Source: Candidatus Peribacteria bacterium | GTDB lineage: Bacteria > Patescibacteriota > Gracilibacteria > UBA1369 > 2-02-FULL-48-14 | Assembly: GCA_943357175.1 (NCBI GenBank) | Contig: CALRGE010000001.1 | Location: 65,232 to 129,231, forward strand | DNA: 64,000 nt | Direction: 5' to 3' | Shown: piece by piece, positions 1-64,000 of the stretch | How the letters are laid out: the number at the start of each line of letters is the position of its first letter | How positions within the stretch are numbered: position 1 is the first letter of the stretch | Notes under the pieces: model-generated | Database searches by the model: none | What the model was told of the DNA's origin: nothing | Seen by the model: the letters and a program-made list of their open reading frames with translations, nothing else | Made by a program: the position numbers and the translations under genes

Positions 1-2
1 TT

Positions 3-572
3 GCTTATTTTGAGGCGAATATTTTTAATTCCTTCCTTGATAATTTCTATGTTTTGGAGGAGGAGCAAGCAACTCTTCGTGGTGAAACTCTTCCTAATGC
101 TCAAGTTAATACATATTGGAATTTAAGCGGGAAAATGATTATGGTTCAAACAATTGCGGATTTAAAAGGAGAATTTTCTTTAAAAGTTCCGAAGGGCCTT
201 GTGCCCGGTAAAAATCACACTGATGCCCAGGCTGAAGATCTTTCTACAAGGGTATTTAGTCATATTGTACCTGTAGATTTTGTTTTAGCGGAGGATGGGG
301 GCAGCTTATTTGTAATTTATATTTATTTCAAGGAGTTCCTGGCACTTTATGGATTCATAATTTTCTATTTTATAGTATTGATTATTTATGCTTGGAGATG
401 GCCGGAAATAATTTATTTATTTAGCGTATATACAATTTTGATTTTGTTGGATGAAGTAAGAGGACCGATTAATATATTTGTTCATGAGCATATTTTGATA
501 GATATACTCTTCTTCTTTCTGGCTTATCTGTTAAGGAAATTATTCATATTAAAAAGAAGCAAATATGAATAA
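3..572 (+). CDS. C-terminal part of an ORF entering from the left window edge; hypothetical membrane-anchored protein
   Basis: Frame is open from nt 3, with no in-frame stop upstream of the TTG at 54 used by the ORF track. The last ~90 aa are hydrophobic helices (FVIYIYF.., IIFYFIVLIIYAW.., ILFFFLAYLL). The stop overlaps the next start by 8 nt. Confidence 0.5.
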   Translation, partial: AYFEANIFNSFLDNFYVLEEEQATLRGETLPNAQVNTYWNLSGKMIMVQTIADLKGEFSLKVPKGLVPGKNHTDAQAEDLSTRVFSHIVPVDFVLAEDGGSLFVIYIYFKEFLALYGFIIFYFIVLIIYAWRWPEIIYLFSVYTILILLDEVRGPINIFVHEHILIDILFFFLAYLLRKLFILKRSKYE

Positions 573-2856
573 AAAAATAAAAATTTTGATTATGGGAATG
601 GTGCTTGTTTTGACTTTTGCTCATGTTGTTTTCAGTTCTGATTCATCAATCTTACAAAAAATTCAGCTTAGTGATGAAGGTGGTGAGCCTGCACCTGCAC
701 CTGAACCCGCGCCTATTCTTGAACCTACTCCTGCACCGGAACCAATATTGATACATGAGCCTACTCCTGTTCTACAGCCTGAAGTTGTAGCTCTTGAGCC
801 GGTTGTGGAAGAAGTGATTGCAGAGAGTGTGCCTGTTGAATCCGGTACCGGAGAATCAAGTACAGGTCAGGTGCTTGAATCTACTCAAATAAATCTAGTA
901 CCCGTAGAATCTCTTGAAAGTTATATGGCAAAAGGTGAGAAGCCTTTAAGCTGTCTTGATTTGCTGTCAAAAATTAAAGATAAAAATGAGCAGCCAAAAA
1001 TTATTGATTGGTTTACAGGTGACACAAAATGGGAGAGTTTTTGGGAGAGTTTTTGGGAGAGTTTTAAAGAGAGTATTAAAGTAGCGTTTGAGTATATTTC
1101 CACTAATCTTTTCTCTTTATTCTTGAAAATTTCAACACTTGAGACTCCTGCAATGCCTGTTTTGGATAAACTATATACTCAAGATGAACTGTTTAATCGC
1201 TTGTCTACAATAAATTCCGCATCAGAGTGCATTGATTTCTATAATACAATTTTTGTTAATCCCGATTATAAAATATATCAAGATTATCTAAAGACTTATA
1301 ATCCAAATCTGGTTGCTCAAACTTTTGTAAAGGTTGAGGAAAAAGTTGAACTTACACCTGAGACTCAAATTACGGAAGAGGTGATTGAAGTGATTGTTCA
1401 GCCTGAAGTAACGAAAGAAGCCTCGGTGGTGATACTGCCCAAAGTTACTTCCGCAAAAATTAGCCCGTCAGGGGCAAAATCAGGAGATGACTTGTTTGTT
1501 TCGGATGTTGTTTTTGAGAATAATCCAAATGATAAATATACAATGTCTTATCAGTGGCAAGAAAAATATAATCCTGATGGATATTATGATAAAAAATATC
1601 TTAACGCTGCCGATTTGAGGTCATTTTCTTTTGGTGAATTTACTAAGAAAAAATATACTTATAATGTAAATGTATCTAGTGTGGATATTGGTTTCGATTT
1701 TAATTTTTATGGAGTGAATTACAGTAAAATTAATGTTTCTTCAAATGGCTTCTTAAGTTTTGCGCCGTTTCATGATGCAACTGATATAAGTAAGAATCTT
1801 GATTTACCTGTGATTGCACCCTTCGCCCTTAAATCTATAAAAATTACCGATTCAGAATTTCAAACTCAAACATTTGGTGATGCGCCAAATCGAATTTTTG
1901 GACTTATGTGGGCGAGCAAACTTAAAACCGGAGATAAAATGAAGATTAAAATGCAACTTTATGAAAAAGATAATTCCATTTTAATATCATATAAAAATTC
2001 ATCACTTTCTAAAAAAGTTACCGCTGATGACTTAGGAATGTTTATTAGTGCCGATTCTACTTATGATTCAAAATACCCAAGTTTCAATTTTGATTTTAAG
2101 GAAATTTTTACGGATAACCGTGATATACATATTTTCCCAAAATCCAACTTTTTGAGCCTGCAAGATCAAGTCAGCAATACTTTAACAAGTGATATGTTAA
2201 AGCTTGGAGCCTCATATAGAGTTATAATTAATGAATCTTACACAAGTGCTCCTGTGATTATTCTTAAAAAAGGAACTGAAAAAGTTGGAAACATCAGCCC
2301 CACAGAATCTAAGAAAATAGGGAGTAATGAGAATGGAAAAATAGATGATGATCTTGCTCTTAGTGGAACTGGTGACGTTCAAGTGAGCACAGGTTTAGTG
2401 GCAGATACAACTACAACAGTTGTTGAAATAACTCCTACTGTAAGTGAAACGACGATATTAAACACGGCTATCTCAAGTGGCGTATGGGAAAGTTTCAACC
2501 CGTTTAATTTCTTGAGCTATCCAGGTAATCTCAGAATCAATGTTCAGAACTTCGATCAATTAATTTATGATGAACAGACATTATCTTTTACCGGATCACC
2601 TGGCTACATTGTCATTAAATTATCTGATTTTAAAGATAAATATTCTCCACGTTATATCGATAATGATGTTATTTATATAACGTTGAATGGTTTGAAGTCT
2701 AGTGGTACGGAATCAAATGGATATAGATATTATATGTTTCCAATCATTTCAGTTATAAATCAACAAGTAAGTATAGGTACATTTGTTAACTTCTTGGCGA
2801 ATACAATTTCAGGCGCATACGATCTGGAGGCTACTTATACATTTGTAAATCAATAA
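565..2856 (+). CDS. large secreted surface protein (signal peptide, Pro/Glu-rich linker, NIDO-like segment)
   Basis: 763-aa ORF. Signal peptide KKIKILIMGMVLVLTFAHVVFS, linker PAPAPEPAPILEPTPAPEP and a WESFWESFWESF repeat. IGFDFNFYGVNYSKINVSSNGFLSF resembles NIDO-type extracellular domains. The C-terminal tail GAYDLEATYTFVNQ is shared with other secreted proteins of the locus. Confidence 0.7.
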   Translation: MNKKIKILIMGMVLVLTFAHVVFSSDSSILQKIQLSDEGGEPAPAPEPAPILEPTPAPEPILIHEPTPVLQPEVVALEPVVEEVIAESVPVESGTGESSTGQVLESTQINLVPVESLESYMAKGEKPLSCLDLLSKIKDKNEQPKIIDWFTGDTKWESFWESFWESFKESIKVAFEYISTNLFSLFLKISTLETPAMPVLDKLYTQDELFNRLSTINSASECIDFYNTIFVNPDYKIYQDYLKTYNPNLVAQTFVKVEEKVELTPETQITEEVIEVIVQPEVTKEASVVILPKVTSAKISPSGAKSGDDLFVSDVVFENNPNDKYTMSYQWQEKYNPDGYYDKKYLNAADLRSFSFGEFTKKKYTYNVNVSSVDIGFDFNFYGVNYSKINVSSNGFLSFAPFHDATDISKNLDLPVIAPFALKSIKITDSEFQTQTFGDAPNRIFGLMWASKLKTGDKMKIKMQLYEKDNSILISYKNSSLSKKVTADDLGMFISADSTYDSKYPSFNFDFKEIFTDNRDIHIFPKSNFLSLQDQVSNTLTSDMLKLGASYRVIINESYTSAPVIILKKGTEKVGNISPTESKKIGSNENGKIDDDLALSGTGDVQVSTGLVADTTTTVVEITPTVSETTILNTAISSGVWESFNPFNFLSYPGNLRINVQNFDQLIYDEQTLSFTGSPGYIVIKLSDFKDKYSPRYIDNDVIYITLNGLKSSGTESNGYRYYMFPIISVINQQVSIGTFVNFLANTISGAYDLEATYTFVNQ
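1030..1065 (+). repeat. perfect 12-bp tandem repeat x3 (TGGGAGAGTTTT) encoding WESFWESFWESF
   Basis: Read directly: units at 1030-1041, 1042-1053 and 1054-1065. Confidence 0.95.
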
Positions 2857-2927
2857 CAGATCCTGCTTTTCCGTTAAATCTTCTGGTAAATACAGCGTCG
2901 GCAGTTTATTATTTGTATAATTAATAA

Positions 2928-3503
2928 TTGTTTATGAGTTCGAAGAATCAGCTGCTTTTAACGGTAATCTCTGTTTTTTTTGTAACGATAATCTATGTCA
3001 GTTATCCTGCGGATGCGGTTACCTGTGTAGGTGGCGGTGCTCTAACAATCACTGGGCTTCCGGCATCTGTAAATTTCCCGACACAAAGCCCAAGTGTTAC
3101 TTCAACTACTACAGGGATTGTGTTTGGATCATCACTATTTTTTGAAGATATGAGGAATACATCAGCAGGTTTTACATTGAATGTAACTGCTACCGACTTT
3201 ACAGACGTCAATAATATAAATAACACATTCGCCATTGCGAATTTGGCAATCACAAGCGACGGTAACGATACTATTGGATTTGTTGATTGTGACCCGATAA
3301 CAGGTATAACTGCAGGCGCATTAAATTTCTCTGATTTTATAGACTCTGATCTCAACGGCATTTCTGATGCCAAAACTCTTGTTACTGGTGATGTGAGGGC
3401 CAGAATAGGGAAGTATTCTATCGAGCCAGAGTTACAAATTACTATCCCTGCGAGAACTCCGGCTGGTAATTTTAGAACCACACTAACATTTTCTATACAA
3501 TGA
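2928..3503 (+). CDS. small secreted WxL-like surface protein (W replaced by F)
   Basis: 191 aa with an N-terminal signal/TM segment. Paralogous to the 203-aa protein at 11160-11771: GFTLNVTATDF vs GFTMQVTANDF, and C-terminal NFRTTLTFSIQ vs TYTTTLTYTVS. The size and two-motif layout resemble WxL-domain proteins of Firmicutes. Confidence 0.6.
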   Translation: MFMSSKNQLLLTVISVFFVTIIYVSYPADAVTCVGGGALTITGLPASVNFPTQSPSVTSTTTGIVFGSSLFFEDMRNTSAGFTLNVTATDFTDVNNINNTFAIANLAITSDGNDTIGFVDCDPITGITAGALNFSDFIDSDLNGISDAKTLVTGDVRARIGKYSIEPELQITIPARTPAGNFRTTLTFSIQ

Positions 3504-5758
3504 TCTTGAGATTGGCATCAATATTTTGGATTTGTTTTGTCGCACTGTCCTACTTTGTTACGAATAAGAGTCTATACATTCATTCATTTAATAAATATTG
3601 GGATGTCCCAGGTATTTTGACCTTTGGAACTTTCATATTTATTTTGATATTCGGCTTGGTGTTTCTTCTAATTAGAAAAGTTCAATCTTTAAAAGTCTGG
3701 CATCTTATTCTACTGTTTATAATCCTTCTGCCAATTATTGGGACAATAAGATTTGAAGCAGACACTTTTGCAATTTATAGAGGTATACCACTTGAAAGCG
3801 AAGGGGAATTATACTTACAAACTAATGATCCTGTTGTTAATCCAGAGCAAAGTAAAGCTGTAGCATGGCAAGAATACCGGCAATACTTTGAAATACAATC
3901 TACGCAAACCGCATTTTTAAATATTGCCGAAAAAATATTTGTCGCGACAGGATTTGCATTGCTTGTTTTATTAATAATTTATACAATCGGTTTTTGGTTT
4001 TCCAGGCTTATAAAAGAAGGAGTGTCTCCATTGATAAAATTCGGGCTTGGAACACTCACCCTTTCGCTAATTCTTTTTTTGTTGGCGAAGACTTCTCTTC
4101 TAGATAAAAGTACTCTGGCAATAGTTGCCATGCTCGCTATAGCATCTTCATTTTCTGCACTTAAAGAAATTGTCTCTATTTTAAGTCAGAAAATTTTATT
4201 GGGGAAAATCGAATCAGTTTTACTTTCGGCTGGTTTTTTTATTTTTGCTTTTAACTTTATCGAAGTAGTTGAGCCACTTCCTGCCGGTTATGATGACTAC
4301 TCTTACTATCTTAATTTACCCAAACTTCTGGCGGAACATGGTGCTTACGTTCATAGCTACTATCCTTATGCGTTTGCGCTTATTCAGAGTTTTATTTTAA
4401 TTTTATCCGGTAGCCTGGCTGCAACTAAAACCCTCTCATTATTTTTTGCGATTGCTTCTTTGCTTGCTTGCCATTCCTTTTTCAAAAAATTCTCACCGAA
4501 AAATTCCGCGGCTCTTTTGACACTGATTTTTATAGCCATCCCAACAATTTTTGTTCACAGTTATCTTCAGTTAAAAACGGAATTTCCTATGATCTTTTTC
4601 AGCATACTTGCTCTTCAGTGTTTTTATGATTTTCTTAAAAATAAATCTCTTAAATGGATTTTTCTCGCCGGACTTTTTGCCGGCTTTGCTTTCTCAATTA
4701 AATTGACAGCTGCACTCTTGGCGGCTGCTTTGTTACTAATGCTGCTATTCGAATTTAAAATAAAATATGTAGTGATATTATTTTTAGGACTTGCCATCAC
4801 TGTTTTGCCATGGGGGCTTTCTAACATGTCACTGAATCGGCAAATTTCATGGGCTTCTTTAACCAGTGATTCGCAAACGGATCTACCTGTCTATAATAAT
4901 CAGGACTTAAAAATTAACCCTGATTATTGCATTGCAAATGGTGCTGCAGATGCAGATTACGACCGTTATATGGGTGAATATGACAGCAAAATTATAAAAT
5001 ATCTTCTTCTTCCTTGGGACAGCACAATGAAGATTTCCGCCAAATCATTTGTTACAAATATAGGGTTTATTTTACTGGCACTTTGTCCTTTTGCCTTACT
5101 AGGAATAAGAAAGAAAGATAAAATTCATAAAATCTTTTTCGCCGGGGCTTTGTTTTATTGGTTTCTTTGGCTATTGCTTGGAAAAGGTGTGATTTGGTAT
5201 GGGATGAGCGGTTTCCTTTTTCTTTTAATTTTCATGTCAATGAGCTTTGAATTCTTTAAGGAGATTAAAGCAAGAAAAATTCTTTTTTTTACAGTCACCA
5301 TTTTTATTGCGGCATCACTCTTCCTTAGGACAAATATGTTTTTGCAAAGATCGCAGGTCTTAATGCCTTATCTTTCCGGCATGGCGAACGAGACTGAATA
5401 TATAAACTATCAAGGCCCTAATATTTTATATATGGCTGCATTACTCAACTCTGAACCTGATTCAATAATTTACATGTCGAACCACGCAGTTCTAAAGTAT
5501 TTCATCAATAAAAGTGATCAAAGGGTTATTTTCGATCCTTATCTTGATAATTTCACATGTCTCTATCAAGACAAAAATGACGACGCACTTCTTGAAAGAT
5601 TCAAAATTATGGGTGTTGACTATTTGGTACTGATTCCATCTGAAGACTTTTCCACATCATTCGTTAAAGAAGCCCAGGCTGAAGCTTTGAAATTTGCAAA
5701 CGAGAAACTACAACTTGTAATAAGTTATAACTCAACTTACATATATAAAATAATATGA
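3500..5758 (+). CDS. GT-C fold glycosyltransferase, PMT/ArnT (PMT_2)-like, with an N-terminal multi-TM extension
   Basis: 752 aa, polytopic. EPLPAGYDDYSYYLNLPKLL is an acidic loop motif, followed by ...KWIFLAGLFAGFAFSIKLTA, as in PMT_2/ArnT-type transferases. ATGA start/stop overlap with the upstream gene. Paralogue of the next gene. Confidence 0.6.
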   Translation: MILRLASIFWICFVALSYFVTNKSLYIHSFNKYWDVPGILTFGTFIFILIFGLVFLLIRKVQSLKVWHLILLFIILLPIIGTIRFEADTFAIYRGIPLESEGELYLQTNDPVVNPEQSKAVAWQEYRQYFEIQSTQTAFLNIAEKIFVATGFALLVLLIIYTIGFWFSRLIKEGVSPLIKFGLGTLTLSLILFLLAKTSLLDKSTLAIVAMLAIASSFSALKEIVSILSQKILLGKIESVLLSAGFFIFAFNFIEVVEPLPAGYDDYSYYLNLPKLLAEHGAYVHSYYPYAFALIQSFILILSGSLAATKTLSLFFAIASLLACHSFFKKFSPKNSAALLTLIFIAIPTIFVHSYLQLKTEFPMIFFSILALQCFYDFLKNKSLKWIFLAGLFAGFAFSIKLTAALLAAALLLMLLFEFKIKYVVILFLGLAITVLPWGLSNMSLNRQISWASLTSDSQTDLPVYNNQDLKINPDYCIANGAADADYDRYMGEYDSKIIKYLLLPWDSTMKISAKSFVTNIGFILLALCPFALLGIRKKDKIHKIFFAGALFYWFLWLLLGKGVIWYGMSGFLFLLIFMSMSFEFFKEIKARKILFFTVTIFIAASLFLRTNMFLQRSQVLMPYLSGMANETEYINYQGPNILYMAALLNSEPDSIIYMSNHAVLKYFINKSDQRVIFDPYLDNFTCLYQDKNDDALLERFKIMGVDYLVLIPSEDFSTSFVKEAQAEALKFANEKLQLVISYNSTYIYKII

Positions 5759-8274
5759 AAAAAAATCTCCTTGCAAATATTTTCAAACTTTATCCTTTAT
5801 GGATCATTTTTGTAGCCGGATTTTATTTTTGGACAAATCGATCTTTTTTTGAATCTTTCAATCCTAATGTTGGCTTCGTCCACATTATTTTATATTTCAA
5901 TTTGATAGTTGTTAGTGGTTTTATTTTCACTATCGTTACGCCGTATTTAATTAAGCTTTCGAAAATAAAAAAGCTTAATCTACTCCACTTTCTTGCCTTT
6001 CTTTTCTTAACAACCATTTTTGTAAATGTTCTAAGCTTAAGTAGAGGCTACAGCATATATAATGGAGCGCCTCTTATCAAAACCGTAGATGGTGTAAAAT
6101 TTTACGAAAATGAAATCATAAGTTATGAAGATATCATTCTCAAAAATGGTAAAATTTTGAGTGATGAAAAAAAGGCCGAATTAAACTTACCTGTAGAAAT
6201 TGCAGGATCATTTGAGAAGCTCTCTTTTAGTAAAGCTTTATACAGAATCGGAATCCACATGTCTGTGGAATATTTGAAGCTGTTTTTCATTTTATTCTCA
6301 ATGTTGGGCGCCGGACTACTGACTTTTAAGCTTTTTTCACGTGAAATTAATTTAAAAAATACAATTTTTGCCTTTGGACTAGGAACAATAATTTTTTCAG
6401 AAATATTATTTTTATTAGCTAAATTTTCTTATTTAAATCTCACAAGCGTCAGCGTAATAAGCGGAATATTTTTTATTGCCGCTTTAAGCCAATCAAAAAA
6501 TTTGTGGAAAGTTATTAATGAAAATAGCATGGAAGAAAAATTATTTGGTCCACCTTTGCTTATTTTGATATATGGTCTTGCTGTTTTTCTTTCCTGGAAT
6601 TTTTCGGAGGCAATGGAGCCGCTCCCAATTGGCTTCGACGACGTTTCTCTTTACATGAACTTGCCAAACCTAATTGCTCATTTTGGAAGTCTAATAAATA
6701 TCAACTCATTTTATTCCTTTAGTTTGATACAAGGCGCTGCGGAAATACTAAATCCTGCAGGGTCACTTAAAAAGGTTCTCATTTTTGCTTTTGGCACGTT
6801 GTCAGTTTTTCCTGTTTACTTCCTTTTAAAAGAATTTGTATCAAAAAAATATGCTGTGTTTGGTGTTGCGGCATTACTACTTACCCCGACAATTTTTGCA
6901 CATAACTTTCTACAGATAAAAGTTGAAATGTCATTACTGTTTTTCGGAACTTCTTCAATCTTATGTACTTATCTTTGGATGAAAGAGAAAAACTTAAAAT
7001 GGCTTGCTTTGGCAGGTCTATTTTTAGGCTTCGCTTTCACAATAAAACTTACCGCATTTTTTTTGGTAGTAGCAATCATATCAGCTGTGATTTGTAAATT
7101 ATTCTCAAATTACCTTGGAATTTGGAGTTTTTCACTACTTCTCACTATTTTTATCTTCACTCAGAACTTTAGCGGTGAAAGACTGAGTTGGCTTGAAAAT
7201 GATTTTTTCAGAATCATATTCTTTTCACTGCTATTCATAACTGGAGTGGCTGTTATGATTCACAGCATAAAAGATAAAATCTTCAGTCTTAAAAAGCTAC
7301 ATGCAATTGTAATACTCGGTGTTTTTTTACTCCTACCCTTAATTCCGTGGGTGATTTCCAATGTTTTGATTAATAAGGAGCTGAGCATTTCATCAGCGAT
7401 GTTTAATAACAAAGCCGATTTTAATGTCGAAGATTTATCCCAATATGTTTGTGTGAATGAAGGTATTACCGCCACTGATTATGAAAGATACATGCCTGAG
7501 CACTCAGGGCAATTGATGGATTTTTTGTATCTACCATGGGATTTAACAATGAGCACTTCGTCAAAATCAGTTATCACTAATATTGGCTTCTTATTTTTGG
7601 CTATTTGTCCGGCCTTTTTCTTCACATTTGAAAAGAAACATGTCGCTGCATTTGCACTCTGTGGAATTTTCTTTTGGATTTTCTGGGCAATCTCAGCCAA
7701 GGGAATAATTTGGTACGGCTTTACAGGCTTCGCTTTTCTTATTTTACTTTTTACGAAAAGCTTTGCGGCACTATGCGAATCGAATAAAGTATCAAAATAC
7801 TCTGCCACAATTGCTGTCTTAGGTTTTTTTATAATCTCATTTTTCTTCAGAAGCAATATGTACATTTCCAGGACACACAGTTTTGTTCCGTACTATGCAG
7901 GTTTGGCTACTTATGAAAACTATGTGGACAATTTATATCCTGAACATCGAAAAATGGCTGATATCTTGAATAGCGATCCAATTGCAAAAATATATCTCAC
8001 CGACAACGCTTTCCTTTTCTATTTTATCAATGAAAATAATCTAAGAGTATATCGTGACCACTACCTTGATACATTTGACTGTCTAGATTCAAGCGGCAAG
8101 GCAGTGGATGAGTTGAAAAAGAACTTTGATTACATAGTAATCAGCGCACCGGTGAATGATCTTGATTTCGGCCAAGGTTTACACGGGAGGACCGTAAAAC
8201 TTTTTGACTTGGCAAATCAAAATTTTACATTCATAACGGGAAATAAAAATACCTATCTTTTCAGGGTAAATTGA
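5755..8274 (+). CDS. GT-C fold glycosyltransferase, PMT/ArnT (PMT_2)-like; paralogue of 3500-5758
   Basis: 839 aa, polytopic. It contains EPLPIGFDDVSLYMNLPNLI, KWLALAGLFLGFAFTIKLTA and the shared YERYM..LLPWD..TNIGF..L..CP segment. ATGA overlap with the upstream gene. Confidence 0.6.
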   Translation: MKKNLLANIFKLYPLWIIFVAGFYFWTNRSFFESFNPNVGFVHIILYFNLIVVSGFIFTIVTPYLIKLSKIKKLNLLHFLAFLFLTTIFVNVLSLSRGYSIYNGAPLIKTVDGVKFYENEIISYEDIILKNGKILSDEKKAELNLPVEIAGSFEKLSFSKALYRIGIHMSVEYLKLFFILFSMLGAGLLTFKLFSREINLKNTIFAFGLGTIIFSEILFLLAKFSYLNLTSVSVISGIFFIAALSQSKNLWKVINENSMEEKLFGPPLLILIYGLAVFLSWNFSEAMEPLPIGFDDVSLYMNLPNLIAHFGSLININSFYSFSLIQGAAEILNPAGSLKKVLIFAFGTLSVFPVYFLLKEFVSKKYAVFGVAALLLTPTIFAHNFLQIKVEMSLLFFGTSSILCTYLWMKEKNLKWLALAGLFLGFAFTIKLTAFFLVVAIISAVICKLFSNYLGIWSFSLLLTIFIFTQNFSGERLSWLENDFFRIIFFSLLFITGVAVMIHSIKDKIFSLKKLHAIVILGVFLLLPLIPWVISNVLINKELSISSAMFNNKADFNVEDLSQYVCVNEGITATDYERYMPEHSGQLMDFLYLPWDLTMSTSSKSVITNIGFLFLAICPAFFFTFEKKHVAAFALCGIFFWIFWAISAKGIIWYGFTGFAFLILLFTKSFAALCESNKVSKYSATIAVLGFFIISFFFRSNMYISRTHSFVPYYAGLATYENYVDNLYPEHRKMADILNSDPIAKIYLTDNAFLFYFINENNLRVYRDHYLDTFDCLDSSGKAVDELKKNFDYIVISAPVNDLDFGQGLHGRTVKLFDLANQNFTFITGNKNTYLFRVN

Positions 8275-8946
8275 TTATTTTCCTGTTTTCTTCTTTTTCT
8301 TGTCTGATGAGATTCCTCTTTCTTTACTCTGATGAATAGCCATTACTATTGATGCAACAAGTATTAAAAGACCTGGGATTATATATTTACTATAATTATT
8401 TGAAGTGGTATCTGAGTTAATGTCATCTAATGGAGCAGGCTCTACATATGCTTCTTCTGCAACAACAGTTAAATGAACTCTTAGGCCAATTCTTGCAACA
8501 GATGCTATTGTTCCTTCGGTGCTAGGGTCAGCAACTTCTATAGCTGTAATGCCTCCCCAATATTCCCCTAATGCTTGAGTGGCAGGAACAGTAATTGTTC
8601 CCTGTAAAATCTGATTTTCTCCTGCCAGAAGGCTTATCATAGGAGTTGGCAATTTTCCCCAAAGTCCTAACTCAATCTTTGCTTCACTTGCGTCTTTTAG
8701 GGCAAAAGTTCCTGTATCTGACTTCGTGGAATCAACAATATCAATCTCAAATGTACTATCGTAATCATTGCCATTAGTGATAATAAAGTTTAAATCTACG
8801 CTAGCACCAGGGTAGGCACTCACTTCAACATAGCCATTATTGTCATCTGCTCCATTATATGGAGCAAGTCCTATGCTAGTTGCTCCTGCAATTGGTATTG
8901 ATAAAAAGAACGATGATAGGAACAGACTTGTAAAAAAGTTTTTCAT
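8275..8946 (-). CDS. DUF916-like cell-surface protein with C-terminal TM anchor and basic tail
   Basis: 223 aa with a signal peptide. FALKDASEAKIELGLWGKL..., GEYWGGITAIEV and ARIGLRVHLTV match the DUF916 pattern (G-x-Y-x-GG then R-I-G-x-R strand). C-terminal TM followed by KKKKKTGK. Confidence 0.55.
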   Translation of the reverse strand: MKNFFTSLFLSSFFLSIPIAGATSIGLAPYNGADDNNGYVEVSAYPGASVDLNFIITNGNDYDSTFEIDIVDSTKSDTGTFALKDASEAKIELGLWGKLPTPMISLLAGENQILQGTITVPATQALGEYWGGITAIEVADPSTEGTIASVARIGLRVHLTVVAEEAYVEPAPLDDINSDTTSNNYSKYIIPGLLILVASIVMAIHQSKERGISSDKKKKKTGK

Positions 8947-8962
8947 AAGGGGTGGTTAATAA

Positions 8963-9655
8963 TTATTTTTTGGTGGAAGAAAACTGGGATACAAGAATAA
9001 AGATAAGTGCGACAGAGCTGATTATAATGGAAGACAATATATATTTCCAATATAATTTAAATTTATCAATCTCCATTTTCTCAATAATTTGAGGATTATC
9101 AGTAACCACTACCTTAACTCTACTAACTATTCTCACTTCTGTTGCCACTCCAATAGACTCATCAAGCCCGTATCCTTCCGTCGTAGCCGCACCACCCCAG
9201 TAAACTCCATTTTTAGTGTCAGCTGGAATCGTGAGAGTAAAGCCAATATTTTCCGTGCTCTCAGCTTCCATGTTTATATTCTCTTCCTCAAAGGTTAACC
9301 ATTTACCTATATTGGATTGTTCTTCTCCAATAGATTTGAGAGAAAAATGTTCTTGTGTCGATCCATCTACAACGTCAATACTTGAGATAGAAACACTTGT
9401 CTTGTAGCCATTTCTATTTATAACAGTTGCGCTGTCGGAAATAGTTTCTCCCGCCTTTAGTTCATAAATAAAATAAAAAGGATTTTCAGCGCTTGGAAAA
9501 GTGGGCACAATACTTACACTACCTAATAATGTGGGATTCAAAATTTTATATACAGCAAAACCTCCAATAAGGAGGACTGCTGTACAAATAAGAAAGATTA
9601 TTTTCTTACTATTCTTTTGATATTGGCCTAGTATGTGGGATAAGAATTTTGGCAC
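8963..9655 (-). CDS. DUF916-like cell-surface protein with N- and C-terminal TM segments
   Basis: 230 aa with GVYWGGAATTEG ... EVRIVSRVKVVV and a C-terminal TM. The annotated start overlaps the upstream gene by 47 nt, and no alternative ATG is available. Confidence 0.5.
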   Translation of the reverse strand: MPKFLSHILGQYQKNSKKIIFLICTAVLLIGGFAVYKILNPTLLGSVSIVPTFPSAENPFYFIYELKAGETISDSATVINRNGYKTSVSISSIDVVDGSTQEHFSLKSIGEEQSNIGKWLTFEEENINMEAESTENIGFTLTIPADTKNGVYWGGAATTEGYGLDESIGVATEVRIVSRVKVVVTDNPQIIEKMEIDKFKLYWKYILSSIIISSVALIFILVSQFSSTKK

Positions 9656-10730
9656 CTTTAGTGATTATATATGGCGAAGCTATTCTATTGATTTTTGCTA
9701 ATAATTTCCAGTCAATTTTATTGCGACTTGCATAAGTGATTAAGCTTTCATCTTTTTTGGCAACGGACTCTTTACAAGAAGCAATCAGAGCCATGAGCTT
9801 TCTATGTCTCCAAAAGAAGAATATGAAGGAAATAACAAATATTGTTAATCCTGCAGATAATTCTTTTACAGGGAGTATAAAGAAAGAAAGTGTTTCCGTT
9901 TCACTTCCGCTGTATTTTGTCATTTCTTCATCTGAAATTTTTCCTACTGCAGAACTGGGTTTATAATTAAGAGTGCTTGTCGCTGTAATATAACCAATTT
10001 TTGGAGCTTGCCCCCAATTTATTTTAGGAGTGCCTGTGGATCCCGGTAGAAGTATCCCCATCTCTGTGTTTACAGAGTCAAGCTTAAAGAAAAGATTCTT
10101 TAATTCCAAAGTAGAGTTTACGGTCATGTTCATATTCCCTTCATTTTTGTAAGAATAGTTAAAATTATGAGATCCGTCCTCTTCAATACTATGTGAATAG
10201 GCGTCTGTTCCATCTGGACCCATAGTAAATTTGAATAATTTTTCACCAGACACAGATATATACATCCTAACTCCAATACGTACTACAGAAGCCATCGTTG
10301 AGCCGCTGTTACTGGATGATATGGCAGTTACAACCAATCCTCCGGCATAATCACCCGGAGATACTGAAGAAGGAATATTAACTGTAAATTTCACTGGTAT
10401 TGAAGTATTTGCTTTCATACTCAGTATATTCTTTTCAAGTTTGACCCAAGATCCTAAGAGAGTCTGCTCTTCGGAATTATCCTTTAGAGCAAAACTTCCC
10501 GAGTCAGACATAGTTGCATCTACAGCTAATACTGAAACACCGGTGTCGTAGCCTGTAGCGTTTGTTACAACAGCAACACCGCTCACACTTGCACCGGGGT
10601 CTAAAGTATAACTATACATACCGCTGGCGCTATCCTCCGGCATAATTACAACGCTACCTGCCGCAAAAACAGAAGGAACAAAAAGGGTCATTATAAACAA
10701 ACTCGTAAAAAAATAGTTTATTTTTTTCAT
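9609..10730 (-). CDS. DUF916 + DUF3324-like cell-surface protein (CscA-like architecture) with TM anchor and a short LysM-like tail
   Basis: 373 aa with a signal peptide. FALKDNSEEQTLLGSWVKL, GDYAGGLVVTAI and VVRIGVRMYISV are followed by a second beta-rich domain and then the TM segment GLTIFVISFIFFFW. The tail is LLAKINRIASPYIITKGAKILIP. Confidence 0.55.
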   Translation of the reverse strand: MKKINYFFTSLFIMTLFVPSVFAAGSVVIMPEDSASGMYSYTLDPGASVSGVAVVTNATGYDTGVSVLAVDATMSDSGSFALKDNSEEQTLLGSWVKLEKNILSMKANTSIPVKFTVNIPSSVSPGDYAGGLVVTAISSSNSGSTMASVVRIGVRMYISVSGEKLFKFTMGPDGTDAYSHSIEEDGSHNFNYSYKNEGNMNMTVNSTLELKNLFFKLDSVNTEMGILLPGSTGTPKINWGQAPKIGYITATSTLNYKPSSAVGKISDEEMTKYSGSETETLSFFILPVKELSAGLTIFVISFIFFFWRHRKLMALIASCKESVAKKDESLITYASRNKIDWKLLAKINRIASPYIITKGAKILIPHTRPISKE

Positions 10731-10731
10731 T

Positions 10732-11034
10732 TTAGTATTGATATGAATAATTATCCGGATCCACTATCTGTATGCTAACTTTGGTTTGAGCACTAACGCT
10801 GGCTTCAGGTCTTGCATCTATAATCGTGCCATCCTTGCCTAAAAGTAAAGGGTAAGCCTCTGATTTGCTTTCTGAATTGGACTCATCTGATGCAAGGGAA
10901 ACAGTACCGCTTTTAATCAAAGCGAACTCAGCATCACCTTCTTTTGCATCTGTCGAAAGTAGTGACTGTCCTCCAATTAATCCTGCAACAAAAACTGCGG
11001 AAATAATTATAGAGAATATAAAGGATTTAATCAT
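10732..11034 (-). CDS. small secreted or membrane-anchored protein of the surface locus
   Basis: 100 aa. N-terminal hydrophobic segment IFSIIISAVFVAGLIGG. Tightly packed between locus genes (2-nt gap to the next start). Confidence 0.5.
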   Translation of the reverse strand: MIKSFIFSIIISAVFVAGLIGGQSLLSTDAKEGDAEFALIKSGTVSLASDESNSESKSEAYPLLLGKDGTIIDARPEASVSAQTKVSIQIVDPDNYSYQY

Positions 11035-11049
11035 AGTGTCCGGTTAGGA

Positions 11050-11107
11050 ATTGAATGCTTACGAACGGTGATAAGAAGATCTTAACACCGTCACGTTAGA
11101 ATTCAAT
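11050..11107 (-). promoter_or_regulatory. long imperfect intercistronic stem-loop downstream of the WxL-like gene
   Basis: About 18 paired positions by hand: 11065-11070 pair with 11086-11091, and 11050-11056 pair with 11101-11107, with further pairs between. No T-run follows on the minus strand, so it is not a classical terminator. Confidence 0.35.
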
Positions 11108-11159
11108 GAATTTTAGCCTCAAACAAAGATGATTGGTAAATTTTAGAGAATGTTAGCAG

Positions 11160-11771
11160 TTAAGATACTGTGTAAGTAAGTGTAGTTGTGTAGGTAGCCG
11201 CTGGTTCGAAAGCAGGGACAATAAGTCGAAGAACAGGTTCAAAAGTACATGACATTACACGTACTACAGCAGTTCCAACCAACAGATCTTTAGCTGTTGA
11301 AGCATCATCAAGAGCACCATCTGCTCCTAGGTCAACTGCATCCTCGAATGCACTGAAGGTGTCCTGAGATCGAGTAATACCTGCTGTACAGTCAGAACTT
11401 GAAACAGCTGTTAATGCATCATTGGCGTCAGTTTCAATTGAAAGTACAGTGTTATTCATTGAATTAGCATATGGGTTCAGACTTGTGTCTTTAAAGTCAT
11501 TAGCTGTAACTTGCATTGTAAAGCCTAATGCTCCACCTCTAGTGTCTGCAAAGGCAACGCTATTGTTAGCGTACGCTTGTGTAACAGTTGTTGCTGTCAC
11601 AGACGGAACAATGTTAGGAAAGTTTTGAGATACCGGAGTAGTTAGTGTGAAAGCACCACCTGTTAACTGTGCGCTTGATGTTGTTTCAGCAGCGCTTGCC
11701 ATTGCAACCAATCCAAGGTTTGCAAGCAAAGCCATACCGATAACAACAGAAACTAATTTTTTATTTTTCAT
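11160..11771 (-). CDS. small secreted WxL-like surface protein (W replaced by F/Y); first gene of the minus-strand surface operon
   Basis: 203 aa. Signal peptide ending MASAAETT. Contains GFTMQVTANDF and the C-terminal ATYTTTLTYTVS. Paralogue of 2928-3503. Confidence 0.6.
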   Translation of the reverse strand: MKNKKLVSVVIGMALLANLGLVAMASAAETTSSAQLTGGAFTLTTPVSQNFPNIVPSVTATTVTQAYANNSVAFADTRGGALGFTMQVTANDFKDTSLNPYANSMNNTVLSIETDANDALTAVSSSDCTAGITRSQDTFSAFEDAVDLGADGALDDASTAKDLLVGTAVVRVMSCTFEPVLRLIVPAFEPAATYTTTLTYTVS

Positions 11772-11801
11772 TTTTAAGAAATGTTAGTATTAATATATAT
11801 T

Positions 11802-11821
11802 ATTAACTAGTACTAGTTAAT
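11802..11821. promoter_or_regulatory. perfect 20-bp palindrome ATTAACTAGTACTAGTTAAT (candidate operator) in the divergent promoter region
   Basis: Read directly. It lies ~30 nt upstream of the 11771 start and overlaps a possible -35 (TTAACT, 17 nt, TATATT on the minus strand). Confidence 0.45.
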
Positions 11822-12050
11822 TTCTTTGTTTGAGTGCTGAAATTTCAAGGAACAAATCTCTTTAAAATCTACCGAATCACATAACTATATCATGAATTGC
11901 ATGGCCAGTCAAACCCATATTTTTAAATTAATGTAGCCTATCTCAAAGATAGGCGATTGATAGATCTAAGTGAACACAATATTTTTTACTTTCCACGTGC
12001 AATTAGTGCTTTTTTGTGCTAAAAATTTTAGGCATTTAATTTGTTTGTAG

Positions 12051-14507
12051 ATGAGGAAAATTGCCCTATTAATTTCTTTTAGTCTTGTTTTCGGGCTATC
12101 TCCTTTGGTTTTTGCATCTGGTGAAGGATCAATTACGTCAATGATTGAAGGTGAAGGTTTTGGTGGAGATGTTGCGCCAATTTTTGAATTGCGTGCGAAT
12201 GATAAGAGTGCCAATTATAATGCGGAAACGGAAACTTATGAATTTGATTATGCTCCGGGTGCAAAATTTTCAGATATGTTTTATCTAAGTAATTTAACTT
12301 CAGATCAAACTTTGAACTTAAGTTTTTTGACTCAAGATGCATATACTGATTCTTTAGGTCAGGTGTCTTACTCTGCAGATACTCAGTATCATATTGGTAA
12401 GTGGACAACGGTTCCGAAATCTGTGGATCTTGCTGCAAGCGCAGTCCAGGAACTTCCTTTTGAAATTAATTTGCCTAATGTAGCTTCACCGACAAATGAT
12501 TTTTCAGGAGCAATTTACGTAAAAATTCAAAACTCTTCTGACACAAGCAAGTTTGCTGTGAAAATTAAAATTAAATCAACAAGCACTGAGGCGGCAGCTG
12601 GTCAGTTTAAATCTGAGTTTACTCGTAAATCTGACGGCGAGACTTATAGTGAGTTCAATTTAAAACTTACAAATGCAGGTAATACCTTCTTAAGAGGTAG
12701 TCACAAATTGGCTTCCGGTACTAATGTAATTGATGATTTGGCGCTCGGTTTGATGCCTGGTGAAACCTTAGAGAAAATTATAAAACTCGAGAAGTCTTTC
12801 GGTTCATATAGAATTTTTTCTAAGTTTGAAAATGTGAACGGAGAGCTTACAGAGAGTTTGGTTGGGACTTATTTTCTTTTCCCGCATATATATTTCTACC
12901 TTTTCATTTTCTTGCTTCTTGTTGGAGTCGGAGTTGGAGGATTCTTTATATATAGGTGGAATCCAAAGTACGCGATTATTTATGGCGTTTCGATTTTGCT
13001 TATCTCACTGGTTTTGATTTACTTTTACTATCCACGAGAAAATGCAGCGGCTGATGATAATTCTGTACTTTTGAGTCAGTTGGATTCGAAGAGAGGATCA
13101 AATTTGAGAGTTCCCGCTCAATATTCTTTGAATGGTTTTGAGCAATATTTCTTTACTGATGTCTTACTTCAAAATACTGAACTGATAAGAGATGAGGATT
13201 TTGTTTCAACGTCTAAGTCTGAAGATTTTTCTCTTGGTGATTCACAGGAAATTATTTGTGAAGATTTGCCTGATCCTATTGTAAGTTCCGAGCCGACGAT
13301 TCAGGCTGATTCAAGTTTTAAAACTCTTGACTGTGGAACTGACGCCGCTTTTACTGTTTCCTCTGATTTCCAGCCTGATTCACTATCTTTATCTGAAGTA
13401 TTCTTGGCCGGACCCGCAGGGGCAAGGTTTATTTCAGGAGTTGAAATTGCAAATAATAGTGAGAAGGCGATTCCATTAACTGATTATGCTTTCCAGATTG
13501 GAACAAAACAGATGAACTTTTCAGGAGCGATTGCCGCAAAACAAAGAAAACTGCTTTATTTGAACAGAAAGCTTGGCAGCGTTGCTTTTGGTATGAGTTT
13601 TTTGTATAAGTCAGCTGTTTTGGGAACTTTCACCTACGATCCTAAAAATGTGATGTATGCAAATACTATTTATTCCAGTGTAGCTAAATTAGGTGAGGTG
13701 GCTGCAAAAAATTTAATTCGTAGTCAAAGTGTTGCAACAAATGATACTCAAGGTGCAGGCGAATGGATCTTTTCAATTCACTCTACCCCATTCAAGGATA
13801 ATATTTTTGCGAATACAAGGCCGAAAGCCTCTTTTCAATTGTTGAGCTCTGAGGAAACTCCTGATGGACTTAAACTTAGTTTTACAGCAGCGGCCTCAAG
13901 TGATATCGATGGGGATTCTCTGAAATTTAAATGGTTTTTCAGTAATCATCAACAAGGTTTAAATGAAACTTTAAGTGGGGAAGTGGTTGATGTATTTGTA
14001 AAAAACAACAAGAATATTTCTATTGAGTTGACTGTGAGCGATGTTTTTGGTGGTGTAGATGTTATGAAGACTCAGTTTAATTTAGACAGAGAGTTTGATT
14101 TTAGTGATACAGCTCTTTTCACCCTTTACGATAATTTTAATACAGCACCTGCAAGTAATTATGCACATGGTAAAATCAGGTTTGATGATGTTTCCTCCGG
14201 TGAAACAAAAACTGCATATCTAGATAATCTTAGTGATGTTGCTGCCACTAAGATTTATTTTACGCTAGGAGCATTTGAAGGTGAAGATTCTCAAATTCTT
14301 ATTCCCGCATCGTCGGTTTTGATTCTAAATGGTTTGAGAGTTGAGGGTGGTTCGGTTACCGGTGCTACAATTTTTGATATCACAGAAATTGTACAAGAAA
14401 TGAGAAAACTTGAGATTGAGAATATTTCTCCGATACTTCAGGTGAAGTTTCCTGATGAAGTTTCTGAGGGTTACTACAGTGCATCTGTGACTTATACTTA
14501 CTACTAA
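12051..14507 (+). CDS. large surface protein: DUF916/DUF3324-like N-terminal module, TM segments, lamin-tail-like and PKD-like domains
   Basis: 818 aa with signal peptide LLISFSLVFGLSPLVFASG. NDFSGAIYVKI..FAVKIKIKS is followed by TM helices (FYLFIFLLLVGVGVGGFFIY; AIIYGVSILLISLVLIYFYY). LSEVFLAGPAGARFISGVEIANNSEKAIPLTDYAF is LTD-like. SFTAAASSDIDGDSLKFKWFFSN...IELTVSDVFGG is PKD-like. The tail is GYYSASVTYTYY. Confidence 0.65.
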   Translation: MRKIALLISFSLVFGLSPLVFASGEGSITSMIEGEGFGGDVAPIFELRANDKSANYNAETETYEFDYAPGAKFSDMFYLSNLTSDQTLNLSFLTQDAYTDSLGQVSYSADTQYHIGKWTTVPKSVDLAASAVQELPFEINLPNVASPTNDFSGAIYVKIQNSSDTSKFAVKIKIKSTSTEAAAGQFKSEFTRKSDGETYSEFNLKLTNAGNTFLRGSHKLASGTNVIDDLALGLMPGETLEKIIKLEKSFGSYRIFSKFENVNGELTESLVGTYFLFPHIYFYLFIFLLLVGVGVGGFFIYRWNPKYAIIYGVSILLISLVLIYFYYPRENAAADDNSVLLSQLDSKRGSNLRVPAQYSLNGFEQYFFTDVLLQNTELIRDEDFVSTSKSEDFSLGDSQEIICEDLPDPIVSSEPTIQADSSFKTLDCGTDAAFTVSSDFQPDSLSLSEVFLAGPAGARFISGVEIANNSEKAIPLTDYAFQIGTKQMNFSGAIAAKQRKLLYLNRKLGSVAFGMSFLYKSAVLGTFTYDPKNVMYANTIYSSVAKLGEVAAKNLIRSQSVATNDTQGAGEWIFSIHSTPFKDNIFANTRPKASFQLLSSEETPDGLKLSFTAAASSDIDGDSLKFKWFFSNHQQGLNETLSGEVVDVFVKNNKNISIELTVSDVFGGVDVMKTQFNLDREFDFSDTALFTLYDNFNTAPASNYAHGKIRFDDVSSGETKTAYLDNLSDVAATKIYFTLGAFEGEDSQILIPASSVLILNGLRVEGGSVTGATIFDITEIVQEMRKLEIENISPILQVKFPDEVSEGYYSASVTYTYY

Positions 14508-15163
14508 GCGAAGAGTTCTTCGGGTAGACTTAGCATTATTTCTTTTGCATCGTCTTTGAGTCCGACAAGTTTTTTCCAGTGTCTTTTCCTAAGTGCTTCT
14601 TTTTCCGGACTATCAAGGCCGTCTATTTCTCTTTCATGATTTTTTATAAGTCCATGTAAGTGCTTGTAAAAATCATTCACTAATTCAAGAAATCTTCTTG
14701 TACCTTCGTGATCTTTGATTGACCTCAATTGATTTATATCTCTTTCATCTGGATTAATTTCGAATGTGAATTCTTCTGAGCTCATTTGAAAAAGACTGTC
14801 TACAAGCATTATCATGCCTGCCATTGCACCTGTTATAGAATTTGCTTTCGAGCGAGCTTCGATTCGCTTTTTCTTGTTCTCGGCCGGTTCAGGTTTTATT
14901 AAAAACTTAGTATCTAAGCTGTGGCTTTTTATTGTCACAGCCCACTCAGGAAAGTTTTCTGTGTTTGCATCTGCGCCTGCTTCAATTCTACCGGCAAAAT
15001 CAGCAATCAAATCGCCGAATTTGACACCGTTCGTTGCTTTATTTATAAGGTCGCGGTTTTGCGCACAAAGCTTAAGAATTTCTAAGCCTCGGCGGATAAT
15101 CTCAGGGTTTTCTTTGTTTTCTATTATCCTTTTTGCGACGTCGATGGGTCTTACTGTTTCCAT
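14504..15163 (-). CDS. hypothetical cytoplasmic protein
   Basis: 219-aa ORF with no recognisable motif. Convergent 4-nt overlap with the 818-aa gene. Confidence 0.5.
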   Translation of the reverse strand: METVRPIDVAKRIIENKENPEIIRRGLEILKLCAQNRDLINKATNGVKFGDLIADFAGRIEAGADANTENFPEWAVTIKSHSLDTKFLIKPEPAENKKKRIEARSKANSITGAMAGMIMLVDSLFQMSSEEFTFEINPDERDINQLRSIKDHEGTRRFLELVNDFYKHLHGLIKNHEREIDGLDSPEKEALRKRHWKKLVGLKDDAKEIMLSLPEELFA

Positions 15164-15193
15164 AGAGGTCGATCCTATACCTGTTGGAGAGTT

Positions 15194-15619
15194 TTAGCAA
15201 TAGTTTTGGAGGAGCATGATATTACCCTGCTCTTTTGTCGTTTCGTAATATTTTTCGTCTGCTGTTACAAAAGTAGCGCCCTCACTAATTGCAAGTGCGT
15301 GATAGGCTGCATCATAAAATGAGATTTTTTTATATTTTTTCATTAAATCTAAAGCCAAGGTAATTTTTGATATATTCAAAATTTGTTCCCGTATAGTTGA
15401 AACTTTTAGTTTTGAGATGAAATTTAGTGCAAGTTCAGGTGCTTTTCTAGATATAGTGTTAGCCACTTCCATGTAACAATGCCCTGGTATAAGTATCTTT
15501 ATATTTCTTTCAATAAGATCATCCTGTATTTTTTCAGCTTGTTCCATGCCATTTTGTTCTTCTAATAACCATTTTATAATGATTGAAGCATCAATAACCA
15601 TAAGTTTACTCTCTTCCAT
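15194..15619 (-). CDS. vapC: PIN-domain toxin (VapC-like)
   Basis: Contains MVIDASIIIKWL (first acidic residue), ...CYMEVANT... and FYDAAYHALAISEGATFVTADEKY, which together give the typical PIN layout. Lies directly downstream of a small antitoxin-like gene. Confidence 0.8.
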   Translation of the reverse strand: MEESKLMVIDASIIIKWLLEEQNGMEQAEKIQDDLIERNIKILIPGHCYMEVANTISRKAPELALNFISKLKVSTIREQILNISKITLALDLMKKYKKISFYDAAYHALAISEGATFVTADEKYYETTKEQGNIMLLQNYC

Positions 15620-15848
15620 AATTTTTTAATTTAATAAATTCTTCAGTTGTCATCTTTAATTTTGCTTTTTTTCGCATTTCTCTAATTCCCTCAAATGCGA
15701 CCTTATTCCTAAAATCTTCCAATCCTCTTTGTATAGAATAATTCAAGAAATCGCTTCTTTCTCCATCCGGAATAAATTCTTTTATTTCTTGAAGAACATG
15801 AATATCTATCATGAAGTTAGTTTTCTTCCGTTTTGATAAGGTAAGCAT
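15606..15848 (-). CDS. small antitoxin-like protein (VapB-type partner)
   Basis: 80 aa, overlapping or abutting the PIN gene. A palindromic operator lies immediately upstream. Confidence 0.6.
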   Translation of the reverse strand: MLTLSKRKKTNFMIDIHVLQEIKEFIPDGERSDFLNYSIQRGLEDFRNKVAFEGIREMRKKAKLKMTTEEFIKLKNYGRE

Positions 15849-15851
15849 AGG

Positions 15852-15884
15852 GGGTGTAATTATTACACCCTAAATATTACACCC
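15852..15884. promoter_or_regulatory. candidate TA operator: 19-bp perfect palindrome GGGTGTAATTATTACACCC plus a third half-site ATTACACCC
   Basis: Read directly: palindrome at 15852-15870, extra half-site at 15876-15884. It starts 4 nt upstream of the antitoxin start codon. Confidence 0.55.
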
Positions 15885-15914
15885 ATTATGTCAGACTAGT
15901 CAAGTCTGTGTAAA

Positions 15915-16391
15915 CTACTCACCACTTCCAACTTGAACTTTTGCAGGGCGGATTGTGCGACCGTTGAAGCTGTAACCTTTTTCGAAGATTTGTAAAACTT
16001 GATCAAGTGGTCCCGGTGCTTGAAGAACGACTTCGTGCTTATTTGGATCCGCAGGCACACCTGTTTCTGCAATCACGGAGAGGCCTAGTTTTTCGAGTTC
16101 GCCGAGTAAGTTTTTCTCGATTGCTTGAACACCTTTTAGCCATTCATTGTTTTGCAGTTCTGCAGGAACGGTTTCAAAGGCGCGGGCGAGATTGTCTATA
16201 ACAGGGAAAATGGCTTGAAGTAGACGCATATTCGCGAAAACTTGAATTTCGCCACGGTCTTCTTCAGCACGACGTTTGTAATTTTGAAAGTCGGCGAGGG
16301 TGCGTTTTGCTGTTTCGGTCATAACTGCAAGTTCTTCTTGAAGCTTGGCAAAGTCAGCTTGTACTTGTTCAATGTTAATTTCGTCTGTCAT
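15915..16391 (-). CDS. grpE: nucleotide exchange factor GrpE (short form)
   Basis: LADFQNYKRRAEEDR motif, plus the C-terminal beta domain FEKGYSFNGRTIRPAKV. 4-nt overlap with hrcA. Confidence 0.9.
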   Translation of the reverse strand: MTDEINIEQVQADFAKLQEELAVMTETAKRTLADFQNYKRRAEEDRGEIQVFANMRLLQAIFPVIDNLARAFETVPAELQNNEWLKGVQAIEKNLLGELEKLGLSVIAETGVPADPNKHEVVLQAPGPLDQVLQIFEKGYSFNGRTIRPAKVQVGSGE

Positions 16392-17107
16392 AGTTCGTTT
16401 GAGTTAAGTAAGTCGCGGATTTCTTTGAGTACCGCGTTGTTATATGCGTATGGCATACGCTTTGGGCCAAGAATTCCTATGTATCCTTTATAGCCTTCAT
16501 ATTGGTAACTTGTCACTATTAGAGAGCAACTTTCGATTGTCGGGAGAATATTTTCTTGGCCAATGAAGATTTTCACCTCGTTGCCGATGTCGAGTGTTGC
16601 AAGGCCTTTAAGAAATGCGTGGTCATCTTCAATTACTTCCATAACTTGGCTGGCTCGAACTGGTTCCATGGCGAATTCCGGTTGGAGTAAAATTTTTGAA
16701 AAGCCCATAAAAAATGTTCTGTTGTTTTCAGGGATTGTGGCGAAGGCCATATTAGGTGTTGCTTCGGATAGTAATTTTACCGCACCGTGAACTTTTTGCT
16801 TCACGATTCCTGCAAGGTGAGATTTTCGAAGCTCGTGAATTTTTTTGCTTGCGATTAGAGTTGCACGGTCCCAATCTGCGAGTTCATCAACGTAAAGGCG
16901 GTATCCTGCATCTGTTGGAACTCGACCTGCGGAAGTGTGAGGTTGAAAAATCAGTCCTTCCTCTTCGAGTTCGGCCATGTCGTTTCGAACGGTGGCTGGA
17001 GATACATCGAACTTGTAACTAACAATTATTGTTTTTGAACCAACAGGTTGGGCTGTTTCAATAAAGTGTTCTACAATCGCGCTGAAAATTTGTTTTTTTC
17101 TGTCCAT
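16388..17107 (-). CDS. hrcA: heat-inducible transcription repressor HrcA (short, 239 aa)
   Basis: N-terminal wHTH IVEHFIETAQPVGSKTI...SPATVRNDMAELEEEGLI.QPHTSAGRVPTDAGYR. C-terminal GYIGILGPKRMPYAYN. Confidence 0.85.
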   Translation of the reverse strand: MDRKKQIFSAIVEHFIETAQPVGSKTIIVSYKFDVSPATVRNDMAELEEEGLIFQPHTSAGRVPTDAGYRLYVDELADWDRATLIASKKIHELRKSHLAGIVKQKVHGAVKLLSEATPNMAFATIPENNRTFFMGFSKILLQPEFAMEPVRASQVMEVIEDDHAFLKGLATLDIGNEVKIFIGQENILPTIESCSLIVTSYQYEGYKGYIGILGPKRMPYAYNNAVLKEIRDLLNSNEL

Positions 17108-17151
17108 CGCGATATTTATACTTTAAATCTCGTTTTTTCACAACCGGAGGC

Positions 17152-17179
17152 TTGCTTTATCTTAAAAAACATGTATAGT
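17152..17179 (+). promoter_or_regulatory. sigma70-like promoter for the 17220 gene
   Basis: TTGCTT (17152-17157), 16-nt spacer, TATAGT (17174-17179), about 40 nt upstream of the ATG. Confidence 0.35.
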
Positions 17180-17219
17180 ACCTCTCACGAAGATCTATAA
17201 TAAGCCAAAAAAACCACAA

Positions 17220-18275
17220 ATGTTAGAAAATGAAAGTTTACCATGGACGGATGTATATAGACACGCTTTGGACGATCATTCCAGGTTTATTCAGCTGTCC
17301 GACGGTTTGCTTGGTGCTGCTTCCGTAAGTACTTTTTCCGAAGGATACACGACGATTTTTGATTTGAGTGGATATACAAAAATTGTTAAAGATTTGGATA
17401 AATGGCAGCAAATGAAGCTTTCTGAGGCAATTGTTAATGGCGCATTGGAATTTGGTAAAAAAATTAATGCTATTTTAGTTCAACCGCCTGCAGGTGATCA
17501 GGGGATATATTATTCGCAAGAAGATCCTGGGGAATTACCTATTGAAGAGATGGTAAAGCAAATCGAAGAAGATGCAGATCTTAAAAGAGATTCTTTGTCT
17601 GCTAAAGCTGTGATTGTTCCGCACGACAGAAATTCACTATTCTTAGGCACTTTTTTGAGCCCGCGTAAAAGAGGTGAACAAAGTGGATACACGGCACTGA
17701 TGGGGCCTGCTTATACTCGTGGTCTTTCTCGACTTTCCAGAATTGCAAAAGATGAAGTTATAAGAACTGAAAAGCCAAAACCTTTTAATGAAGGATATTT
17801 TAGAGAACTTGATATGAATAAAAATAGAACTTCTAAAAAGTATGTTGAAAGAGCGGTAAATGTTTTATCTGCTCCTAAAGTGCCTGAAGGCCCATATATG
17901 CATGCTGTTTTGAAGGCTTGGGATATTCGTGGTCGGGCGAATCTTGTTGATCCATCTATCTCTGCAACTTTGGCGAAGGCATTTTTGGAAAATAGAAAAT
18001 CTTGGCAGCCTGTTAAGCAAGATGAGGGACATCTACATATTGTTTCAAAAGAGCAGCCTGAGGATGCAAGAGTTTCATTGAGTCATATGTTGGAGTCGAT
18101 AGAAAGAGAGGCGGGTTTGCCAGGTACAAAAATTCAATTTGCAAGCACCAGTGTTAGAAACTCAGTTAGATTGCAAGTGCGAGATCACGTTGATTTTGCG
18201 GGAATACAAGTGATTGATCTGGTTCATCAATTGAAGGGAAAAAACGTTGAAAAGACTGATGAACGTCATCTGTAA
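17220..18275 (+). CDS. class III nucleotidyl-cyclase-like protein (divergent)
   Basis: TIFDLSGYT (Asp at codon 48, nt 17361) and PPAGDQGIYY (Asp at codon 93, nt 17496) are 45 residues apart. Later comes AKAVIVPHDRNSLFLGTF...YTALMGPAYTRGLSRLSRIAKDEVI. The same layout occurs in the giant protein at 22417-26301. Confidence 0.5.
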   Translation: MLENESLPWTDVYRHALDDHSRFIQLSDGLLGAASVSTFSEGYTTIFDLSGYTKIVKDLDKWQQMKLSEAIVNGALEFGKKINAILVQPPAGDQGIYYSQEDPGELPIEEMVKQIEEDADLKRDSLSAKAVIVPHDRNSLFLGTFLSPRKRGEQSGYTALMGPAYTRGLSRLSRIAKDEVIRTEKPKPFNEGYFRELDMNKNRTSKKYVERAVNVLSAPKVPEGPYMHAVLKAWDIRGRANLVDPSISATLAKAFLENRKSWQPVKQDEGHLHIVSKEQPEDARVSLSHMLESIEREAGLPGTKIQFASTSVRNSVRLQVRDHVDFAGIQVIDLVHQLKGKNVEKTDERHL

Positions 18276-18292
18276 AATTGCAAAGAAATAAT

Positions 18293-19294
18293 CTATTTTT
18301 CCTTGCTAGCAATGTAGGCCACTAAGTCGATTACTCGGTTTGAGTAACCCCATTCGTTGTCGTACCAAGCGAAGACTTTTGCCATGTTTCCGATAGCTAA
18401 AGTTTCAGCTGAGTCAACGATTGAAGAGCGCATGTCTCCTTTGAAGTCGACTGATACAAGCGGCAAGTCAGATACACCTAGAATTCCTTTTAGTGGACCT
18501 TCTGAAGCGGCTTTTAATGCTGCATTTATTTCTGCAGGTGTAGCTTGTTTCGCTAATTCTACTGTTAAGTCTACTAGAGAAACAGTTGGAGTTGGAACTC
18601 GAACTGCCATTCCGTTTAATTTTCCAAGTAGTTCAGGAATAACCAATCCGATTGCCTTTGCAGCGCCTGTTGAACTTGGAATCATGCTTTGAGTTGCTGC
18701 ACGTGCTCTACGATAATCACGGTGATCATTGTCGTGAAGATTTTGATCGTTTGTGTACGCGTGGATTGTTGTCATCAAACCTTTCACAATTCCAAAAGAA
18801 TCATTTAATACTTTTGCTACCGGTGCCAGCCCGTTAGTTGTGCAACTTGCATTTGAAATAATGTGATCTGTTTCAGGATTGTAAGTGTTTTCGTTGATCC
18901 CCATCACGATTGTTCTATCAATTTCATCTTTTGCTGGTGCGGAGATTACTACTCGCTTTGCTCCTGCTGTGATGTGTTTTCCGGCACCTGCACGATCAGT
19001 AAATACTCCAGTACATTCTATAACAAGATCTATGTTTAGATCTTTCCAAGGGAGTTCTTCAGGGTTTCTTGCAGAAACCACTTTTATTTCCTTTCCATTG
19101 ATTGTGTATTTTCCTGGCTCACCCTTCACATCCATGTTTAAAGTTCCGTAGTTCGTATCGTATTTCAAAAGGTGAGCTCCCATTGCAGGATCTCCCAAAT
19201 CGTTAACGGCAACTATGTCGATTTTTGGGTTCATAAGGTTGGCACGAAAAACCATTCGTCCAATTCTACCGAATCCGTTTATTGCAACGCGCAT
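18293..19294 (-). CDS. gap: glyceraldehyde-3-phosphate dehydrogenase, type I
   Basis: INGFGRIGR Rossmann motif, SNASCTTN active site and C-terminal WYDNEWGYS. Confidence 0.95.
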   Translation of the reverse strand: MRVAINGFGRIGRMVFRANLMNPKIDIVAVNDLGDPAMGAHLLKYDTNYGTLNMDVKGEPGKYTINGKEIKVVSARNPEELPWKDLNIDLVIECTGVFTDRAGAGKHITAGAKRVVISAPAKDEIDRTIVMGINENTYNPETDHIISNASCTTNGLAPVAKVLNDSFGIVKGLMTTIHAYTNDQNLHDNDHRDYRRARAATQSMIPSSTGAAKAIGLVIPELLGKLNGMAVRVPTPTVSLVDLTVELAKQATPAEINAALKAASEGPLKGILGVSDLPLVSVDFKGDMRSSIVDSAETLAIGNMAKVFAWYDNEWGYSNRVIDLVAYIASKEK

Positions 19295-19407
19295 GTGTGT
19301 GGGGTTATTTTAAAATCGGGCATAGTATAATGTGAGATTGAGAAAAATCAAATTTAGGATTTATTGTCGGAATGAAATATTTAATATCCTCTATTCAGCA
19401 AGGGAGC

Positions 19408-19439
19408 GTTTAGATAAAGTTCATGAACTTTATCTAAAC
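19408..19439. promoter_or_regulatory. perfect 32-bp palindrome GTTTAGATAAAGTTCA|TGAACTTTATCTAAAC in a divergent intergenic region
   Basis: Read directly. It lies between gap (start 19294, minus) and the first cNMP-binding-like gene (start 19617, plus). Confidence 0.5.
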
Positions 19440-19616
19440 TTCCTAATAAATTTATTGCTTCAATAGTAACTCTAAATCCTGTTAATAAAACCCTACTAAA
19501 TTTGTTTATTTATAAATAGTCTATTTTAATACAGAATTTATAATTTGTTACTTGGAAAATTTGATTTTGCTGCAGCTGGGTGTTATTAAGATCTACTATA
19601 ATTTAATAAATATTAT

Positions 19617-20789
19617 ATGGGAACAATTGATGTTACAGATGTGCCTGAACGTGGTGAAGGGCCAGCGAATTTTGATGTGATTGAAGAAGCTGATCTTCAG
19701 CCGGTTGCAGATTTAGTTCAAGATCATCTGACTAAAGTATTAGGTGGCTCATTTGAAATTATATTGGATACTCGTCGAGCTGTAGTTAATGTTAATAAAT
19801 TGGAGACTGATGTTCAGCCAAATACTTCAAGTATTCCGCGTATTATGTTTCATGAAGATGCGGCCGAGGTTCTTGGGGAAAGAAATGTAATGGACCGATT
19901 AAAAATGTCACCTGTTTTTGTCGGAGTTGGTCTGAATACTTTGAAAACTATTGCTCAAAAAGCACAGATTTTACGAGCTGATGAAGGCTCTGAAATAATT
20001 TCTAAAGGTGGTCTTGTGAAGGGTTTATTGATACCAATGGTGGATGGTACAAATGTTAAGATTGTAGTTGAAGAAGAGGCTATACCAAATAAGCAGATTA
20101 CAGGAAGAAATTTGCAAAAAGATGAATTTTTGGGTGAATATATGATGGCTTTGGGGGCTAAGCCTACCAGTTCGGTTCTTTGTGTAAAAGAAGGTGGAGC
20201 AGAGTTTTTATATGTTCCGCACGAACTTTTTGAAGAACTGCATAAGAGATCTCAGCAAACAGTTAAAGAAAATATAATCAAAAAGACACCATTATCAAAA
20301 TTTCAAAATCAAAATCTAGATGAAGTTGATCTTGAAATGGCGGATAAGACATATGTTTACATCCCGACAAGACCAAAAGTCTCAAAAATTATTAAAGATA
20401 TTATCTTAGCAGGCTTGGGGGCTGAGGGTGACGCTAGTTTTGCTAAAGAATATGTCGCGGGTGATGAAATCATGACTCCAAGTGTTGGTTATTATGGTTT
20501 AATCTCTAGAGGTGCTGTGATCGTTGCCAATGAGACCATTGAGCCATTTAATCATGAGGTTTTAGCTGATGTTGCGGATGGGAATATTCTCTTTGAAGCG
20601 AATGCTGTTGGAGTAATTCCTCCAAAAAATATTAAAATCAGTGCAGGCATTCTTGGGGCAACTATTGTTTATGTATATCTCAATCCGGATCAGCCAAATT
20701 ATGAAGAATCATTAAATGCACTATTAGATGGACAGCACTCAAAGCTTACAAAGGCTAACTTAAGAAGAGCAGCAATTCAAAAATCTTAA
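19617..20789 (+). CDS. tandem cyclic-nucleotide-binding-like (CAP-effector-type beta-roll) domain protein, paralogue A
   Basis: 390 aa. SPVFVGVGLNTLKTIAQKAQILRADEGSEIISKG...DEFLGEYMMALGAKPTSSVLCVKEGGAEFLYVPHELFEEL. A second roll contains GNILFEANAVGV. The canonical Arg of the phosphate-binding cassette is not evident. Confidence 0.5.
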   Translation: MGTIDVTDVPERGEGPANFDVIEEADLQPVADLVQDHLTKVLGGSFEIILDTRRAVVNVNKLETDVQPNTSSIPRIMFHEDAAEVLGERNVMDRLKMSPVFVGVGLNTLKTIAQKAQILRADEGSEIISKGGLVKGLLIPMVDGTNVKIVVEEEAIPNKQITGRNLQKDEFLGEYMMALGAKPTSSVLCVKEGGAEFLYVPHELFEELHKRSQQTVKENIIKKTPLSKFQNQNLDEVDLEMADKTYVYIPTRPKVSKIIKDIILAGLGAEGDASFAKEYVAGDEIMTPSVGYYGLISRGAVIVANETIEPFNHEVLADVADGNILFEANAVGVIPPKNIKISAGILGATIVYVYLNPDQPNYEESLNALLDGQHSKLTKANLRRAAIQKS

Positions 20790-20799
20790 TAAATTTTCT

Positions 20800-21969
20800 A
20801 TGCCAAATCCAGATGATGAAGTAGTTGACCCAGAAGCGGCACCGATTCCAGATGGTTTGGCTTCTCATCTTCCAAGCAGAGCTGATATTAGAGATGAAGT
20901 TTCAATAGTTGGGCTTCATGATGGTGATCCAAATATTTCTCTTAGTGATTTAAGGGACTTTCTTCTTGAATATGAAGATGGTTTTTATTCTGATCTTGAT
21001 GATGAATTGACTGAAACTCGAGATGAACTTGCTGAAATTATTCCTGATGGTGGAATCGATGGCGAGGTTTTGGCAAATGTTTTGATTCCAAAAAAGACAT
21101 TAAAACATGCAATAACAAGCAATCCGCTTTTCGGAAATGTTGGAATGGAAACTAAGGAGAAAATTTTTGATAGAGCTGAGATTAGGTTTGTACCTCATGC
21201 TTCAATCATTATTGGTCCGGATACTAAGGATCAGGGAATGTTTATGCCTGTTAAAAAAGGTGTAGTGGAAATTTTTGATGTTGAAGGTAATAAAGTTGGA
21301 AGAAAAGTACTTGATGAGGGTAATTATATTGGTGAGTATGCATTGGTTGGACTTCAGCCGACGGCTAATATTGTAAATATGTCTGGAGAATCAAAATTTA
21401 TTTATATATCTAATGAACTTTTTGAGAGTTTACATATTGAATCAAGGCTGGAAATGTTGGAGGAATTGTTAAGAAACTCACCTTTAGTTAAATATTCTCA
21501 AGAGAATCCTGCTGAAACTTCGAGCGAAATTATTTCTGTTTCAGAGCCAAGGCATGATGTGGCAGCTTTATTTTCCAAGTTACTCTTGAAACCTTCTAAA
21601 CATGAAGCATTTCCTTCTTTTAAAGTTGTAAAATATCAAGTGGGAGAAGAAATTACGCCGCCAGATAAGAATTTTTTGGGGCTTATATCTGAGGGAGGTT
21701 TGGTGTCTGTAAATAGGGTGAACGAAGGTGGTGTTGGAACGCAAATTGCAGAGATTCAGCATTTTAATACTTTATTTGAGGCGAATGCAGTTGGAGTTCA
21801 GCCTCACTCCTCAATAAAACTGATTGCAGATAAAGAAACTACGGTTGTGTATGTAAACGTAGCTCGTGACAATACTAATTATGAAAAGTGTATGGCTGTT
21901 GCTTTGAGAGGCCAGGCGGCAAAATTGTCCGGTTCGAATGTAAGAGTTGGAATGCTTAAGAGAGACTAG
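20800..21969 (+). CDS. tandem cyclic-nucleotide-binding-like domain protein, paralogue B
   Basis: 389 aa. NPLFGNVGMETKEKIFDRAEIRFVPHASIII...GNYIGEYALVGLQPTANIVNMSGESKFIYISNELFESL. Shares LFEANAVGV and the overall layout with paralogue A. Confidence 0.5.
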   Translation: MPNPDDEVVDPEAAPIPDGLASHLPSRADIRDEVSIVGLHDGDPNISLSDLRDFLLEYEDGFYSDLDDELTETRDELAEIIPDGGIDGEVLANVLIPKKTLKHAITSNPLFGNVGMETKEKIFDRAEIRFVPHASIIIGPDTKDQGMFMPVKKGVVEIFDVEGNKVGRKVLDEGNYIGEYALVGLQPTANIVNMSGESKFIYISNELFESLHIESRLEMLEELLRNSPLVKYSQENPAETSSEIISVSEPRHDVAALFSKLLLKPSKHEAFPSFKVVKYQVGEEITPPDKNFLGLISEGGLVSVNRVNEGGVGTQIAEIQHFNTLFEANAVGVQPHSSIKLIADKETTVVYVNVARDNTNYEKCMAVALRGQAAKLSGSNVRVGMLKRD

Positions 21970-22035
21970 CGCTTTGACTAATGTCTGAAAATATGTTATT
22001 ATTATCTGATTACATATTTTATAACTAAAACAAAT

Positions 22036-22236
22036 ATGCAAAAACACGTTCATGTTGATGCGCAAAAACACAATAAAATTGTGGTTGCCGTCATCCTAGT
22101 AATTTTGGCACTTGCCACGGTTACAGTAATGTATCTTCGTTCGACAGGTGATGTTGACCTGAAAGATGGCGAAGGTAGAATACAAAAAACTTCTATATCT
22201 TTACCCGTTAACTCCATTCAAGGAGAAATGAATTAA
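22036..22236 (+). CDS. mini single-pass membrane protein (twin 1)
   Basis: 66 aa. TM segment IVVAVILVILALATVTVMYL. C-terminus ...NSIQGEMN. Confidence 0.45.
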   Translation: MQKHVHVDAQKHNKIVVAVILVILALATVTVMYLRSTGDVDLKDGEGRIQKTSISLPVNSIQGEMN

Positions 22237-22237
22237 T

Positions 22238-22408
22238 ATGACACCTAAAACACTTAAAATTCTACTTATCATCTCTATCGTGGTTCTTGCCATTGTATCT
22301 GTCTTGTATATGAAAACATACAATGAGCTTAAGTCTTATAAAGAAGGGTCAACAAGTATTCTTCAATTGAAATCTTCTAGTATACAGGGTGAGATGGGAA
22401 TTAAATAG
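22238..22408 (+). CDS. mini single-pass membrane protein (twin 2), not in the ORF track (56 aa)
   Basis: Hand translation gives MTPKTLKILLIISIVVLAIVSVLYMKTYNELKSYKEGSTSILQLKSSSIQGEMGIK. The ATG lies 1 nt after the previous stop. It shares the TM segment plus the SIQGEM C-terminal motif with twin 1. Confidence 0.45.
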   Translation: MTPKTLKILLIISIVVLAIVSVLYMKTYNELKSYKEGSTSILQLKSSSIQGEMGIK

Positions 22409-22416
22409 TTAAGAAA

Positions 22417-25400
22417 TTAAAATCTTAATTCAAGAGGTAAAAGCTGAACTGCTGTTGCGAGTTCGGTTTTTATTTGTTCATTTTCATTTCTGATATTTTT
22501 CTCTCCGGCTCCTTTGGTGTGATGTAGTTTTAAGCGGACATAATTGTTAGCCATATGCTCATTTATTGAAATCGTCTCTTTTACCAATTCTTTATCTGAA
22601 TCTATATTTGGATATTTTGCTATAGCTCTAATTTTATATTCACAGAGCGCGCAATATCCTAACATTGCATTCGCTCTATTTAGCATGTCACCTGAGAGAA
22701 TTGCAGATGATTCCAATTTACGAATTCTTTCCTCCAATCCCTCTAACATTTCAAAAGTTTCTTCTCTGCTTGATTCAGGTGAGTTTGCTTTTTCTCTGCA
22801 TAAATAATCGTAAGCTTCAACAACACCTTGGAGCGTGTCATTTGTTTGAAATAAATCAGGAGGATTAATATTTGCAAATTTCTTTCCAGCTTGGTCAAAA
22901 ATTTTAATTGCTGCCTCGTGATCTCCAAGTTGATTACTCGTACCACCACATAACCTTAAAAATGTGGCTTGAGTTTCTTCTGATCCTTTTGAGCCAAATT
23001 TTATCAATGCATCCAGTTCATCTTTAAATGCCGTTTTTTTCTTTTTGTAATATTCTTTCAATTCATCTTTTTCTATTACTCTCTTATCTTTTAAAGAACG
23101 TAGTGTGTAAACTTTTCTTAGTAAATTATCCATTTCAATTGTAGCAATTACGCCATCTCTTTCGTTGCTAATAGAAAGTGTTTGCAGTTCAGCAATAAGT
23201 TTTTTGAAAATCGTTTGTCTTTCGCGCATTTCAAATATGCCATCAAGTTCTTTTTCATCGAAGGAATTTTCGAGAGTTGAAACGACATTTCCAGGTACCG
23301 CATTATTCTTTCCATCTAATGTACACAACCTGTATTTTCTCCAGATCAGCTTTAATTTTATGCCTTCCAATGAGCTTGAGGAATCTATTGTTGCATATAT
23401 TTCCTCTGCGATTTTGCGTTGCTTTTCGTCACTTGTGTGGAAGGTTTGGGCCATGTCCATGAAGAAGTCAAAATTTTCAGGTTTAATTTTTTGGAGGCCG
23501 GATTTTTTTAAGTAATCGTAGTAGGCTCTGCGGGATTCAGAAACGAAACCTTGGCCGAAGTAGTATTTTGCGACTTTTGAACATGATTTAATTAGGCTTT
23601 GTTCATTTACTTGGCCGGCGTTCAAAAGATGCTGAAATTTTGCTTCAATTGAATCAATTTCTTCGCCTTCGAATGCGTTTTGAAAAATTAGCATCCGTGA
23701 GAATTCGGTTTCATCTTTTACAGCAAGAAGCAGTGCAGAATTTCTTTCATTTTTATCTTTGAGATCGTAGTTTTCACCTATTTTTTCCAGTAAACCTTTG
23801 TCACATAAATATTCAAGATCTTCCGAAAATGTTTTTTTCATTTCAGAATTTTCTTGGCGAATATTTTTAAGATTGCAATAAATTGGCCAAAGAATTTTTA
23901 TGCTAGTTTTTAATTTTACTGAGGCTACTAGACCTAAAATAAATTGTCTTTCTTCAGAAACACCTTCACGAATTTTGCGTCCGATTTCTCCTGTTCTTAT
24001 ATTTTTGGTTTTACTTTTATCAAAGAAAATTCTTCCACCTTCTTTTGTTAGAGCTTCGTTCAAAATATATATTAAATTTCGTGGTGTAATTTGGAAATTT
24101 TCTTCCTCACAGAATTTTTCCAAAGCCAAAGTCAGCGGTTGTAGGTCTGTAATAAGGTCTAATTGTATTATATTGATGTCTAATAACATGTCCGCTGCAT
24201 CTTCAATGGTCATTGCTTTAACTTCAATGGTTTTTCCGCCAAAATCACCACTGTGAATCAGACCTGTCTTTGTTGTTACTATTGCTGCAGCGAATCGCTC
24301 AAAAAGTGGCCTTTCGTTTGGATTAATTTCTTTAATATCCAGCACTAATAAATTTCTTTCGTTTAGTGTAGAGGCATCCAGTAAAAGTTCATCGAATTTT
24401 ACCAGTAAATCTTTTTCCGCTATATCCTTTCTAATGTTAGGATAAAAAGAACAGACAAGACCTCGAATTAAAGTGTAAGAGTCTTGCCCCAATTTCTCTA
24501 TATTTGAAGCTTTTATACCTTTTTCTGTTGCGTGTTTTAATGAGTGTCTCATCAATGCCGAAACACCTGTACCGCTAAGATTTGAATAAATTTTTAGGAA
24601 ATTACCATTTGTTCCTAGATTGGAAACGAAGTCTTCGATTTCTTTTTTTTCAACGTCAACACCGACCAGTTCTTTACCCGAAATTTTTTCCGGATCAATG
24701 TCATGTAGATCAATTTTTAAACACATTATGTCTCCACCTTTGGCTCTTACAACGTCAAATTCAAATATATTTCCAAATGCTTTTCTACAAAACTCAGTGT
24801 CAATTCTAAGGTCACGACTTTCAGTTCCAAGTCTTACTGATTTCACAATTCCTGAGCCAGCTCTTTCTTCAAGTGAGCTACCTAGCACTCGAGTTCGAAC
24901 CATGCTTTCTGTGTATCCCACGCCAATTCCAAGTTTGAATCCCTCGGTAGAAATCATCTCCGCCATGTCTCTGCAAAAAGCTAAAATTTTCTTTCCGTTT
25001 GCTTCGTTCAAAGGAAGTTTTGTGTGAACATGTAATTTCTCACCGTCTTTTTTAAATGTGAAAAAATCAGGGTAGTTTTTAATTATTTTGAAGTATTTTT
25101 TTATTACTGATTCGTATCTTTCTTGTCTCATTCCTAGATCCTCAAGACTACCAATTTGGAATGCTATCGAGGTAGCATCGATTGCAGGTAGTTTTTCCTT
25201 GCCACGATTCATATTGTCGACGGTGCTTATACAACCACGTGTGTGTGTTGCCTGAGCTAGTGCCGAGATCAGGGCGATTGATTCCTTGTAACTATCTGGC
25301 AAGCAATCTCTTATCAAAGTGATATATTTGCTGCCTGGTTCTTTGATGTATTTAATATCTTTAATCTCTGGCATTTCAACATTAGCTAAATCCTCATCTT

Positions 25401-26301
25401 TAACTTCGTAGCCTTTTAATATAATTCCTAAATCTTTCAAATATGATTTTGTTTCGCCATCTACTTCGAGCCTGTTTTTTCCCACATTTTTTTGGCCATG
25501 AATTGCTCTAACATATGCATCTCCGTCAACGTCGATTAGTCCATCTTCTGTACCTTTTGGTGATGTATATATAGAAAGCCTTAAATCACCATCTGCTTTT
25601 GCCACACCAGTTGAGAAGGTAAAATTCCCGTCTGGATACAGCTTTTTGTCAGGATTATTTAAGGGAACTTTAATCTTAACTTCGCGAAGTGCTTTCAAGA
25701 AAGCAGGCAAATGCTCTTCAACATAAAATACATATGCGTCTCCGGCCGGTGCTTGTAAAAGTTTAACATTGAATTTCTTACAAAGCTGAAACATAGTTAT
25801 TTGATAACTTTCATCTAGTGCGGTCTTTTGTGAGTCGGTTGCTTGATATTGAAAATTTGAGTAGCCATTTAAATCTGCGACTATTGTAAAACCTGGTTTT
25901 AGTGGGAAATTAAGGTGAATATCACTTATAGCATCGTTGATGCTTATGTTTGGATTTTTGCGAAATCTCTCAACAATTTCTTTTTTTAGTGGATCTATAT
26001 ATGCTTTTATCCAGGGTGGGGATGTTATTAATTCCCAAAGTTGATCGATGTTGTAAGTTTTTAGAGCATCGGTGATGTTGTCGATTCCACTAATTTTTCC
26101 AATTGCAGTCAAAATACCAGTAAGAATATTTTTACGATTTCCTTCAGCGATAACATTAATAATCTCAGATCCTGTGCGTGTGTTTAAATCGAATACACTG
26201 TTAGAGACTAGGGAAGGCTCCTTTGTTTCATCTGGTAAATCTTCGCTTTTATCTTCTCGGCGATCAATAATTTTTATATTTCCCATAGTTGCCCGCACCA
26301 T
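22417..26301 (-). CDS. giant multidomain protein: cyclase-like domain, second degenerate cyclase-like domain, STAND/AAA16-like module with degenerate Walker A, long helical (TPR-like) repeat region
   Basis: The ORF is open to 26529, but the first 76-81 codons overlap the divergent tsaC and look non-protein-like. Internal ATGs lie at 26301 (MVRATMGNIK) and 26286. TIVADLNGYS, then 45 aa, then APAGDAYVFY. FKKDGEKLHV...FKLGIGVGYTESMVRTRVLG. SNLSGTGVSALM has no Walker Lys. LLVLDIKE. The C-terminal ~550 aa are helical repeats. Confidence 0.6.
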   Translation of the reverse strand: MVRATMGNIKIIDRREDKSEDLPDETKEPSLVSNSVFDLNTRTGSEIINVIAEGNRKNILTGILTAIGKISGIDNITDALKTYNIDQLWELITSPPWIKAYIDPLKKEIVERFRKNPNISINDAISDIHLNFPLKPGFTIVADLNGYSNFQYQATDSQKTALDESYQITMFQLCKKFNVKLLQAPAGDAYVFYVEEHLPAFLKALREVKIKVPLNNPDKKLYPDGNFTFSTGVAKADGDLRLSIYTSPKGTEDGLIDVDGDAYVRAIHGQKNVGKNRLEVDGETKSYLKDLGIILKGYEVKDEDLANVEMPEIKDIKYIKEPGSKYITLIRDCLPDSYKESIALISALAQATHTRGCISTVDNMNRGKEKLPAIDATSIAFQIGSLEDLGMRQERYESVIKKYFKIIKNYPDFFTFKKDGEKLHVHTKLPLNEANGKKILAFCRDMAEMISTEGFKLGIGVGYTESMVRTRVLGSSLEERAGSGIVKSVRLGTESRDLRIDTEFCRKAFGNIFEFDVVRAKGGDIMCLKIDLHDIDPEKISGKELVGVDVEKKEIEDFVSNLGTNGNFLKIYSNLSGTGVSALMRHSLKHATEKGIKASNIEKLGQDSYTLIRGLVCSFYPNIRKDIAEKDLLVKFDELLLDASTLNERNLLVLDIKEINPNERPLFERFAAAIVTTKTGLIHSGDFGGKTIEVKAMTIEDAADMLLDINIIQLDLITDLQPLTLALEKFCEEENFQITPRNLIYILNEALTKEGGRIFFDKSKTKNIRTGEIGRKIREGVSEERQFILGLVASVKLKTSIKILWPIYCNLKNIRQENSEMKKTFSEDLEYLCDKGLLEKIGENYDLKDKNERNSALLLAVKDETEFSRMLIFQNAFEGEEIDSIEAKFQHLLNAGQVNEQSLIKSCSKVAKYYFGQGFVSESRRAYYDYLKKSGLQKIKPENFDFFMDMAQTFHTSDEKQRKIAEEIYATIDSSSSLEGIKLKLIWRKYRLCTLDGKNNAVPGNVVSTLENSFDEKELDGIFEMRERQTIFKKLIAELQTLSISNERDGVIATIEMDNLLRKVYTLRSLKDKRVIEKDELKEYYKKKKTAFKDELDALIKFGSKGSEETQATFLRLCGGTSNQLGDHEAAIKIFDQAGKKFANINPPDLFQTNDTLQGVVEAYDYLCREKANSPESSREETFEMLEGLEERIRKLESSAILSGDMLNRANAMLGYCALCEYKIRAIAKYPNIDSDKELVKETISINEHMANNYVRLKLHHTKGAGEKNIRNENEQIKTELATAVQLLPLELRF

Positions 26302-26345
26302 ACAATGGTTTTGCAGTTTTGTAAAGACTGTGATATAACTTTTAT

Positions 26346-26903
26346 ATGGATTTTTTAAAGGCAGTTCAGGCGTTGCGGGAAGGGAAGGTTGTGGCTCATG
26401 CAACTGAAACTTGTTATGGTTTGGCTGTAGATATTTTTTCTCATGATGCTGTTTTGAGATTATATGACATGAAAAAGATGGATTTAGATAAGCCGGTGAG
26501 TATTTTATGTACTTCACTTGATGAGGCAAAGAAATACGGCGAATTTTCAGAAAAGGCGTTGAGTTTGGCAGAGAAATACTGGCCCGGGCCCCTTACGATT
26601 GTTGTGAGCAGGAAGGCGGCATTGCCTGTGTGGATAAATCCGGGTGTTTCTACGATAGGAATCAGAGTTAGTTCAAATGAAATAACTCGTGAATTAGTTG
26701 AAGGTTTTGGAGGTCCAATTACTACTACAAGTGCAAACATTCACGGTTTGCCCCAGGCTTATTCTGTTGATGAATTTGCTGAATTGAAACCAGATTTTAT
26801 TCTGGATAGTGGAAGGATCCCGCCAATTTCTCCTTCTACTATTGTTGAGGTGATAGGGGATAGTTTGAAAATAATTCGACAAGGTGATCTGAAGATTGGG
26901 TGA
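26346..26903 (+). CDS. tsaC: L-threonylcarbamoyladenylate synthase, YrdC/TsaC type
   Basis: Contains HATETCYGLAVD, KPVSILC, WPGPLTIVV and TTSANIHG, the characteristic YrdC-domain motifs. Confidence 0.85.
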   Translation: MDFLKAVQALREGKVVAHATETCYGLAVDIFSHDAVLRLYDMKKMDLDKPVSILCTSLDEAKKYGEFSEKALSLAEKYWPGPLTIVVSRKAALPVWINPGVSTIGIRVSSNEITRELVEGFGGPITTTSANIHGLPQAYSVDEFAELKPDFILDSGRIPPISPSTIVEVIGDSLKIIRQGDLKIG

Positions 26904-27194
26904 GTATCTGTGCGCCACTATATTTCGTGGCGACTTGCTTTAATGCACACAAAATCAGTTCATGGTGCACATTTTTTATACAACAGTGGGCGAAGCCCGC
27001 AAGTGCTTTTGCTCGACACATTGGTAGCACGAATTTCAGGTTATTTGAGGCTAAAAATCGAGTTTTATGCACACAATTTGTATGCACTATTTTGTGCTGT
27101 TTTGTAACAATCTAGAAGATTTTCTTGACGGACTTAATTCTCCGGAATACTTTTCTGTCACTTCCACGCTCGTTCAAAAAACTTATCCACTAGT
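26904..27194. other. 291-bp non-coding spacer with an array of TGCAC-core motifs and DnaA-box-like 9-mers
   Basis: ATGCACA at 26943, GGTGCACA at 26964, TTATGCACA at 27065-27073, TATGCAC at 27081, TTATCCACT at 27183-27191, and the palindromic TGTGCACA at 27194-27201 overlapping the rsmH GTG start. Hairpin CGCCAC/GTGGCG at ~26913-26934 just after the tsaC stop. No convincing ORF. Confidence 0.5.
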
Positions 27195-28106
27195 GTGCAC
27201 AAAACTTGCGCAACTCATGATCCGGTAATGCTTAAAGAGACAATAGAGTCTCTTAACCTTAAACCGGGCCAAATTGCCGTTGATTGTACGCTTGGATTAG
27301 GAGGACATTCCATCGAAATTCTTAAGGTAATCGGACCGAAAGGTTCACTATTCGCCTTTGAAAAAGATGAAAGAAATCTCGTGCCAGCAAAGGCGAGATT
27401 GGAAGAAGTCGCAGAAAACTTTGAAATTTTCCACGACTCATTTGCTTCTTTGAAAGATCGGCTCAGAGGGAAAGGCTGCGATCAAATTAACGCAATAATC
27501 TTTGATCTTGGACTCTCCTCCCCACATGTTGACCAACCCGAAAGAGGATTTTCTTTCAGAAAAGATGGTCCGCTCGATATGCGCTTTGATGCCTCCAAAG
27601 GTTTCACGGCCGCGGACATTCTTAATTCTTGGCCCGAAGAAAAAGTCGCTGAAATTTTCTGGAAATACGGAGAAGAAAGGAGATCTAGAAAATTGGCTAA
27701 GGCTGTAAAGATGCAAAAAATTCACACAACTCTCGAATTAGCGAGATTGGTGGAAAAAGTTCTCGGTGAAACTAGGGTGGCGGCAATATTTCAATCACTG
27801 CGAATCGCAGTGAATGAGGAACTAGAAGCTTTGGAGCTTGCTCTTACTCAAGCTATTGAGTTACTCGCTCCTCAAGGACGCGTGGTCGTGCTAAGTTATC
27901 ACTCTCTTGAAGACCGGATTGTAAAATCCATCTTCAAGCAATTTGCCACTGACCTCCGCGATCCAACTGATATATTTGGTGGCAGAGTCCTAAGACACAA
28001 AGTTCTTTCCCTCCTGAGCAAAAAACCGATCTTACCTTCGCAAGAAGAAGTAAACATAAACCCTAGAGCAAGAAGCGCAAAAATGCGCGTAGCAGAAAAA
28101 CTATGA
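27195..28106 (+). CDS. rsmH: 16S rRNA (cytosine1402-N4)-methyltransferase RsmH
   Basis: Contains HDPVML, DCTLGLGGHS, FDLGLSSPHVDQPERGFSF, SYHSLEDRIVK and NPRARSAKMRV. The start is GTG. Confidence 0.9.
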   Translation: MHKTCATHDPVMLKETIESLNLKPGQIAVDCTLGLGGHSIEILKVIGPKGSLFAFEKDERNLVPAKARLEEVAENFEIFHDSFASLKDRLRGKGCDQINAIIFDLGLSSPHVDQPERGFSFRKDGPLDMRFDASKGFTAADILNSWPEEKVAEIFWKYGEERRSRKLAKAVKMQKIHTTLELARLVEKVLGETRVAAIFQSLRIAVNEELEALELALTQAIELLAPQGRVVVLSYHSLEDRIVKSIFKQFATDLRDPTDIFGGRVLRHKVLSLLSKKPILPSQEEVNINPRARSAKMRVAEKL

Positions 28107-28417
28107 ACAATTTCATCTCAAAATTAGAAGAATTCAATCCTGTGTATATAGGATCAACACTCCTTGTTGCAGCGGTTCTGATGGGAGCATTCTCAATGAC
28201 TTCGCTCAATGAAAAAGCAACAAAAGGTTATCAAGTTAACAAGCTTGAGGCTGAAAGGCAGGATCTAGTTCGAGATGGTGAGATTACAGATATGTTAAAT
28301 TTAAGAGCAAGATCACTTGAATCAATAAAAGAGACAGACAGGGTTTCAGCAATGGTGAAGCCTGGCTTTGAACAGATTGTGTATGTTTCACCAATTACTG
28401 TAGTGGCTCAAAGGTAA
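28103..28417 (+). CDS. FtsL-like single-pass coiled-coil protein
   Basis: 104 aa. TM segment YIGSTLLVAAVLMGAF followed by a coiled coil. Sits in the conserved position right after rsmH, with a 4-nt overlap. Confidence 0.5.
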   Translation: MNNFISKLEEFNPVYIGSTLLVAAVLMGAFSMTSLNEKATKGYQVNKLEAERQDLVRDGEITDMLNLRARSLESIKETDRVSAMVKPGFEQIVYVSPITVVAQR

Positions 28418-28490
28418 ATTACGAAACCCAATTTTTGGGGTTAAGGGGAAATCGCATAAAGCTCGCTGAAAGGCGGGTTTTATGTTGGGA

Positions 28491-28519
28491 TTGACAAAAA
28501 TAAAGTAATGCTGAATAAT
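28491..28519 (+). promoter_or_regulatory. sigma70-like promoter for the 28547 gene
   Basis: TTGACA (28491-28496), 17-nt spacer, AATAAT (28514-28519). Confidence 0.4.
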
Positions 28520-28546
28520 GCCGTCTTAAATTTATAAATTTTTATT

Positions 28547-29593
28547 ATGACAAACGTAGACGATAAGTTAAAAGATTTACCATCAGGAGAAGTTCCAGGA
28601 AAGACGGGTGATGTGAAATATGATGTTTTAGCGAATGAAATCAGGCAGCTTAAGAGCAAGGGTAGAAGACAAGCTATGGCTTTATTTTTGACTTTAGCAG
28701 GTGGAGTCGCTTATTTAGCGAAAGATACGGTTGAAGGTGCTGCACTTTCACGACTTGATTCTGCTATGGATGGGATTGAGGAGGCTGATGCAGTAAAACT
28801 TGATAAGATTGAGGCAGATTTAATTTCAACATCTGATAAAGCTACAGCTACTAGCCTGGCATCTAGAGCTAAAATTGAAGCAGCTGCATCTCAGGAAGCT
28901 ATCGATTTTGCTGCTATGCATGAAACTTATATTGAAAATATTGTTGAAGAATCAAAAGAGAAAGTTGTAGATTTACAATCTGAAGATGCTTCAAGGACTG
29001 CAGATTTGATACTGAAAAAAGAGGTGGAAATTGCAGCTATAGTAAAAAAATATGCTGATTTGGAATCTAAAATTCATGAAGAAATTGCAGGTAAAATCAC
29101 TGAAGTTAAAGTGCAATCTTCACTTGATTTGATTGAAATTGAGAATACTCCACAGAATATTGAGTCAAAGAAACTTAGTGATTTAGCTGCAGTCGATTCA
29201 AGTTTAGAATCTGTTTTGGGATCTGCTCAATTTGAGGCTGAAAAGGGAAAGAAACTTGTTACTGAAAATCCAAATACAGCATTCTCAAAATCAGTGAATT
29301 CTACCTTAGAGGCAGGCTTGGGCTGGGTAACAGGTGTTAGACGTTTTCAAGGTGATTCAACAATTACAGAAATGATTGATTGTAAGGGTGACAAAAACAC
29401 AGTTATTCTTGTAACTTGTGAAGATGGTCAGGCTATTCCATCTCCTGAAGATGCTGGTCCATATAGCAGTTCAGTTTCAACAAATGCAGAAGGTTTGCAC
29501 AATGTAAGAGTGCCTGGTTTCAAAAAATTTGATGCCGACGCTCTATGTGAAGATGTCGATGGCAAATGGGCTGTTAAGCTAGAGCAAAACTAA
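28547..29593 (+). CDS. hypothetical single-pass membrane protein with a long coiled-coil ectodomain
   Basis: 348 aa. TM segment AMALFLTLAGGVAYLA. Ala/Glu/Lys-rich helical region. Cys-containing C-terminal globular part. Confidence 0.55.
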   Translation: MTNVDDKLKDLPSGEVPGKTGDVKYDVLANEIRQLKSKGRRQAMALFLTLAGGVAYLAKDTVEGAALSRLDSAMDGIEEADAVKLDKIEADLISTSDKATATSLASRAKIEAAASQEAIDFAAMHETYIENIVEESKEKVVDLQSEDASRTADLILKKEVEIAAIVKKYADLESKIHEEIAGKITEVKVQSSLDLIEIENTPQNIESKKLSDLAAVDSSLESVLGSAQFEAEKGKKLVTENPNTAFSKSVNSTLEAGLGWVTGVRRFQGDSTITEMIDCKGDKNTVILVTCEDGQAIPSPEDAGPYSSSVSTNAEGLHNVRVPGFKKFDADALCEDVDGKWAVKLEQN

Positions 29594-30144
29594 TCCTCGT
29601 TAGGATAAGTTGTTGTTCCTTTTATATAAGGCTTTGGTGCTGGTGCAGGTTCATCTAGTTGTGGGCCAAATGGAACTATCCTGCTTGGTGCTTGGGTAGG
29701 TGCTGGAGGAGCAGTTTCCGGCCAAGGCAGTAAATCTACGCTTATTCTAGTTCCAATTTTCATTACGCCGTTTACAACTGAAATCTTCTCTCCCGGTTTT
29801 ACAGTATTAATATCGATATTTTTGTTTACGTTCATGTAAGTAAGGCTGTATAGGAACAAGTCATTATTTTTTGCGAAAGTGGGTATTTTTTTTAGAATTG
29901 CGCCAATTGTGTCGTTAGACTGTATTGTATATTGCTTCATTTCAAAGTCTTTTCTCGGGTAGCTGCTCGCTTTTAACTGAGTATCGAGTTTTTCAAAAAT
30001 CTCCTTTTTTAAAACTTGAAGTTTCTTCATATAACTCTGAGCTTCGTTTGTCTGTTTTCCACTTTCAACCCATGAACTTGGTTTTTCTAGGTATACTCTG
30101 CCAGCTGGACTTTCGAAGTGGATTTTATGTTTTAGGTATGTCAT
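29590..30144 (-). CDS. hypothetical protein with a LysM-like segment and a Pro-rich C-terminus
   Basis: 184 aa. YTIQSNDTIGAILKKI...VNKNIDINTVKPGEKISV. C-terminal PAPTQAPSRIVPFGPQLDEPAPAPKP. Confidence 0.45.
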   Translation of the reverse strand: MTYLKHKIHFESPAGRVYLEKPSSWVESGKQTNEAQSYMKKLQVLKKEIFEKLDTQLKASSYPRKDFEMKQYTIQSNDTIGAILKKIPTFAKNNDLFLYSLTYMNVNKNIDINTVKPGEKISVVNGVMKIGTRISVDLLPWPETAPPAPTQAPSRIVPFGPQLDEPAPAPKPYIKGTTTYPNED

Positions 30145-30152
30145 TTCCGTTT

Positions 30153-30761
30153 TTAAATCTTGGTATTATACCATGATTTAAACCATTCTACAATGGGTGG
30201 CAAAGTCGATAAAATAATTATTCCGAAAATTACCATCGTAAGGTTATCTGCTATTATCGGCACATTCCCAAAAAAATAACCTGCTAATCCGAAAAGAAAT
30301 ACCCATGTTAGACCACCTGTGATGTTGTAAAAGATGAAGTTTTTGTAATCCATTTTGCCGGCACCTGCAACAAATGGCGCGATTGTTCTTACGATAGGCA
30401 CAAATCTTGCCATGAAGATTGCTTTTTTGCCGTAGCGGTCGAAAAATTGCTGCGTTTTTTCCAGATATTCTTTTTTGATTATACGGTTGCCTGTTTTAAA
30501 ATACGCTCCTGCGAAGTAGTTGAGTGTGTCTCCTGCAATTGCTGCGATTGAAAGCAGAAAAAGTATCCATCCGATAGAGAGCGAGCCTTTTGCCGCAAAA
30601 GTACCGGCAATAAACAGCAGAGAATCTCCAGGTAAAAGTGGCATAATAACCAGACCTGTTTCACACAGTATTATAAGGAAAAGAAACAGATATGTGAGTG
30701 TGCCGTAATTTTCAATAACGATTCCTAAGTAGCGGTCAAAGTGGAGAATGAAGTCGATCAT
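30153..30761 (-). CDS. DedA family membrane protein
   Basis: Contains LPGDSLLFIAG, GDTLNYFAG and ARFVPIVRTIAPFVAG. Confidence 0.85.
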   Translation of the reverse strand: MIDFILHFDRYLGIVIENYGTLTYLFLFLIILCETGLVIMPLLPGDSLLFIAGTFAAKGSLSIGWILFLLSIAAIAGDTLNYFAGAYFKTGNRIIKKEYLEKTQQFFDRYGKKAIFMARFVPIVRTIAPFVAGAGKMDYKNFIFYNITGGLTWVFLFGLAGYFFGNVPIIADNLTMVIFGIIILSTLPPIVEWFKSWYNTKI

Positions 30762-30971
30762 GGCTGTACTTTAGCAGGTGAGTAAGGTTGATTGCTAATG
30801 GAAAAATGATTCGATCACTACGAGATTAATGACGCGCCGTTGACAGATTAATGAAAAGTTGCATTCGAAGTCCTCGCGCCCTAAATTTGCAAAAGTGTTC
30901 CCGCTGGCGGGGGATTTGCGGTTTTGACAAATACGCAAATATAGTATATTTTAGTATCTTGCTAAAATTCT

Positions 30972-33488
30972 ATGCACTATTGCTACCTGAAAAACGATTT
31001 AAGAGGCTTCATTACTTCTTTGCAAAAAGGTGAATTCGATTTAAGTCTTGAACAACAGTATGAGCTCGCTCAAATCTCAGATGAGATACAAGGTCAAAAG
31101 CATTCCGTCAGACTGCGCATTTTTACCACTCATATAATTGAATCTGATAATTCAAGTTTAGCTTCTTTATTTGAATCATACAATGAACGAGTACATGCCA
31201 TCTCTGATGCACATTTCAAAGCTTCTGACACATTAAAAACACGCAAGAAATTTGCAGGACTTGATGAGATAAATGAGTTATATTACAAAGATTCGATGAA
31301 GATTAGAGCAGACTTGGAAGCCTTTGCGAAAGTAAGTGGGAAAAATGTTCTTGAGCTAAGCACCACTGATTATCCGAACGAGGCAATTTGTTCAAATGGA
31401 AAGAGTGTCAAATTTCAGCTATACATAAGCCGCGCTAGGGTGGCCTTGTGTCTTGCAAATAATATTACTGAAGCACATTCCAAAGGTTCTGATACTGTAA
31501 AGTCACTCAAGAAATTGGCGGGATTTTATGAGAGGGATGAGTTATATTACAAAGATCCTGTGAAAGTTAAAGCTGACTTAGAGGCTTTTGCTCAGGTGTG
31601 TGGGAAGAGCGTGTTCGCATTAAATACTAGCGATGACGGCGTTGAGGCAATCTGTTCAAATGGAGAGAGTGTTAAATTTGGTACATACGTAAAGAATGCA
31701 GGGGTGCCTCTGGGACTTGCAAATAATTATATTGAAGCAAAGACCAAAATGGCAGGTACTTTAACAACACTTAAGAGATTAGCTGGAGTTGATGTGATTG
31801 ATTTGAAAGAGCACGATAAGAGGGATGAGTTATATTACAAAGATCCCGTGAAGGTGAAAGCTGACTTAGAATCATTTGCGAAAGCATGTGGTAAAAATAT
31901 TCTTGAATTAAATGCTAGCGATCATGCTACTGAGATAATTTGTGCAAATGGAAAGAGTATGAAATTTCTGAGCTACATAAAAAATGCCGGAGTGGCTCAT
32001 GGGCTTGCAATAAATACTAGTGATCCAAGAGCTAAATCGGTAGAAACTTTGAATATACTAAAGAGATTAGCAGGCATGGAAATTGAAGAATATATTAAGA
32101 GGGATGATTCGTACTATAATGACACAAAGACTGTAAAGGCTGATATGGAAGCCTTTGGGAAAGTATGTGGCAAAAGTGTTTTTGAGTTAAATAGTAGTGA
32201 TTATGTTGCTGAAGTAATCTGTCTAAATGGAGAAAAGGTTAGATTACGAAGATATCTAATTAATGCTGGAGTGGCGCTAGGAATTGCAAAGGATTCGACC
32301 GATGCCCAGTCCAAAATAGTAGAAATACTAATAGCCCTCAAGAAATTGTCTGGGTTAGATATTAAAGGATATAAGGAATATGATGAGAGGAATGAGTTAT
32401 ATTACAAAGATCCTGTGAAAGTTAAAGCTGATATGGAAGCTTTTGCGCAAGTATGTGGGAAAAGTGCTGTTACATTATGTACAGGTGATCAAGATGCTTC
32501 TGTTGAGGCAATTTGTTCAAATGGAGAAAGAGTTAAATTCCGGACATATATAAGAAATGCCGCTGTAGCTATGAGTCTTGTAGAAAAGTATATTGATGTA
32601 GACTCCAAAAAAGCAGAGACATTAAAAATACTCAAGAATTTGGCGGGATTAGATGTTAAAGGATATAAGGAATATGATAAGAGGGATGAGTTATATTACA
32701 AAGATCCCGTGAAGGTGAAAGCTGACTTAGAATCATTTGCGAAAGTATGTAGAAAGAATTTTCTAGAATTAAATGCCAGCGATGACGGTATTGAGGCGAT
32801 TTGTGCAAATGGAGAGAGTGTTAAATTTAAGACGTACATATGCAACGCAGGGGTGGTTTTGGGGCTGGCTGGGGATACAATCGATGCGAGGGTAAAAAAA
32901 GTACAGATATTAAAAGTACTAAAGAAATTCGCAGGAGCTGATGAAAGAGATGAGTTATATTATGTAGATTCAAAGAAGGTTAGAGCTGACTTGGAATCTT
33001 TTGCAAATGTATGTAGGAAAAATGCCCTTCAATTAAGTACAAGTGACTATGCGCTTGAGGCAATTTGTACAAACGGAGAGAGTGTTAAATTTATGACTTA
33101 CATATACAATGCTGGAGTCACTCTGGGGTTGGCAGTGAATACAATTGATGCGAGTGCTAAAAAAGTAGTGATATTAAAGGCACTCAAGAAATTGGCTGGA
33201 TTTGATGTTAAAGAATATGATGTGAGGGACGATCTATATTACAATGATTCGAAGAGAGTTAGAGCTGACTTGGAAGCTTTTGCACAAGTATGTGGAAAAA
33301 GTGCAGTTACCTTAAGTACAGCTGATCAAGATGCTTCTGTTGTGGCAATTTGTACAAACGGAGAGAGTGTTAAATTTGGTACATATATAAGGAATGCTGG
33401 TGTGGCTTTTGGGCTTGCTGAGAATTCTAAAGGTGCCTCCTGCTCCACTGCATCAATTCTTCAATTACTGAAAAAAATTGCATTGTAA
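30972..33488 (+). CDS. orphan tandem-repeat protein (8 full units of ~88-98 aa); no signal peptide
   Basis: 838 aa. The repeat consensus is RDELYYKDPVKVKADLEAFAxVCGKxxxxLxxSDxxxEAICxNGESVKFxTYIxNAGVxLGLAxNxIDAxxKxxxxLKxLKKLAG. Confidence 0.75.
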   Translation: MHYCYLKNDLRGFITSLQKGEFDLSLEQQYELAQISDEIQGQKHSVRLRIFTTHIIESDNSSLASLFESYNERVHAISDAHFKASDTLKTRKKFAGLDEINELYYKDSMKIRADLEAFAKVSGKNVLELSTTDYPNEAICSNGKSVKFQLYISRARVALCLANNITEAHSKGSDTVKSLKKLAGFYERDELYYKDPVKVKADLEAFAQVCGKSVFALNTSDDGVEAICSNGESVKFGTYVKNAGVPLGLANNYIEAKTKMAGTLTTLKRLAGVDVIDLKEHDKRDELYYKDPVKVKADLESFAKACGKNILELNASDHATEIICANGKSMKFLSYIKNAGVAHGLAINTSDPRAKSVETLNILKRLAGMEIEEYIKRDDSYYNDTKTVKADMEAFGKVCGKSVFELNSSDYVAEVICLNGEKVRLRRYLINAGVALGIAKDSTDAQSKIVEILIALKKLSGLDIKGYKEYDERNELYYKDPVKVKADMEAFAQVCGKSAVTLCTGDQDASVEAICSNGERVKFRTYIRNAAVAMSLVEKYIDVDSKKAETLKILKNLAGLDVKGYKEYDKRDELYYKDPVKVKADLESFAKVCRKNFLELNASDDGIEAICANGESVKFKTYICNAGVVLGLAGDTIDARVKKVQILKVLKKFAGADERDELYYVDSKKVRADLESFANVCRKNALQLSTSDYALEAICTNGESVKFMTYIYNAGVTLGLAVNTIDASAKKVVILKALKKLAGFDVKEYDVRDDLYYNDSKRVRADLEAFAQVCGKSAVTLSTADQDASVVAICTNGESVKFGTYIRNAGVAFGLAENSKGASCSTASILQLLKKIAL
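31206..33488 (+). repeat. in-frame tandem coding repeat array (~260-290 bp units) with long identical DNA stretches
   Basis: A 70-bp perfect repeat occurs at 31815-31884 and 32676-32745. A ~40-bp identical stretch occurs at ~31546 and ~32392 (ATGAGTTATATTACAAAGATCCTGTGAAAGTTAAAGCTGA). Confidence 0.9.
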
Positions 33489-33594
33489 TCCTGCAATTCA
33501 GTATAGACACGATGTTCGCGATAGAGTTTTGAAAGCGGCGGGCTTGAAATAGGCAGGGTGTGGCGCTAAAATGCCGGTACCTTAAACCCAAAAT

Positions 33595-34530
33595 ATGGAC
33601 AATAAACTCAGATTTTTTCAGAAAGCGGCTTTTAGTACAGGTGAGATTTCGAATGTTGAGAAATTTGTACGTGCGAGTGGAACAAGTTTGATTTTGCCTT
33701 ACGATCAGTTTATTGAGCATGATAATCGTCATGCTGATGTGGGAAATGGTAGTGATGATCCGGATTTTATTATGAAATTGGCTGTTGATGGTGGATACAA
33801 CGCGGTTGCGGTTCACTATGGCGTGGCAAAGAGATATTGGGCGAAGTTAGGCGGGAAAATTCCTCTAATTTTGAAATTAAACGGAAAGACTTCATTCCCG
33901 TCACAAGCTAATGCGCTTTCAGTGCACACTTCTTGGGTTGAGGATGCGGTGAAAATCGGTGCGGCTGGAGTTGGTTATACAATGTATTATGGAAGTCCTG
34001 CGCAAAATTTAGATTTACCACAGCTTGCGCGAGTGAGATCAGATTGTGAAGAGGCTGGTTTGCCACTCATTGTTTGGGCTTACCCACGTGGAACTGCAGT
34101 TGATGCGAAGGGTGGAAAAGAAGGTCCTTATGCGGTTCAATCAGCAGTAAGAATGGCGATGGAAATGGGCGCAACAATTATTAAGGCGAATTTACCTGAG
34201 CCAATGAAACAGGAAGATTTTGATAACAAGGAAATTCCAGACTTTTTCAAAAAACAGGAGAAGGAAATTCAGGCGATGAGCAATCCTTTTGAGCAGAAAA
34301 AAGCGCGAGCTACTTTGGTGGTAAAGGCGGCGCAGGGAATTCCAGTTCTATTCAGCGGAGGCTCAAAAATTTCAGATGAAGATTTGCTTCAGAACGCGAA
34401 AGTTTGTTTGGAATCAGGTGGATTTGGATTTATTTTCGGAAGGAATATGTGGAAGAGAGAGCCAGCTGATGCTCTAGTTATTACTAAGAAACTTCAGGAT
34501 CTACTTGATGCTCCTAAACCTCAATTTTAA
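33595..34530 (+). CDS. class I fructose-bisphosphate aldolase (DhnA/FbaB, archaeal-type family)
   Basis: LILPYDQFIEH, VWAYPRG, the candidate Schiff-base Lys region GATIIKANLP and FSGGSK. Translationally coupled (TAATG) to the FBPase gene. Confidence 0.7.
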   Translation: MDNKLRFFQKAAFSTGEISNVEKFVRASGTSLILPYDQFIEHDNRHADVGNGSDDPDFIMKLAVDGGYNAVAVHYGVAKRYWAKLGGKIPLILKLNGKTSFPSQANALSVHTSWVEDAVKIGAAGVGYTMYYGSPAQNLDLPQLARVRSDCEEAGLPLIVWAYPRGTAVDAKGGKEGPYAVQSAVRMAMEMGATIIKANLPEPMKQEDFDNKEIPDFFKKQEKEIQAMSNPFEQKKARATLVVKAAQGIPVLFSGGSKISDEDLLQNAKVCLESGGFGFIFGRNMWKREPADALVITKKLQDLLDAPKPQF

Positions 34531-35420
34531 TGGATTTACTCAGCTTTTTAGAATCTAAAGGAGCGGAACCCGGATTGGCGAAACTGATCGTTGCGCTAGG
34601 AGATGCTTGCAAAATTATTGGAGGCGAGTTGCGTGAATCACTACATTCAAAACACCTTGGAACAATCAATGCGACCGGTGATGATCAAATTGCAATGGAT
34701 GTTAGATCTGATGCAATAATTGCTGAACATATGCGAGCTTGTCCTTCTGTACTATTGCTTGGTGGTGAAGAAATGGCAGAGCCTGAGAAAGTAAATCTAG
34801 ATGGTCGATACTCTGTATTTTGTGATCCACTCGATGGCTCAAGTTTGGCTGATGTGAATTTTTCTGTTGGAACGATTGCTGGAATTTATGAAGGCGAGGT
34901 GATTGGAAAAACCGGCCGAGATATGGTTGCGGCTTTGTATGCTGTTTACGGTCCAAAAACTACTTTGATTGTGACTGTGAAAAAAGGTGTTCACGAGTTT
35001 ATGCTCATAAAGGGCGAGTGGACATTAATTGAAGAGAGTTTACAGGTGGGAGAGGCGAAGTATTTTGCTTGCGGGAATTTGCGAGCTTGCGTTGAGAGAG
35101 CAGATTATTTGAAACTTGTTGAGAATTTCATTTTGAATAAATACACTCTGAGATATTCAGGTGGTATGGTGCCAGATATTAATCATATTTTGCATAAAGG
35201 CGGAGGAATTTTTACTTACCCAGGAATGCCGAGTAAGCCGGATGGCAAGTTGCGACTGCTGTTCGAGTGCGCGCCGATGTCTTTGATTATGGAAGAGGCT
35301 GGAGGTGCTTCTAGCAACGGAAAGATTCCTGTTCTTGATTTAGTGATTAATAATTATGAAGAAAGAACACCGATTTTTATTGGAAGCAAGTCGGAAGTAG
35401 AGAAATGCGCTGGATTTTAG
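34530..35420 (+). CDS. fbp: fructose-1,6-bisphosphatase class 1
   Basis: Contains GGEEM, DPLDGSS, FSVGTIAGIY, YSGGMVPDINHILHKGGGIFTYP and KLRLLFECAPMSLIMEEAGG. Confidence 0.9.
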   Translation: MDLLSFLESKGAEPGLAKLIVALGDACKIIGGELRESLHSKHLGTINATGDDQIAMDVRSDAIIAEHMRACPSVLLLGGEEMAEPEKVNLDGRYSVFCDPLDGSSLADVNFSVGTIAGIYEGEVIGKTGRDMVAALYAVYGPKTTLIVTVKKGVHEFMLIKGEWTLIEESLQVGEAKYFACGNLRACVERADYLKLVENFILNKYTLRYSGGMVPDINHILHKGGGIFTYPGMPSKPDGKLRLLFECAPMSLIMEEAGGASSNGKIPVLDLVINNYEERTPIFIGSKSEVEKCAGF

Positions 35421-35450
35421 TGTATGGTTTGTGGGTAAATCCACACCAAC

Positions 35451-35996
35451 ATGATCGACGAATTAGTTTTGCAGGCGCAAGCCGGCGACAAGGATGCTTT
35501 CGGTAAAATTTATGATCATTTCTTTGAGCAGATTTATCGATATGTTTTTTTCCGTGTAAACCAAGATGAAGTGGAAGATATTGTGGAGGCAACTTTTATA
35601 AAGGCTTGGGTTAATTTGGAGAAATACGAGAAAAGAGATTTTTCTTTTTCATCGTGGCTTTATAAAATCGCGCATAATGCGACGATAGATCATCACCGTT
35701 CACACAGGAAAATCGAACAGATTGATGAGAATATTAAAGATGAATCTGAAGAGGCCGAGCCAAAAAAATTGGCAGAGCAGGGGATTTTGAGCGGAAAAGT
35801 TAGAGATGCAGTTAATGAACTAAAAGAGCCGTATAGGCAAGTTGTTACTTTAAAATTTTTGAATGGTTTAAGCAATGCGGAAATTGCAGAAATTTTAGGG
35901 GAAAGGGAAGGTAACATTCGTGTTTTACAGTTCAGAGCATTGAAAGAACTCAAAAAACAGCTTGAAGAAAAGGGAATCAGTTCTGAAGCTCTGTAA
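35451..35996 (+). CDS. ECF-type sigma-70 family RNA polymerase sigma factor
   Basis: Region 2 is IYRYVFFRV..DEVEDIVEATFIKAW and WLYKIAHNATIDHHR. Region 4 is LSNAEIAEILGEREGNIRVLQFRALKELK. Confidence 0.85.
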   Translation: MIDELVLQAQAGDKDAFGKIYDHFFEQIYRYVFFRVNQDEVEDIVEATFIKAWVNLEKYEKRDFSFSSWLYKIAHNATIDHHRSHRKIEQIDENIKDESEEAEPKKLAEQGILSGKVRDAVNELKEPYRQVVTLKFLNGLSNAEIAEILGEREGNIRVLQFRALKELKKQLEEKGISSEAL

Positions 35997-36027
35997 CAAG
36001 TAGCGATTTAATACGTTTTAACTAGGC

Positions 36028-37797
36028 ATGATCAACGACGCAAAATCTCGGATATGGGCAAGGATGCAAGACAAGTTGCCGGATAGAGGCGTGGGCTTAT
36101 TGCGCTCTTCGAGCCTTGAAATCCCAAGGCTTCAAAAGGTTCAAATGAAAGAGCGACTTTTAGATTCGCTTCCTGATTTTGCACCGTCACTTTCTTATTC
36201 TGAAAAATTCAGCATGTTATTCAGGCAAAAGGCGGCATTTAGCATGCTTCTTCTGTCAGTTTTCTTTGTATTTGTTTTAGCGCCTACTCAAAGTGTGTCT
36301 GCAAGTTCAAATAATACTTTGGAGATTTCTCAGGGCACTGCTGTTATCACTCGCGGTAATGATAAAATTATTGTTACTGATGAAAGTTTGGTGATTCAAG
36401 GAGATAAGATTGAAATTGCAAATGACTCTATGGCGCATTTATATTTTGTTGATGATAGTCATATGACTCTTGGGCCAGGTACTATTTTAGCAGTTACGGA
36501 AGTTTATGTTCAGCCAGGTAATAAGGCTAGAACTGAAGTAGTTGTTGATCAATTTTCTGGTCGTGCATGGACTCAAGTTTTGAATATAGTCGGGAAGGAT
36601 TCTTTCTTTTCACATCGTTTTCCTGACGGAGAAATTTCAGTTAGCCAACGTGCATCTTTTGATGTTGATGTTGGAGTAGATTCAACAAGAATTGAAGTCG
36701 CGAGAAATTTGGTGGATGTTATGGTGAATGAGGGAGATCAAGTTTATACAGGAACTTTGGGTCAGGGAGTAAAAATGGAAACTGCTATTATTGTAACTTC
36801 TGAATTATCTGATGAAGAGAAAAATGATGTGTGGTGGAAGTTTAATTTGGCCTTCGAAAAATCTTATGCAAGGGTTGTTGATGAAAAATATAAAAAAGAG
36901 GCGATAGATAGAGTATTGATTCTGCCAGGAAATCCGCTTTATAAGTTGAAGACTTTTCAGGAACAAGTTCAGTTATTTGTAACTTTGTCTAAATCAGGTA
37001 AACAGGAATTGGCGGTGAAGAGAGCGCAAACAAGGTTAAATGAGGCTCAGTCTTTGATTGCTCAAGGCAAGAATGAGAATGTGGCTGAGACTTTGAGTAA
37101 TTATGAAGATGCTGTTAGTGAGGCGCTTGGGCTTGCAGGAGAAGAGCAAATTTTGGCTGATACTGAGGAAGTGCAAAAGCAAGTTTTAACTGCTCAAAAT
37201 ATAGATGCCGGAACTGAGCTTTTGAAATCTAGCGTATCACTTTCCGCATCTCAGAGTTTAAGCATGGTTTCAGATTTAATTGAGAATGGGAATTATGATT
37301 TGGCTATGCAGTATTTGACCAATTATAAAGATGAATCACATGCGATTTTGCTTGATTTGGAATCTGTTCCTCTAGAAAATAGGCAAGCTGTAATTATCAC
37401 ACTTCTTGATCAGAAACTTGCAGATTTACAGATGCTAAGAATACTTGCAGTTGATGTTGATGCTCAAACATTACAAGAGATGAGCATGATTATTTTGAGT
37501 CTTAGAGAGAGAGAAATGAATCATCTTTCTGATTTCTTTGCGGCTTCAGCAGATGATAAAGATGTTCAGTTGATGATTTATTCAAAGTTGAAAAACTCAA
37601 TTGATATTGATACAGAATTGCAAATTGGACTTTCTCAGGTTGAAGATCAGCTTTCAGGAAGTGGCTTAGTAGTTGATCTAACTGTTAGTGACGCACCGGT
37701 TGATCCTAGACTAAATGCCCATTCCGACGAGACCGAGAATCAATCCAACGGTAGCGAAGAGAGCGCCGATTATCCAGAAGCGCATAACGATTTGTGA
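36028..37797 (+). CDS. putative anti-sigma/regulatory membrane protein with FecR-like and DUF5667-like domains
   Basis: 589 aa. TM segment FSMLLLSVFFVFVLAP. FecR-like segment GTAVITRGNDKIIV...DKIEIANDSMAHLYFVDDSHMTLGPGT. DUF5667-like segment PGNPLYKLKTFQEQVQLFVT...RLNEA. Located immediately downstream of the ECF sigma gene. Confidence 0.6.
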   Translation: MINDAKSRIWARMQDKLPDRGVGLLRSSSLEIPRLQKVQMKERLLDSLPDFAPSLSYSEKFSMLFRQKAAFSMLLLSVFFVFVLAPTQSVSASSNNTLEISQGTAVITRGNDKIIVTDESLVIQGDKIEIANDSMAHLYFVDDSHMTLGPGTILAVTEVYVQPGNKARTEVVVDQFSGRAWTQVLNIVGKDSFFSHRFPDGEISVSQRASFDVDVGVDSTRIEVARNLVDVMVNEGDQVYTGTLGQGVKMETAIIVTSELSDEEKNDVWWKFNLAFEKSYARVVDEKYKKEAIDRVLILPGNPLYKLKTFQEQVQLFVTLSKSGKQELAVKRAQTRLNEAQSLIAQGKNENVAETLSNYEDAVSEALGLAGEEQILADTEEVQKQVLTAQNIDAGTELLKSSVSLSASQSLSMVSDLIENGNYDLAMQYLTNYKDESHAILLDLESVPLENRQAVIITLLDQKLADLQMLRILAVDVDAQTLQEMSMIILSLREREMNHLSDFFAASADDKDVQLMIYSKLKNSIDIDTELQIGLSQVEDQLSGSGLVVDLTVSDAPVDPRLNAHSDETENQSNGSEESADYPEAHNDL

Positions 37798-38808
37798 TTC
37801 CGGCCAACCGAGATATTCAAAGTGATGATGAATCGGCGCGATGTGGAAAACTTTTTTGCCGAAGATTTTTTTTGAGCTGAGCTGAATAATTACTGACAGA
37901 GTTTCGAAAACAAAAATAGCTGCAATGAATGGTAGAATTACTACGCCGTTTGTTAGCATTGCAATGACTCCAAGCGTTGCACCTAATGCAAGTGAGCCGG
38001 TGTCTCCCATGTAAAATTTTGCCGGTGGAATATTGAACCAAAGAAAAGCAAGTGTTGCTCCACAAATCAGCGCGCAAAAAGCTGCTAAAATATAAAGTCC
38101 GTGATAGTAGGCGAGTGTTCCAAATGCCCCGTATGCGATGATTGTGAGCCCCCCTGAGAGGCCGTCGAGGCCGTCAGTGATGTTGACTGCGTTAGCGGTA
38201 GCAACTATTACCAAAACAAAAAGTGGAATATACCAAAGCCCAATAGTGAAATCACCGATTCCCGGAAAGTGAATCATGTTGTATCCAAGTTTGAAATAAA
38301 ACCAAAGGCCACCCAAGAGAGCCAAAAGTATTAGCCAGAAAAACTTTGGTCTCACATTTAAGCCTTTTGATTTTCCCCAACCTTTTATGTTGAAGTAGTC
38401 GTCTACTGCGCCAAGCAGAGCCACGCTGACTAGAGTAATTATTGGCAAGTAGGTTTCATTTCTGTTGATGAGCGAGTGCTCAAACACTCCGATGTAAGAA
38501 AGAAATCGTGAGAGTAAGATAACAATTAGTGTGCTGCCCCAGATTAAAATTCCACCCATTGTTGGAGTGCCCGATTTTTTTTCGTGAAGGCTGTTGTATA
38601 GTTTTGCATCTTCTCCATCTCTTATTGTTTTTCCGATTTTGTGTTTTATCAGAAGATTTATGAAAGGTTTTGCAAGGCTGATTGCCACAGTGAAACCTAA
38701 AAATCCAGACCCTACGATCAAAATAATTCTTCTGACAGTTTCAGTTATTGGAAACATATTTTCAAACATATGCGCGAATTCTACCAGATATAGGCTCTGT
38801 AAATCCAA
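37711..38808 (-). CDS. mraY: phospho-N-acetylmuramoyl-pentapeptide-transferase MraY
   Basis: Contains GTPTMGG, VDDYFNIKG, NAVNITDGLDGL, GDTGSLALG and APIHHHFE. Confidence 0.95.
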   Translation of the reverse strand: MDLQSLYLVEFAHMFENMFPITETVRRIILIVGSGFLGFTVAISLAKPFINLLIKHKIGKTIRDGEDAKLYNSLHEKKSGTPTMGGILIWGSTLIVILLSRFLSYIGVFEHSLINRNETYLPIITLVSVALLGAVDDYFNIKGWGKSKGLNVRPKFFWLILLALLGGLWFYFKLGYNMIHFPGIGDFTIGLWYIPLFVLVIVATANAVNITDGLDGLSGGLTIIAYGAFGTLAYYHGLYILAAFCALICGATLAFLWFNIPPAKFYMGDTGSLALGATLGVIAMLTNGVVILPFIAAIFVFETLSVIIQLSSKKIFGKKVFHIAPIHHHFEYLGWPESQIVMRFWIIGALFATVGLILGLVGMGI

Positions 38809-39638
38809 TCGAGAAGGATTTTTGTATCGTAGAAACGGTTTTGACTACCAAGTACTACGATTAAAACTTCCTTTCCCGCAGAATTCTCCGCCAAAGTAAC
38901 TAAGCATTCGCCTGCGGCATCCGTTCGTCCGGTTTTTATTCCCTTAATTCCCATTTGTCCCAAAAGAGTGTTTGTATTCTCAAGTTTGTGGCCCGCAATT
39001 TCAGCCTCTTTTAGGTTAACTATTTGCCTTATCGTGTTGTCGCGAATAAGGTAAGAAGCTAGCAATGCCAGGTCGTGAGGAGTTGAATAACTTTCGCCAT
39101 TGTCGAGTCCTGTAGAATTTGTATATTGAGTTTGATCAAGGCCCAAAAGTTTTGCCTTTGCATTCATTTTTTGCACGAAGATTTTTTCTGTGCCGGCGTT
39201 ATATTCCGCAAGTGCAACTGCTGCGTCGTTACCTGAAGGAATCAGTAAACCATAAAGTAAATTTTTCACAGTAATTTTCTCTCCTGATCTTAGGCCCATT
39301 CTTGAACCTGTCATTGCTGCTGAGTTGGGGCTAATCGTAACCATTGCGTCTGGATCTTCTTCATCTAATGCAATGTATGCAGTCATCAGTTTTGTGAGGC
39401 TTGCGATTGGCAGTTTAAGATCACTATTTTTTTGAAATAGTATTGTTTGAGATTCGAGATCGATTGCGATTATTGATGTGGCAGACATTGCAGCAGGCGA
39501 AACTAATTCTGCTTGTTTGATTGGAATTGAAGCAACAGAAAGAAGGCTATTCTCTTTGAAGCTGCCATAGTTGTTGCTACTAATACCGCCTAAACTCAAA
39601 GTGCTGGCGAGTAATAAAGAGATTAGGCTTTTAAACAT
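38781..39638 (-). CDS. serine-type D-Ala-D-Ala carboxypeptidase (PBP5/6-like, S11 family)
   Basis: Signal peptide, then SLTK (SxxK), SGND (SxN) and KTGRT (KTG). Confidence 0.85.
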   Translation of the reverse strand: MFKSLISLLLASTLSLGGISSNNYGSFKENSLLSVASIPIKQAELVSPAAMSATSIIAIDLESQTILFQKNSDLKLPIASLTKLMTAYIALDEEDPDAMVTISPNSAAMTGSRMGLRSGEKITVKNLLYGLLIPSGNDAAVALAEYNAGTEKIFVQKMNAKAKLLGLDQTQYTNSTGLDNGESYSTPHDLALLASYLIRDNTIRQIVNLKEAEIAGHKLENTNTLLGQMGIKGIKTGRTDAAGECLVTLAENSAGKEVLIVVLGSQNRFYDTKILLDWIYRAYIW

Positions 39639-39641
39639 AAT

Positions 39642-40394
39642 TTAGGATAAAGCTTTTTGTATTTCCTCTTCTGACAGTTCTTTCCATTCTCCGGGTTTGA
39701 GACCGGTTAATTGCAATCTGCCGATTGCTGTTCTGCATAAATATAACACGGGAAAACCAAGCGAATCCATAAGCCGACGAATTTGTCGCTTGCGCCCTTC
39801 GCTGAGTATCAGTCTAATCTTTCCAGGTGCGAGTATTTCAAAATCAATCGGGTTCAGTATTTTGTCATCTAGCTGCATTTTTCCTGATTTTAGTGGGAGC
39901 AAATCTTCCTTAGTTGGCTTGCCTCGAACTTGAATTTCATAAGTTTTTGTATGCCCGAATTTAGGATGGGTTAGCCGAAAAATTAAATCACCGTCGCCAC
40001 TTAAAATCACTATTCCTTCACTGTCTTTATCGAGCCTTCCTGCATAGTTTAAATGACTTAGTGGCTCAGGTATAAGCTGCATTATATTTTCAGGGTTGTG
40101 CGGATCTTCTTTACTACAAACATAGCCTTTCGGTTTGAAGAGCAGAAGTGTTGTTTTCATTTTTGATTCAACTTTCTTGTCGTCGATTCGTAGTTCACAA
40201 TCATCTGGAAATTTCTCACCGAGTTTACTAATGATTATGCCGTCAACTTTAACTCTGCCAGCCAAAATCAGTTCCTCTGCTTTTCTGCGAGAGCAATAAT
40301 CGCGATTTGCGATAATTTTCTGAAGCCTACTGGTAGAAGTAACTTGCATAGAATTTTGCCGGATCGGCGTTGTAGAATTCCAAAAAATCTTCAC
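39642..40394 (-). CDS. pseudouridine synthase, RsuA/RluB family, with S4 domain
   Basis: S4 domain RLQKIIANRDYCSRRKAEELILAGRVKVDG. Catalytic segment GRLDKDSEGIVILSGDG. The likely true start is the internal MQVTSTSRLQK. Confidence 0.85.
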   Translation of the reverse strand: MKIFWNSTTPIRQNSMQVTSTSRLQKIIANRDYCSRRKAEELILAGRVKVDGIIISKLGEKFPDDCELRIDDKKVESKMKTTLLLFKPKGYVCSKEDPHNPENIMQLIPEPLSHLNYAGRLDKDSEGIVILSGDGDLIFRLTHPKFGHTKTYEIQVRGKPTKEDLLPLKSGKMQLDDKILNPIDFEILAPGKIRLILSEGRKRQIRRLMDSLGFPVLYLCRTAIGRLQLTGLKPGEWKELSEEEIQKALS

Positions 40395-41670
40395 CTAATG
40401 TAATTACTATTGATGTGTCTTCGTCTTCTGGGCTGATCATTTCTCCTGGTACTAATTCATTCAATAAATTATATGTTTCTTCATCACTTCTAATTGTGGT
40501 TTTTGCCAAATCTTTTTCTTCGGCATTCCCGTGCCCAACCACATTGAATCCATATCGTTTAAGATAAAGTTTCACGTCGACAGCAAGACCTTCTGTTCCG
40601 GTTGCGTTAAGAACTGTAATAGGGATTTGTTTTATAAATATTTCTTGATCGAAAAGGAATAGTCTCGCGAATTGTTTAAACTCTGTGTAGTCACCGTATA
40701 CAGGAATTAAAACAGATGCCCCGCCATAGAGGTTTCTATCTGGTGTATAAACGAAACCAGCCGTTTTATGAGCTTCGTCGCTAATCACTTGTTGCAGGAT
40801 TGAATCACGGTCGAATTGCTCTGAAATTTTTGCCAAATAAATCATTTCAGTTGTCGTCATGTTTGTTTCAAAATTGCTTGAAATTGCAGAATACAGGTTT
40901 TTAATTTTTACCGGATTCAGAAGGAATCCTATGCTAATTGCTTTATCTTTCATTGCCACCAAAATTTCTTGCTGTCTCTTTGCGCGTTCAAAATCTGAAC
41001 TTGTTTCTCTGCTTCTTGCATATTTTAGTGCTGTCGTTCCATTGAGGGTTTGAGTTCCGGCTTTAATGTAAAGTGGGTCGTAAGTATGTGATGAGCCGTC
41101 TGGTGCAGGATAAAATTGATCAATTAAGTTTTCAGTAGGGCTAACCTCAACACCGCCAAGTGCATCAACAACTTCCACGAATCCTTTGAAATCAACTTTT
41201 GCATAATACTGAATCTTAATCTCATAAATATCTTCCATTTGCTGGATCAAAACGCGCATTGCTTCTGCTTTGTCATCATTCTTATCTAGAATAAATTGAT
41301 AAACTCCGTTCAGCTTGCAGCTCCAACCCACCTCGAGATTATTTACATATAAGTCACGAGGAGTTGAAAGCATTGCGATACTTTTATTGCTGTTATCTAT
41401 TGAAGCAACCATGATCGTATCTGTTAGGTTAGATCCGTCGTGGCCTTCACCACCCACACCAAGTAAAAGTATGTTTGTGTGTCCATTCGCATCTTCTTTT
41501 GCATTTTGACTGACTGCGGAAAGCACTATCTGTCTAAGTGAAAAAGGATTGCCAGACATTATTGCACCGGCTACTCCTTTAACTGTAAGAAATCCTAATA
41601 TTAGCGCTAAAATTGTTAGCACTAGATGATGTTTGATCCAGTTTCCCGTGTTTTTTTCTTGTAAATCCAT
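40327..41670 (-). CDS. LytR-CpsA-Psr (LCP) family protein with a LytR_C-like C-terminal domain
   Basis: N-terminal TM segment. Contains NILLLGVGGEGHDGSNLTDTIMVASID and LSTPRDLYV. C-terminal segment ITVLNATGTEGLAVDVKLYLKRYGFNV. Confidence 0.85.
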   Translation of the reverse strand: MDLQEKNTGNWIKHHLVLTILALILGFLTVKGVAGAIMSGNPFSLRQIVLSAVSQNAKEDANGHTNILLLGVGGEGHDGSNLTDTIMVASIDNSNKSIAMLSTPRDLYVNNLEVGWSCKLNGVYQFILDKNDDKAEAMRVLIQQMEDIYEIKIQYYAKVDFKGFVEVVDALGGVEVSPTENLIDQFYPAPDGSSHTYDPLYIKAGTQTLNGTTALKYARSRETSSDFERAKRQQEILVAMKDKAISIGFLLNPVKIKNLYSAISSNFETNMTTTEMIYLAKISEQFDRDSILQQVISDEAHKTAGFVYTPDRNLYGGASVLIPVYGDYTEFKQFARLFLFDQEIFIKQIPITVLNATGTEGLAVDVKLYLKRYGFNVVGHGNAEEKDLAKTTIRSDEETYNLLNELVPGEMISPEDEDTSIVITLGEDFLEFYNADPAKFYASYFYQ

Positions 41671-41740
41671 AGCTAAGCAATTTTACTGAATTTCTCAAAA
41701 AATGAAAGTAAATTAATTCAGCTTTTTTTCAGGTCGTTTT

Positions 41741-43156
41741 GTGTATGTTAAGGTTATGCTTATTATTTTAGCTTCAATTTGTGGATTTTTTCTCGGCGTA
41801 ATTGCCGGAATTTTATGGCCTTTTTTGCAATTTTTTTATTTTCTACCTGCGATTCTCTTGCCTCGTAAGATTTTTATTTTCTTTTTCGTATCTTTTGCAT
41901 TTGGCATTTTTAGAGTTGATCTTTATGAATCTGATTTTCCGAATTTGCCTTTTGGTGAAATTGAGTTAATTGGAAAAGTCACTGAAGAGATAGACAAAAG
42001 GGAGGACTATCAAAATGTCTACTTTGAAACTGAGCTTGGAATAGTTTTAGTGAAGACTGATATTTTCAGGCAAATTTATTATGGCGACACTTTTTTAATT
42101 AGTGGAGAATTGGAAGCACCAAGTGATGAAGAGGGTTTTTCATATAAAAATTATTTGGCACGCTACGGCGTTTTTAGCCTTATAAAAAATCCAAAACTTC
42201 AGCTGCTTCAGCCAGCTCAGCCATCTTTTTTTCTGTATTTATATAAATTGAAGGCGCTTTTACAACTTAGAATAAACCAACTTTATCCTGAGCCAGAGGC
42301 TGCTTTTGTTTCTGGTCTACTTTTAGGAAGTAGAAAGGGAATGAGTGAAGATATTAGTGATGCTTTTAAAGCAGTTGGGCTAACTCATATCGTGGCGATT
42401 TCTGGCTATAATATTAGTTTGATTATTCTGCTTATTTTTTCTTCATTTTCTTTTGTACGATTAAAACTGCGCGTTATTTTGAGCATATTTTTAATCACAA
42501 TTTTTATTCTTCTTGTGGGCTTATCAGCAGCGGTTGTGAGGGCGGCAATAATGGGATTTCTGACGCTGTGGGCTCTGTATGGCGGAATGAAAAGTCAGGT
42601 TTATTTCGCACTTTTATGGTCCATGGTTTTTATGGTGCTTTTTAATCCATATATACTTTTTTATGATGTGGGTTTTCAACTTTCATTTGCATCCACTTTC
42701 GGCCTCATTTCATTCTCAGCAGTTTTGAAAAAATATTTCCCAAAAATGAACGAGTCATTAGCTTTAACATTATCAGCACAAATTTTAACCATACCTTTTA
42801 TTGCTTTCTCATTCGGTAGAATTTCAATTATTTCGCCATTAGCAAATTTAATTGTCGCGCCTTTCATTCCAATTGCGATGCTACTTAGCGGGCTTTCATT
42901 AATTTGCGGCAAAATTGTGGCATTGCCGGCGATTTTTTTTCTGGGCTTCGTTTTGGAGACTGCTCAGGTTTTAGCTAAAATACCATTAGCTACCTTAGAA
43001 ATTAAATTCGATTCTTTCCTTTTTGTTTTTTCTTTTGTAGTACTGGGGCGTTTTTTCCTTCAATTTTATAAACAAGAACTGGTGCGTGCGTTCCGTCCCG
43101 CGGAATTTTTTTATAAATCGGATAGGTCGGCATTTGAAAAGCATGAGAGACAATGA
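41741..43156 (+). CDS. comEC: ComEC/Rec2 family competence channel protein (no metallo-beta-lactamase domain)
   Basis: Polytopic membrane protein with AFKAVGLTHIVAISGYNISLI. Length is 471 aa. The 3' end overlaps the convergent methyltransferase gene. Confidence 0.8.
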   Translation: MYVKVMLIILASICGFFLGVIAGILWPFLQFFYFLPAILLPRKIFIFFFVSFAFGIFRVDLYESDFPNLPFGEIELIGKVTEEIDKREDYQNVYFETELGIVLVKTDIFRQIYYGDTFLISGELEAPSDEEGFSYKNYLARYGVFSLIKNPKLQLLQPAQPSFFLYLYKLKALLQLRINQLYPEPEAAFVSGLLLGSRKGMSEDISDAFKAVGLTHIVAISGYNISLIILLIFSSFSFVRLKLRVILSIFLITIFILLVGLSAAVVRAAIMGFLTLWALYGGMKSQVYFALLWSMVFMVLFNPYILFYDVGFQLSFASTFGLISFSAVLKKYFPKMNESLALTLSAQILTIPFIAFSFGRISIISPLANLIVAPFIPIAMLLSGLSLICGKIVALPAIFFLGFVLETAQVLAKIPLATLEIKFDSFLFVFSFVVLGRFFLQFYKQELVRAFRPAEFFYKSDRSAFEKHERQ

Positions 43157-43673
43157 ATGTGTTTGCTTTTAATTGTGGGACAACAATTTTTTCGAATTTT
43201 GCCATAGCGTGTGGTAATAAATAGCAGAAGATTATATCTGCATCGCTGAAGTTTTGATTCCAGATATTTCCGTATTTTATTTTTCCACCTCTCCAGAAAA
43301 TTGAGAGAAATTTTGCCCATAGATAAACAAGTGGGGAGTATTCGTATCCGACTGCTTTAGTGCTTCCCACTATGGCAGAAGCTTCGTGAACAAGCCTTCC
43401 ATCTCCGCATCCAAGATCATAAATTTTCATTCCCTTCTTTAAATTTGCAGCATCAATCATGCGCTTCACTTGTTTCATGTGTGTCGGTACAAATGGTGCG
43501 CCAATCATTGCGTATATAGTGGGGATTGCGATTATGGTAAAGACAATTAGTTCAATAGGACTAATGTGCTGAATCCGAAATACAGCATCGTGTAACATTT
43601 GGGCAAGGGTATAGAGTTCCATTGAAATTGATAAGTAAGATAGCTGCATGTAGGATACAAAAAAAGCCGCCAA
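43002..43673 (-). CDS. class I SAM-dependent methyltransferase with an N-terminal TM segment
   Basis: SAM motif I is MKIYDLGCGDGRLV. Hydrophobic segment IELIVFTIIAIPTIYAMIG. Confidence 0.7.
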   Translation of the reverse strand: MAAFFVSYMQLSYLSISMELYTLAQMLHDAVFRIQHISPIELIVFTIIAIPTIYAMIGAPFVPTHMKQVKRMIDAANLKKGMKIYDLGCGDGRLVHEASAIVGSTKAVGYEYSPLVYLWAKFLSIFWRGGKIKYGNIWNQNFSDADIIFCYLLPHAMAKFEKIVVPQLKANTFIVSHAFQMPTYPIYKKIPRDGTHAPVLVYKIEGKNAPVLQKKKQKGKNRI

Positions 43674-43740
43674 TGGTATACCTAATTATTCTGGCATTAC
43701 TCATGATCGGCTTTCCATATATTCTTAACGCCCTAATCAC

Positions 43741-44187
43741 ATGTTTCTCTTCAGAAGCGAAAAAAAACTCGGTCACAAACAAACGACGTTAGTCGGATTT
43801 GTTATAGCTGTAATGTCACTTTTAATAACAGCGATTATTGCTTACATGCCACCGCTGGTTATAGGCTTCCTATATAGAAGCGGGATTGGACATCTTGAAT
43901 TATATTTCATTTTGTTCAATGTTGTACTTTTCTTATCTCTACAGGCATTGGTACTTTTCGGATTCCCAATTTTCTATGCACAAGATAAAAAAGATCACAT
44001 GGCTGGATTCCAAATTTTACTTTACGGTTTAATGTGGATGATTATTTTATTTACAGCAGTGATTTTGGTTAGTTCTCAATTATTCTCAACTAAAACTCTT
44101 TCAGTTGATGACTTGCAAAGTGCACTAGGTGATCAAACTGAAGTTGTAGATATTGTAGCTCCTGAGACTACAGAAGAAACTAAGTAA
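43741..44187 (+). CDS. hypothetical polytopic membrane protein
   Basis: 148 aa with about four hydrophobic helices. An intrinsic terminator follows. Confidence 0.55.
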   Translation: MFLFRSEKKLGHKQTTLVGFVIAVMSLLITAIIAYMPPLVIGFLYRSGIGHLELYFILFNVVLFLSLQALVLFGFPIFYAQDKKDHMAGFQILLYGLMWMIILFTAVILVSSQLFSTKTLSVDDLQSALGDQTEVVDIVAPETTEETK

Positions 44188-44200
44188 AAATTTTAAAAAG

Positions 44201-44228
44201 TCCCGTGCGCAAAGGCGGGATTTTTTTT
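44201..44228 (+). terminator. rho-independent terminator
   Basis: TCCCG...CGGGA stem followed by T8 (44221-44228). Confidence 0.6.
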
Positions 44229-44274
44229 GTGCCAGCGCTTTAGCGCTTTTTAATAAACGTTTTCTGAGAAAACT

Positions 44275-44307
44275 CAAAAGAAAAAAGCTCTCACTAGGAG
44301 AGCTTTT
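44275..44307 (-). terminator. rho-independent terminator for the 44327-44524 gene (A/T-flanked, potentially bidirectional)
   Basis: AAGCTCTC-ACTAG-GAGAGCTT is a perfect 8-bp stem. A T-run follows on the minus strand (TTTTTTCTTTTG). Confidence 0.65.
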
Positions 44308-44326
44308 GTTCAGGTGCCAGTGGCAA

Positions 44327-44524
44327 CTATTTTTTCTTCAACATTGGAAGACCTGTTCTCTTGTTTTCCATCACAGCATATCCTGCTGGTAGAGCATCAA
44401 GAGCATCAGGCTTTGCTTTTCGAGCAAAGTAATAGATTTGCTGCTTTCTTCCACCACGAAGTGTTACCATCTTTCCGTGAAGGATATAAGCTTGACCCTT
44501 ACTATTGGTTATTGAGTAAGCCAT
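44327..44524 (-). CDS. small basic hypothetical protein
   Basis: 65-aa ORF (MAYSITNSKGQAYILHGKMVTLRGGRKQQIYYFARK...) bounded by a good terminator. Confidence 0.5.
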   Translation of the reverse strand: MAYSITNSKGQAYILHGKMVTLRGGRKQQIYYFARKAKPDALDALPAGYAVMENKRTGLPMLKKK

Positions 44525-44703
44525 AGCAATTGGGGGGTTAGGAACTAAACCGTGTAAATTATAGTAAGGTATTTACAGATTGGCAAACCTGTTCGCCTTG
44601 CGTTGCGGAAAAAATATGTCAAATCTAGTCTGCTCTAACCTGTAAAATGTTTACTGGTTGAAGGGTCATTTTTTGCCTTTTCCGAGCCATTTTTACGATT
44701 TAT

Positions 44704-44731
44704 TTGACTAAAAAGCTCTGTTAAGTATACT
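44704..44731 (+). promoter_or_regulatory. sigma70-like promoter for tRNA-Glu
   Basis: TTGACT (44704-44709), 16-nt spacer, TATACT (44726-44731), 15 nt upstream of the tRNA 5' end. Confidence 0.5.
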
Positions 44732-44746
44732 TCTTCAGGAAATTTT

Positions 44747-44821
44747 GGTCTCATCGTCTAACGGTTAGGACAACAGGTTTTCATCCTGTAAATAGGAGTT
44801 CAATTCTCCTTGAGACTACCA
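44747..44821 (+). tRNA. tRNA-Glu (anticodon UUC), CCA encoded
   Basis: Folded by hand. Acceptor GGTCTCA/TGAGACT, D-stem GTCT/GGAC, anticodon stem ACAGG/CCTGT with loop TTTTCAT, T-stem AGGAG/CTCCT with loop TTCAATT, discriminator A, then CCA. Confidence 0.9.
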
Positions 44822-44892
44822 CTCGCTTGAATAGCGAGCTTTTTCGTTTATTTAAAATAGTGCTATAGTGCTTTCACTTAACCCACACAAAT

Positions 44893-45762
44893 ATGAGAAC
44901 TAACTTTTTTGAAGAACATAGGAAGTTGATTGGGATACTTATACTTGCTTTGCTTGCAGGTCTTTGGCTTTTTAAGTCTAATAGTGAAAGGATGGTGTCA
45001 TCTACTGAATCAAGCGGGGAAGGCTATTATCAAGATTCAATGATGGCGACAAAGAGTATGGATTTGTCAGTTGCTCCAATGGCTGATCAGAGTTTTAATG
45101 GTGCTCAATATGGAGAGCAGGTGATAAAAACAGCTTCACTATCTTTGCACGTTGATGACGTTAGAAAACAGAGTGATGCAATTAAGGCTATGATTCAAGG
45201 CTTAGCTGGTTATGTTGATGATTCAAATATTAATAGGTACGACGGAAATTACTCAGCAAACATGACATTGCGAGTTCCTTCAGATAAATTTGATTCTACC
45301 GTTGCCGCGTTAAAAGATTTGGCGGTTTATGTGAACAATGAATACTCTAATAGTGAAGACGTGACTCAGTATTATAATGATCTCGATTCAAAAATTAAAA
45401 ATCGTGAGGCATTGGAATTGCAGTATCTTGAGGTTTTGAAGAAGGCGAATGATGTTGATGCAATAGTGTCGATCACTAAGGCATTAGCGGATGTTCGTTC
45501 TGAAATCGAATCTCTACAGATTGAGAAAAAAGGTTATGACAATCGAATTCAGTATTCATCGATTAGTGTGAACCTTGAAGAAGATGCAAGTGTTTCAGAT
45601 ACTGCAAGTACTTGGAGTGTTGTAAGTACAGTAAAACAGGCATTTAGTGATTGGGTGGTCTTCTTACAGACCCTATTGGATAAAGGTGTTTATGCCTTAG
45701 TGTACGGCTGGCCTTTGTTACTTGTATATCTTGGATGGAGAATTTACAGACGAAGACGTTAA
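44893..45762 (+). CDS. DUF4349-like protein (N- and C-terminal TM segments, coiled-coil middle)
   Basis: 289 aa. Contains LSLHVDDVRKQSDAIKAMIQGLAGYVDDSNI...ANMTLRVPSDKFDSTVAALKDLA...SEDVTQYYNDLDSKIKN. C-terminal TM segment. Confidence 0.55.
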   Translation: MRTNFFEEHRKLIGILILALLAGLWLFKSNSERMVSSTESSGEGYYQDSMMATKSMDLSVAPMADQSFNGAQYGEQVIKTASLSLHVDDVRKQSDAIKAMIQGLAGYVDDSNINRYDGNYSANMTLRVPSDKFDSTVAALKDLAVYVNNEYSNSEDVTQYYNDLDSKIKNREALELQYLEVLKKANDVDAIVSITKALADVRSEIESLQIEKKGYDNRIQYSSISVNLEEDASVSDTASTWSVVSTVKQAFSDWVVFLQTLLDKGVYALVYGWPLLLVYLGWRIYRRRR

Positions 45763-46430
45763 ATAAACTTCTTTTTATCGGGCCACTTGCATATATGTGC
45801 GAGTGGACACTGCCCGCACTTTGGTTTGCGGGCAGTGCAGGTTTGTCGGCCGAAAAAAATCAGCTGAAGATGTAGGTCGATCCAGTATTTTTTATCTATT
45901 ACTGCTTTTGCTTCTCTTCCTGTTTTATCACGGTTTTTGCCTGAGTGGGCGATGCCAAGTCGATTCAAAACGCGATGTATATGAGTATCAACAGGGAAGG
46001 CTGGAATCTTGAACCACTGTGATTGAATAACTTGAGCTGTTTTTGGTCCTACTCCTGGCAACGCGCGAAGTGCGTCAAAGTCAGAAGGTACTATGCCTGT
46101 TTTTAATGTTGCCTTAGCGACGCCCACAATAGCTTTAGTTTTCTGATTAAAGTAACCACAAGGGCGAATGATTGCTCGAACTTTGTCTTCGCCTAGTGCG
46201 AGTATATCTGCTGGTTCACAAGCCCGTTCTGCAGGAAAAAGAAGTGGAGTAATTGTGTTCACCCTTGCATCCGTGCATTGAGCGGAAAGAATTACCGCAA
46301 GTAACAACTCAAAAACACTTCGATGTCTTAGTGGGGCTTTAGCATTTGGATAAAGCTCGGCCAGAGTAGAAACGATTTCAGTATGTACTTTGTTCATTGT
46401 TGTTTTTTGCAACGTTGCTGTCGCCAACAA
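45759..46430 (-). CDS. nth: endonuclease III
   Basis: HhH-GPD segment LPGVGPKTAQVI, plus FPVDTHIHRV. FeS cluster loop CTARKPKCGQCPLAHIC. Confidence 0.9.
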   Translation of the reverse strand: MLATATLQKTTMNKVHTEIVSTLAELYPNAKAPLRHRSVFELLLAVILSAQCTDARVNTITPLLFPAERACEPADILALGEDKVRAIIRPCGYFNQKTKAIVGVAKATLKTGIVPSDFDALRALPGVGPKTAQVIQSQWFKIPAFPVDTHIHRVLNRLGIAHSGKNRDKTGREAKAVIDKKYWIDLHLQLIFFGRQTCTARKPKCGQCPLAHICKWPDKKKFI

Positions 46431-46758
46431 AGCTGAATTCAGTACCGTCTGCAGTTTCCATTCCTTTTAGTTCGTCAGAATTTTGTAGCTGAATATATGA
46501 ACGCGCATCTATAATTTCTCTTTCAAGATCGCGACTTTCAGATTGTAATTTTTCATTGTCAATTTGCATTTGTTTTAATGTGTATCCTTTCGCGGGTTTT
46601 AAACTATTTAAATATAGATAAGAAAAAGTTACAGTAACGCTTAAAATAGTAAGTGTAATCGTTAAAAGCTTGTAAATGGATTTAACCTCTTCAGAAAGAG
46701 GTTTTTTGTCTTTACGTCGAGAGAGAGGCCGAACTTTTCTGGTGAGTGGATCAATCAT
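46378..46758 (-). CDS. FtsL/DivIC-like single-pass coiled-coil protein (hypothetical)
   Basis: 126 aa. TM segment LLTITLTILSVTVTFSYLYL followed by a coiled coil LKQMQIDNEKLQSESRDLEREI. Confidence 0.4.
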   Translation of the reverse strand: MIDPLTRKVRPLSRRKDKKPLSEEVKSIYKLLTITLTILSVTVTFSYLYLNSLKPAKGYTLKQMQIDNEKLQSESRDLEREIIDARSYIQLQNSDELKGMETADGTEFSFVGDSNVAKNNNEQSTY

Positions 46759-46766
46759 TTTGGCGT

Positions 46767-47657
46767 TTACTTGAGCACTTCGACGCGTACATTTAATACC
46801 CCTGTGGAGAGATTTGCAATCTTTTCGAATGCTGCGGCTGACAAATCTATGATATATCCGTCGCGGTATGGACCCCGGTCATTTATTTTTACTGTAACAG
46901 AAAGTCCGTTGGATAGGTTTGTAGTTTTAACTATTGTTCCAAATGGAAGAGTTTTGTGGGCCGCCGTTAGTTTTGTTGAGTCATATAGATCGCCAGAAGC
47001 AGTACCTGAGCCCTCAAAATTTCCGCCGTACCATGTTGCTCCGCCATATTCAACGACGCCACTATAATTGTCTTTATAGAGCCTATAAATCATTTCTGAT
47101 AGTTCACCGCGGCTTACTAAATTTGAAGGAGAATAATCTCCTGCCATATTTGGAAGTACTAATGCATGATCAACTGCAAAATTCAGATATTTTTCGTACC
47201 ATTCGCCGCTGTCAGTTAGTGTTATAGCGTTTGCCTGAAGTAACATTTTAAGTGCTTCAACACGATTAACAGTTTCATTTGGTTTGAATGTGCCGTCTTC
47301 GTAACCAGAGATTATTCCAAGGTTAATTGCAGTGTTTAAATATGGATGGAACCAGTCAGATTCTTCTACATCTGAAAAAGTTACTCCGCTTCCATCTGTC
47401 ATTTCAGTTTTGCTTGATGCGAGAATCATCTTTAATGTTTCGGCGCGAGTAACAGGATTTTCAGGTTTGAATGTGTTATCTGAATAGCCGCCGGCGAAAC
47501 CAGCGCTGGTCATATACCAAATGGCGTCGTGATATTGATCGTTACTAGGAACATCTTCGTACCAGGATTCTGATTCGGCTGTGAGTGGCAAAATGATGGA
47601 AATGATCAGGGCTGATAGCAATGCACTAACAGCTCGCCTTGGGCGAGAAACTTTCAT
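46767..47657 (-). CDS. secreted SLH-domain protein with a C-terminal RlpA-like double-psi beta-barrel domain
   Basis: Signal peptide. SLH-like repeats (GFAGGYSDNTFKPENPVTRAETLKMI; GIISGYEDGTFKPNETVNRVEALKML). ATWYGGNFEGSGTASGDLYD...VTVKINDRGPY. Confidence 0.75.
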   Translation of the reverse strand: MKVSRPRRAVSALLSALIISIILPLTAESESWYEDVPSNDQYHDAIWYMTSAGFAGGYSDNTFKPENPVTRAETLKMILASSKTEMTDGSGVTFSDVEESDWFHPYLNTAINLGIISGYEDGTFKPNETVNRVEALKMLLQANAITLTDSGEWYEKYLNFAVDHALVLPNMAGDYSPSNLVSRGELSEMIYRLYKDNYSGVVEYGGATWYGGNFEGSGTASGDLYDSTKLTAAHKTLPFGTIVKTTNLSNGLSVTVKINDRGPYRDGYIIDLSAAAFEKIANLSTGVLNVRVEVLK

Positions 47658-48109
47658 TTCTTGTATTTAATTACTACTTGTCTGTAATCGCCTTCGCCCA
47701 TGCTTTCAGTAACGAGGCCTTTGTACTCATCTTTCATAAGGTGAAGATGAACTATTCTTCTGAAGTAAGGTGACATTGGTGGAAGAGCAACTTGCCCTCT
47801 AGTTGAAAGTACTTCCTCAGCTTTTTGACTCGCGATTGTTAACACGTTTTCTTCTTGTCTTTGTCTGTAATTATCAACATCCATGCTGATTGAAATTTCC
47901 TGGCCTGCTTGTTTGTAAACCATAACTTTCACAATGCTTTGCATGGCCTTTAGATTTTCACCGTGGTGACCAATAAGCAAACTTGGATCTTCAGAAGTTA
48001 TATTGATTCTGAAGCTTCCGTCTTCAAGTTTTTCAACATCTACGTCAGTGAAATCTATTCCCAAGTGGACTAGAAATTCAGATACTATTCTTTTTATTCT
48101 TGCTTCCAT
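47654..48109 (-). CDS. jag: Jag/KhpB-type RNA-binding protein (KH + R3H)
   Basis: R3H segment LPPMSPYFRRIVHLHL. Conserved position downstream of yidC. Confidence 0.8.
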   Translation of the reverse strand: MEARIKRIVSEFLVHLGIDFTDVDVEKLEDGSFRINITSEDPSLLIGHHGENLKAMQSIVKVMVYKQAGQEISISMDVDNYRQRQEENVLTIASQKAEEVLSTRGQVALPPMSPYFRRIVHLHLMKDEYKGLVTESMGEGDYRQVVIKYKK

Positions 48110-48117
48110 ATGCTGGC

Positions 48118-49341
48118 TTAATTATTAGAATTTTTATTGATGATTCTGATTTTAACTTCGTCGCTGCTACTTATAGAACTTTCTGACACGTCTTTATTTA
48201 CCACAAGCTGTTGTAATATGCCATATAAAGTTGAAGTTCCCCAGTATAAACCAACAGCGGCAGGTGCTGCAGCCGTGAACACTGCGATCATAATCGGCAT
48301 GACATATGTCATCATGTTGTTAACCATTTTCATATCATTTTCTAAGGTTTTTATTGCGCCTTTATCTTTCTTTTGTTTCGCCATCATAAGTTTCATTTGT
48401 ATGAACTGAAGCCCACCTACAATTAATGGTAAGATAATTAAACTTTTTTCAAGAAGATTGAAGCCTAAGAAATAACTGCTGATGTTTGCAATTGAGAATT
48501 CAGGCATAAAACTATATACCAATATTGCTTGGTCAGGGTTCAGACCACCTAATATCACATCATAAAGCCCAATTAGAATCGGAAGCTGAATTAATAGAGG
48601 TAAGCAGCTTGATAGCGGATTAACTTTATTGTTTTTCCAAAGCAGCATAGTTTCTTGTGCTAGTCTTTGTTGGTCATTAGCATGTTTCTTCTTTAGTTCT
48701 TCAAGTTTTGGCTGAAGTAGTTGCATTCTTCTTTGTGCTTTCATACCTTTTTGAGAAGGTATAAGTAGAATTGTTCTGATTAAAATTGTTAATACTATTA
48801 TTCCAAGACCAAGATTGTGACCTGGCATGTATGTCAAAATGGCAATTAGAAGATTAAGCATTGGCTGATAAATCAGATTTCTCCATGCACTTGTAAAAAT
48901 ACCTGGTTCAACAATTAGGAATTCAGGTGTTGAGAATGCGTCATATTCAATTTTATATCTTCCAACTTGTCCAAAAAGTGAATATAAATAATCATTATAT
49001 GTGACTGTTGTTTTTGCTCCTGGCTCGATTGTAATATCTTTTACTTTGCTGCAATCAATTTCTAGATCAGTTGTAATTTCTTCGTAACCTGCGCTTTTGA
49101 ACATGAAAATTTTCAGAGGTGCATCTGGACATTCGGAAGGAATCACCACAACTTCAGCTGTATTATTTTTAATCTCGAGCGCAAGTGGTTTCCCAATTGC
49201 ATATTCGTTCTTGCTCATTTTCATGCCGATGTCGCCTTGATCAAGAACCGGATCAACGGATTTACCATTGCTGAAAAACTGCATGACCAAAAATGTGGTC
49301 AAAAAAATCATTACATAAAAGAGGATGTCATTTTTTTTCAT
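48118..49341 (-). CDS. yidC: membrane protein insertase YidC
   Basis: KVNPLSSCLPLLIQLPILIGLY, plus C-terminal TM helices and GLYWGTSTLYGILQQ. Confidence 0.9.
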   Translation of the reverse strand: MKKNDILFYVMIFLTTFLVMQFFSNGKSVDPVLDQGDIGMKMSKNEYAIGKPLALEIKNNTAEVVVIPSECPDAPLKIFMFKSAGYEEITTDLEIDCSKVKDITIEPGAKTTVTYNDYLYSLFGQVGRYKIEYDAFSTPEFLIVEPGIFTSAWRNLIYQPMLNLLIAILTYMPGHNLGLGIIVLTILIRTILLIPSQKGMKAQRRMQLLQPKLEELKKKHANDQQRLAQETMLLWKNNKVNPLSSCLPLLIQLPILIGLYDVILGGLNPDQAILVYSFMPEFSIANISSYFLGFNLLEKSLIILPLIVGGLQFIQMKLMMAKQKKDKGAIKTLENDMKMVNNMMTYVMPIMIAVFTAAAPAAVGLYWGTSTLYGILQQLVVNKDVSESSISSSDEVKIRIINKNSNN

Positions 49342-49694
49342 AGTTTTTTGATAGTTTCTAGTACTGCCATTTCTATTTCTGAATATTTAAGTTTCATTAG
49401 AGATTTTCTGGCAAAGATTATAATGTCTAAAGATTTCTGTGGAATGATATCACTTTTTTCGTTCAAACGTATAACTTCTTGAATTTGTCTTCTGATGCGA
49501 TTTCTTTTTACTGCTGATTTCTCCACTTTTTTACTAACATTCACGGCATATCTATTTTCGCCGAGCTCATTTTTGCGAATTCGAATAATTAGAAACCGAC
49601 CATCAATTGTATGGCCGTTTTCTTTAATGTCTTCGATGTTATCGCGGTGTCCAATCCGCTTATTTCGTTTTAACACGAGGTACAGATACAGCAA
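49338..49694 (-). CDS. rnpA: ribonuclease P protein component
   Basis: Contains [29 protein letters not shown]. The ORF-track start is a TTG at 49694. A GTG at 49676 (MLKRNKRIG...) is an alternative. Overlaps the rpmH 3' end. Confidence 0.85.
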
Positions 49695-49812
49695 GGATTT
49701 TTCGGCCCTTGGCTCTTCTTCTTGAAATTACAAGTCTGCCGTTTTTAGTCGACATTCTTTTCATGAATCCGTGTGTTCGCACCCTTTTGAGTTTTTTTAG
49801 CTTTCCTTGCAT
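49660..49812 (-). CDS. rpmH: 50S ribosomal protein L34 (not in the ORF track, 50 aa)
   Basis: Hand translation gives [50 protein letters not shown]. It carries the L34 signature (R.HGF..RM.TKNGR.V...RR.KGRK.L). Confidence 0.9.
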
Positions 49813-49961
49813 ATTTTTAAATTAGCCAAGTGAATTTAATGGCAGTTGGCGAGGAAGTCAAGTTTATTTAGAGTAGCCCTTGCCAAATCTATCGAATATT
49901 TGTAGAGTAAGCACGAATTTAGCCTCACTCACAGAGAAGCTGTGAGCTTAAATAAGAAAAA

Positions 49962-51884
49962 ATGTTTTTGCAACTTGATCAAAAATCACTATTTTTAGGG
50001 AGAAAGCCAAATGGTTTTACGGAGACTTATTATACTGAGTGGGATGATGGATTAGGAAAAAGTAAGATTTCACTATTTTTGGTGATGTCTATTGGAAGTA
50101 GCCAAGTTCCTGGTGAGGAAATAGGGAAGGAGGCTTTTCAGCTTCTTCAAGATCATTATTTGGACGATCTTTCAGGTGATCCTTATGACAGGTTTGAAAA
50201 TGCTCTTCGTGAAGTGAATTTGATGATAAGTGATAAAGAAAAAACAATCGATATGAAGTTTGTGCCAAATGTTCATGTAGTTTGTGGTGTGATTGAGAAA
50301 GATATGCTTTTCTTGTCACAAAGAGGAGATGCACAGGGCTATCTTATAAGGAAGAGACATGTGAGCTCGATTACTGAGGGTCTTTTTGATGAAAAAAATA
50401 CAGAAGATTTATTCCAAAATATTGCTAGTGGCGTGCTAGAAGTAAATGACTCAGTGATTTTGGTTACAGGCAAATTGGTTCAATATGTTACTCCAAGTGA
50501 ACTTTCGAAGGTTTTTTCTGAGCAATCTTTGATGGAAGCCGTGAAGGAGCTTGAAGAAATGCTCTCAGGGGATATTGAGGAACAGATGGCATTACTCACT
50601 TTCGATATTCTTGAGAAATCCGAAAGTAAGGAAATTTTTGTTGAGCGAGAAATTAAACATGAGAAATCTGCTAACACCCATGTCAATCGTGCCAAGATGG
50701 CTTTGAGCGAAGTTAAATGGGGAAAGCCAATTCATATTTTAAGAGAGTGGGCAGTCCGACAGGAGAGATTGAAGGTTTTGGACGGTATGAAAACTTGGGG
50801 TAGAGATAAAATTCTTATCGCTGTTGTTGCGGCTATTGTGATTCTTGTTGGTGGGGTTGGGTATCTTTCTCTTCATTTAAGTACACAAAAAGTGAAAGAC
50901 GTAATGTTGGCAAAACTTGATACTGCGGAAGAAAATATAAATGAAGCTGGTACAAAGGGAGGTTTTGATAAAAAGAAAGCATCATCTTTATTAGATGATG
51001 CACAAGCTTTAGCAGTTGAGGTTTTGGATTCAGAATATTATCACAGCGAAGCCAGTGAAATTATTGATAAAGTTTCAGATCAACGTGATTATTTGGATAA
51101 TGTGGTTAGAGTAGAAAATGAGCTAATTAAATTGGCAGATTTCACATCAACTTCGCCAATTTTGGGAATTGCGCCTTATAAAGATAGAATTGTTGGTTTT
51201 ACCGATGGCAGTATTTTTCAGATTTTAATCGATCAAGTTGAGGCTGCAATTAAAGTTGATGGAACTGCTATTGCTGGTAATTACTTCGTGGATCAGCAAA
51301 AGCTTTTACTTTTAACTTCTGAAGGTAAACTTGTTGAATATGAAGATGGTAATACTCAATTTGCTGATACGGCTGATGTGGAATGGAAGAAAGGAAATTC
51401 CATTACCAGCTATTCATCAAAGGTTTATATTCTTGATGCTATTGGTAATCAGATTTGGAAATACACTCATGGACGAACTGCATATTCGTCTGCGACAGCT
51501 TATTTTAGTGATGCAGTTGATCTGAGCAAAGCGGTTTCTTTTGCAATTGACGGTAGTATTTGGACAGTTGATGCAGATGGAACAATTAGGAAGTTTTTGA
51601 GTGGAAAGGAAGTTACAATTAATTTTTTGCAAGCGCCGCTTACTCCTGTTGAAAGGGCAACAAAAATTTATACCGAGCTAGATATGAGTCAGATTTATAT
51701 TCTTGATTCAGATACAAATACTATTCTTGTTTATACAAAAAGCACTAGAAATGATGATTTAACTTACAGCTCACAGTATCGTCTTGATGGTATCAAAGAC
51801 ACAGTGAAAGACATGTACTACGACAGAATAAAATCCATGCTGTACATGGCGACTGATACAGCGCTTTATGAGATTAAGCTTTAG
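49962..51884 (+). CDS. hypothetical bitopic membrane protein (cytoplasmic N-domain, central TM, beta-rich C-terminal ectodomain)
   Basis: 640 aa. TM segment ILIAVVAAIVILVGGVGYLSL near aa 300. The N-domain is faintly PP2C/SpoIIE-like (HVVCGVIEKDMLFLSQRGDAQGYL ... VNDSVILVTGKL). The C-terminal part looks like repeated beta strands. Confidence 0.55.
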   Translation: MFLQLDQKSLFLGRKPNGFTETYYTEWDDGLGKSKISLFLVMSIGSSQVPGEEIGKEAFQLLQDHYLDDLSGDPYDRFENALREVNLMISDKEKTIDMKFVPNVHVVCGVIEKDMLFLSQRGDAQGYLIRKRHVSSITEGLFDEKNTEDLFQNIASGVLEVNDSVILVTGKLVQYVTPSELSKVFSEQSLMEAVKELEEMLSGDIEEQMALLTFDILEKSESKEIFVEREIKHEKSANTHVNRAKMALSEVKWGKPIHILREWAVRQERLKVLDGMKTWGRDKILIAVVAAIVILVGGVGYLSLHLSTQKVKDVMLAKLDTAEENINEAGTKGGFDKKKASSLLDDAQALAVEVLDSEYYHSEASEIIDKVSDQRDYLDNVVRVENELIKLADFTSTSPILGIAPYKDRIVGFTDGSIFQILIDQVEAAIKVDGTAIAGNYFVDQQKLLLLTSEGKLVEYEDGNTQFADTADVEWKKGNSITSYSSKVYILDAIGNQIWKYTHGRTAYSSATAYFSDAVDLSKAVSFAIDGSIWTVDADGTIRKFLSGKEVTINFLQAPLTPVERATKIYTELDMSQIYILDSDTNTILVYTKSTRNDDLTYSSQYRLDGIKDTVKDMYYDRIKSMLYMATDTALYEIKL

Positions 51885-52027
51885 AAGTTTTTTACAGATT
51901 CTAAAAGGCGGTTTTTCTCTTCTGTGAATTTTTTATATCCAGATTTTTTTTCTGGCTTAGATGTAGACTCTTCAGTTTGAAGGTTTTGAATCTCGTCTTC
52001 GATGCTTTGTATTGTATCTTTGTTCAA

Positions 52028-52606
52028 TTAGAATCTGTTTACTTTGTTTGTTAACTCTTCATTCTCAGCTGCTTTTTTATCGATTTCATCTTGTTTTATT
52101 TTCTCTTCAGCCTCTTTAGCAAGTCGTGCTTCTTCAGCAATACGTAATAATTCTTCTTGCTTTCGTATACCAGCGACTAGTACTGAATCGATTAACTCAG
52201 TTACTTTAACTTGTACCAACAGTCCGTCCTCACTGGTACAAGTCACTCCTGTGCATGAGACAGTACCAGCTGTCTCTCTTACTCCGTTTTCTATTAATGA
52301 CAACTTTACTGTTAGTGCCCCGTTTTCTGCTTTGTTAACTGCTATTTGGAGATAATTTGTATTCGAATACTGTCCAGAAGGGTCTTTTTTATATATATTT
52401 ATAACATTGCTTCCTAATGCTTTAAATGCGTATTCAATGCCATTCTTAGATTTAAATTCAAGCTGTTTTTCGATTTCTGAGGTTGTTAGTCGTGAGATAT
52501 CTTGGGCGGCATCTGTAATTTTGACAGCCATTTTTGTTAAACTTGTTAAGGTCATCTCCTTAGATTCAGTAGTCTGTTCACTCGGATTTTTAGGTATTTC
52601 TGGCAT
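52028..52606 (-). CDS. hypothetical protein with a C-terminal coiled coil
   Basis: 192-aa ORF with no known motif. Preceded by a promoter that contains the G10 tract. Confidence 0.5.
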   Translation of the reverse strand: MPEIPKNPSEQTTESKEMTLTSLTKMAVKITDAAQDISRLTTSEIEKQLEFKSKNGIEYAFKALGSNVINIYKKDPSGQYSNTNYLQIAVNKAENGALTVKLSLIENGVRETAGTVSCTGVTCTSEDGLLVQVKVTELIDSVLVAGIRKQEELLRIAEEARLAKEAEEKIKQDEIDKKAAENEELTNKVNRF

Positions 52607-52629
52607 ATTTGTTTTTGTTAAATCTACTA

Positions 52630-52659
52630 ATTATAACATGAATTACCCCCCCCCCGCAA
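52630..52659 (-). promoter_or_regulatory. sigma70-like promoter whose spacer contains a G10 (plus-strand C10) homopolymer
   Basis: On the minus strand: TTGCGG (52659-52654), 18-nt spacer, TATAAT (52635-52630). The ATG lies 23 nt downstream. Confidence 0.45.
52646..52655. repeat. C10/G10 homopolymeric tract
   Basis: Read directly. It is the only long G/C homopolymer noticed in this AT-rich window. Confidence 0.95.
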
Positions 52660-52694
52660 GGTTTAAGGTTTATAGTAGGTAAATAGGTCAAAAC

Positions 52695-52735
52695 CCTTAT
52701 TGTAACCGTGTTGCATTTAGCAGGTTACAATAAGG
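52695..52735 (-). terminator. perfect 13-bp-stem hairpin immediately downstream of ackA
   Basis: CCTTATTGTAACC (52695-52707), a 15-nt loop, then GGTTACAATAAGG (52723-52735). On the minus strand it is followed by GTTTTGACC, a weak U-tract. Confidence 0.5.
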
Positions 52736-52738
52736 AAA

Positions 52739-53767
52739 TCACGCTATTTTGCGGGCGATCTGTAGTTCCTCGTTCGTTTTAATTACGAAAATTTTTATGG
52801 CGGATTTTTTTGAGGAGATTTCACGGGCGTTTGCCATGTTTGCTTTTTCGTCGAGGTCGATGTTTAGGTATTTGCAGATTCGGCTTCTCAAATAGAACGC
52901 ATTTTCGCCGATGCCGGCGGTAAAGGAAATGGCGGCTGGTTGGCCGTTGGCGTACATTCCTAAAATGATCTTTGCCATTTGATAAGAAAAAACGTCGAAT
53001 ACACGGAGAGTGCCGGCGGATTTTGGCTTTGCCCAGAGGTCGCGAATATCTGAGCTGATTTCAGAAAGGCCTTTGAAGCCGGATTCGTGTTCTAGGATTT
53101 TTTCGATTTCGGTGAGGGAGCGATTCTTTGCGAGGTGAAAAATGATTGCAGGGTCGATTGTGCCGCTTCGTGTTCCCATCATTGGTCCTTCTAGGGGAGT
53201 GAAGCCCATTGATGTATCTACTGACTTGCCGTTTTGGATTGCAGTAATACTAACGCCGTTGCCGATGTGACATGAGATTATTTTTTTATATTTTTTTAGT
53301 TCGCCAGCAATGTATTCGTGGCTTGTTCCGTGAAAGCCGTAGCGGCGGATTCCTTCTTTTTTGTAGAGTTTGTAAGGTAGACCGTAAAGGAAGGCTTTTT
53401 CAGGTAGAGTTGAGTGGAAGGCAGTGTCGAAAACCGCGTAGTGTGTGGCTCGTGGTAAAACTTTTCTTGCAGCTTTTATACATGCAATGTTTGCTGGGTT
53501 GTGTAATGGAGCTAAGCCATTCAATTTCTCGAGTTGGCGAAGGTTTAAGAAGTTGATTTTCGTTGGCTTTGTGAATTTTTCTCCACCGTGAACAACTCTG
53601 TGGCCTACTTTGTCGATTTTTTGATCTTTTAGAATTTTCAGAACAGATCGCATTGCTTCATCGTGGCTTTTAATACGGTCGATGTGACCTCGATTTAGTT
53701 CTTTCTCACCGTTAAAAAGTGCGAATCTGAGCGAAGATGAGCCGGCGTTGATAACTAATGTGGACAT
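52739..53767 (-). CDS. ackA: acetate kinase (short, 342 aa)
   Basis: Contains LVINAGSSSLRFALF, HRVVHGG, FDTAFH, RRYGFHGTSH, CHIGNGVSI and DTSMGFTPLEGPMMGTRSG. Confidence 0.9.
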   Translation of the reverse strand: MSTLVINAGSSSLRFALFNGEKELNRGHIDRIKSHDEAMRSVLKILKDQKIDKVGHRVVHGGEKFTKPTKINFLNLRQLEKLNGLAPLHNPANIACIKAARKVLPRATHYAVFDTAFHSTLPEKAFLYGLPYKLYKKEGIRRYGFHGTSHEYIAGELKKYKKIISCHIGNGVSITAIQNGKSVDTSMGFTPLEGPMMGTRSGTIDPAIIFHLAKNRSLTEIEKILEHESGFKGLSEISSDIRDLWAKPKSAGTLRVFDVFSYQMAKIILGMYANGQPAAISFTAGIGENAFYLRSRICKYLNIDLDEKANMANAREISSKKSAIKIFVIKTNEELQIARKIA

Positions 53768-53883
53768 AATTTTTGGTGGCTGTTGTCAGAGCTCTGACAA
53801 CAGATAATTCTTCCTTATTATGCACGAAATTTGTTTTTCAGAATATGGGAAATATATATAATTTATTTTTAACTAAAATTGTT

Positions 53884-54690
53884 ATGACAAATAATGTATT
53901 CGGAAATATCAAAAAATTAAATAAATATGGGTCGGAGTACTGGAGTGCGAGGGATTTAATGCTGCCTCTTGGTTATGTTGGATGGCGAAACTTTGAAAGT
54001 GCAATAGAGAAAGCTATGCAAGCATGTAGCAATAGTGGGCAGGTGGTTTTGGATCATTTTGTCGGCGTCAACAAAATGATAAAAATCGCTACAGCAACGG
54101 AAAAAGAGACTGAGAGGTCAATTGATGATTATGACCTTTCTCGTTATGCATGTTATTTGATTGCACAGAATGGAGATCCGAGAAAAGAGGAGATTGCACT
54201 TGCGCAAACATACTTTGCGATTCAAACTCGTAAACAAGAGGTTCAGGAACAACTTATTGAAGATGGTAAGCGTATTTATTTGCGAAATGAAATGAAGATG
54301 CATAATAAAAATTTAGCAAAAGCCGCGAGTGAAGCCGGAGTGATAAATCATGCAAATTTTCAGGATTTTGGGTATATGGGTTTGTATTCTGGAATGCGTC
54401 AAAGAGATATTCATAAAAATAAAAAACTCGCAAAAAATGAGGGGATTTTAGATCATATGGGGAGTGAGGAATTGGCAGCGAATCTTTTTCGAGCAACTCA
54501 AACTGAGGCTAAATTAAAACGAGAAGTTGTTTTTGGACAAGATAAGGCAAATAAGACTCATTTCGAAGTTGGAAAAAAGGTCAGACAAACAATTCGGGAA
54601 CTTGGTGGCACTATGCCTGAAAAATTGCCTGTCGCGGAAAATATTACAAAATCTAAGATCAGGCTGAAGAAGGATGTGAGGCTGCTCTAA
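53884..54690 (+). CDS. dinD: DNA-damage-inducible protein D homologue
   Basis: Strong resemblance to E. coli DinD as I recall it: YWSARDL, LSRYACYLIAQNGDPRKEEIALAQTYFAIQTRKQE, ILDHMGSEELAANLFRATQTEAKLKRE, HFEVGKKVRQTIRELGGTMPEKLP. The start is taken at the internal ATG (MTNNVFG). The ORF track extends to 53773. Confidence 0.85.
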   Translation: MTNNVFGNIKKLNKYGSEYWSARDLMLPLGYVGWRNFESAIEKAMQACSNSGQVVLDHFVGVNKMIKIATATEKETERSIDDYDLSRYACYLIAQNGDPRKEEIALAQTYFAIQTRKQEVQEQLIEDGKRIYLRNEMKMHNKNLAKAASEAGVINHANFQDFGYMGLYSGMRQRDIHKNKKLAKNEGILDHMGSEELAANLFRATQTEAKLKREVVFGQDKANKTHFEVGKKVRQTIRELGGTMPEKLPVAENITKSKIRLKKDVRLL

Positions 54691-54776
54691 AATTGTTTTT
54701 AAAAGATTATTATTTGGTACTTTCTCTGTTTTATGTTATACTTATGCGATATTGCTTCATATAATCTATTTACTCT

Positions 54777-55166
54777 ATGTCGTTTGAATCATTACGTTAT
54801 CCAGATAAAAATGAAGTTCCAAGACCTGGATTATATCAAGTTAAAAATAATGATGAAGTTAATGGGAATGGTGGTTTAGCATTGCGAGATTATGATAGTA
54901 AAACAGGAGTTGGAAAGAAATCATTAGAAGATGTAGTTGTAAAAATTCCTGCAGGGACTGTATTGAATGTTGAAAAATTTGTGACTAGTCCATCCGGTAA
55001 ATATCTTGTTTGGGCTTTGGTATCCTATAAATATGAAAATAAAAACCGAGGAGATACTTATGAAATAAAGGGTTGTGTACCTCTAGAGTATATTGAAAAA
55101 TACAGTACAAAATCTGATTTGGCTGCATTGAGGCAAGAAATTGATTCAAAATCTCATGAAAAATAA
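54777..55166 (+). CDS. hypothetical small protein (possibly SH3-like beta fold)
   Basis: 129-aa ORF. Overlaps the next gene. Confidence 0.45.
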   Translation: MSFESLRYPDKNEVPRPGLYQVKNNDEVNGNGGLALRDYDSKTGVGKKSLEDVVVKIPAGTVLNVEKFVTSPSGKYLVWALVSYKYENKNRGDTYEIKGCVPLEYIEKYSTKSDLAALRQEIDSKSHEK

Positions 55167-56934
55167 TAAAGATGACCTAAGCGCTTTAGTGCCATCAAGT
55201 ACATCTGCTCCAATGCAAATTGCAGAGGTTGCTGAAATTATTGGTGGAAAAGATGAAAATTTTTTGAAGGAGGCTATGGAAGAGGCCGGGCGTCTCTATG
55301 CTGAATGGGAAGGTAAAGGAGATCAGATGAGAGCAGATGGCGTACAAGAAGTGCAAAGAGTCAGCAATCTTGATGCACAGTGGGAGCAAAGGAGAAGTGT
55401 TTTAAGTCAGGAAAATAATCAAATTTGGAATAGAGAAATTGAAAATCCATATGAGGAAATTAGAAAGTCATCTCAGAAAATTGGAGATGTGAGATGGAAA
55501 TTGCTGAATCATTTTTTTGCGGCATTGGATGATGGAAAAAGTTTGAGAGAGGCGATAGATTCTACTGCACCTAATAATAGAACTGTTAAAACTGTTTTGA
55601 GGGCTTTTTTCAAGCAAAATAATGCTGAGCACGCGAAGAATTTCTTTGATCATTATCAATTTGATACAGGTAATCTTAGTAACGATTTGCAAACTTTTTT
55701 TAGATTGTTTTTACGTGGGGGCTACCGTATTCATGAATCGAATGTTACAGGTTACCTAAGTTCTTCTAATGACTACAGTTCAAGGACTGGTTACTTGGGA
55801 TTAGAACAAAATATTCAATTCCCACTTTCTAGGTTTCTTAAATGTGTACCAAATTGGAAGGCAAATAAAGTTGATAATAAAGGTGGTAATTTGCAAATTT
55901 CCGAGACAGTTTATGATGAGAAAACATCGTCTGATGAATGGATTAATAATCTCGTTCAATTTTTACTTGTAGATCAAGTTGAGCAGGGAGGAGTAGGTGA
56001 TAGGAAAGTTGAAAATAAGGATGATTTTTTAAAGGAGCTCGTTAGATTTACTGAATATTTAGTTTCGACATATAAATATCGTAATGAAGAATCAAAATAT
56101 AAAAATGAGCGAAAGTCGAATGTCTCTATTTTGACTGAAGATCAGATCGCAGAAAAACTTAGAGATGCTGATGAGTTGAAAATGCAACTACCTTATCTAT
56201 ACGATAATAGTAAAGGACGAAAACTTAGAGATGATGATGATATACCCGTGACAGGTCAGACTAATGTAAGATCTTATTATTTCGCGGAACTTAAAAAAAA
56301 TGCGAAATTTCCGAGTCATGTCGCCTCTGAATTTGGAAAAGTAATCTTTCAAAAATGGAATGAAGGTGATGAAAAGGGAATTATTCAGCCGATAGCAAGA
56401 AGTATGGGCATTAATCATGGATATACGAAAGATTATTATGAGTTTATAAAACTTAGAGAACTTCGTGAAAAGAAGAAGTCTGCCTTTGTTAAGCATTTGC
56501 CAACTGTTGCACACCTCACGAATTTTACTGCTAAGGATAAGGCTCGTTTAGAGGAATTAGAGAAGAAATATGGAGGAAAACCTGACGAATATGCTGAAAA
56601 ACTTTATGATTTGTATAATTTAGCGATTTATTTTCATAAACTTGGTGAAACTTTGTATGATAAAGGGGCGAATGAGGCTCAGAAAAAAGCCGGTCTTGAA
56701 AAAATGCTTTTTGCTGCTGGGTTGACGCGTGTTCTTGAAACAATGCTTGCAACACTTGAGGTGAGATTGTCAGTTATGGAAGTTTCACGAGGTGTAGATA
56801 TTCCAGAATTTTTGCAATTTGCCGAGGCGCTTGAAGTCATGGCGAAAGATCCACTTTCAAGGCAAGTTGAAAAGGTTATTGATGATAGTATGAACAGGTT
56901 TAGAGCTGCAATTGAGACTACAAAAGCTGAGTAA
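55141..56934 (+). CDS. hypothetical large cytoplasmic protein (orphan)
   Basis: 597-aa ORF, helical and charged, with no motif recognised. An alternative start is the ATG at 55156. Confidence 0.55.
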   Translation: MIQNLMKNNKDDLSALVPSSTSAPMQIAEVAEIIGGKDENFLKEAMEEAGRLYAEWEGKGDQMRADGVQEVQRVSNLDAQWEQRRSVLSQENNQIWNREIENPYEEIRKSSQKIGDVRWKLLNHFFAALDDGKSLREAIDSTAPNNRTVKTVLRAFFKQNNAEHAKNFFDHYQFDTGNLSNDLQTFFRLFLRGGYRIHESNVTGYLSSSNDYSSRTGYLGLEQNIQFPLSRFLKCVPNWKANKVDNKGGNLQISETVYDEKTSSDEWINNLVQFLLVDQVEQGGVGDRKVENKDDFLKELVRFTEYLVSTYKYRNEESKYKNERKSNVSILTEDQIAEKLRDADELKMQLPYLYDNSKGRKLRDDDDIPVTGQTNVRSYYFAELKKNAKFPSHVASEFGKVIFQKWNEGDEKGIIQPIARSMGINHGYTKDYYEFIKLRELREKKKSAFVKHLPTVAHLTNFTAKDKARLEELEKKYGGKPDEYAEKLYDLYNLAIYFHKLGETLYDKGANEAQKKAGLEKMLFAAGLTRVLETMLATLEVRLSVMEVSRGVDIPEFLQFAEALEVMAKDPLSRQVEKVIDDSMNRFRAAIETTKAE

Positions 56935-57811
56935 TTGCAGTCAAATTTACAATATCCTCGATTGAACAGCCACGAGAAACTTCGTTGAGTGGTTTTGAAA
57001 GTCCCTGCAAAATTGGGCCGACTGCTTTTGCGCCAGCAAGGCGTTCAACCAGTTTATAGCCAATATTTCCGGCTTCCAGGTTTGGGAAAATCAGCACGTT
57101 GGCGTGGCCAGCAATTTTAGAGCCTGGATCTTTCAGCTCAGCAATGCTGTCGATTAGCGCGGCATCAACCTGCATTTCACCGTCAATTTCGAGGTCTGGC
57201 CTCATGGTTTTGGCGATTTTGGCTGCTTCTCTCATTTTTATTGCATGAGGATCATTTGATGAGCCGGCTGTTGAAAATGAGAGCATTGCCACTTTTGGAT
57301 CGATGCCAAATTTTTTTGCTGAATCTGCCGTGTCGATGGCGATTTCGGCTAACTGTTGAGCAGTAGGGTCAATATTCACCGCGCAGTCCGCAAAAAGTAA
57401 AATACCGCCGTTTGCTGCATCTTCATCTACTGTTTTTGGCAAAACCATAAAAAAGAAAGCTGAAACATGCTGTGATTTTAAAATTTGTAGTGCTGGTAAA
57501 ATTCTTTCACGTGAAGTTCCGTTTGGTCCACAAATAACACTATCTACTTCGCCGGCTTCAAGCATCATTGTTGCGAAATAGTATGGATCTTTCAGCTTTT
57601 CTTCAGCTTCTTGTAAGCTGATGCCGCGAATTTCCGCGAGTCTGGCGGAATATTTTTTTGGATCGATAACAGGTTCAACTGGAATCGCAATTCCTTCAGA
57701 TTTGATTTGTGCAATTGCTGCGGCAACTCGAGCTTCAGCAAAATCAGGAAAAGCTATTTTCTTTGGATTTTTCTTGGCTTCTGTTTTGATTGTTTGGAGG
57801 AAGTTTTCCAT
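56918..57811 (-). CDS. pta: phosphate acetyltransferase (PTA_PTB domain only)
   Basis: Contains KKIAFPDFAEARV, VDSVICGPNGTSRE, FADCAVNIDP and GPILQGLSKPLNEVSRGCSIEDIVN. Confidence 0.9.
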   Translation of the reverse strand: MENFLQTIKTEAKKNPKKIAFPDFAEARVAAAIAQIKSEGIAIPVEPVIDPKKYSARLAEIRGISLQEAEEKLKDPYYFATMMLEAGEVDSVICGPNGTSRERILPALQILKSQHVSAFFFMVLPKTVDEDAANGGILLFADCAVNIDPTAQQLAEIAIDTADSAKKFGIDPKVAMLSFSTAGSSNDPHAIKMREAAKIAKTMRPDLEIDGEMQVDAALIDSIAELKDPGSKIAGHANVLIFPNLEAGNIGYKLVERLAGAKAVGPILQGLSKPLNEVSRGCSIEDIVNLTAITQLL

Positions 57812-58071
57812 TATTCAACTTCGCTGGTAACAGCTTTGAGATCTGTGCTTGCTTGGCTAATTGAGTCTGCGGCTTTTGAAACGGAATCTGCTGCTGTTTT
57901 CACCTGTTGAGTTTTTACTTCTACAGTATGTTTAACCTCTAAAACTTCATTTTTTAAATTTTCAGCCGCTTCAACTGTTTCTTTTTTTGCGTCAAAAAAT
58001 CCATCCACAACTTCTTCCAGAGTGCATCCGGGCAGAATTAAAACCGCGAGGATGATCAAGAGTTTTTTCAT
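57811..58071 (-). CDS. small lipoprotein
   Basis: 86 aa. Lipobox LILPGC. 1-nt overlap with the pta start and 4-nt overlap with the upstream gene. Confidence 0.6.
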   Translation of the reverse strand: MKKLLIILAVLILPGCTLEEVVDGFFDAKKETVEAAENLKNEVLEVKHTVEVKTQQVKTAADSVSKAADSISQASTDLKAVTSEVE

Positions 58072-58430
58072 TGAGATTTTTTATCTTTGAAAAGTTTTGA
58101 GAAGTCACCGTCAAATTCTTTCAAATAATTGTGCATATCTAAAACTTCATTAGTTGAAATCTTGTTGCCACGTGGAGCAGAGCCAAGTCTTTCAACTTTT
58201 GAACTAATCATGTCATCAACATATGCGTTTCCTTCATGATCACAGTGAATGCAAACATCAATAACAGATTCGAGTTCGCAATTCATGCAGTATGCATAAA
58301 AGAAAGTTTGATCGCAGCTTAAATTGCCGATTAATTCGATGTCTTGATCTGTATAAGCACCCTTGCATTTCATGCAACGGATTTGCTTTTTGATCTGGCC
58401 GACGATGATTTTGATATCTTGAAAATTCAT
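58068..58430 (-). CDS. Cys-rich zinc-ribbon-like small protein
   Basis: 120 aa with CMKC, CMNC and CIHC pairs. Confidence 0.5.
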   Translation of the reverse strand: MNFQDIKIIVGQIKKQIRCMKCKGAYTDQDIELIGNLSCDQTFFYAYCMNCELESVIDVCIHCDHEGNAYVDDMISSKVERLGSAPRGNKISTNEVLDMHNYLKEFDGDFSKLFKDKKSQ

Positions 58431-58472
58431 AGTTCAATTATTAACCCTTCGAGTACTTTCTAGCAATAGTTT

Positions 58473-59129
58473 TTATTCGGATTTTGCGATTCCGGCTGCA
58501 GCAGTTTCTTCATCTTCGAAGTGCTCAGTGTTGTTAGCTACTTCTGTTGCAAGTACTTTTTCTGCCACACGTGCTCTAACGCCTCGTGCAAGTTGTTTAT
58601 TGAACTCTGAAGATGCAACGTAAGCAGTCATTGCTCCACTTATTACTTTGAGTTGAGGTAGAAAGAAGCCAGCAGCTTTAAGAACGAAACCGGCGGCTTT
58701 ATCTTTAAAACCTAGATCGTCTTCGATTTTTCTAATTTCTGCTTCTGGAAAAGGAAGCACTCCGTAATAAACAAGGCCTCTTTTTGTTGCTGCGCTCATG
58801 TTTTTCCAGATCTGATAGAAATTATATAATGGAATACTCTGTTTAATTCCATTCATTATCATTGAGTCATCAAGCATCATTGCATCTCTTTGCTCTTGTT
58901 TGCTTAGTTTGTTCCAAGCTGCAATCATTTCGATTGTATCTTTATCTGTTGTAATTCTTTTCAGAACTTGATCTGCAATAGGGTCAACCGCTTCTTTTAA
59001 GACAAGCTTTTTAGCAGCTTCAAAATCAACTTCAGGTGTTTTCTTTACATCTGATCCAGAATCTTTGTTGTCAGGAGCATGACTGCCTTCGTCATTGTCT
59101 GTACCGAGCTCAAGATCGTGATTTACCAT
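58473..59129 (-). CDS. hypothetical protein
   Basis: 218-aa ORF with an acidic N-terminus and one amphipathic/hydrophobic segment (GFVLKAAGFFLPQLKVISGAMTAYV). Confidence 0.5.
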   Translation of the reverse strand: MVNHDLELGTDNDEGSHAPDNKDSGSDVKKTPEVDFEAAKKLVLKEAVDPIADQVLKRITTDKDTIEMIAAWNKLSKQEQRDAMMLDDSMIMNGIKQSIPLYNFYQIWKNMSAATKRGLVYYGVLPFPEAEIRKIEDDLGFKDKAAGFVLKAAGFFLPQLKVISGAMTAYVASSEFNKQLARGVRARVAEKVLATEVANNTEHFEDEETAAAGIAKSE

Positions 59130-59197
59130 ATAATTTTTGGTTAAATTGGTATGTTTTAAAATAGGCCTAAACTAAGAAAAAGTCAAGAGCGGCGAAT

Positions 59198-60061
59198 TTA
59201 CTTTTTTAGTGCCTCGAGTTTATTGATGTAATCTGCTCTTTGTGGACTATCTATAGTTTTTAAGGACTGGAGTCCATCCATAATATCCTGTAATTCTTTA
59301 GTGAGTTTAAGGTAAAATTCAGGTTTAAATGTGTCTTTAATACTTTCTAGAAGTGGTTTTAGATATAATAATACAAACGACTCGTTATTTTTTATCCATA
59401 CATCGATATTTTCAGGAATATTTCCCTGCTCTTTTACTAAGTTGAAGCTGATTTTTAACCATTTATCATAGCCGTTTCGGAATGCGCCCACATCTGCTAA
59501 AGCTAGTAATCTCTCACTTGTTGTTTTTGGTGAATATTGACGTTTTAGTTTCTCCTGTAGTTCTAATGAATTTGGAAATGTCTTTTCAATTAGTGCTGCA
59601 CCTTGTCCAAAAGTTGTAGCCAAAATGTGACTTTCAATAAATTCCATGTCTTCTTGTTTTAATTCATCTTTGAGATCGTCTATTGCCAAAAGAGCAGACC
59701 ACTCCTCATTACTCATTCCGGCACCTTGCACGTTTGGGACAAGTTGTCTGTAATTTTTCCCTGCATGCTCGTCATCATGTCTAATTGCGGTTTCCACTAG
59801 AAGTTTTTTTTCTCTATCTGTAAATAAGTCTGGATTTGCCAAATTATCCAAGAATTTCTTCGTTCGATCAGCAACTTCTTCACAATGTTCTTCATTGTGA
59901 TATGAATTATTTAAAGCTGCTAACCTGTTTTTAAGCTTATTTCTTGTTGAGCTAATTGCTGCTGCCACATCTGTATTTTTTGGATTTGCCTCAGCCATAA
60001 GGCGTGTTCGAGCCTCTATATAGCTTATTTCCGGTTGAGATTCGATTAAGGCTTTTAACAT
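59198..60061 (-). CDS. hypothetical protein with a possible HD-type phosphohydrolase motif
   Basis: 287 aa. NEEHCEEVADRT ... ETAIRHDDEHAG (H...HD-like spacing). A weak call. Confidence 0.4.
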   Translation of the reverse strand: MLKALIESQPEISYIEARTRLMAEANPKNTDVAAAISSTRNKLKNRLAALNNSYHNEEHCEEVADRTKKFLDNLANPDLFTDREKKLLVETAIRHDDEHAGKNYRQLVPNVQGAGMSNEEWSALLAIDDLKDELKQEDMEFIESHILATTFGQGAALIEKTFPNSLELQEKLKRQYSPKTTSERLLALADVGAFRNGYDKWLKISFNLVKEQGNIPENIDVWIKNNESFVLLYLKPLLESIKDTFKPEFYLKLTKELQDIMDGLQSLKTIDSPQRADYINKLEALKK

Positions 60062-60172
60062 AGAAAATATTATGTGTTAATTGTATCAGATTTAGATCTT
60101 TATCTCAAGTTTCAAACCGTGAGGATTGACAGATTGCTAATTTATTGCTATTTAATAATATCTTGTATATTT

Positions 60173-60316
60173 ATGCCTGAATTTCAAAAATCATTTCAGA
60201 TCGATCCGGATGGGAAGCGTAATAAATATAGAGATTATGATGTGCATGTTTTTTGGAATGATTCTGATAAACTTGAAAAGCTCAGAACTCCGACTGAAGT
60301 TGATTCAGAGGTATAG
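60173..60316 (+). CDS. possible 47-aa small protein
   Basis: MPEFQKSFQIDPDGKRNKYRDYDVHVFWNDSDKLEKLRTPTEVDSEV. Preceded by TTGACA (60126-60131), a 17-nt spacer and TATTTA (60149-60154). The coding status is uncertain. Confidence 0.25.
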   Translation: MPEFQKSFQIDPDGKRNKYRDYDVHVFWNDSDKLEKLRTPTEVDSEV

Positions 60317-60344
60317 GGAACAAAGGGGAATCCGGAGAAATGTC

Positions 60345-60521
60345 TAATTATTCCTTTTTTGCTGCTGCTACAAAGCAGGCAATAGCAGGAATTATTGGTA
60401 ACCAGAAAAATGCCGTAAGTTCTGAGAGGTGGGTACTATCTAATCCAACTGCGAGCATTATTATAGAAGCAGCAATTGCTAGAACTCCTAGGACGTTTAA
60501 TAGTTTTTTGTGGTTTTTCAT
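60345..60521 (-). CDS. 58-aa two-helix membrane protein (not in the ORF track)
   Basis: Hand translation gives MKNHKKLLNVLGVLAIAASIIMLAVGLDSTHLSELTAFFWLPIIPAIACFVAAAKRNN. It starts 8 nt after the gltX stop on the same strand. Confidence 0.45.
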
Positions 60522-60529
60522 AAATGGTC

Positions 60530-61906
60530 TTAAGATTGTAAAAAGTTTAAAGCCGATTTAAGTCTCTTCAAGCTCTTTTCCTTTCCTAAAACCACCATTA
60601 ACTCAAACACGCCGGGAGAGAATTCCTCGTTTGAAAGGGCGACACGGAGTGGCCAGAGAACTTGTCCATTTTTAACGCCGAGTTTAGCAATCACGGCAGT
60701 TAGTGCTTCTTTAATTGAGTCTTCTGAGCTCCAGTCTTCCAAATTTTCGAGGGCTGGAATCGAGTTTTCAATTGCGAGGATTGCTGTGGCTTTGTCGACT
60801 TTCATTTTCTCATGATTGAAAAGTTGAAGGTTGTAGGCTAGTTCGTCTGATTTGAACATTTCAAGCATCACCGGTCCGTCTACTAAAGTTTTCATTCGGG
60901 TTTGAACGCAGGCGACGTATTTCAGATCTGGAGTCCAGTCTAGTGTCATCAACTCGAGAAGTTCGGCAGGAGTTTTTTTGCGGATATAGAGGCCGTTGAG
61001 CCAATCGAGTTTTTCAAGACCGAAAACGGCGCCGGCTTTTTGCACTTTTTCGAAGGAAAATTCAGCAATTAGCTCGTCGATCGTGTAGATTTCTTTTTCT
61101 CCGCCAGGGTTCCATCCAAGGAATGCAATGAAATTTATCATGGCTTCTTTTAGGTAGCCTTTTTTTATATAATCTTCAGCAGCAACATCACCCTGACGTT
61201 TCGAAAGTTTGGTTTTATCTGGATTTAAGAGGAGTGGTAGGTGTGCGAAAGAAGGGGCAGTCCAGCCGAAAGCTTTATAAAGCCAAAGGTGTTTTGGCGT
61301 GGAAGGAAGCCATTCCTCGCCACGAATCACGTGTGTGACTTCCATTTCGTGGTCGTCGACAACGTTTGCGAGGTGATAAGTTGGAAGTCCGTCGGATTTC
61401 ATGAGGACTTGATCATCGATGTCTTTCCCGTGAAAGCTCATTTCACCGCGAATTTCGTCGTGGAAGAGAACATTTTCATCAGGAATTAATTGGCGAATTA
61501 CGAAAGTCCCTTCCTGATCTTGATTATTTAAGCAAAGACGATCGTATTTTGGAGCCTGTTTTTTCTCAGCTTGGTCATTTCGCATTTTTTCGAGACGTTC
61601 CGGAGTGCAGTAGCATTTATAAGCATGGCCGTTTGCCAAAAGTTCTTCAACGTATTTTGTGTAAATTGTGGATCGATGAGACTGAAAGTATGGACCTTCA
61701 TCCCAGTCTAGACCAAAAAATTTCAGTGAGTTTTGTAGACTTTCGACAGATCCTTCAACATAGCGTTTTTGATCTGTGTCTTCAATTCTAAGCATGAAAA
61801 TGCCTTCGTGTCTTTTTGCGTAGAGATAAGAATAAAGCGCGGTACGGAGACTCCCTACGTGAAGTGAACCTGTTGGTGATGGTGCGAATCTTGTTTTTAC
61901 TTTCAT
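60530..61906 (-). CDS. gltX: glutamate--tRNA ligase
   Basis: RFAPSPTGSLHVGSLRTALY (HIGH-type motif) and KLSKRQG (KMSKS-type motif). Confidence 0.95.
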   Translation of the reverse strand: MKVKTRFAPSPTGSLHVGSLRTALYSYLYAKRHEGIFMLRIEDTDQKRYVEGSVESLQNSLKFFGLDWDEGPYFQSHRSTIYTKYVEELLANGHAYKCYCTPERLEKMRNDQAEKKQAPKYDRLCLNNQDQEGTFVIRQLIPDENVLFHDEIRGEMSFHGKDIDDQVLMKSDGLPTYHLANVVDDHEMEVTHVIRGEEWLPSTPKHLWLYKAFGWTAPSFAHLPLLLNPDKTKLSKRQGDVAAEDYIKKGYLKEAMINFIAFLGWNPGGEKEIYTIDELIAEFSFEKVQKAGAVFGLEKLDWLNGLYIRKKTPAELLELMTLDWTPDLKYVACVQTRMKTLVDGPVMLEMFKSDELAYNLQLFNHEKMKVDKATAILAIENSIPALENLEDWSSEDSIKEALTAVIAKLGVKNGQVLWPLRVALSNEEFSPGVFELMVVLGKEKSLKRLKSALNFLQS

Positions 61907-61918
61907 GTGCCTAGATTA

Positions 61919-62830
61919 TCAGGGAAGGCGCAAGCTTGCAACAATTGGATAGTGATCTGCTGATACGTCAGCTCCACGGTGAAAGTCTAGAGTTTCAATT
62001 TCTGGTGAACTTAGAACGTGGTCGATTGGGATTTTTAGAAAAGGAATATTTGCGTTCCATGTGTTGATTATTCCGAAGCCGAGTGCGGCGTCTTTTAACC
62101 CGGATTGACTTAGTAGATTGATAAAACTTGGGGACCAAGGGCTAGAATTAAAATCACCCATTACAGCCGTAGGCATTTTTTCCGAATTAATTTTGGCGAT
62201 TAGTTCTGTGAATTGCTGATTTCTGATTGCAGCTAAATCGCTTCTTGAAGGAGGAAAAGAGTGAACTCCGATTATGCGAAATGGAGAGCCGTTTACATTT
62301 AGAATTGCTTCTAATGCATCGTAGCCAGCTAATGTGAAAAATTTGTATTCCACAGGATATTTGCTGGCCATAACAATTCCGAATGGGCCATTTTTTTCTG
62401 AAATTGTTATGTATGGATAGTCTGCTTCAAACATCGCTTTCTCTTTACGCCAGGCGTAATCAGCTTCGAGGATCAGAACCGTATCAGGTTTTTCTTCAGC
62501 CACAACTTTTTTTATTGTTTCAAAATCAGTGTTTTCTACGAAAAAATTTGAGCTGAAAACTTTGATTGTTGGTCCGGTAGCTGCAGTGGTGCTAGGTGCT
62601 TGATAATAAGGCATGATCTGCGCCAGATGAATTGAGATTATTACTGTTGTGAGGAGCAAAGTTTTCCACATTTGCCGGCGCATCAACAGAAGGCCGAGAA
62701 TCGTCGAAGCCCAAAAAAAGTGAAGACTGTAATGAGTGAAAAGTTCAAATCCCCACCAGTAATCTGCGAGCGAGATGTAAACTTGGCCGAGGTAAAGAGC
62801 CGCGAGAGTAAAGTAGAGGAGTTTTTTCAT
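61919..62830 (-). CDS. endonuclease/exonuclease/phosphatase (EEP) family protein with N-terminal TM helices
   Basis: Contains GDFNSSPWS, IDHVLSS and the C-terminal SADHYPIVASLRL. Confidence 0.75.
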   Translation of the reverse strand: MKKLLYFTLAALYLGQVYISLADYWWGFELFTHYSLHFFWASTILGLLLMRRQMWKTLLLTTVIISIHLAQIMPYYQAPSTTAATGPTIKVFSSNFFVENTDFETIKKVVAEEKPDTVLILEADYAWRKEKAMFEADYPYITISEKNGPFGIVMASKYPVEYKFFTLAGYDALEAILNVNGSPFRIIGVHSFPPSRSDLAAIRNQQFTELIAKINSEKMPTAVMGDFNSSPWSPSFINLLSQSGLKDAALGFGIINTWNANIPFLKIPIDHVLSSPEIETLDFHRGADVSADHYPIVASLRLP

Positions 62831-62989
62831 ACCGACTTATTCTAATGAGTAAAGTTTGCAAGTCAACTGTCCCCGTGGTCAGTTTCTTATCTGTAAATCT
62901 ACCAGTGTCGGTAACTTTTAACCCGTAAAAGTTTTTCTTTCCTTCCAGGCAGTTTTCTTATAGGATACTTAGGCAATTAATTGATCGCT

Positions 62990-64000
62990 ATGGCTAGAAG
63001 GAGGCGAAGGCAGCCGGTAAGGAGGAAAAAGGCTTCTGATAAATCGGATTTGTTGAATTTTGAGATTGCTAGTCATATTGCGAGGGAAATTTGGGCTGTT
63101 GTTTATTTGGCGCTTGCCGCAATGACCTGGCTTTCTCTGAACGGGAAAATTGGTTTTATGGGAGAATTGTGGACTTCGATTTTGAAACCGCTTTTTGGAG
63201 TGGGGTTGAGTATTGTGCCTTTTGTGCTGCTTTTTATGGGAGCTTCTGTTTTTCTCTCGAAGAGAATTAAATGGGGATTGGCTAGGTATACAGGTTTATT
63301 TTTCTTGGCTGTGGCGGTTTTAGGAACGGTTCATGCAAATACTCCGCTTGATCAGATGCTTGAACTTGCGCAGTCAGGTGGTGGAGGAGGTTATATCGGC
63401 TTTGTTTCAGCTTTCATTTTCATTACAGCTTTTGGAATGAGCGGTGCATATATTTTGTTTATCTCATCATTTTTGATTGGACTTTTGTTGACTTTACAGA
63501 TTAGTTTGGGCGATATTGCTAGATTTTTTACTCCTAGTCCTAAGCAGGTTCGTGAAACAATTTCTGCTATTACTCCAGAATTGAATATTATTGATGCTGA
63601 TGATTTTGAAGATGAGCCGCTGAAAATTGTGCAGCCGAAATTTGTGGAAGATGAAGATTCAATGACGATTAAAGAGGTTAGTCCAAAAGAGGTTGAGGCG
63701 AAGTTGTCTAAGGCTAAACAAGAATCTGAAGATGATACTGCACATTCTGTGGAAGTGAAAGATGAGGCAGTTTTGGAAGATGATGAGGAAGGAGAATGGG
63801 CTTATCCACCACTTGATTTGCTTTTTGATAGTAAAGAAGGATTTACTTTGAATCAGTCTGATTTGAAGCGAAAAGCCGAGTTGATCAAAAATAAACTAGA
63901 TCAATTTGGAATCGCTGTGACTATGCATGAAGTGCATGTTGGTCCGACAGTAATTCAGTATACATTGAAGCCTTCCGAGGGTGTGAAGCTTTCAAAAATT
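62990..64000 (+). CDS. ftsK: DNA translocase FtsK/SpoIIIE, N-terminal part (runs off the right window edge)
   Basis: Hand translation from the ATG at 62990 stays open to nt 64000. MARRRRRQPVRRKK is followed by 4 TM helices and an acidic linker. Then come EWAYPPLDLL and FGIAVTMHEVHVGPTVIQYTLKPSEGVKLSKI, the typical start of the FtsK alpha domain. Confidence 0.85.
   Translation, partial: MARRRRRQPVRRKKASDKSDLLNFEIASHIAREIWAVVYLALAAMTWLSLNGKIGFMGELWTSILKPLFGVGLSIVPFVLLFMGASVFLSKRIKWGLARYTGLFFLAVAVLGTVHANTPLDQMLELAQSGGGGGYIGFVSAFIFITAFGMSGAYILFISSFLIGLLLTLQISLGDIARFFTPSPKQVRETISAITPELNIIDADDFEDEPLKIVQPKFVEDEDSMTIKEVSPKEVEAKLSKAKQESEDDTAHSVEVKDEAVLEDDEEGEWAYPPLDLLFDSKEGFTLNQSDLKRKAELIKNKLDQFGIAVTMHEVHVGPTVIQYTLKPSEGVKLSKI

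Follow-up and report, generated by a model that had tools for sequence, protein, structure and literature searches.

Is the cluster of genes at the start of this 64-kb stretch of DNA (the whole of which is referred to here as the window) a version of the WxL/Csc surface systems known from lactobacilli and enterococci, and if so what might it do for its host? A sequence-only reading had proposed a divergent system of this kind with four CscA-like proteins, two small WxL-like proteins lacking the name-giving tryptophans, and a possible CPR (Patescibacteria) host. We find this reading to be largely right, with the exceptions described below.

Layout, host and conservation of the locus

Positions 1-14507 of the window contain eleven genes (Table 1), every product of which has a signal peptide or a membrane anchor and is exported or membrane-bound. 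The left edge of the window cuts the locus, such that only the C-terminal end of a 547-aa gene falls inside the window, as ORF 54-572. From the first WxL-like gene onwards the order, by product length, is 191(WxL)-GTC-GTC-223-230-373-100-203(WxL)-818; the genes 203-100-373-230-223 form a minus-strand operon from which the 818-aa gene diverges, and the first GT-C gene starts within an overlap with the stop codon of the 191-aa gene. Promoter and terminator scans gave counts no different from shuffled sequence, and a promoter-like TTGACT-17-TATAGT at 11912-11884 on the minus strand belongs to a class of sites whose number equals chance expectation.

Table 1. Genes and intergenic region at positions 1-14507 of the window.
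Feature	Coordinates	Strand	Basis
547-aa surface protein, 3' part, C-terminal membrane helices	1..572	+	full gene seen in L001; hydropathy
763-aa secreted protein, Pro-rich linker, WESF x3 repeat	565..2856	+	signal peptide
WxL-like small secreted protein 1, 191 aa, FxL and FxI motifs	2928..3503	+	Pfam WxL E=0.05
GT-C glycosyltransferase 1, 752 aa, multiple TM segments	3500..5758	+	Pfam PMT_2 37.8 bits (cut-off 26.1)
GT-C glycosyltransferase 2, 839 aa	5755..8274	+	Pfam PMT_2 38.6 bits, PMT 29.6 bits; both above cut-offs
Short WxLIP-like, 223 aa: signal peptide, PGBD/DUF916, TM 186-204	8275..8946	-	WxLIP_PGBD 33.8 bits
Short WxLIP-like, 230 aa: TM 18-36, PGBD, TM 205-223	8963..9655	-	WxLIP_PGBD 23.8 bits, E=4.8e-5
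Long WxLIP-like, 373 aa: signal peptide, PGBD, CARDB-like domain, TM 288-306, LysM-like tail	9609..10730	-	WxLIP_PGBD 25.4 bits, LysM 18.9 bits
Ser-rich protein, 100 aa, secreted or N-terminally anchored	10732..11034	-	N-terminal hydrophobic helix only
WxL-like small secreted protein 2, 203 aa, FxM and YxV motifs	11160..11771	-	Pfam WxL E=8e-5, 23.2 bits
Divergent intergenic region, minus-strand operon vs 818-aa gene	11772..12050		gene layout
Giant WxLIP-like, 818 aa: signal peptide, PGBD, second beta domain, two-helix hairpin, ~490 extracellular residues	12051..14507	+	WxLIP_PGBD 24.3 bits

The GltX encoded in the window is 65-68% identical to that of Candidatus Peribacteria and at most 50% identical to anything else, and the host is therefore a CPR bacterium, as had been conjectured. 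This bears on whether the locus is a recent acquisition from a Firmicute, or the contig a mis-binned Firmicute one, in which case it would be uninformative about CPR biology. Firmicutes supply more than 91% of known WxL sequences (PMC9772566), and the low GC content, about 37% both in the locus and in the remainder of the window, is compatible with many Bacilli. However, the same 64-kb contig bears not only the Peribacteria-type GltX gene and its syntenic neighbour but also a gene for a DUF5667 protein, and it extends to 171 kb in public assemblies; the locus lies among genes for HrcA, GrpE, a PIN toxin and GAPDH, and relative L008 retains the locus at about 50% identity together with the same HrcA-GrpE-PIN flank. 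Moreover, the nearest homologues of the WxL-like proteins are of the F/Y type rather than the W type. A Firmicute origin is thus exceedingly improbable, and the locus is likely to be native to a Candidatus Peribacteria bacterium, as a divergent cell-surface locus of the WxL/Csc type.

Relatives share the architecture: gene order is retained in L007, L008, L090 and L095, at about 50% and about 30% identity, and WxL-like genes adjoin WxLIP-like genes in 17 or more of the 22 metagenomic loci. Both L007 and L008 have a same-position gene for the 547-aa protein, whose Pfam matches are weak and Ig-like (DUF5018-rel, Big_13), and an 812-aa positional counterpart of the 763-aa protein, which has no Pfam or NCBIfam match and carries its WESF repeats at 1030-1065. 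Orthologues of the 230-aa protein are present in L007, L008 and L095 and one of the 818-aa protein in L008, and the 100-aa Ser-rich protein, also without a Pfam or NCBIfam match, is kept in L007, L008 and L093.

Both genes called as GT-C glycosyltransferases from the sequence are confirmed by their PMT_2 matches. The first is kept in L007 and L008; the second, which has a homologue in L095 too, contains a loop motif (EPLPIGFDD) invariant across three orthologues. The linkage is confined to the closest clade (the window, L007, L008 and L095) and is absent from L090 and the other loci, and the GT-C genes may therefore be neighbours of the system and not parts of it. A GT-C alignment matched nothing in the genome-contig collection, for which the search patterns were too lineage-specific.

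The WxL-like and WxLIP-like proteins

The 191- and 203-aa paralogues are 40% identical and, as described from the sequence, each contains GFT[LM]xVTAxDF and a terminal TTLT[FY][ST][IV]. Neither has any tryptophan: in place of the two Trp-x-Leu motifs of PF13731, the second of which lies close to the C-terminus, the 203-aa protein has F-T-M and Y-T-V, and the 191-aa protein F-T-L and F-S-I. WxL domains are further diagnosed by Asp (W1-8), Arg (W1-6) and hydrophobic residues (W1-10, W1+4, W2-2; PMC9772566, section 3.5). In FADTRGGALGFTMQV and FEDMRNTSAGFTLNV the Phe that replaces W1 is preceded by F (-10), D (-8) and R (-6) and followed by V (+4), and a Leu within TTLT[YF] occupies W2-2 in both proteins. 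The proposed substitution of both tryptophans is real and lies at homologous positions; among relatives, F, W or Y occupies the first motif position and mostly F or Y the second.

The suggested comparison with Pfam WxL gave 23.2 bits for the 203-aa protein (E=8e-5, model positions 78-210 of 214) and 14 bits for the 191-aa protein (E=0.05), both below the cut-off of 25. Homologues were collected by exhaustive profile search, as word-indexed searches with the 203-aa protein or the family alignment returned almost the query alone. The resulting WxL-like family profile recovers the 191-aa protein at E=7e-69; the 66-member family alignment (the two window paralogues and 64 matches) has 33 members that match Pfam WxL, the best at 39.3 bits, and hhalign aligns the F/Y class with the W class at 99.9% probability. 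The link of the two window proteins to PF13731, judged by sequence, is a transitive one through family members, and on these comparisons the two small secreted proteins are WxL-domain homologues in which both tryptophans are replaced by Phe or Tyr. The name-giving tryptophans of the WxL family are dispensable, and the family appears to extend well beyond Bacilli.

An AF2 model of the 203-aa protein is all-beta (pLDDT 86). Foldseek returned no PDB match to it at E<=0.001, and 9i25, which contains a long WxL protein, was not among the best 50 of 723 matches. The family profile likewise matched no PDB chain; no sequence link to a solved WxL chain was found, and a small-WxL structure was not identified. 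Considered as large WxL proteins, the 763- and 818-aa proteins were rejected, with hhalign probabilities of 1-3% for a WxL-like domain; the last 26 residues of the 818-aa protein resemble the final two WxL-like strands, a similarity that is not significant.

The four proteins to which a common module had been attributed are all present as ORFs of 223, 230, 373 and 818 aa, and the N-terminal module itself (FALKD..E....G.W.KL, G-x-Y-x-G-G, R-I-G-x-R) is confirmed by alignment and by a profile that, within the window, recovers these four ORFs alone, at E=1e-60 to 1e-82. A hydropathy scan places a C-terminal TM helix after the ectodomain in each of the four; in the 818-aa protein, which also has weak PKD and LTD matches, it lies at 282-300 and is joined by a further helix at 307-325. 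The second beta domain also attributed to this group is present only in the 373- and 818-aa proteins, the 223- and 230-aa proteins consisting of the module and membrane helix only.

WxLIP_PGBD (DUF916) is the best Pfam match of all four paralogues, one of which (223 aa, 33.8 bits) exceeds the cut-off of 27.3 while the others score 23.8-25.4; all ten long relatives tested are above it, at 31.6-53.2 bits. The module family profile matches the solved E. faecium WxLIP1 (9i25_C, 9i1y_A) at E=5e-8, and the same two entries are the best Foldseek matches (E=1e-12) to an AF2 model of the 373-aa protein built from a shallow seven-row alignment, with a pLDDT of only 68.7. The top Foldseek match is described as 'WxLIP from E. 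faecium locus A bound to long WxL'. Each of these four membrane-anchored proteins thus has a WxLIP peptidoglycan-binding-type (DUF916) domain.

The CscA assignment of all four proteins holds with respect to this domain but not for DUF3324, which is undetectable by sequence. PF11797 (DUF3324) gave no match in the window proteins and 19 domain-2 segments (E<=1) or in the ten long relatives (E<=0.01), and a domain-2 profile had no match to EfmWxLIP1 at E<=10; DUF3324 was rejected as the identity of the second domain, which matches CARDB and DUF7507 weakly. Aligned to 9i25_C by Foldseek, the 373-aa model spans 277 columns, and an Ig-like domain therefore occupies the place of the second domain. 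The conserved N-terminal NQIDKxxxYFDLK motif is absent, the aligned segment (for example SGMYSYTLDPG, against ENQIDKAIGYFDLL in EfmWxLIP1) being only aromatic-rich. DUF3324 is the proposed host-binding domain of such proteins.

Relatives of the 373-aa protein exceed the Pfam cut-offs for PGBD and LysM alike, and we found no description of a PGBD-Ig-TM-LysM architecture in the literature searched. Topology assigns the LysM tail to the cytoplasmic side, a placement for which the mechanism proposed below gives no account.

Could these simply be generic Ig-like or beta-sandwich surface proteins, unrelated to WxL/Csc, with the Pfam matches reflecting low-level cross-matching? Most window scores are below the Pfam cut-offs, there are weak alternative matches to fn3_5, NPCBM_assoc and GH123_N, the 373-aa model also matches many two-domain Ig proteins, and the WxL-like model has no significant structural match. 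Against this, WxLIP_PGBD is the best match throughout and exceeds its cut-off in one of four proteins here and in every long relative tested, the solved WxLIP1 tops both the sequence-profile and the fold search, the WxL diagnostic residues are at exact spacing, and the two families occur together in about 20 independent loci. This explanation is largely refuted, and we consider it very improbable.

Proposed mechanism and role

The binding mode predicted for WxLIP and WxL is donation of a strand into an incomplete beta-sandwich (PMC10599100). By analogy, the DUF916 domains would keep the WxL-like proteins, which have no anchor, at the surface through a beta-strand or hairpin donated in this way, with the donated hairpin likely corresponding to the conserved FALKD..E....G.W.KL segment; confidence in the monomer model is lowest in this segment. 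The roughly 490 extracellular residues of the 818-aa paralogue, with their PKD/LTD-like parts, could provide an outward-facing and probably adhesive module, and the GT-C enzymes may use polyprenyl-phosphate sugars to glycosylate Thr/Ser-rich proteins of the locus or the underlying wall polymer. The whole would constitute a wall-associated protein scaffold, probably mediating attachment to another cell or polymer, and may serve in host attachment.

A different function, in place of attachment between cells, would be polysaccharide capture or utilisation as originally hypothesised for L. plantarum Csc, with the GT-C enzymes acting on wall glycans. Carbohydrate utilisation is the role put forward for csc clusters by Siezen et al. 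2006 (PMC1534035), L. brevis WxL proteins are reported to bind cellulose and xylan (PMC9026416), and there are weak matches here to glycosidase-associated beta-sandwich domains. However, no glycoside hydrolase, sugar transporter or regulator is found in or adjoining the locus, the flanks of which are instead those listed above, and we consider this function unlikely. Similarly doubtful is a more elaborate form of the attachment proposal, in which the WxLIP-like/WxL-like pair would be a membrane-anchored equivalent of donor-strand (chaperone-subunit) systems, widespread in uncultured monoderms, and in Peribacteria a glycosylated host-gripping device: two pilin-like WxL subunits, decorated by the GT-C enzymes, would be displayed on the four anchors, and the cytoplasmic LysM tail would couple the device to peptidoglycan precursors or sites of wall synthesis. 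Were this donor-strand reading true, having lost both tryptophans would be the mark of a non-Firmicute branch of the family with a distinct function.

To our knowledge, CPR host attachment beyond type IV pili is largely unknown. The locus is a concrete candidate for how ultrasmall CPR cells build an adhesive surface. For Peribacteria, its exported proteins form a defined, conserved set for which the enterococcal WxLIP-WxL complex offers a structural template.

Comparison with known systems

The resemblance to chaperone-usher pili (CfaA/CfaE, CsuC/CsuA-B, Caf1M/Caf1) is one of possible mechanism, not of membership. After WxLIP, Foldseek next ranks pilus chaperones with two Ig domains for the 373-aa model (E=1e-9 to 1e-7), and the best, non-significant, matches of the WxL-like model are pilin or tip-adhesin subunits. 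Unlike these pili, the system here has no usher and no outer membrane, its 'chaperone' is membrane-anchored, and there is neither sequence homology nor evidence of polymerisation.

With the csc clusters of Lactiplantibacillus plantarum (CscA-CscD; Siezen 2006, PMC1534035) the locus shares an operon of exported proteins that are CscA-like (DUF916 and TM), CscB/C-like (WxL) and a small fourth protein, but there are no carbohydrate-active genes nearby. The 100-aa protein sits at the place of CscD but lacks its LPXTG sortase signal, and a regular-expression search of the last 45 residues of all window ORFs of at least 60 aa found no LPXTG-like motif.

The closest comparison is with the WxL loci of E. 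faecium and E. faecalis (9i1y, 9i25; PMC10599100, PMC9772566), in which WxLIP has the architecture DUF916-DUF3324-TM and is accompanied by a small and a large WxL protein. In common are the DUF916/PGBD domain on a membrane-anchored protein, the small secreted proteins composed of a WxL-type domain alone, the two beta domains that precede a TM helix in the ectodomain of the 373-aa protein, and the Asp/Arg and hydrophobic positions around motif 1. The locus described here differs in having F and Y/F in place of Trp and M/L and V/I in place of Leu, a CARDB-like second domain where DUF3324 is not detectable, four WxLIP-like paralogues of which two have no second domain, no large WxL protein, a LysM tail after the TM helix, one paralogue with a TM hairpin and its long extracellular extension, two embedded GT-C genes, and a CPR host. 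It would fall within the operational definition of a WxL cluster (PMC10599100) only if the divergent domains are counted as WxL and a protein without DUF3324 as WxLIP. The system is a variant of the known WxL/Csc surface system of lactobacilli and enterococci, rather than a new kind of system.

Two protein families in the locus

The four proteins of 223, 230, 373 and 818 residues (the WxLIP-like proteins) align over approximately 150 N-terminal residues and share the motifs noted in the sequence-only reading, and the Pfam family WxLIP_PGBD (DUF916; PGBD hereafter) is the top family for all four, as that reading had proposed. The 223-aa protein exceeds the cut-off of 27.3 bits, with 33.8 bits; the others score 23.8-25.4 bits, and all ten long WxLIP-like relatives from metagenomes lie above the cut-off (31.6-53.2 bits). 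A 14-sequence profile matches EfmWxLIP1, the solved Enterococcus faecium WxLIP (9i25_C, 9i1y_A), at E=5e-8 across the whole PGBD. For the 373-aa protein, an AF2 model of modest confidence (pLDDT 68.7, from a shallow alignment) has the three EfmWxLIP1 chains 9i25_C, 9i1y_A and 9i1y_B as its top three Foldseek matches; the first, titled 'WxLIP from E. faecium locus A bound to long WxL', aligns over 277 columns at E=1.3e-12.

The expected second beta domain is present in the 373- and 818-aa proteins and absent from the 223- and 230-aa proteins. Its assignment to DUF3324 (PF11797), the usual second domain of Firmicute WxLIPs, is not recovered by sequence: at E<=1 neither the window proteins nor 19 segments of domain 2 match PF11797, the ten long relatives give no match at E<=0.01, and a profile of domain 2 fails to reach EfmWxLIP1. 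An N-x-G-N signature and weak CARDB/DUF7507-type matches point to a predicted sandwich of the CARDB/DUF7507 type.

The small secreted paralogues of 191 and 203 residues (the WxL-like proteins) are 40% identical and both contain GFT[LM]xVTAxDF and C-terminal TTLT[FY][ST][IV]. In the 203-aa protein, Pfam WxL aligns over model positions 78-210 of 214 with E=8e-5, its 23.2 bits falling short of the cut-off of 25; for the 191-aa protein the E-value is 0.05. When 1.84 billion representative proteins were searched exhaustively with a profile, only 70 relatives were recovered, and 33 of the 66 aligned members (the two window paralogues and 64 matches) match Pfam WxL, the best with 39.3 bits. The proposed replacement of both WxL tryptophans stands, with Phe at the first position (W1), Tyr or Phe at the second (W2), and no Trp anywhere in either protein. 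Among relatives the first position is F30/W20/Y11, with F or Y in closer and W in more distant members, and F or Y predominates at the C-terminal position. Profile-to-profile alignment relates the F/Y and W classes with 99.9% probability, which is partly expected because both were drawn from one search. PMC9772566 lists as diagnostic of WxL domains an Asp at W1-8 that pairs with an Arg at W1-6, together with a hydrophobic residue at each of W1-10, W1+4 and W2-2; all occur at the exact spacing in both proteins. Since the WxL side chains are described there as a buried hydrophobic platform, aromatic replacement is structurally conservative. The anticipated structural match is lacking: the WxL-like AF2 model is confident (pLDDT 86) and has no significant Foldseek match in the PDB, and the family sequence profile reaches no PDB chain. 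Profiles of the PGBD-type and WxL-like modules match exactly the six expected ORFs and no other in the 64 kb window.

Organization of the locus and its surroundings

Window positions 1-14507 contain eleven ORFs. The ends of the plus-strand genes from the 547-aa remnant to the 839-aa gene overlap or nearly abut, and the minus-strand operon (203-100-373-230-223) converges on them without a spacer; the 839- and 223-aa genes stop on neighbouring bases (8274/8275), with no terminator-like site between them.

Features of the locus and of the remaining window
Feature	Window position	Strand	Remarks
547-aa gene		+	3' end only; cut by left window edge
763-aa gene	565-2856	+	secreted protein
12-nt x3 tandem repeat	1030-1065		perfect; in 763-aa gene
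191-aa gene	2928-3503	+	WxL-like
159-aa ORF	3002-3481	-	antisense, entirely within 191-aa gene
752-aa gene	3500-5758	+	polytopic, GT-C
839-aa gene	5755-8274	+	polytopic, GT-C
223-aa gene	8275-8946	-	operon; WxLIP-like
230-aa gene	8963-9655	-	operon; WxLIP-like
373-aa gene	9609-10730	-	operon; WxLIP-like
LysM domain	9636-9758	-	residues ~325-365 of 373-aa protein
100-aa gene	10732-11034	-	operon
203-aa gene	11160-11771	-	operon; WxL-like
818-aa gene	12051-14507	+	divergent from 203-aa gene; WxLIP-like
PIN-domain protein (141 aa) and 80-aa ORF	15194-15848	-	immediately downstream of locus
390-aa ORF	19617-20789	+	no Pfam family
1370-aa ORF	22417-26529	-	no Pfam family
838-aa ORF	30972-33488		low-complexity protein
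264-nt repeat x2	32685-33207		76% identity; in 838-aa ORF
Cell-envelope neighbourhood	36028-43156		DUF5667/FecR protein, MraY, D-Ala-D-Ala carboxypeptidase, LCP (LytR-CpsA-Psr), ComEC
640-aa ORF	49962-51884	+	no Pfam family
597-aa ORF	55141-56934	+	no Pfam family

A hydropathy scan places an N-terminal signal or anchor helix in every locus product and C-terminal membrane helices in all four WxLIP-like proteins. A two-helix hairpin in the 818-aa protein (residues 282-300 and 307-325) would return its last ~490 residues to the outside of the cell. The LysM domain of the 373-aa protein follows its single C-terminal membrane helix, as it does in the metagenomic loci L090 (1622-2704), L096, L099, L100, L101 and L108; its score is weak in the window protein (18.9 bits) and clear in relatives (33-53 bits). 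Because the basic stretch RHRK directly follows this helix in the long WxLIP-like protein, the LysM tail should by topology be cytoplasmic, with the membrane between it and peptidoglycan, the usual ligand of such a domain. The tandem repeat in the 763-aa protein encodes WESFWESFWESF and sits downstream of a Pro/Glu-rich linker. The 159-aa antisense ORF is not a called gene in public assemblies and probably just reflects codon composition.

A CPR affiliation is borne out by GltX, which is 65-68% identical to that of five genomes, all titled Candidatus Peribacteria; the next matches, at <=50% identity, are from Parcubacteria and other Patescibacteria, and the gene adjoining GltX is syntenic in three of the five. 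Reading frames are intact with code 11, and identical proteins are present in MAGs GCA_943357165.1 and GCA_943355105.1. The DUF5667 protein, MraY, D,D-carboxypeptidase and LCP protein encoded in the window fit a peptidoglycan-bearing monoderm. The PIN-domain protein overlaps the 80-aa upstream ORF, occupies the same place in the related locus L008, and looks like part of a toxin-antitoxin pair. Large ORFs without a Pfam family are typical of CPR genomes, and neither the WxL-like nor the WxLIP-like profile matches the four listed here. Pfam matches to CENP-S, DUF668 and TbpB_C in the 838-aa protein look spurious, having no supporting stretches.

Conservation in relatives

The locus architecture is kept in L007 and L008 at 50-64% protein identity, in the order WxL-like, small protein, long WxLIP-like, two short WxLIP-like, two GT-C, WxL-like and large protein; L008 additionally keeps the 818-aa gene and an HrcA-GrpE-PIN flank. 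The core persists in L095 (33% identity), with a GT-C gene 1.8 kb away, and in L090 (~29%), without GT-C. A metagenome scan seeded with the long WxLIP-like protein recovered 22 loci of 33% to 69% GC, and the family appears broader than Peribacteria. A WxL-like gene adjoins a WxLIP-like gene in at least 17 of the 22, a pairing far beyond chance, and some loci have pair arrays, large proteins bearing a C-terminal WxL-like domain, or both modules fused. Alternating arrays occur in L096 (67-11813), L099 and L100; inside 12 kb of L096 there are six matches to the WxL-like and five to the WxLIP-like profile, and a single 716-aa protein (674-2824) matches both. A WxL-like domain is also found in several larger proteins (344 to 1428 aa).

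Possible function and relation to known systems

By analogy with PMC10599100 and the 9i25 title, strand insertion would link the WxLIP-like and WxL-like proteins, and the system may act in attachment. The conserved FALKD..E....G.W.KL segment falls in the lowest-confidence PGBD stretch of the AF2 model (residues 71-90, pLDDT 58), as might be expected of a hairpin that becomes ordered only upon binding, though this is no more than suggestive. The GT-C enzymes share an invariant loop, EPLP[IA]G[FY]DD, and PMC4736985 reports numerous polyprenyl-phosphate mannose synthases in Peribacteria, making it plausible that these enzymes glycosylate the WxL-like proteins, which are Thr-rich (14%), or the wall. 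The LCP enzyme implies that the wall carries attached glycopolymers, which is relevant to the possible role of the GT-C enzymes; the linkage of GT-C genes to the locus is confined to the nearest clade.

The locus fits the published working definition of WxL clusters, provided that the divergent domains are counted as WxL and a protein lacking DUF3324 as WxLIP. We regard it as a variant of the known WxL system; none of the papers in the library searched connects WxL with Patescibacteria, and NCBIfam has no model for any locus protein. Compared with Firmicute WxL/Csc systems it lacks four features that literally define the family: DUF3324, LPXTG (the mark of the small protein mentioned in the sequence-only reading), the NQIDK motif and the Trp residues. 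It has in addition the LysM tail, the giant protein with a TM hairpin, the GT-C genes and four anchor proteins. After EfmWxLIP1, the best Foldseek matches of the 373-aa model are the two-Ig-domain chaperones of chaperone-usher pili (CfaA, CsuC and Caf1M; E=1e-9 to 1e-7), and the best of the WxL-like model are faint, non-significant ones to pilin or tip-adhesin subunits. As an analogy, the WxLIP-like/WxL-like pair may recall donor-strand complementation.

What the first reader, a model, noticed from the sequence alone, without database searches (positions are those of the whole stretch)
17220..26529. Candidate undescribed nucleotide-second-messenger system: two paralogous class-III-cyclase-like proteins flanking two tandem cNMP-binding-like proteins and two mini membrane peptides
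Seen: the 351-aa protein and the N-terminal part of the giant minus-strand protein share TIFDLSGYT / TIVADLNGYS and, exactly 45 residues later, PPAGDQGIYY / APAGDAYVFY. Both then have a beta-strand-plus-helix segment (AKAVIVPHD...YTALMGPAYTRGLSRLSRIAKDEVI vs FSTGVAKAD...DVDGDAYVRAIHGQKNVGKNRLEV). Between the two genes (apart from gap) lie two adjacent paralogues of 390 and 389 aa. They share LFEANAVGV, and each has two beta-roll segments with the cNMP-binding-domain layout (...PVF..L....L..IA....I......G..II..G......L.I...G...I.....FLGE.......P....V.......FLY.....F..L). These are followed by two twin single-pass peptides. Established: class III cyclases carry the two metal-binding Asp in F-x-D-[IL]-x-G-[FY]-T and G-D motifs roughly 44 residues apart (from memory). 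Cyclase plus CNB-domain effector pairs constitute Pycsar antiphage systems. Cyclase-ATPase-TPR proteins exist in mycobacteria (Rv0386 type). STAND NTPases with C-terminal repeat sensors and N-terminal effectors are Avs-type defence proteins. Inference: a sensor-coupled cyclase (the giant protein) and a stand-alone cyclase may produce a nucleotide signal that is read by the CNB-like pair, possibly acting on the membrane through the mini-peptides. The combination of a STAND-like sensor, a cyclase effector, separate tandem-CNB receptors and mini-TM peptides is not one I know as a described system. Caveats: gap interrupts the cluster, the genes lie on both strands, and co-localisation could be chance.
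Basis: partly seen in the sequence, partly recalled or inferred. Interest (0 to 1): 0.75.

Follow-up and report, generated by a model that had tools for sequence, protein, structure and literature searches.

The report
Divergent cyclase-sensor signalling module in Peregrinibacteria
A tiny-genome candidate-phylum bacterium carries an unannotated gene cluster that looks like a complete cyclic-nucleotide signalling unit: a very large enzyme-plus-sensor protein, one or two proteins resembling cyclic-nucleotide receptors, and small membrane peptides that always travel with the large protein and may be its signal.

Summary
Both "cyclase-like" proteins share the D-L-x-G-Y-[ST] and A-G-D motifs exactly 45 residues apart and are homologous. 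The two 390-aa proteins are paralogues, and so are the two mini-proteins.

Structure prediction plus Foldseek shows the giant (likely start 26286, not 26529) has four parts:
- two tandem class-III cyclase-homology domains, laid out like AC9 or human soluble AC C1-C2
- a STAND NTPase with a degenerate Walker A
- a TPR array

The 390-aa proteins carry one clear and one marginal CNB domain. The phosphate-binding Arg is replaced.

The organism is a Peribacteria/Peregrinibacteria (CPR) bacterium. The giant family has only about 20 representatives among 1.84 billion proteins, and Pfam, NCBIfam and PADLOC do not detect it.

Comparative loci change the picture:
- The conserved core is the giant plus a convergent mini-protein. 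The mini's lineage-specific C-terminal motif is often tandemly duplicated.
- CNB genes join only in one subclade.
- The 351-aa protein is a truncated paralogue. It occurs without the module, and the module occurs without it.

A defence reading (Pycsar/Avs) finds little support.

Verdict: a new variant of the cyclase-STAND-TPR plus CNB-receptor kind. A peptide-sensing reading remains open.

The parts
22417..26286 (-). Giant protein (1289 aa from MGNIK; the ORF extends to a TTG at 26529 that overlaps yrdC). Domain order: tandem cyclase-homology domains, STAND NTPase, TPR array.
   Evidence: ORF. Start inferred from orthologues. Structure models. Foldseek results.
25432..26049 (-). Giant residues 80-285: conserved N-terminal helices (PPW motif) plus cyclase-homology domain 1. 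It carries the metal-binding Asp candidates D138 (DLNGYS) and D183 (AGD).
   Evidence: D, G-D and one Gly are invariant in an 18-member family alignment. A profile search of PDB gives class III cyclases as its top 7 hits in the correct motif register, but with E=0.06-1.1. Foldseek matches. Secondary structure follows the beta-alpha-alpha-beta-beta-alpha-beta order.
24682..25299 (-). Giant residues 330-535: cyclase-homology domain 2. It lacks the Asp pair. It keeps invariant K412, acidic E474, R485, and a terminal KGG motif. It is the C2-like half of an intramolecular pseudo-heterodimer.
   Evidence: Foldseek alignments of 420-436 columns to the tandem C1-C2 cores of AC9 (7pdf) and human soluble AC (5d0r). 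Invariant columns. Model confidence is low (pLDDT<50) for residues 459-527. A CHD2 profile finds nothing in PDB.
23722..24654 (-). Giant residues 545-855: STAND-type NTPase module (alpha/beta nucleotide-binding domain, helical domain, winged helix). The Walker A is degenerate (S-G-T-G-V-S-A-L, Lys replaced by Val). A Walker-B-like LLVLD is present.
   Evidence: AF2 model with pLDDT 80.3. Foldseek matches 6mfv STAND-TPR at E=8.9e-9, then Apaf-1, Cdc6/Orc1, NLR resistosomes and Avs3. Invariant G572, G574, V575, S576 and D650.
22420..23709 (-). Giant residues 860-1289: all-helical TPR-like repeat array, the presumed sensor. It is the fastest-evolving part of the protein.
   Evidence: Helix-only secondary structure. 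Foldseek matches to TPR proteins such as LGN and APC subunits. Identity to L005/L006 orthologues is 21-23% here against 54-55% in CHD1.
22036..22236 (+). Mini-protein 1 (66 aa). It has a basic His-rich N-terminus, one roughly 20-residue hydrophobic helix, a variable S/T/P-rich spacer, and a conserved C-terminal tail ...SIQGEMN.
   Evidence: It was called as a gene in public collections.
22238..22408 (+). Mini-protein 2 (56 aa), a paralogue of mini 1. Its tail is ...SIQGEMGIK. It ends 8 nt before the giant's stop codon, in convergent orientation.
   Evidence: The same GEMGIK tail occurs in L009.
19617..20789 (+). CNB-like protein 1 (390 aa). It has an acidic, variable N-terminus, a CNB-A domain, a divergent CNB-B-like beta-roll, and a conserved C-terminal helix.
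20800..21969 (+). CNB-like protein 2 (389 aa), a paralogue of protein 1. Pfam cNMP_binding matches residues 131-211.
   Evidence: Pfam E=2e-4, 21.7 bits, below the 27.5 gathering score. A family profile against PDB PKG CNB domains gives E=1.4e-7. The second half matches a PDB CNB domain (3gyd) at E=0.017.
17220..18275 (+). 351-aa paralogue ('protA'). It has a CHD1-like domain with both Asp (D48, D93) plus a C-terminally truncated CHD2-like half, and no STAND or TPR. It sits divergent from hrcA, which is the slot the giant occupies in distant relatives. It is not an obligatory module member.

Best explanation
This is a lineage-specific cyclic-nucleotide-type signalling module of Peribacteria/Peregrinibacteria (CPR).

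The giant protein is a highly divergent class-III-type cyclase. Two cyclase-homology domains sit in one chain. CHD1 supplies the two metal-binding Asp. CHD2 supplies the Lys, acidic and Arg residues, as in the C1-C2 pseudo-heterodimer of mammalian and soluble adenylyl cyclases. These are fused to a STAND NTPase module and a TPR sensor array. This is the same domain order as human soluble adenylyl cyclase and the mycobacterial Rv0386 type.

Inferred mechanism:
1. A ligand recognised by the TPR/STAND part switches or oligomerises the protein.
2. That turns on the intramolecular cyclase.
3. The nucleotide product is read by the tandem-CNB proteins encoded next door. These are built like PKA regulatory subunits and have no effector domain of their own, so they most likely act by binding or releasing a partner.

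The small single-pass proteins are constant genetic partners of the giant. They are either the source of the signal it senses or its membrane-side partner.

The 351-aa protein is a truncated paralogue of the cyclase core left at the ancestral hrcA-adjacent position. It is not required for the module.

Shown: the folds, the motifs, the homology and the gene linkage. Inferred: catalysis, the identity of the nucleotide, CNB binding, and the role of the minis.
For: Giant N-terminus:
- Foldseek of the N-terminal model returns only class III cyclases in its top 46. The best matches span both domains: AC9 7pdf at E=5.9e-8 over 436 columns, and human sAC 5d0r at E=1.3e-6 over 420 columns.
- D, G-D and Gly are invariant in 18 family members.
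- A profile search of PDB puts cyclases first and aligns DLnGYs to DIvGFt and paGDayvF to tiGDAYMV.
- CHD2 keeps invariant K412, E474 and R485 and a KGG end.

Giant C-terminus:
- The model has pLDDT 80.3.
- It matches STAND-TPR 6mfv at E=8.9e-9, then Apaf-1, NLRs and Avs3, then TPR proteins.

CNB proteins:
- The CNB-A profile matches PKG and PKA-R domains at E=1.4e-7. Pfam PF00027 reaches 1.5e-8 in family members.
- CNB-B matches only CNB/CRP domains, at E=0.017-0.8.

Linkage:
- The order gap-CNB(x1-2)-mini(x1-2)-giant-yrdC is found in the window and in L003, L004, L005, L006, L007, L009, L012 and L013.
- The block is absent as a unit in L001.
- The giant-mini pair stays adjacent and convergent after relocation to the hrcA-gap interval in L015 and L016.

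Precedents:
- Human sAC has a P-loop and putative TPRs after C1-C2 (PMC3475452).
- Rv0386 combines AC, ATPase and TPR (bioRxiv 10.1101/2024.03.06.583649).
- Xanthomonas has a linked cyclase and CNB-receptor gene pair (PMC3770947).
Against: - No Pfam, NCBIfam or PADLOC model detects the cyclase-like domains, even at E<=10, in any of 18 family members.
- The N-terminal model has low confidence: mean pLDDT 53.9, and below 50 for part of CHD2.
- The CHD2 profile finds nothing in PDB.
- The transition-state Asn position is not conserved.
- The Walker A Lys is lost.
- In the CNB phosphate-binding cassette, the Arg that contacts the cyclic phosphate is replaced. PT is invariant where canonical domains have RT or RA.
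- The distant giants whose downstream flank is readable (L010, L011, L015) have no adjacent CNB gene; L016 is cut off just after its mini.
- CNB2 is internally deleted in the closest relative, L009.
- The whole neighbourhood is syntenic in these genomes, so co-localisation alone is weak evidence.
- No phosphodiesterase or effector was found nearby.
Confidence: 0.55

Rival explanations
1. Peptide-sensing system. The minis are precursors of exported signalling peptides. Their lineage-specific C-terminal units are released, re-imported and bound by the giant's TPR array, which then switches on the cyclase. The logic would be RRNPP- or arbitrium-like, but with a cyclic-nucleotide output instead of a DNA-binding output. 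This refines the best explanation rather than contradicting it.
For: - A mini lies immediately downstream of and convergent to the giant in the window and in L003-L007, L009, L012, L013, L015 and L016.
- The design matches known precursors: a basic N-terminus, one hydrophobic helix, a variable spacer, and a conserved extreme C-terminal motif.
- The motif is tandemly duplicated in five lineages: ISGEMN x2 in L004, QGEMN x2 in L007, IEQGS[LM]E[IV] x2 in L012, AVGPGMSV x2 in L015, IIETGD x2 in L016.
- The two paralogous minis of one genome share the same tail, while tails differ between genomes: QGEMN, ISGEMN, MGGEI.
- TPR identity drops to 21-23% in the genomes with changed tails, but stays at 45% where the tail core GEMN is kept. 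CHD1 changes little, 54-61%.
- The charge distribution predicts that the tail faces outside (my reading of the sequences).
Against: - There is no evidence of export, processing or import, and no peptide transporter or protease nearby.
- The hydrophobic stretch is about 20 residues, more like a membrane anchor than a cleavable signal peptide.
- L010 and L011 giants have no adjacent mini.
- No RRNPP receptor appears among the top 50 structural matches.
- The tail-TPR co-variation follows phylogeny and rests on very few genomes.
Confidence: 0.2
2. Anti-phage defence system. On this view an Avs-like STAND sensor detects a phage protein and its cyclase domain makes a Pycsar-like nucleotide. That nucleotide activates the CNB proteins, and the small membrane proteins kill the cell.
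For: - STAND plus TPR architecture, with Avs3 and NLR resistosomes among the structural matches.
- Pairing of a cyclase with a CNB protein, as in Pycsar (PMC11224242).
- Small membrane proteins are present.
- The block is absent in one related genome.
- The sensor region evolves fast.
Against: - No PADLOC model matches any of the six proteins at E<=1.
- The giant sits in the same housekeeping neighbourhood (hrcA, gap, yrdC, rsmH) across relatives down to about 25% identity. That indicates long vertical inheritance rather than a mobile defence island.
- The CNB proteins carry no effector or transmembrane domain.
- The Walker A motif is degenerate in most members.
- The only toxin-like gene nearby is a PIN-domain gene beyond the chaperone genes.
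Confidence: 0.08
3. Non-catalytic scaffold. The cyclase-homology and CNB-like domains would be degenerate pseudo-domains that neither make nor bind a cyclic nucleotide. The giant would be a STAND-TPR scaffold or chaperone-related factor, kept next to hrcA-grpE-dnaK for other reasons. The gene order would reflect conserved synteny rather than shared function.
For: - Sequence models do not detect the cyclase domains.
- The Asn of the transition-state pair, the Walker A Lys and the CNB phosphate-binding Arg are all missing.
- The truncated 351-aa paralogue persists on its own.
- Distant giants lie directly beside the heat-shock operon.
Against: - Both metal-binding Asp and the flanking Gly residues are invariant across a family that has otherwise diverged to about 20% identity. 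That is hard to explain without catalysis or at least nucleotide/metal binding.
- K412 and R485 in CHD2 are also invariant.
- The Gly-Glu of the CNB cassette is retained in 7 of 8 sequences.
Confidence: 0.17

Closest known systems
Soluble adenylyl cyclase (human ADCY10) and bacterial sAC-like enzymes
   Same: Two class III catalytic domains sit in one chain (C1-C2), followed by a P-loop motif and a long helical region with putative TPRs. Foldseek aligns the giant's N-terminus to sAC C1-C2 over about 420 columns. The domain order and approximate positions match the description in PMC3475452.
   Different: Sequence similarity is undetectable by Pfam and phmmer. The Walker A Lys is lost. There is no evidence for bicarbonate, haem or other sAC regulation. 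Homology of the C-terminal regions was not tested.
Mycobacterial Rv0386 / Rv1358 / Rv2488c (class IIIc cyclase, ATPase, TPR, LuxR HTH)
   Same: A cyclase is fused N-terminally to a MalT/STAND-type ATPase and TPR repeats (bioRxiv 10.1101/2024.03.06.583649).
   Different: Those proteins have one cyclase domain that is recognised by standard models, an intact Walker A and a C-terminal HTH. The giant has two cyclase-homology domains, a degenerate Walker A and no detectable HTH.
Xanthomonas XC_0250 / XC_0249 cGMP pathway
   Same: A class III cyclase gene is linked to a gene for a CNB-domain receptor (PMC3770947).
   Different: The Xanthomonas receptor carries a GGDEF output domain. The CNB proteins here have no output domain and a non-canonical binding cassette.
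Pycsar anti-phage systems
   Same: A two-gene logic of a class III-type cyclase plus a cyclic-nucleotide receptor protein (PMC11224242).
   Different: There is no PADLOC match. No effector or membrane domain is fused to the CNB domain. The module is in conserved chromosomal synteny rather than a defence island. The cyclase is fused to a STAND-TPR sensor.
PKA regulatory subunits and PKG tandem CNB domains
   Same: The layout is a variable N-terminus followed by CNB-A and CNB-B. The best sequence-profile matches are PKG and PKA-R CNB domains.
   Different: No kinase partner is known. The Arg of the phosphate-binding cassette is replaced, giving [KRQ]-P-T-A instead of P-R-[ST]-A. CNB-B is only marginally detectable.
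RRNPP and arbitrium peptide-receptor pairs (Rap-Phr, PlcR-PapR, AimR-AimP)
   Same: A helical-repeat (TPR) cytoplasmic protein is encoded next to a small ORF. That ORF has an N-terminal hydrophobic segment and a lineage-specific motif at its extreme C-terminus. This comparison rests on my own knowledge of those systems.
   Different: The output would be a cyclase rather than an HTH or phosphatase domain. The receptor is a STAND protein. No structural match to RRNPP receptors appears in the top 50. Export and processing are untested.

Membership tests
Class III nucleotidyl cyclase (Pfam Guanylate_cyc, PF00211) | Match to the family's sequence model at or above its curated threshold | tested here: not met
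   No Pfam or NCBIfam hit at E<=1 for the 351-aa protein or the giant. None in 7 distant full-length relatives. None at E<=10 in the 18 CHD1 segments.
Class III nucleotidyl cyclase (Pfam Guanylate_cyc, PF00211) | Cyclase-homology fold (beta-alpha-alpha-beta-beta-alpha-beta palm-like core) | tested here: met
   Foldseek against PDB: ranks 1-46 are all class III cyclases, best E=5.9e-8, TM-score normalised to target 0.5-0.63 for single domains. Caveat: model mean pLDDT is 53.9.
Class III nucleotidyl cyclase (Pfam Guanylate_cyc, PF00211) | Two metal-binding Asp, in D-[IL]-x-G-[FY]-[ST] and G-D, about 44 residues apart | tested here: met
   D138 and D183 in the giant and D48 and D93 in the 351-aa protein, 45 residues apart. 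D and G-D are invariant in 18 family members. A profile alignment to GC-A places them on the catalytic Asp motifs.
Class III nucleotidyl cyclase (Pfam Guanylate_cyc, PF00211) | Substrate-specifying Lys/Asp and transition-state Asn/Arg, supplied by the second domain in pseudo-heterodimers | tested here: inconclusive
   K412, E474 and R485 of CHD2 are invariant and sit in plausible positions. The Asn position is Val or Lys. The assignment is by motif only, because CHD2 gives no PDB sequence match. In the 351-aa protein the Arg position is His or Asp and the last strands are missing.
Class III nucleotidyl cyclase (Pfam Guanylate_cyc, PF00211) | Cyclase activity | not testable with these tools
   Needs an enzyme assay.
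Cyclic nucleotide-binding domain (Pfam cNMP_binding, PF00027) | Sequence-model match for the first beta-roll | tested here: met
   The window's CNB2 scores 21.7 bits, E=2e-4, below the 27.5 gathering score. Three of 8 family members match, with best E=1.5e-8. The family profile matches PKG CNB domains in PDB at E=1.4e-7.
Cyclic nucleotide-binding domain (Pfam cNMP_binding, PF00027) | Phosphate-binding cassette G-E-x-A-L ... P-R-[ST/A]-A, with the Arg that contacts the cyclic phosphate | tested here: not met
   G-E is kept in 7 of 8 sequences, but the Arg column is an invariant Pro followed by Thr. The motif is [KRQ]-P-T-[AS].
Cyclic nucleotide-binding domain (Pfam cNMP_binding, PF00027) | Second beta-roll is also a CNB domain | tested here: inconclusive
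   A profile of the C-terminal halves hits only CNB, CRP and PKA-R chains, but at E=0.017-0.8.
STAND NTPase | Nucleotide-binding domain, helical domain and winged helix, followed by a repeat sensor | tested here: met
   Model pLDDT 80.3. Foldseek matches 6mfv STAND-TPR at E=8.9e-9, Apaf-1 at 8.4e-6, plus NLRs and Avs3.
STAND NTPase | Canonical Walker A, G-x-x-x-x-G-K-[ST] | tested here: not met
   The window type has S-G-T-G-V-S-A-L. Among the listed relatives only P0017 has G-S-G-K-S. A Walker-B-like hhhhD (LLVLD, D650) is invariant in the five window-type giants aligned.
Pycsar | Match to Pycsar cyclase or effector models, with the effector being a CNB domain fused to a membrane or other toxic domain | tested here: not met
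   No PADLOC match at E<=1. The CNB proteins have no further domain.
Avs (antiviral STAND) | Match to Avs models and a defence-island context | tested here: not met
   No PADLOC match. The neighbours are hrcA, grpE, gap, yrdC and rsmH, and they are conserved across relatives.
RRNPP-type peptide receptor with cognate propeptide | TPR receptor encoded next to a small exported precursor whose C-terminal part is the signal | tested here: inconclusive
   The TPR fold and an adjacent small ORF with a hydrophobic N-terminal segment and a conserved, often duplicated C-terminal motif are present. There is no RRNPP structural match in the top 50. Export and binding are untestable here.
Rv0386-type cyclase-ATPase-TPR-HTH regulators | C-terminal LuxR-type HTH | tested here: not met
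   No HTH family is detected in the giant.

The most novel reading that the evidence does not exclude
The mini-proteins may be precursors of secreted peptide signals. Their lineage-specific, often tandemly duplicated C-terminal units would be sensed by the TPR array of the giant. The system would then be a peptide-pheromone receptor that answers with a cyclic nucleotide, read in one subclade by PKA-R-like CNB proteins. That would be a cell-cell or symbiont-host communication system in CPR bacteria of a kind not described so far.
Probability: 0.2. Interest if true: 0.85.

Novelty: new variant of a known kind. Interest (0 to 1): 0.6.

Why it matters
Peregrinibacteria belong to the candidate phyla radiation. 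Their genomes are very small, and almost nothing is known about how they sense their surroundings.

This cluster spends about 7 kb on what appears to be a complete sense-signal-read unit, so it gives a concrete, testable entry point. It also shows a clade of class-III-type cyclases so divergent that standard annotation misses it entirely. Its domain order, C1-C2 then P-loop/STAND then TPR, is that of mammalian soluble adenylyl cyclase, whose long C-terminal region is still poorly understood.

If the small partner proteins turn out to be peptide signals, this would link peptide sensing to cyclic-nucleotide output in a new way.

Tried and rejected
- Single-sequence Pfam, NCBIfam and PADLOC scans of all six proteins gave nothing for the cyclase-like proteins or the minis. 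Pfam on 7 distant giants and on 18 CHD1 segments at E<=10 also gave nothing.
- phmmer of both cyclase-like proteins against PDB found nothing meaningful.
- A CHD2 profile against PDB found no cyclase.
- Two scans of JGI metagenome contigs, one with the CNB alignment and one with the giant alignment, found no relatives.
- A neighbour-joining tree of CHD1 could not place the 351-aa protein. It sits on a long branch, with distances of 0.86-0.89 to several clades. So the idea that it descends specifically from the hrcA-adjacent type of giant is unresolved.
- The promoter and terminator scan was no better than shuffled sequence. The one good promoter-like site upstream of mini 1 (21974-22002) is only a hint.
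- I checked whether the window's 838-aa ORF (30972-33488) is the SLT/LysM/amidase gene that lies between the 351-aa gene and gap in relatives. It is unrelated.
- A literature search for Peregrinibacteria plus adenylate cyclase returned nothing.
- The idea that the GEMGIK tail of mini 2 is an assembly error was dropped, because L009 has the same tail and L013's mini also ends in GIK.

Full report
**What is in the window**

The region holds these genes:
- hrcA, 16388-17107 (-)
- a 351-aa ORF ('protA'), 17220-18275 (+)
- gap (GAPDH), 18293-19294 (-)
- two adjacent ORFs of 390 and 389 aa, 19617-20789 and 20800-21969 (+)
- two tiny ORFs of 66 and 56 aa, 22036-22236 and 22238-22408 (+)
- a convergent minus-strand ORF, 22417-26529
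- yrdC/sua5, 26346-26903 (+)

The upstream TTG of the long ORF overlaps yrdC. Orthologues begin at MGNIK, so the giant most likely starts at 26286 and is 1289 aa long.

GC content is about 37%. Related loci come from MAGs named Candidatus Peribacteria or Peregrinibacteria, which is a CPR lineage. The only RNA gene in the window is one tRNA-Glu.

**Checking the observation**

The two Asp-containing motifs are 45 residues apart in both proteins.
- protA against the giant: BLASTP E=9e-10.
- Profile-profile comparison: 97.5% probability, E=6e-12, over protA residues 6-282. This reaches past the first domain into a second one.
- A pairwise alignment with a distant giant (L011) covers the same stretch.
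- The two 390-aa proteins are 30% identical, E=2e-36.
- The two minis align at E=4e-7.

**Are they cyclases?**

Sequence libraries say nothing. There is no Pfam, NCBIfam or PDB hit for protA or the giant. There is none for distant relatives, and none at E<=10 for 18 isolated first domains.

Structure says yes. I made an AlphaFold2 model of giant residues 1-545 from a 4-sequence alignment. Confidence is modest: mean pLDDT 53.9, with 60-82 across the first domain and below 50 for residues 459-527. The secondary structure follows the beta-alpha-alpha-beta-beta-alpha-beta order.

Foldseek against PDB returns only class III cyclases in ranks 1-46:
- The best matches are two-domain catalytic cores: AC9 7pdf at E=5.9e-8 over 436 columns, and human soluble AC 5d0r at E=1.3e-6 over 420 columns.
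- Single bacterial domains (CyaC, Rv1625c, 5o5l) follow, with TM-scores of 0.5-0.63 normalised to the target.

Sequence evidence agrees in register:
- In an 18-member alignment of the first domain, the only invariant columns are the first Asp, the Gly-Asp and a Gly before the last helix.
- A profile of that alignment ranks GC-A, CyaB, soluble GC and GC-C first in PDB. The E-values are not significant (0.06-1.1), but the alignment places DLnGYs on DIvGFt and paGDayvF on tiGDAYMV.

The second domain lacks the Asp pair. It keeps invariant K412, acidic E474, R485 and a terminal KGG. That is the division of labour between C1 and C2 in pseudo-heterodimeric cyclases. This residue assignment is by motif and is an inference, because the second-domain profile finds nothing in PDB.

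**The rest of the giant**

A model of residues 531-1289 is confident (pLDDT 80.3). It shows an alpha/beta domain, a helical and winged-helix part, and then about 430 residues of helical repeats.

Foldseek matches are as follows:
- a STAND-TPR protein, 6mfv, at E=8.9e-9
- Apaf-1, Cdc6/Orc1, plant NLR resistosomes, SAMD9 and Avs3
- then TPR proteins

The Walker A motif is degenerate (S-G-T-G-V-S-A-L), while a Walker-B-like LLVLD is kept. Among the relatives listed, only one has G-S-G-K-S.

The overall order is therefore C1-like, C2-like, P-loop/STAND, TPR. Human soluble adenylyl cyclase has the same order (PMC3475452). So do the mycobacterial Rv0386-type proteins, except that those have a single cyclase domain and an HTH (bioRxiv 10.1101/2024.03.06.583649).

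**The 390-aa proteins**

- A profile of eight family members matches CNB domains of PKG and PKA regulatory subunits, best E=1.4e-7.
- Pfam cNMP_binding reaches 1.5e-8 in one member, but only 21.7 bits (below the gathering score) in the window's CNB2.
- The alignment shows G-E retained. The Arg that contacts the cyclic phosphate is replaced by an invariant Pro-Thr, preceded by Lys, Arg or Gln.
- The second half hits only CNB, CRP and PKA-R chains, but marginally, at E=0.017-0.8.
- No other domain is present.

The layout resembles a PKA regulatory subunit.

**Comparative genomics**

The families are very small.
- protA has 5 relatives in 5.8 billion proteins. The giant has 3 and CNB2 has 2 in the same collection.
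- A full HMMER scan of 1.84 billion cluster representatives with the giant's N-terminal profile found 20 proteins. All are giants of about 1000-1450 aa or fragments of them, and none is a canonical cyclase.
- None of the looked-up proteins carries a name in any source.

Gene order in each locus:

| Locus | Gene order or feature |
|---|---|
| window, L003, L004, L007 | gap, CNB1, CNB2, mini, mini, giant (convergent), yrdC |
| L005, L006 | same order as far as the contigs reach |
| L009 | same order, but CNB2 has an internal deletion leaving 158 aa |
| L012, L013 | one CNB gene, one mini, giant |
| L013 | protA absent |
| L001 | protA present; CNB genes, minis and giant all absent; gap abuts yrdC |
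| L015, L016 (distant giants) | giant between hrcA and gap, still followed by a convergent mini |
| L015 | no CNB gene |
| L010, L011 | giant alone between hrcA and gap |

Three conclusions follow:
- The giant-mini pair is the conserved core, and it survives rearrangement.
- CNB genes are a subclade addition that was later duplicated.
- protA is a truncated paralogue sitting in the ancestral slot of the giant. Its second domain ends right after the last helix and has His or Asp where the giants have the invariant Arg.

**The minis**

All share the same plan: a basic N-terminus, one hydrophobic helix of about 20 residues ending in Tyr, a variable Ser/Thr/Pro-rich spacer, and a short motif at the extreme C-terminus.

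The tail motif has three notable properties:
- It is the same in the two paralogues of one genome but differs between genomes: QGEMN, ISGEMN, MGGEI.
- It is tandemly duplicated in five lineages: ISGEMN x2, QGEMN x2, IEQGS[LM]E[IV] x2, AVGPGMSV x2, IIETGD x2.
- The genomes with changed tails are those in which the giant's TPR region has diverged most. TPR identity there is 21-23%, against 45% where the tail core GEMN is kept. CHD1 stays at 54-61%.

The N-terminal flank is always the more basic one, so the tail is predicted to face outside. This is my inference. The whole pattern resembles exported peptide precursors whose receptors are TPR proteins, but nothing here tests export or binding.

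**Mechanism**

The best-supported reading has three steps:
1. A ligand sensed by the STAND-TPR part activates the intramolecular two-domain cyclase.
2. The product is read by the tandem-CNB proteins.
3. Those proteins act on an unidentified partner.

The minis are either the source of the signal or a membrane partner. Catalysis, product identity and CNB binding are all inferred.

Weak points:
- low model confidence for part of the cyclase core
- missing Asn, Walker A Lys and cassette Arg
- no phosphodiesterase or effector nearby
- general synteny of the neighbourhood

**Rivals**

- A defence system of the Avs or Pycsar kind is disfavoured. There are no PADLOC matches, the module has been inherited vertically for a long time among housekeeping genes, and the CNB proteins have no toxic domain.
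- A non-catalytic scaffold reading cannot be excluded. It fits poorly with the invariance of exactly the catalytic-site residues in a family that has otherwise diverged to about 20% identity.

**Novelty**

Cyclase-STAND-TPR fusions are known. So are linked cyclase and CNB-receptor genes, for example Xanthomonas XC_0250/XC_0249 (PMC3770947) and Pycsar (PMC11224242).

What is new here:
- a cyclase clade invisible to standard models and restricted, as far as these searches show, to Peregrinibacteria
- a tandem-domain, soluble-AC-like layout in a CPR bacterium
- a CNB cassette without the Arg
- a constant small partner protein with a lineage-specific, repeat-prone C-terminal motif

I rate it a new variant of a known kind, with moderate-to-high interest.

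Noticed in passing
L009:14282-14758 (-), the closest relative's counterpart of window 20800-21969: CNB2 is reduced to 158 aa by an in-frame internal deletion. The deletion joins the acidic N-terminus directly to ...ANAVGVQPHSS. CNB1 stays intact, which suggests that the two CNB paralogues are redundant.
   Followed up: partly
window 22384-22408; L009 13855-14025: Mini 2 ends in QGEMGIK, whereas the other close orthologues end in QGEMN. Removing two G's from 'atgggaattaaatag' would restore GEMN followed by a stop. The same tail occurs in L009, and L013's mini also ends in GIK, so this is a real variant rather than an assembly error.
   Followed up: partly
L010, L011, L015, L016: In distant Peregrinibacteria the giant is transcribed divergently from the hrcA-grpE-dnaK heat-shock operon. 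This is the position that the truncated 351-aa paralogue occupies in the window. Any functional link to the heat-shock regulon is unexplored.
   Followed up: no
L012 13795-14010 (-); L013 13833-14036 (-): The minis of these two loci have an N-terminal H-x-C-x-x-C motif (HTCEHC, HSCERC). The window-type minis have a His-rich MQKH.H instead. This could be a cytoplasmic metal-binding knob.
   Followed up: no
window 15194-15848 (-): A PIN-domain gene (141 aa, Pfam E=9e-14) overlaps an 80-aa ORF upstream of it. This is a probable toxin-antitoxin pair, lying beyond grpE on the side away from hrcA. Related loci L002 and L013 also have it.
   Followed up: no
window 8275-14507: A cluster of WxL and WxL-interacting (WxLIP_PGBD) surface-protein genes, including an 818-aa protein. 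Two PMT-type glycosyltransferase genes lie at 3500-8274.
   Followed up: no
window 30972-33488 (+): An 838-aa protein built of about eight repeats of roughly 96 residues (VKADLEAF..CGK.V.EL..SD...E.IC.NG.SVKF..Y). It has no real Pfam family. It is unrelated to the equally long SLT/LysM/amidase gene that lies between the 351-aa gene and gap in L002, L003 and L009.
   Followed up: partly
window 21974-22002 (+): The best promoter-like site in the region (TTGACT, 17 nt, TATTAT, with an upstream TG) lies between CNB2 and mini 1. The minis may therefore have their own promoter. The scan as a whole was not above chance.
   Followed up: no
P0017 (L015 3052-7026): Among the listed relatives of the giant, this is the only one with a canonical Walker A (GESGSGKS). 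All the others have lost the Lys, which suggests the NTPase became a non-hydrolysing switch early in the family.
   Followed up: no
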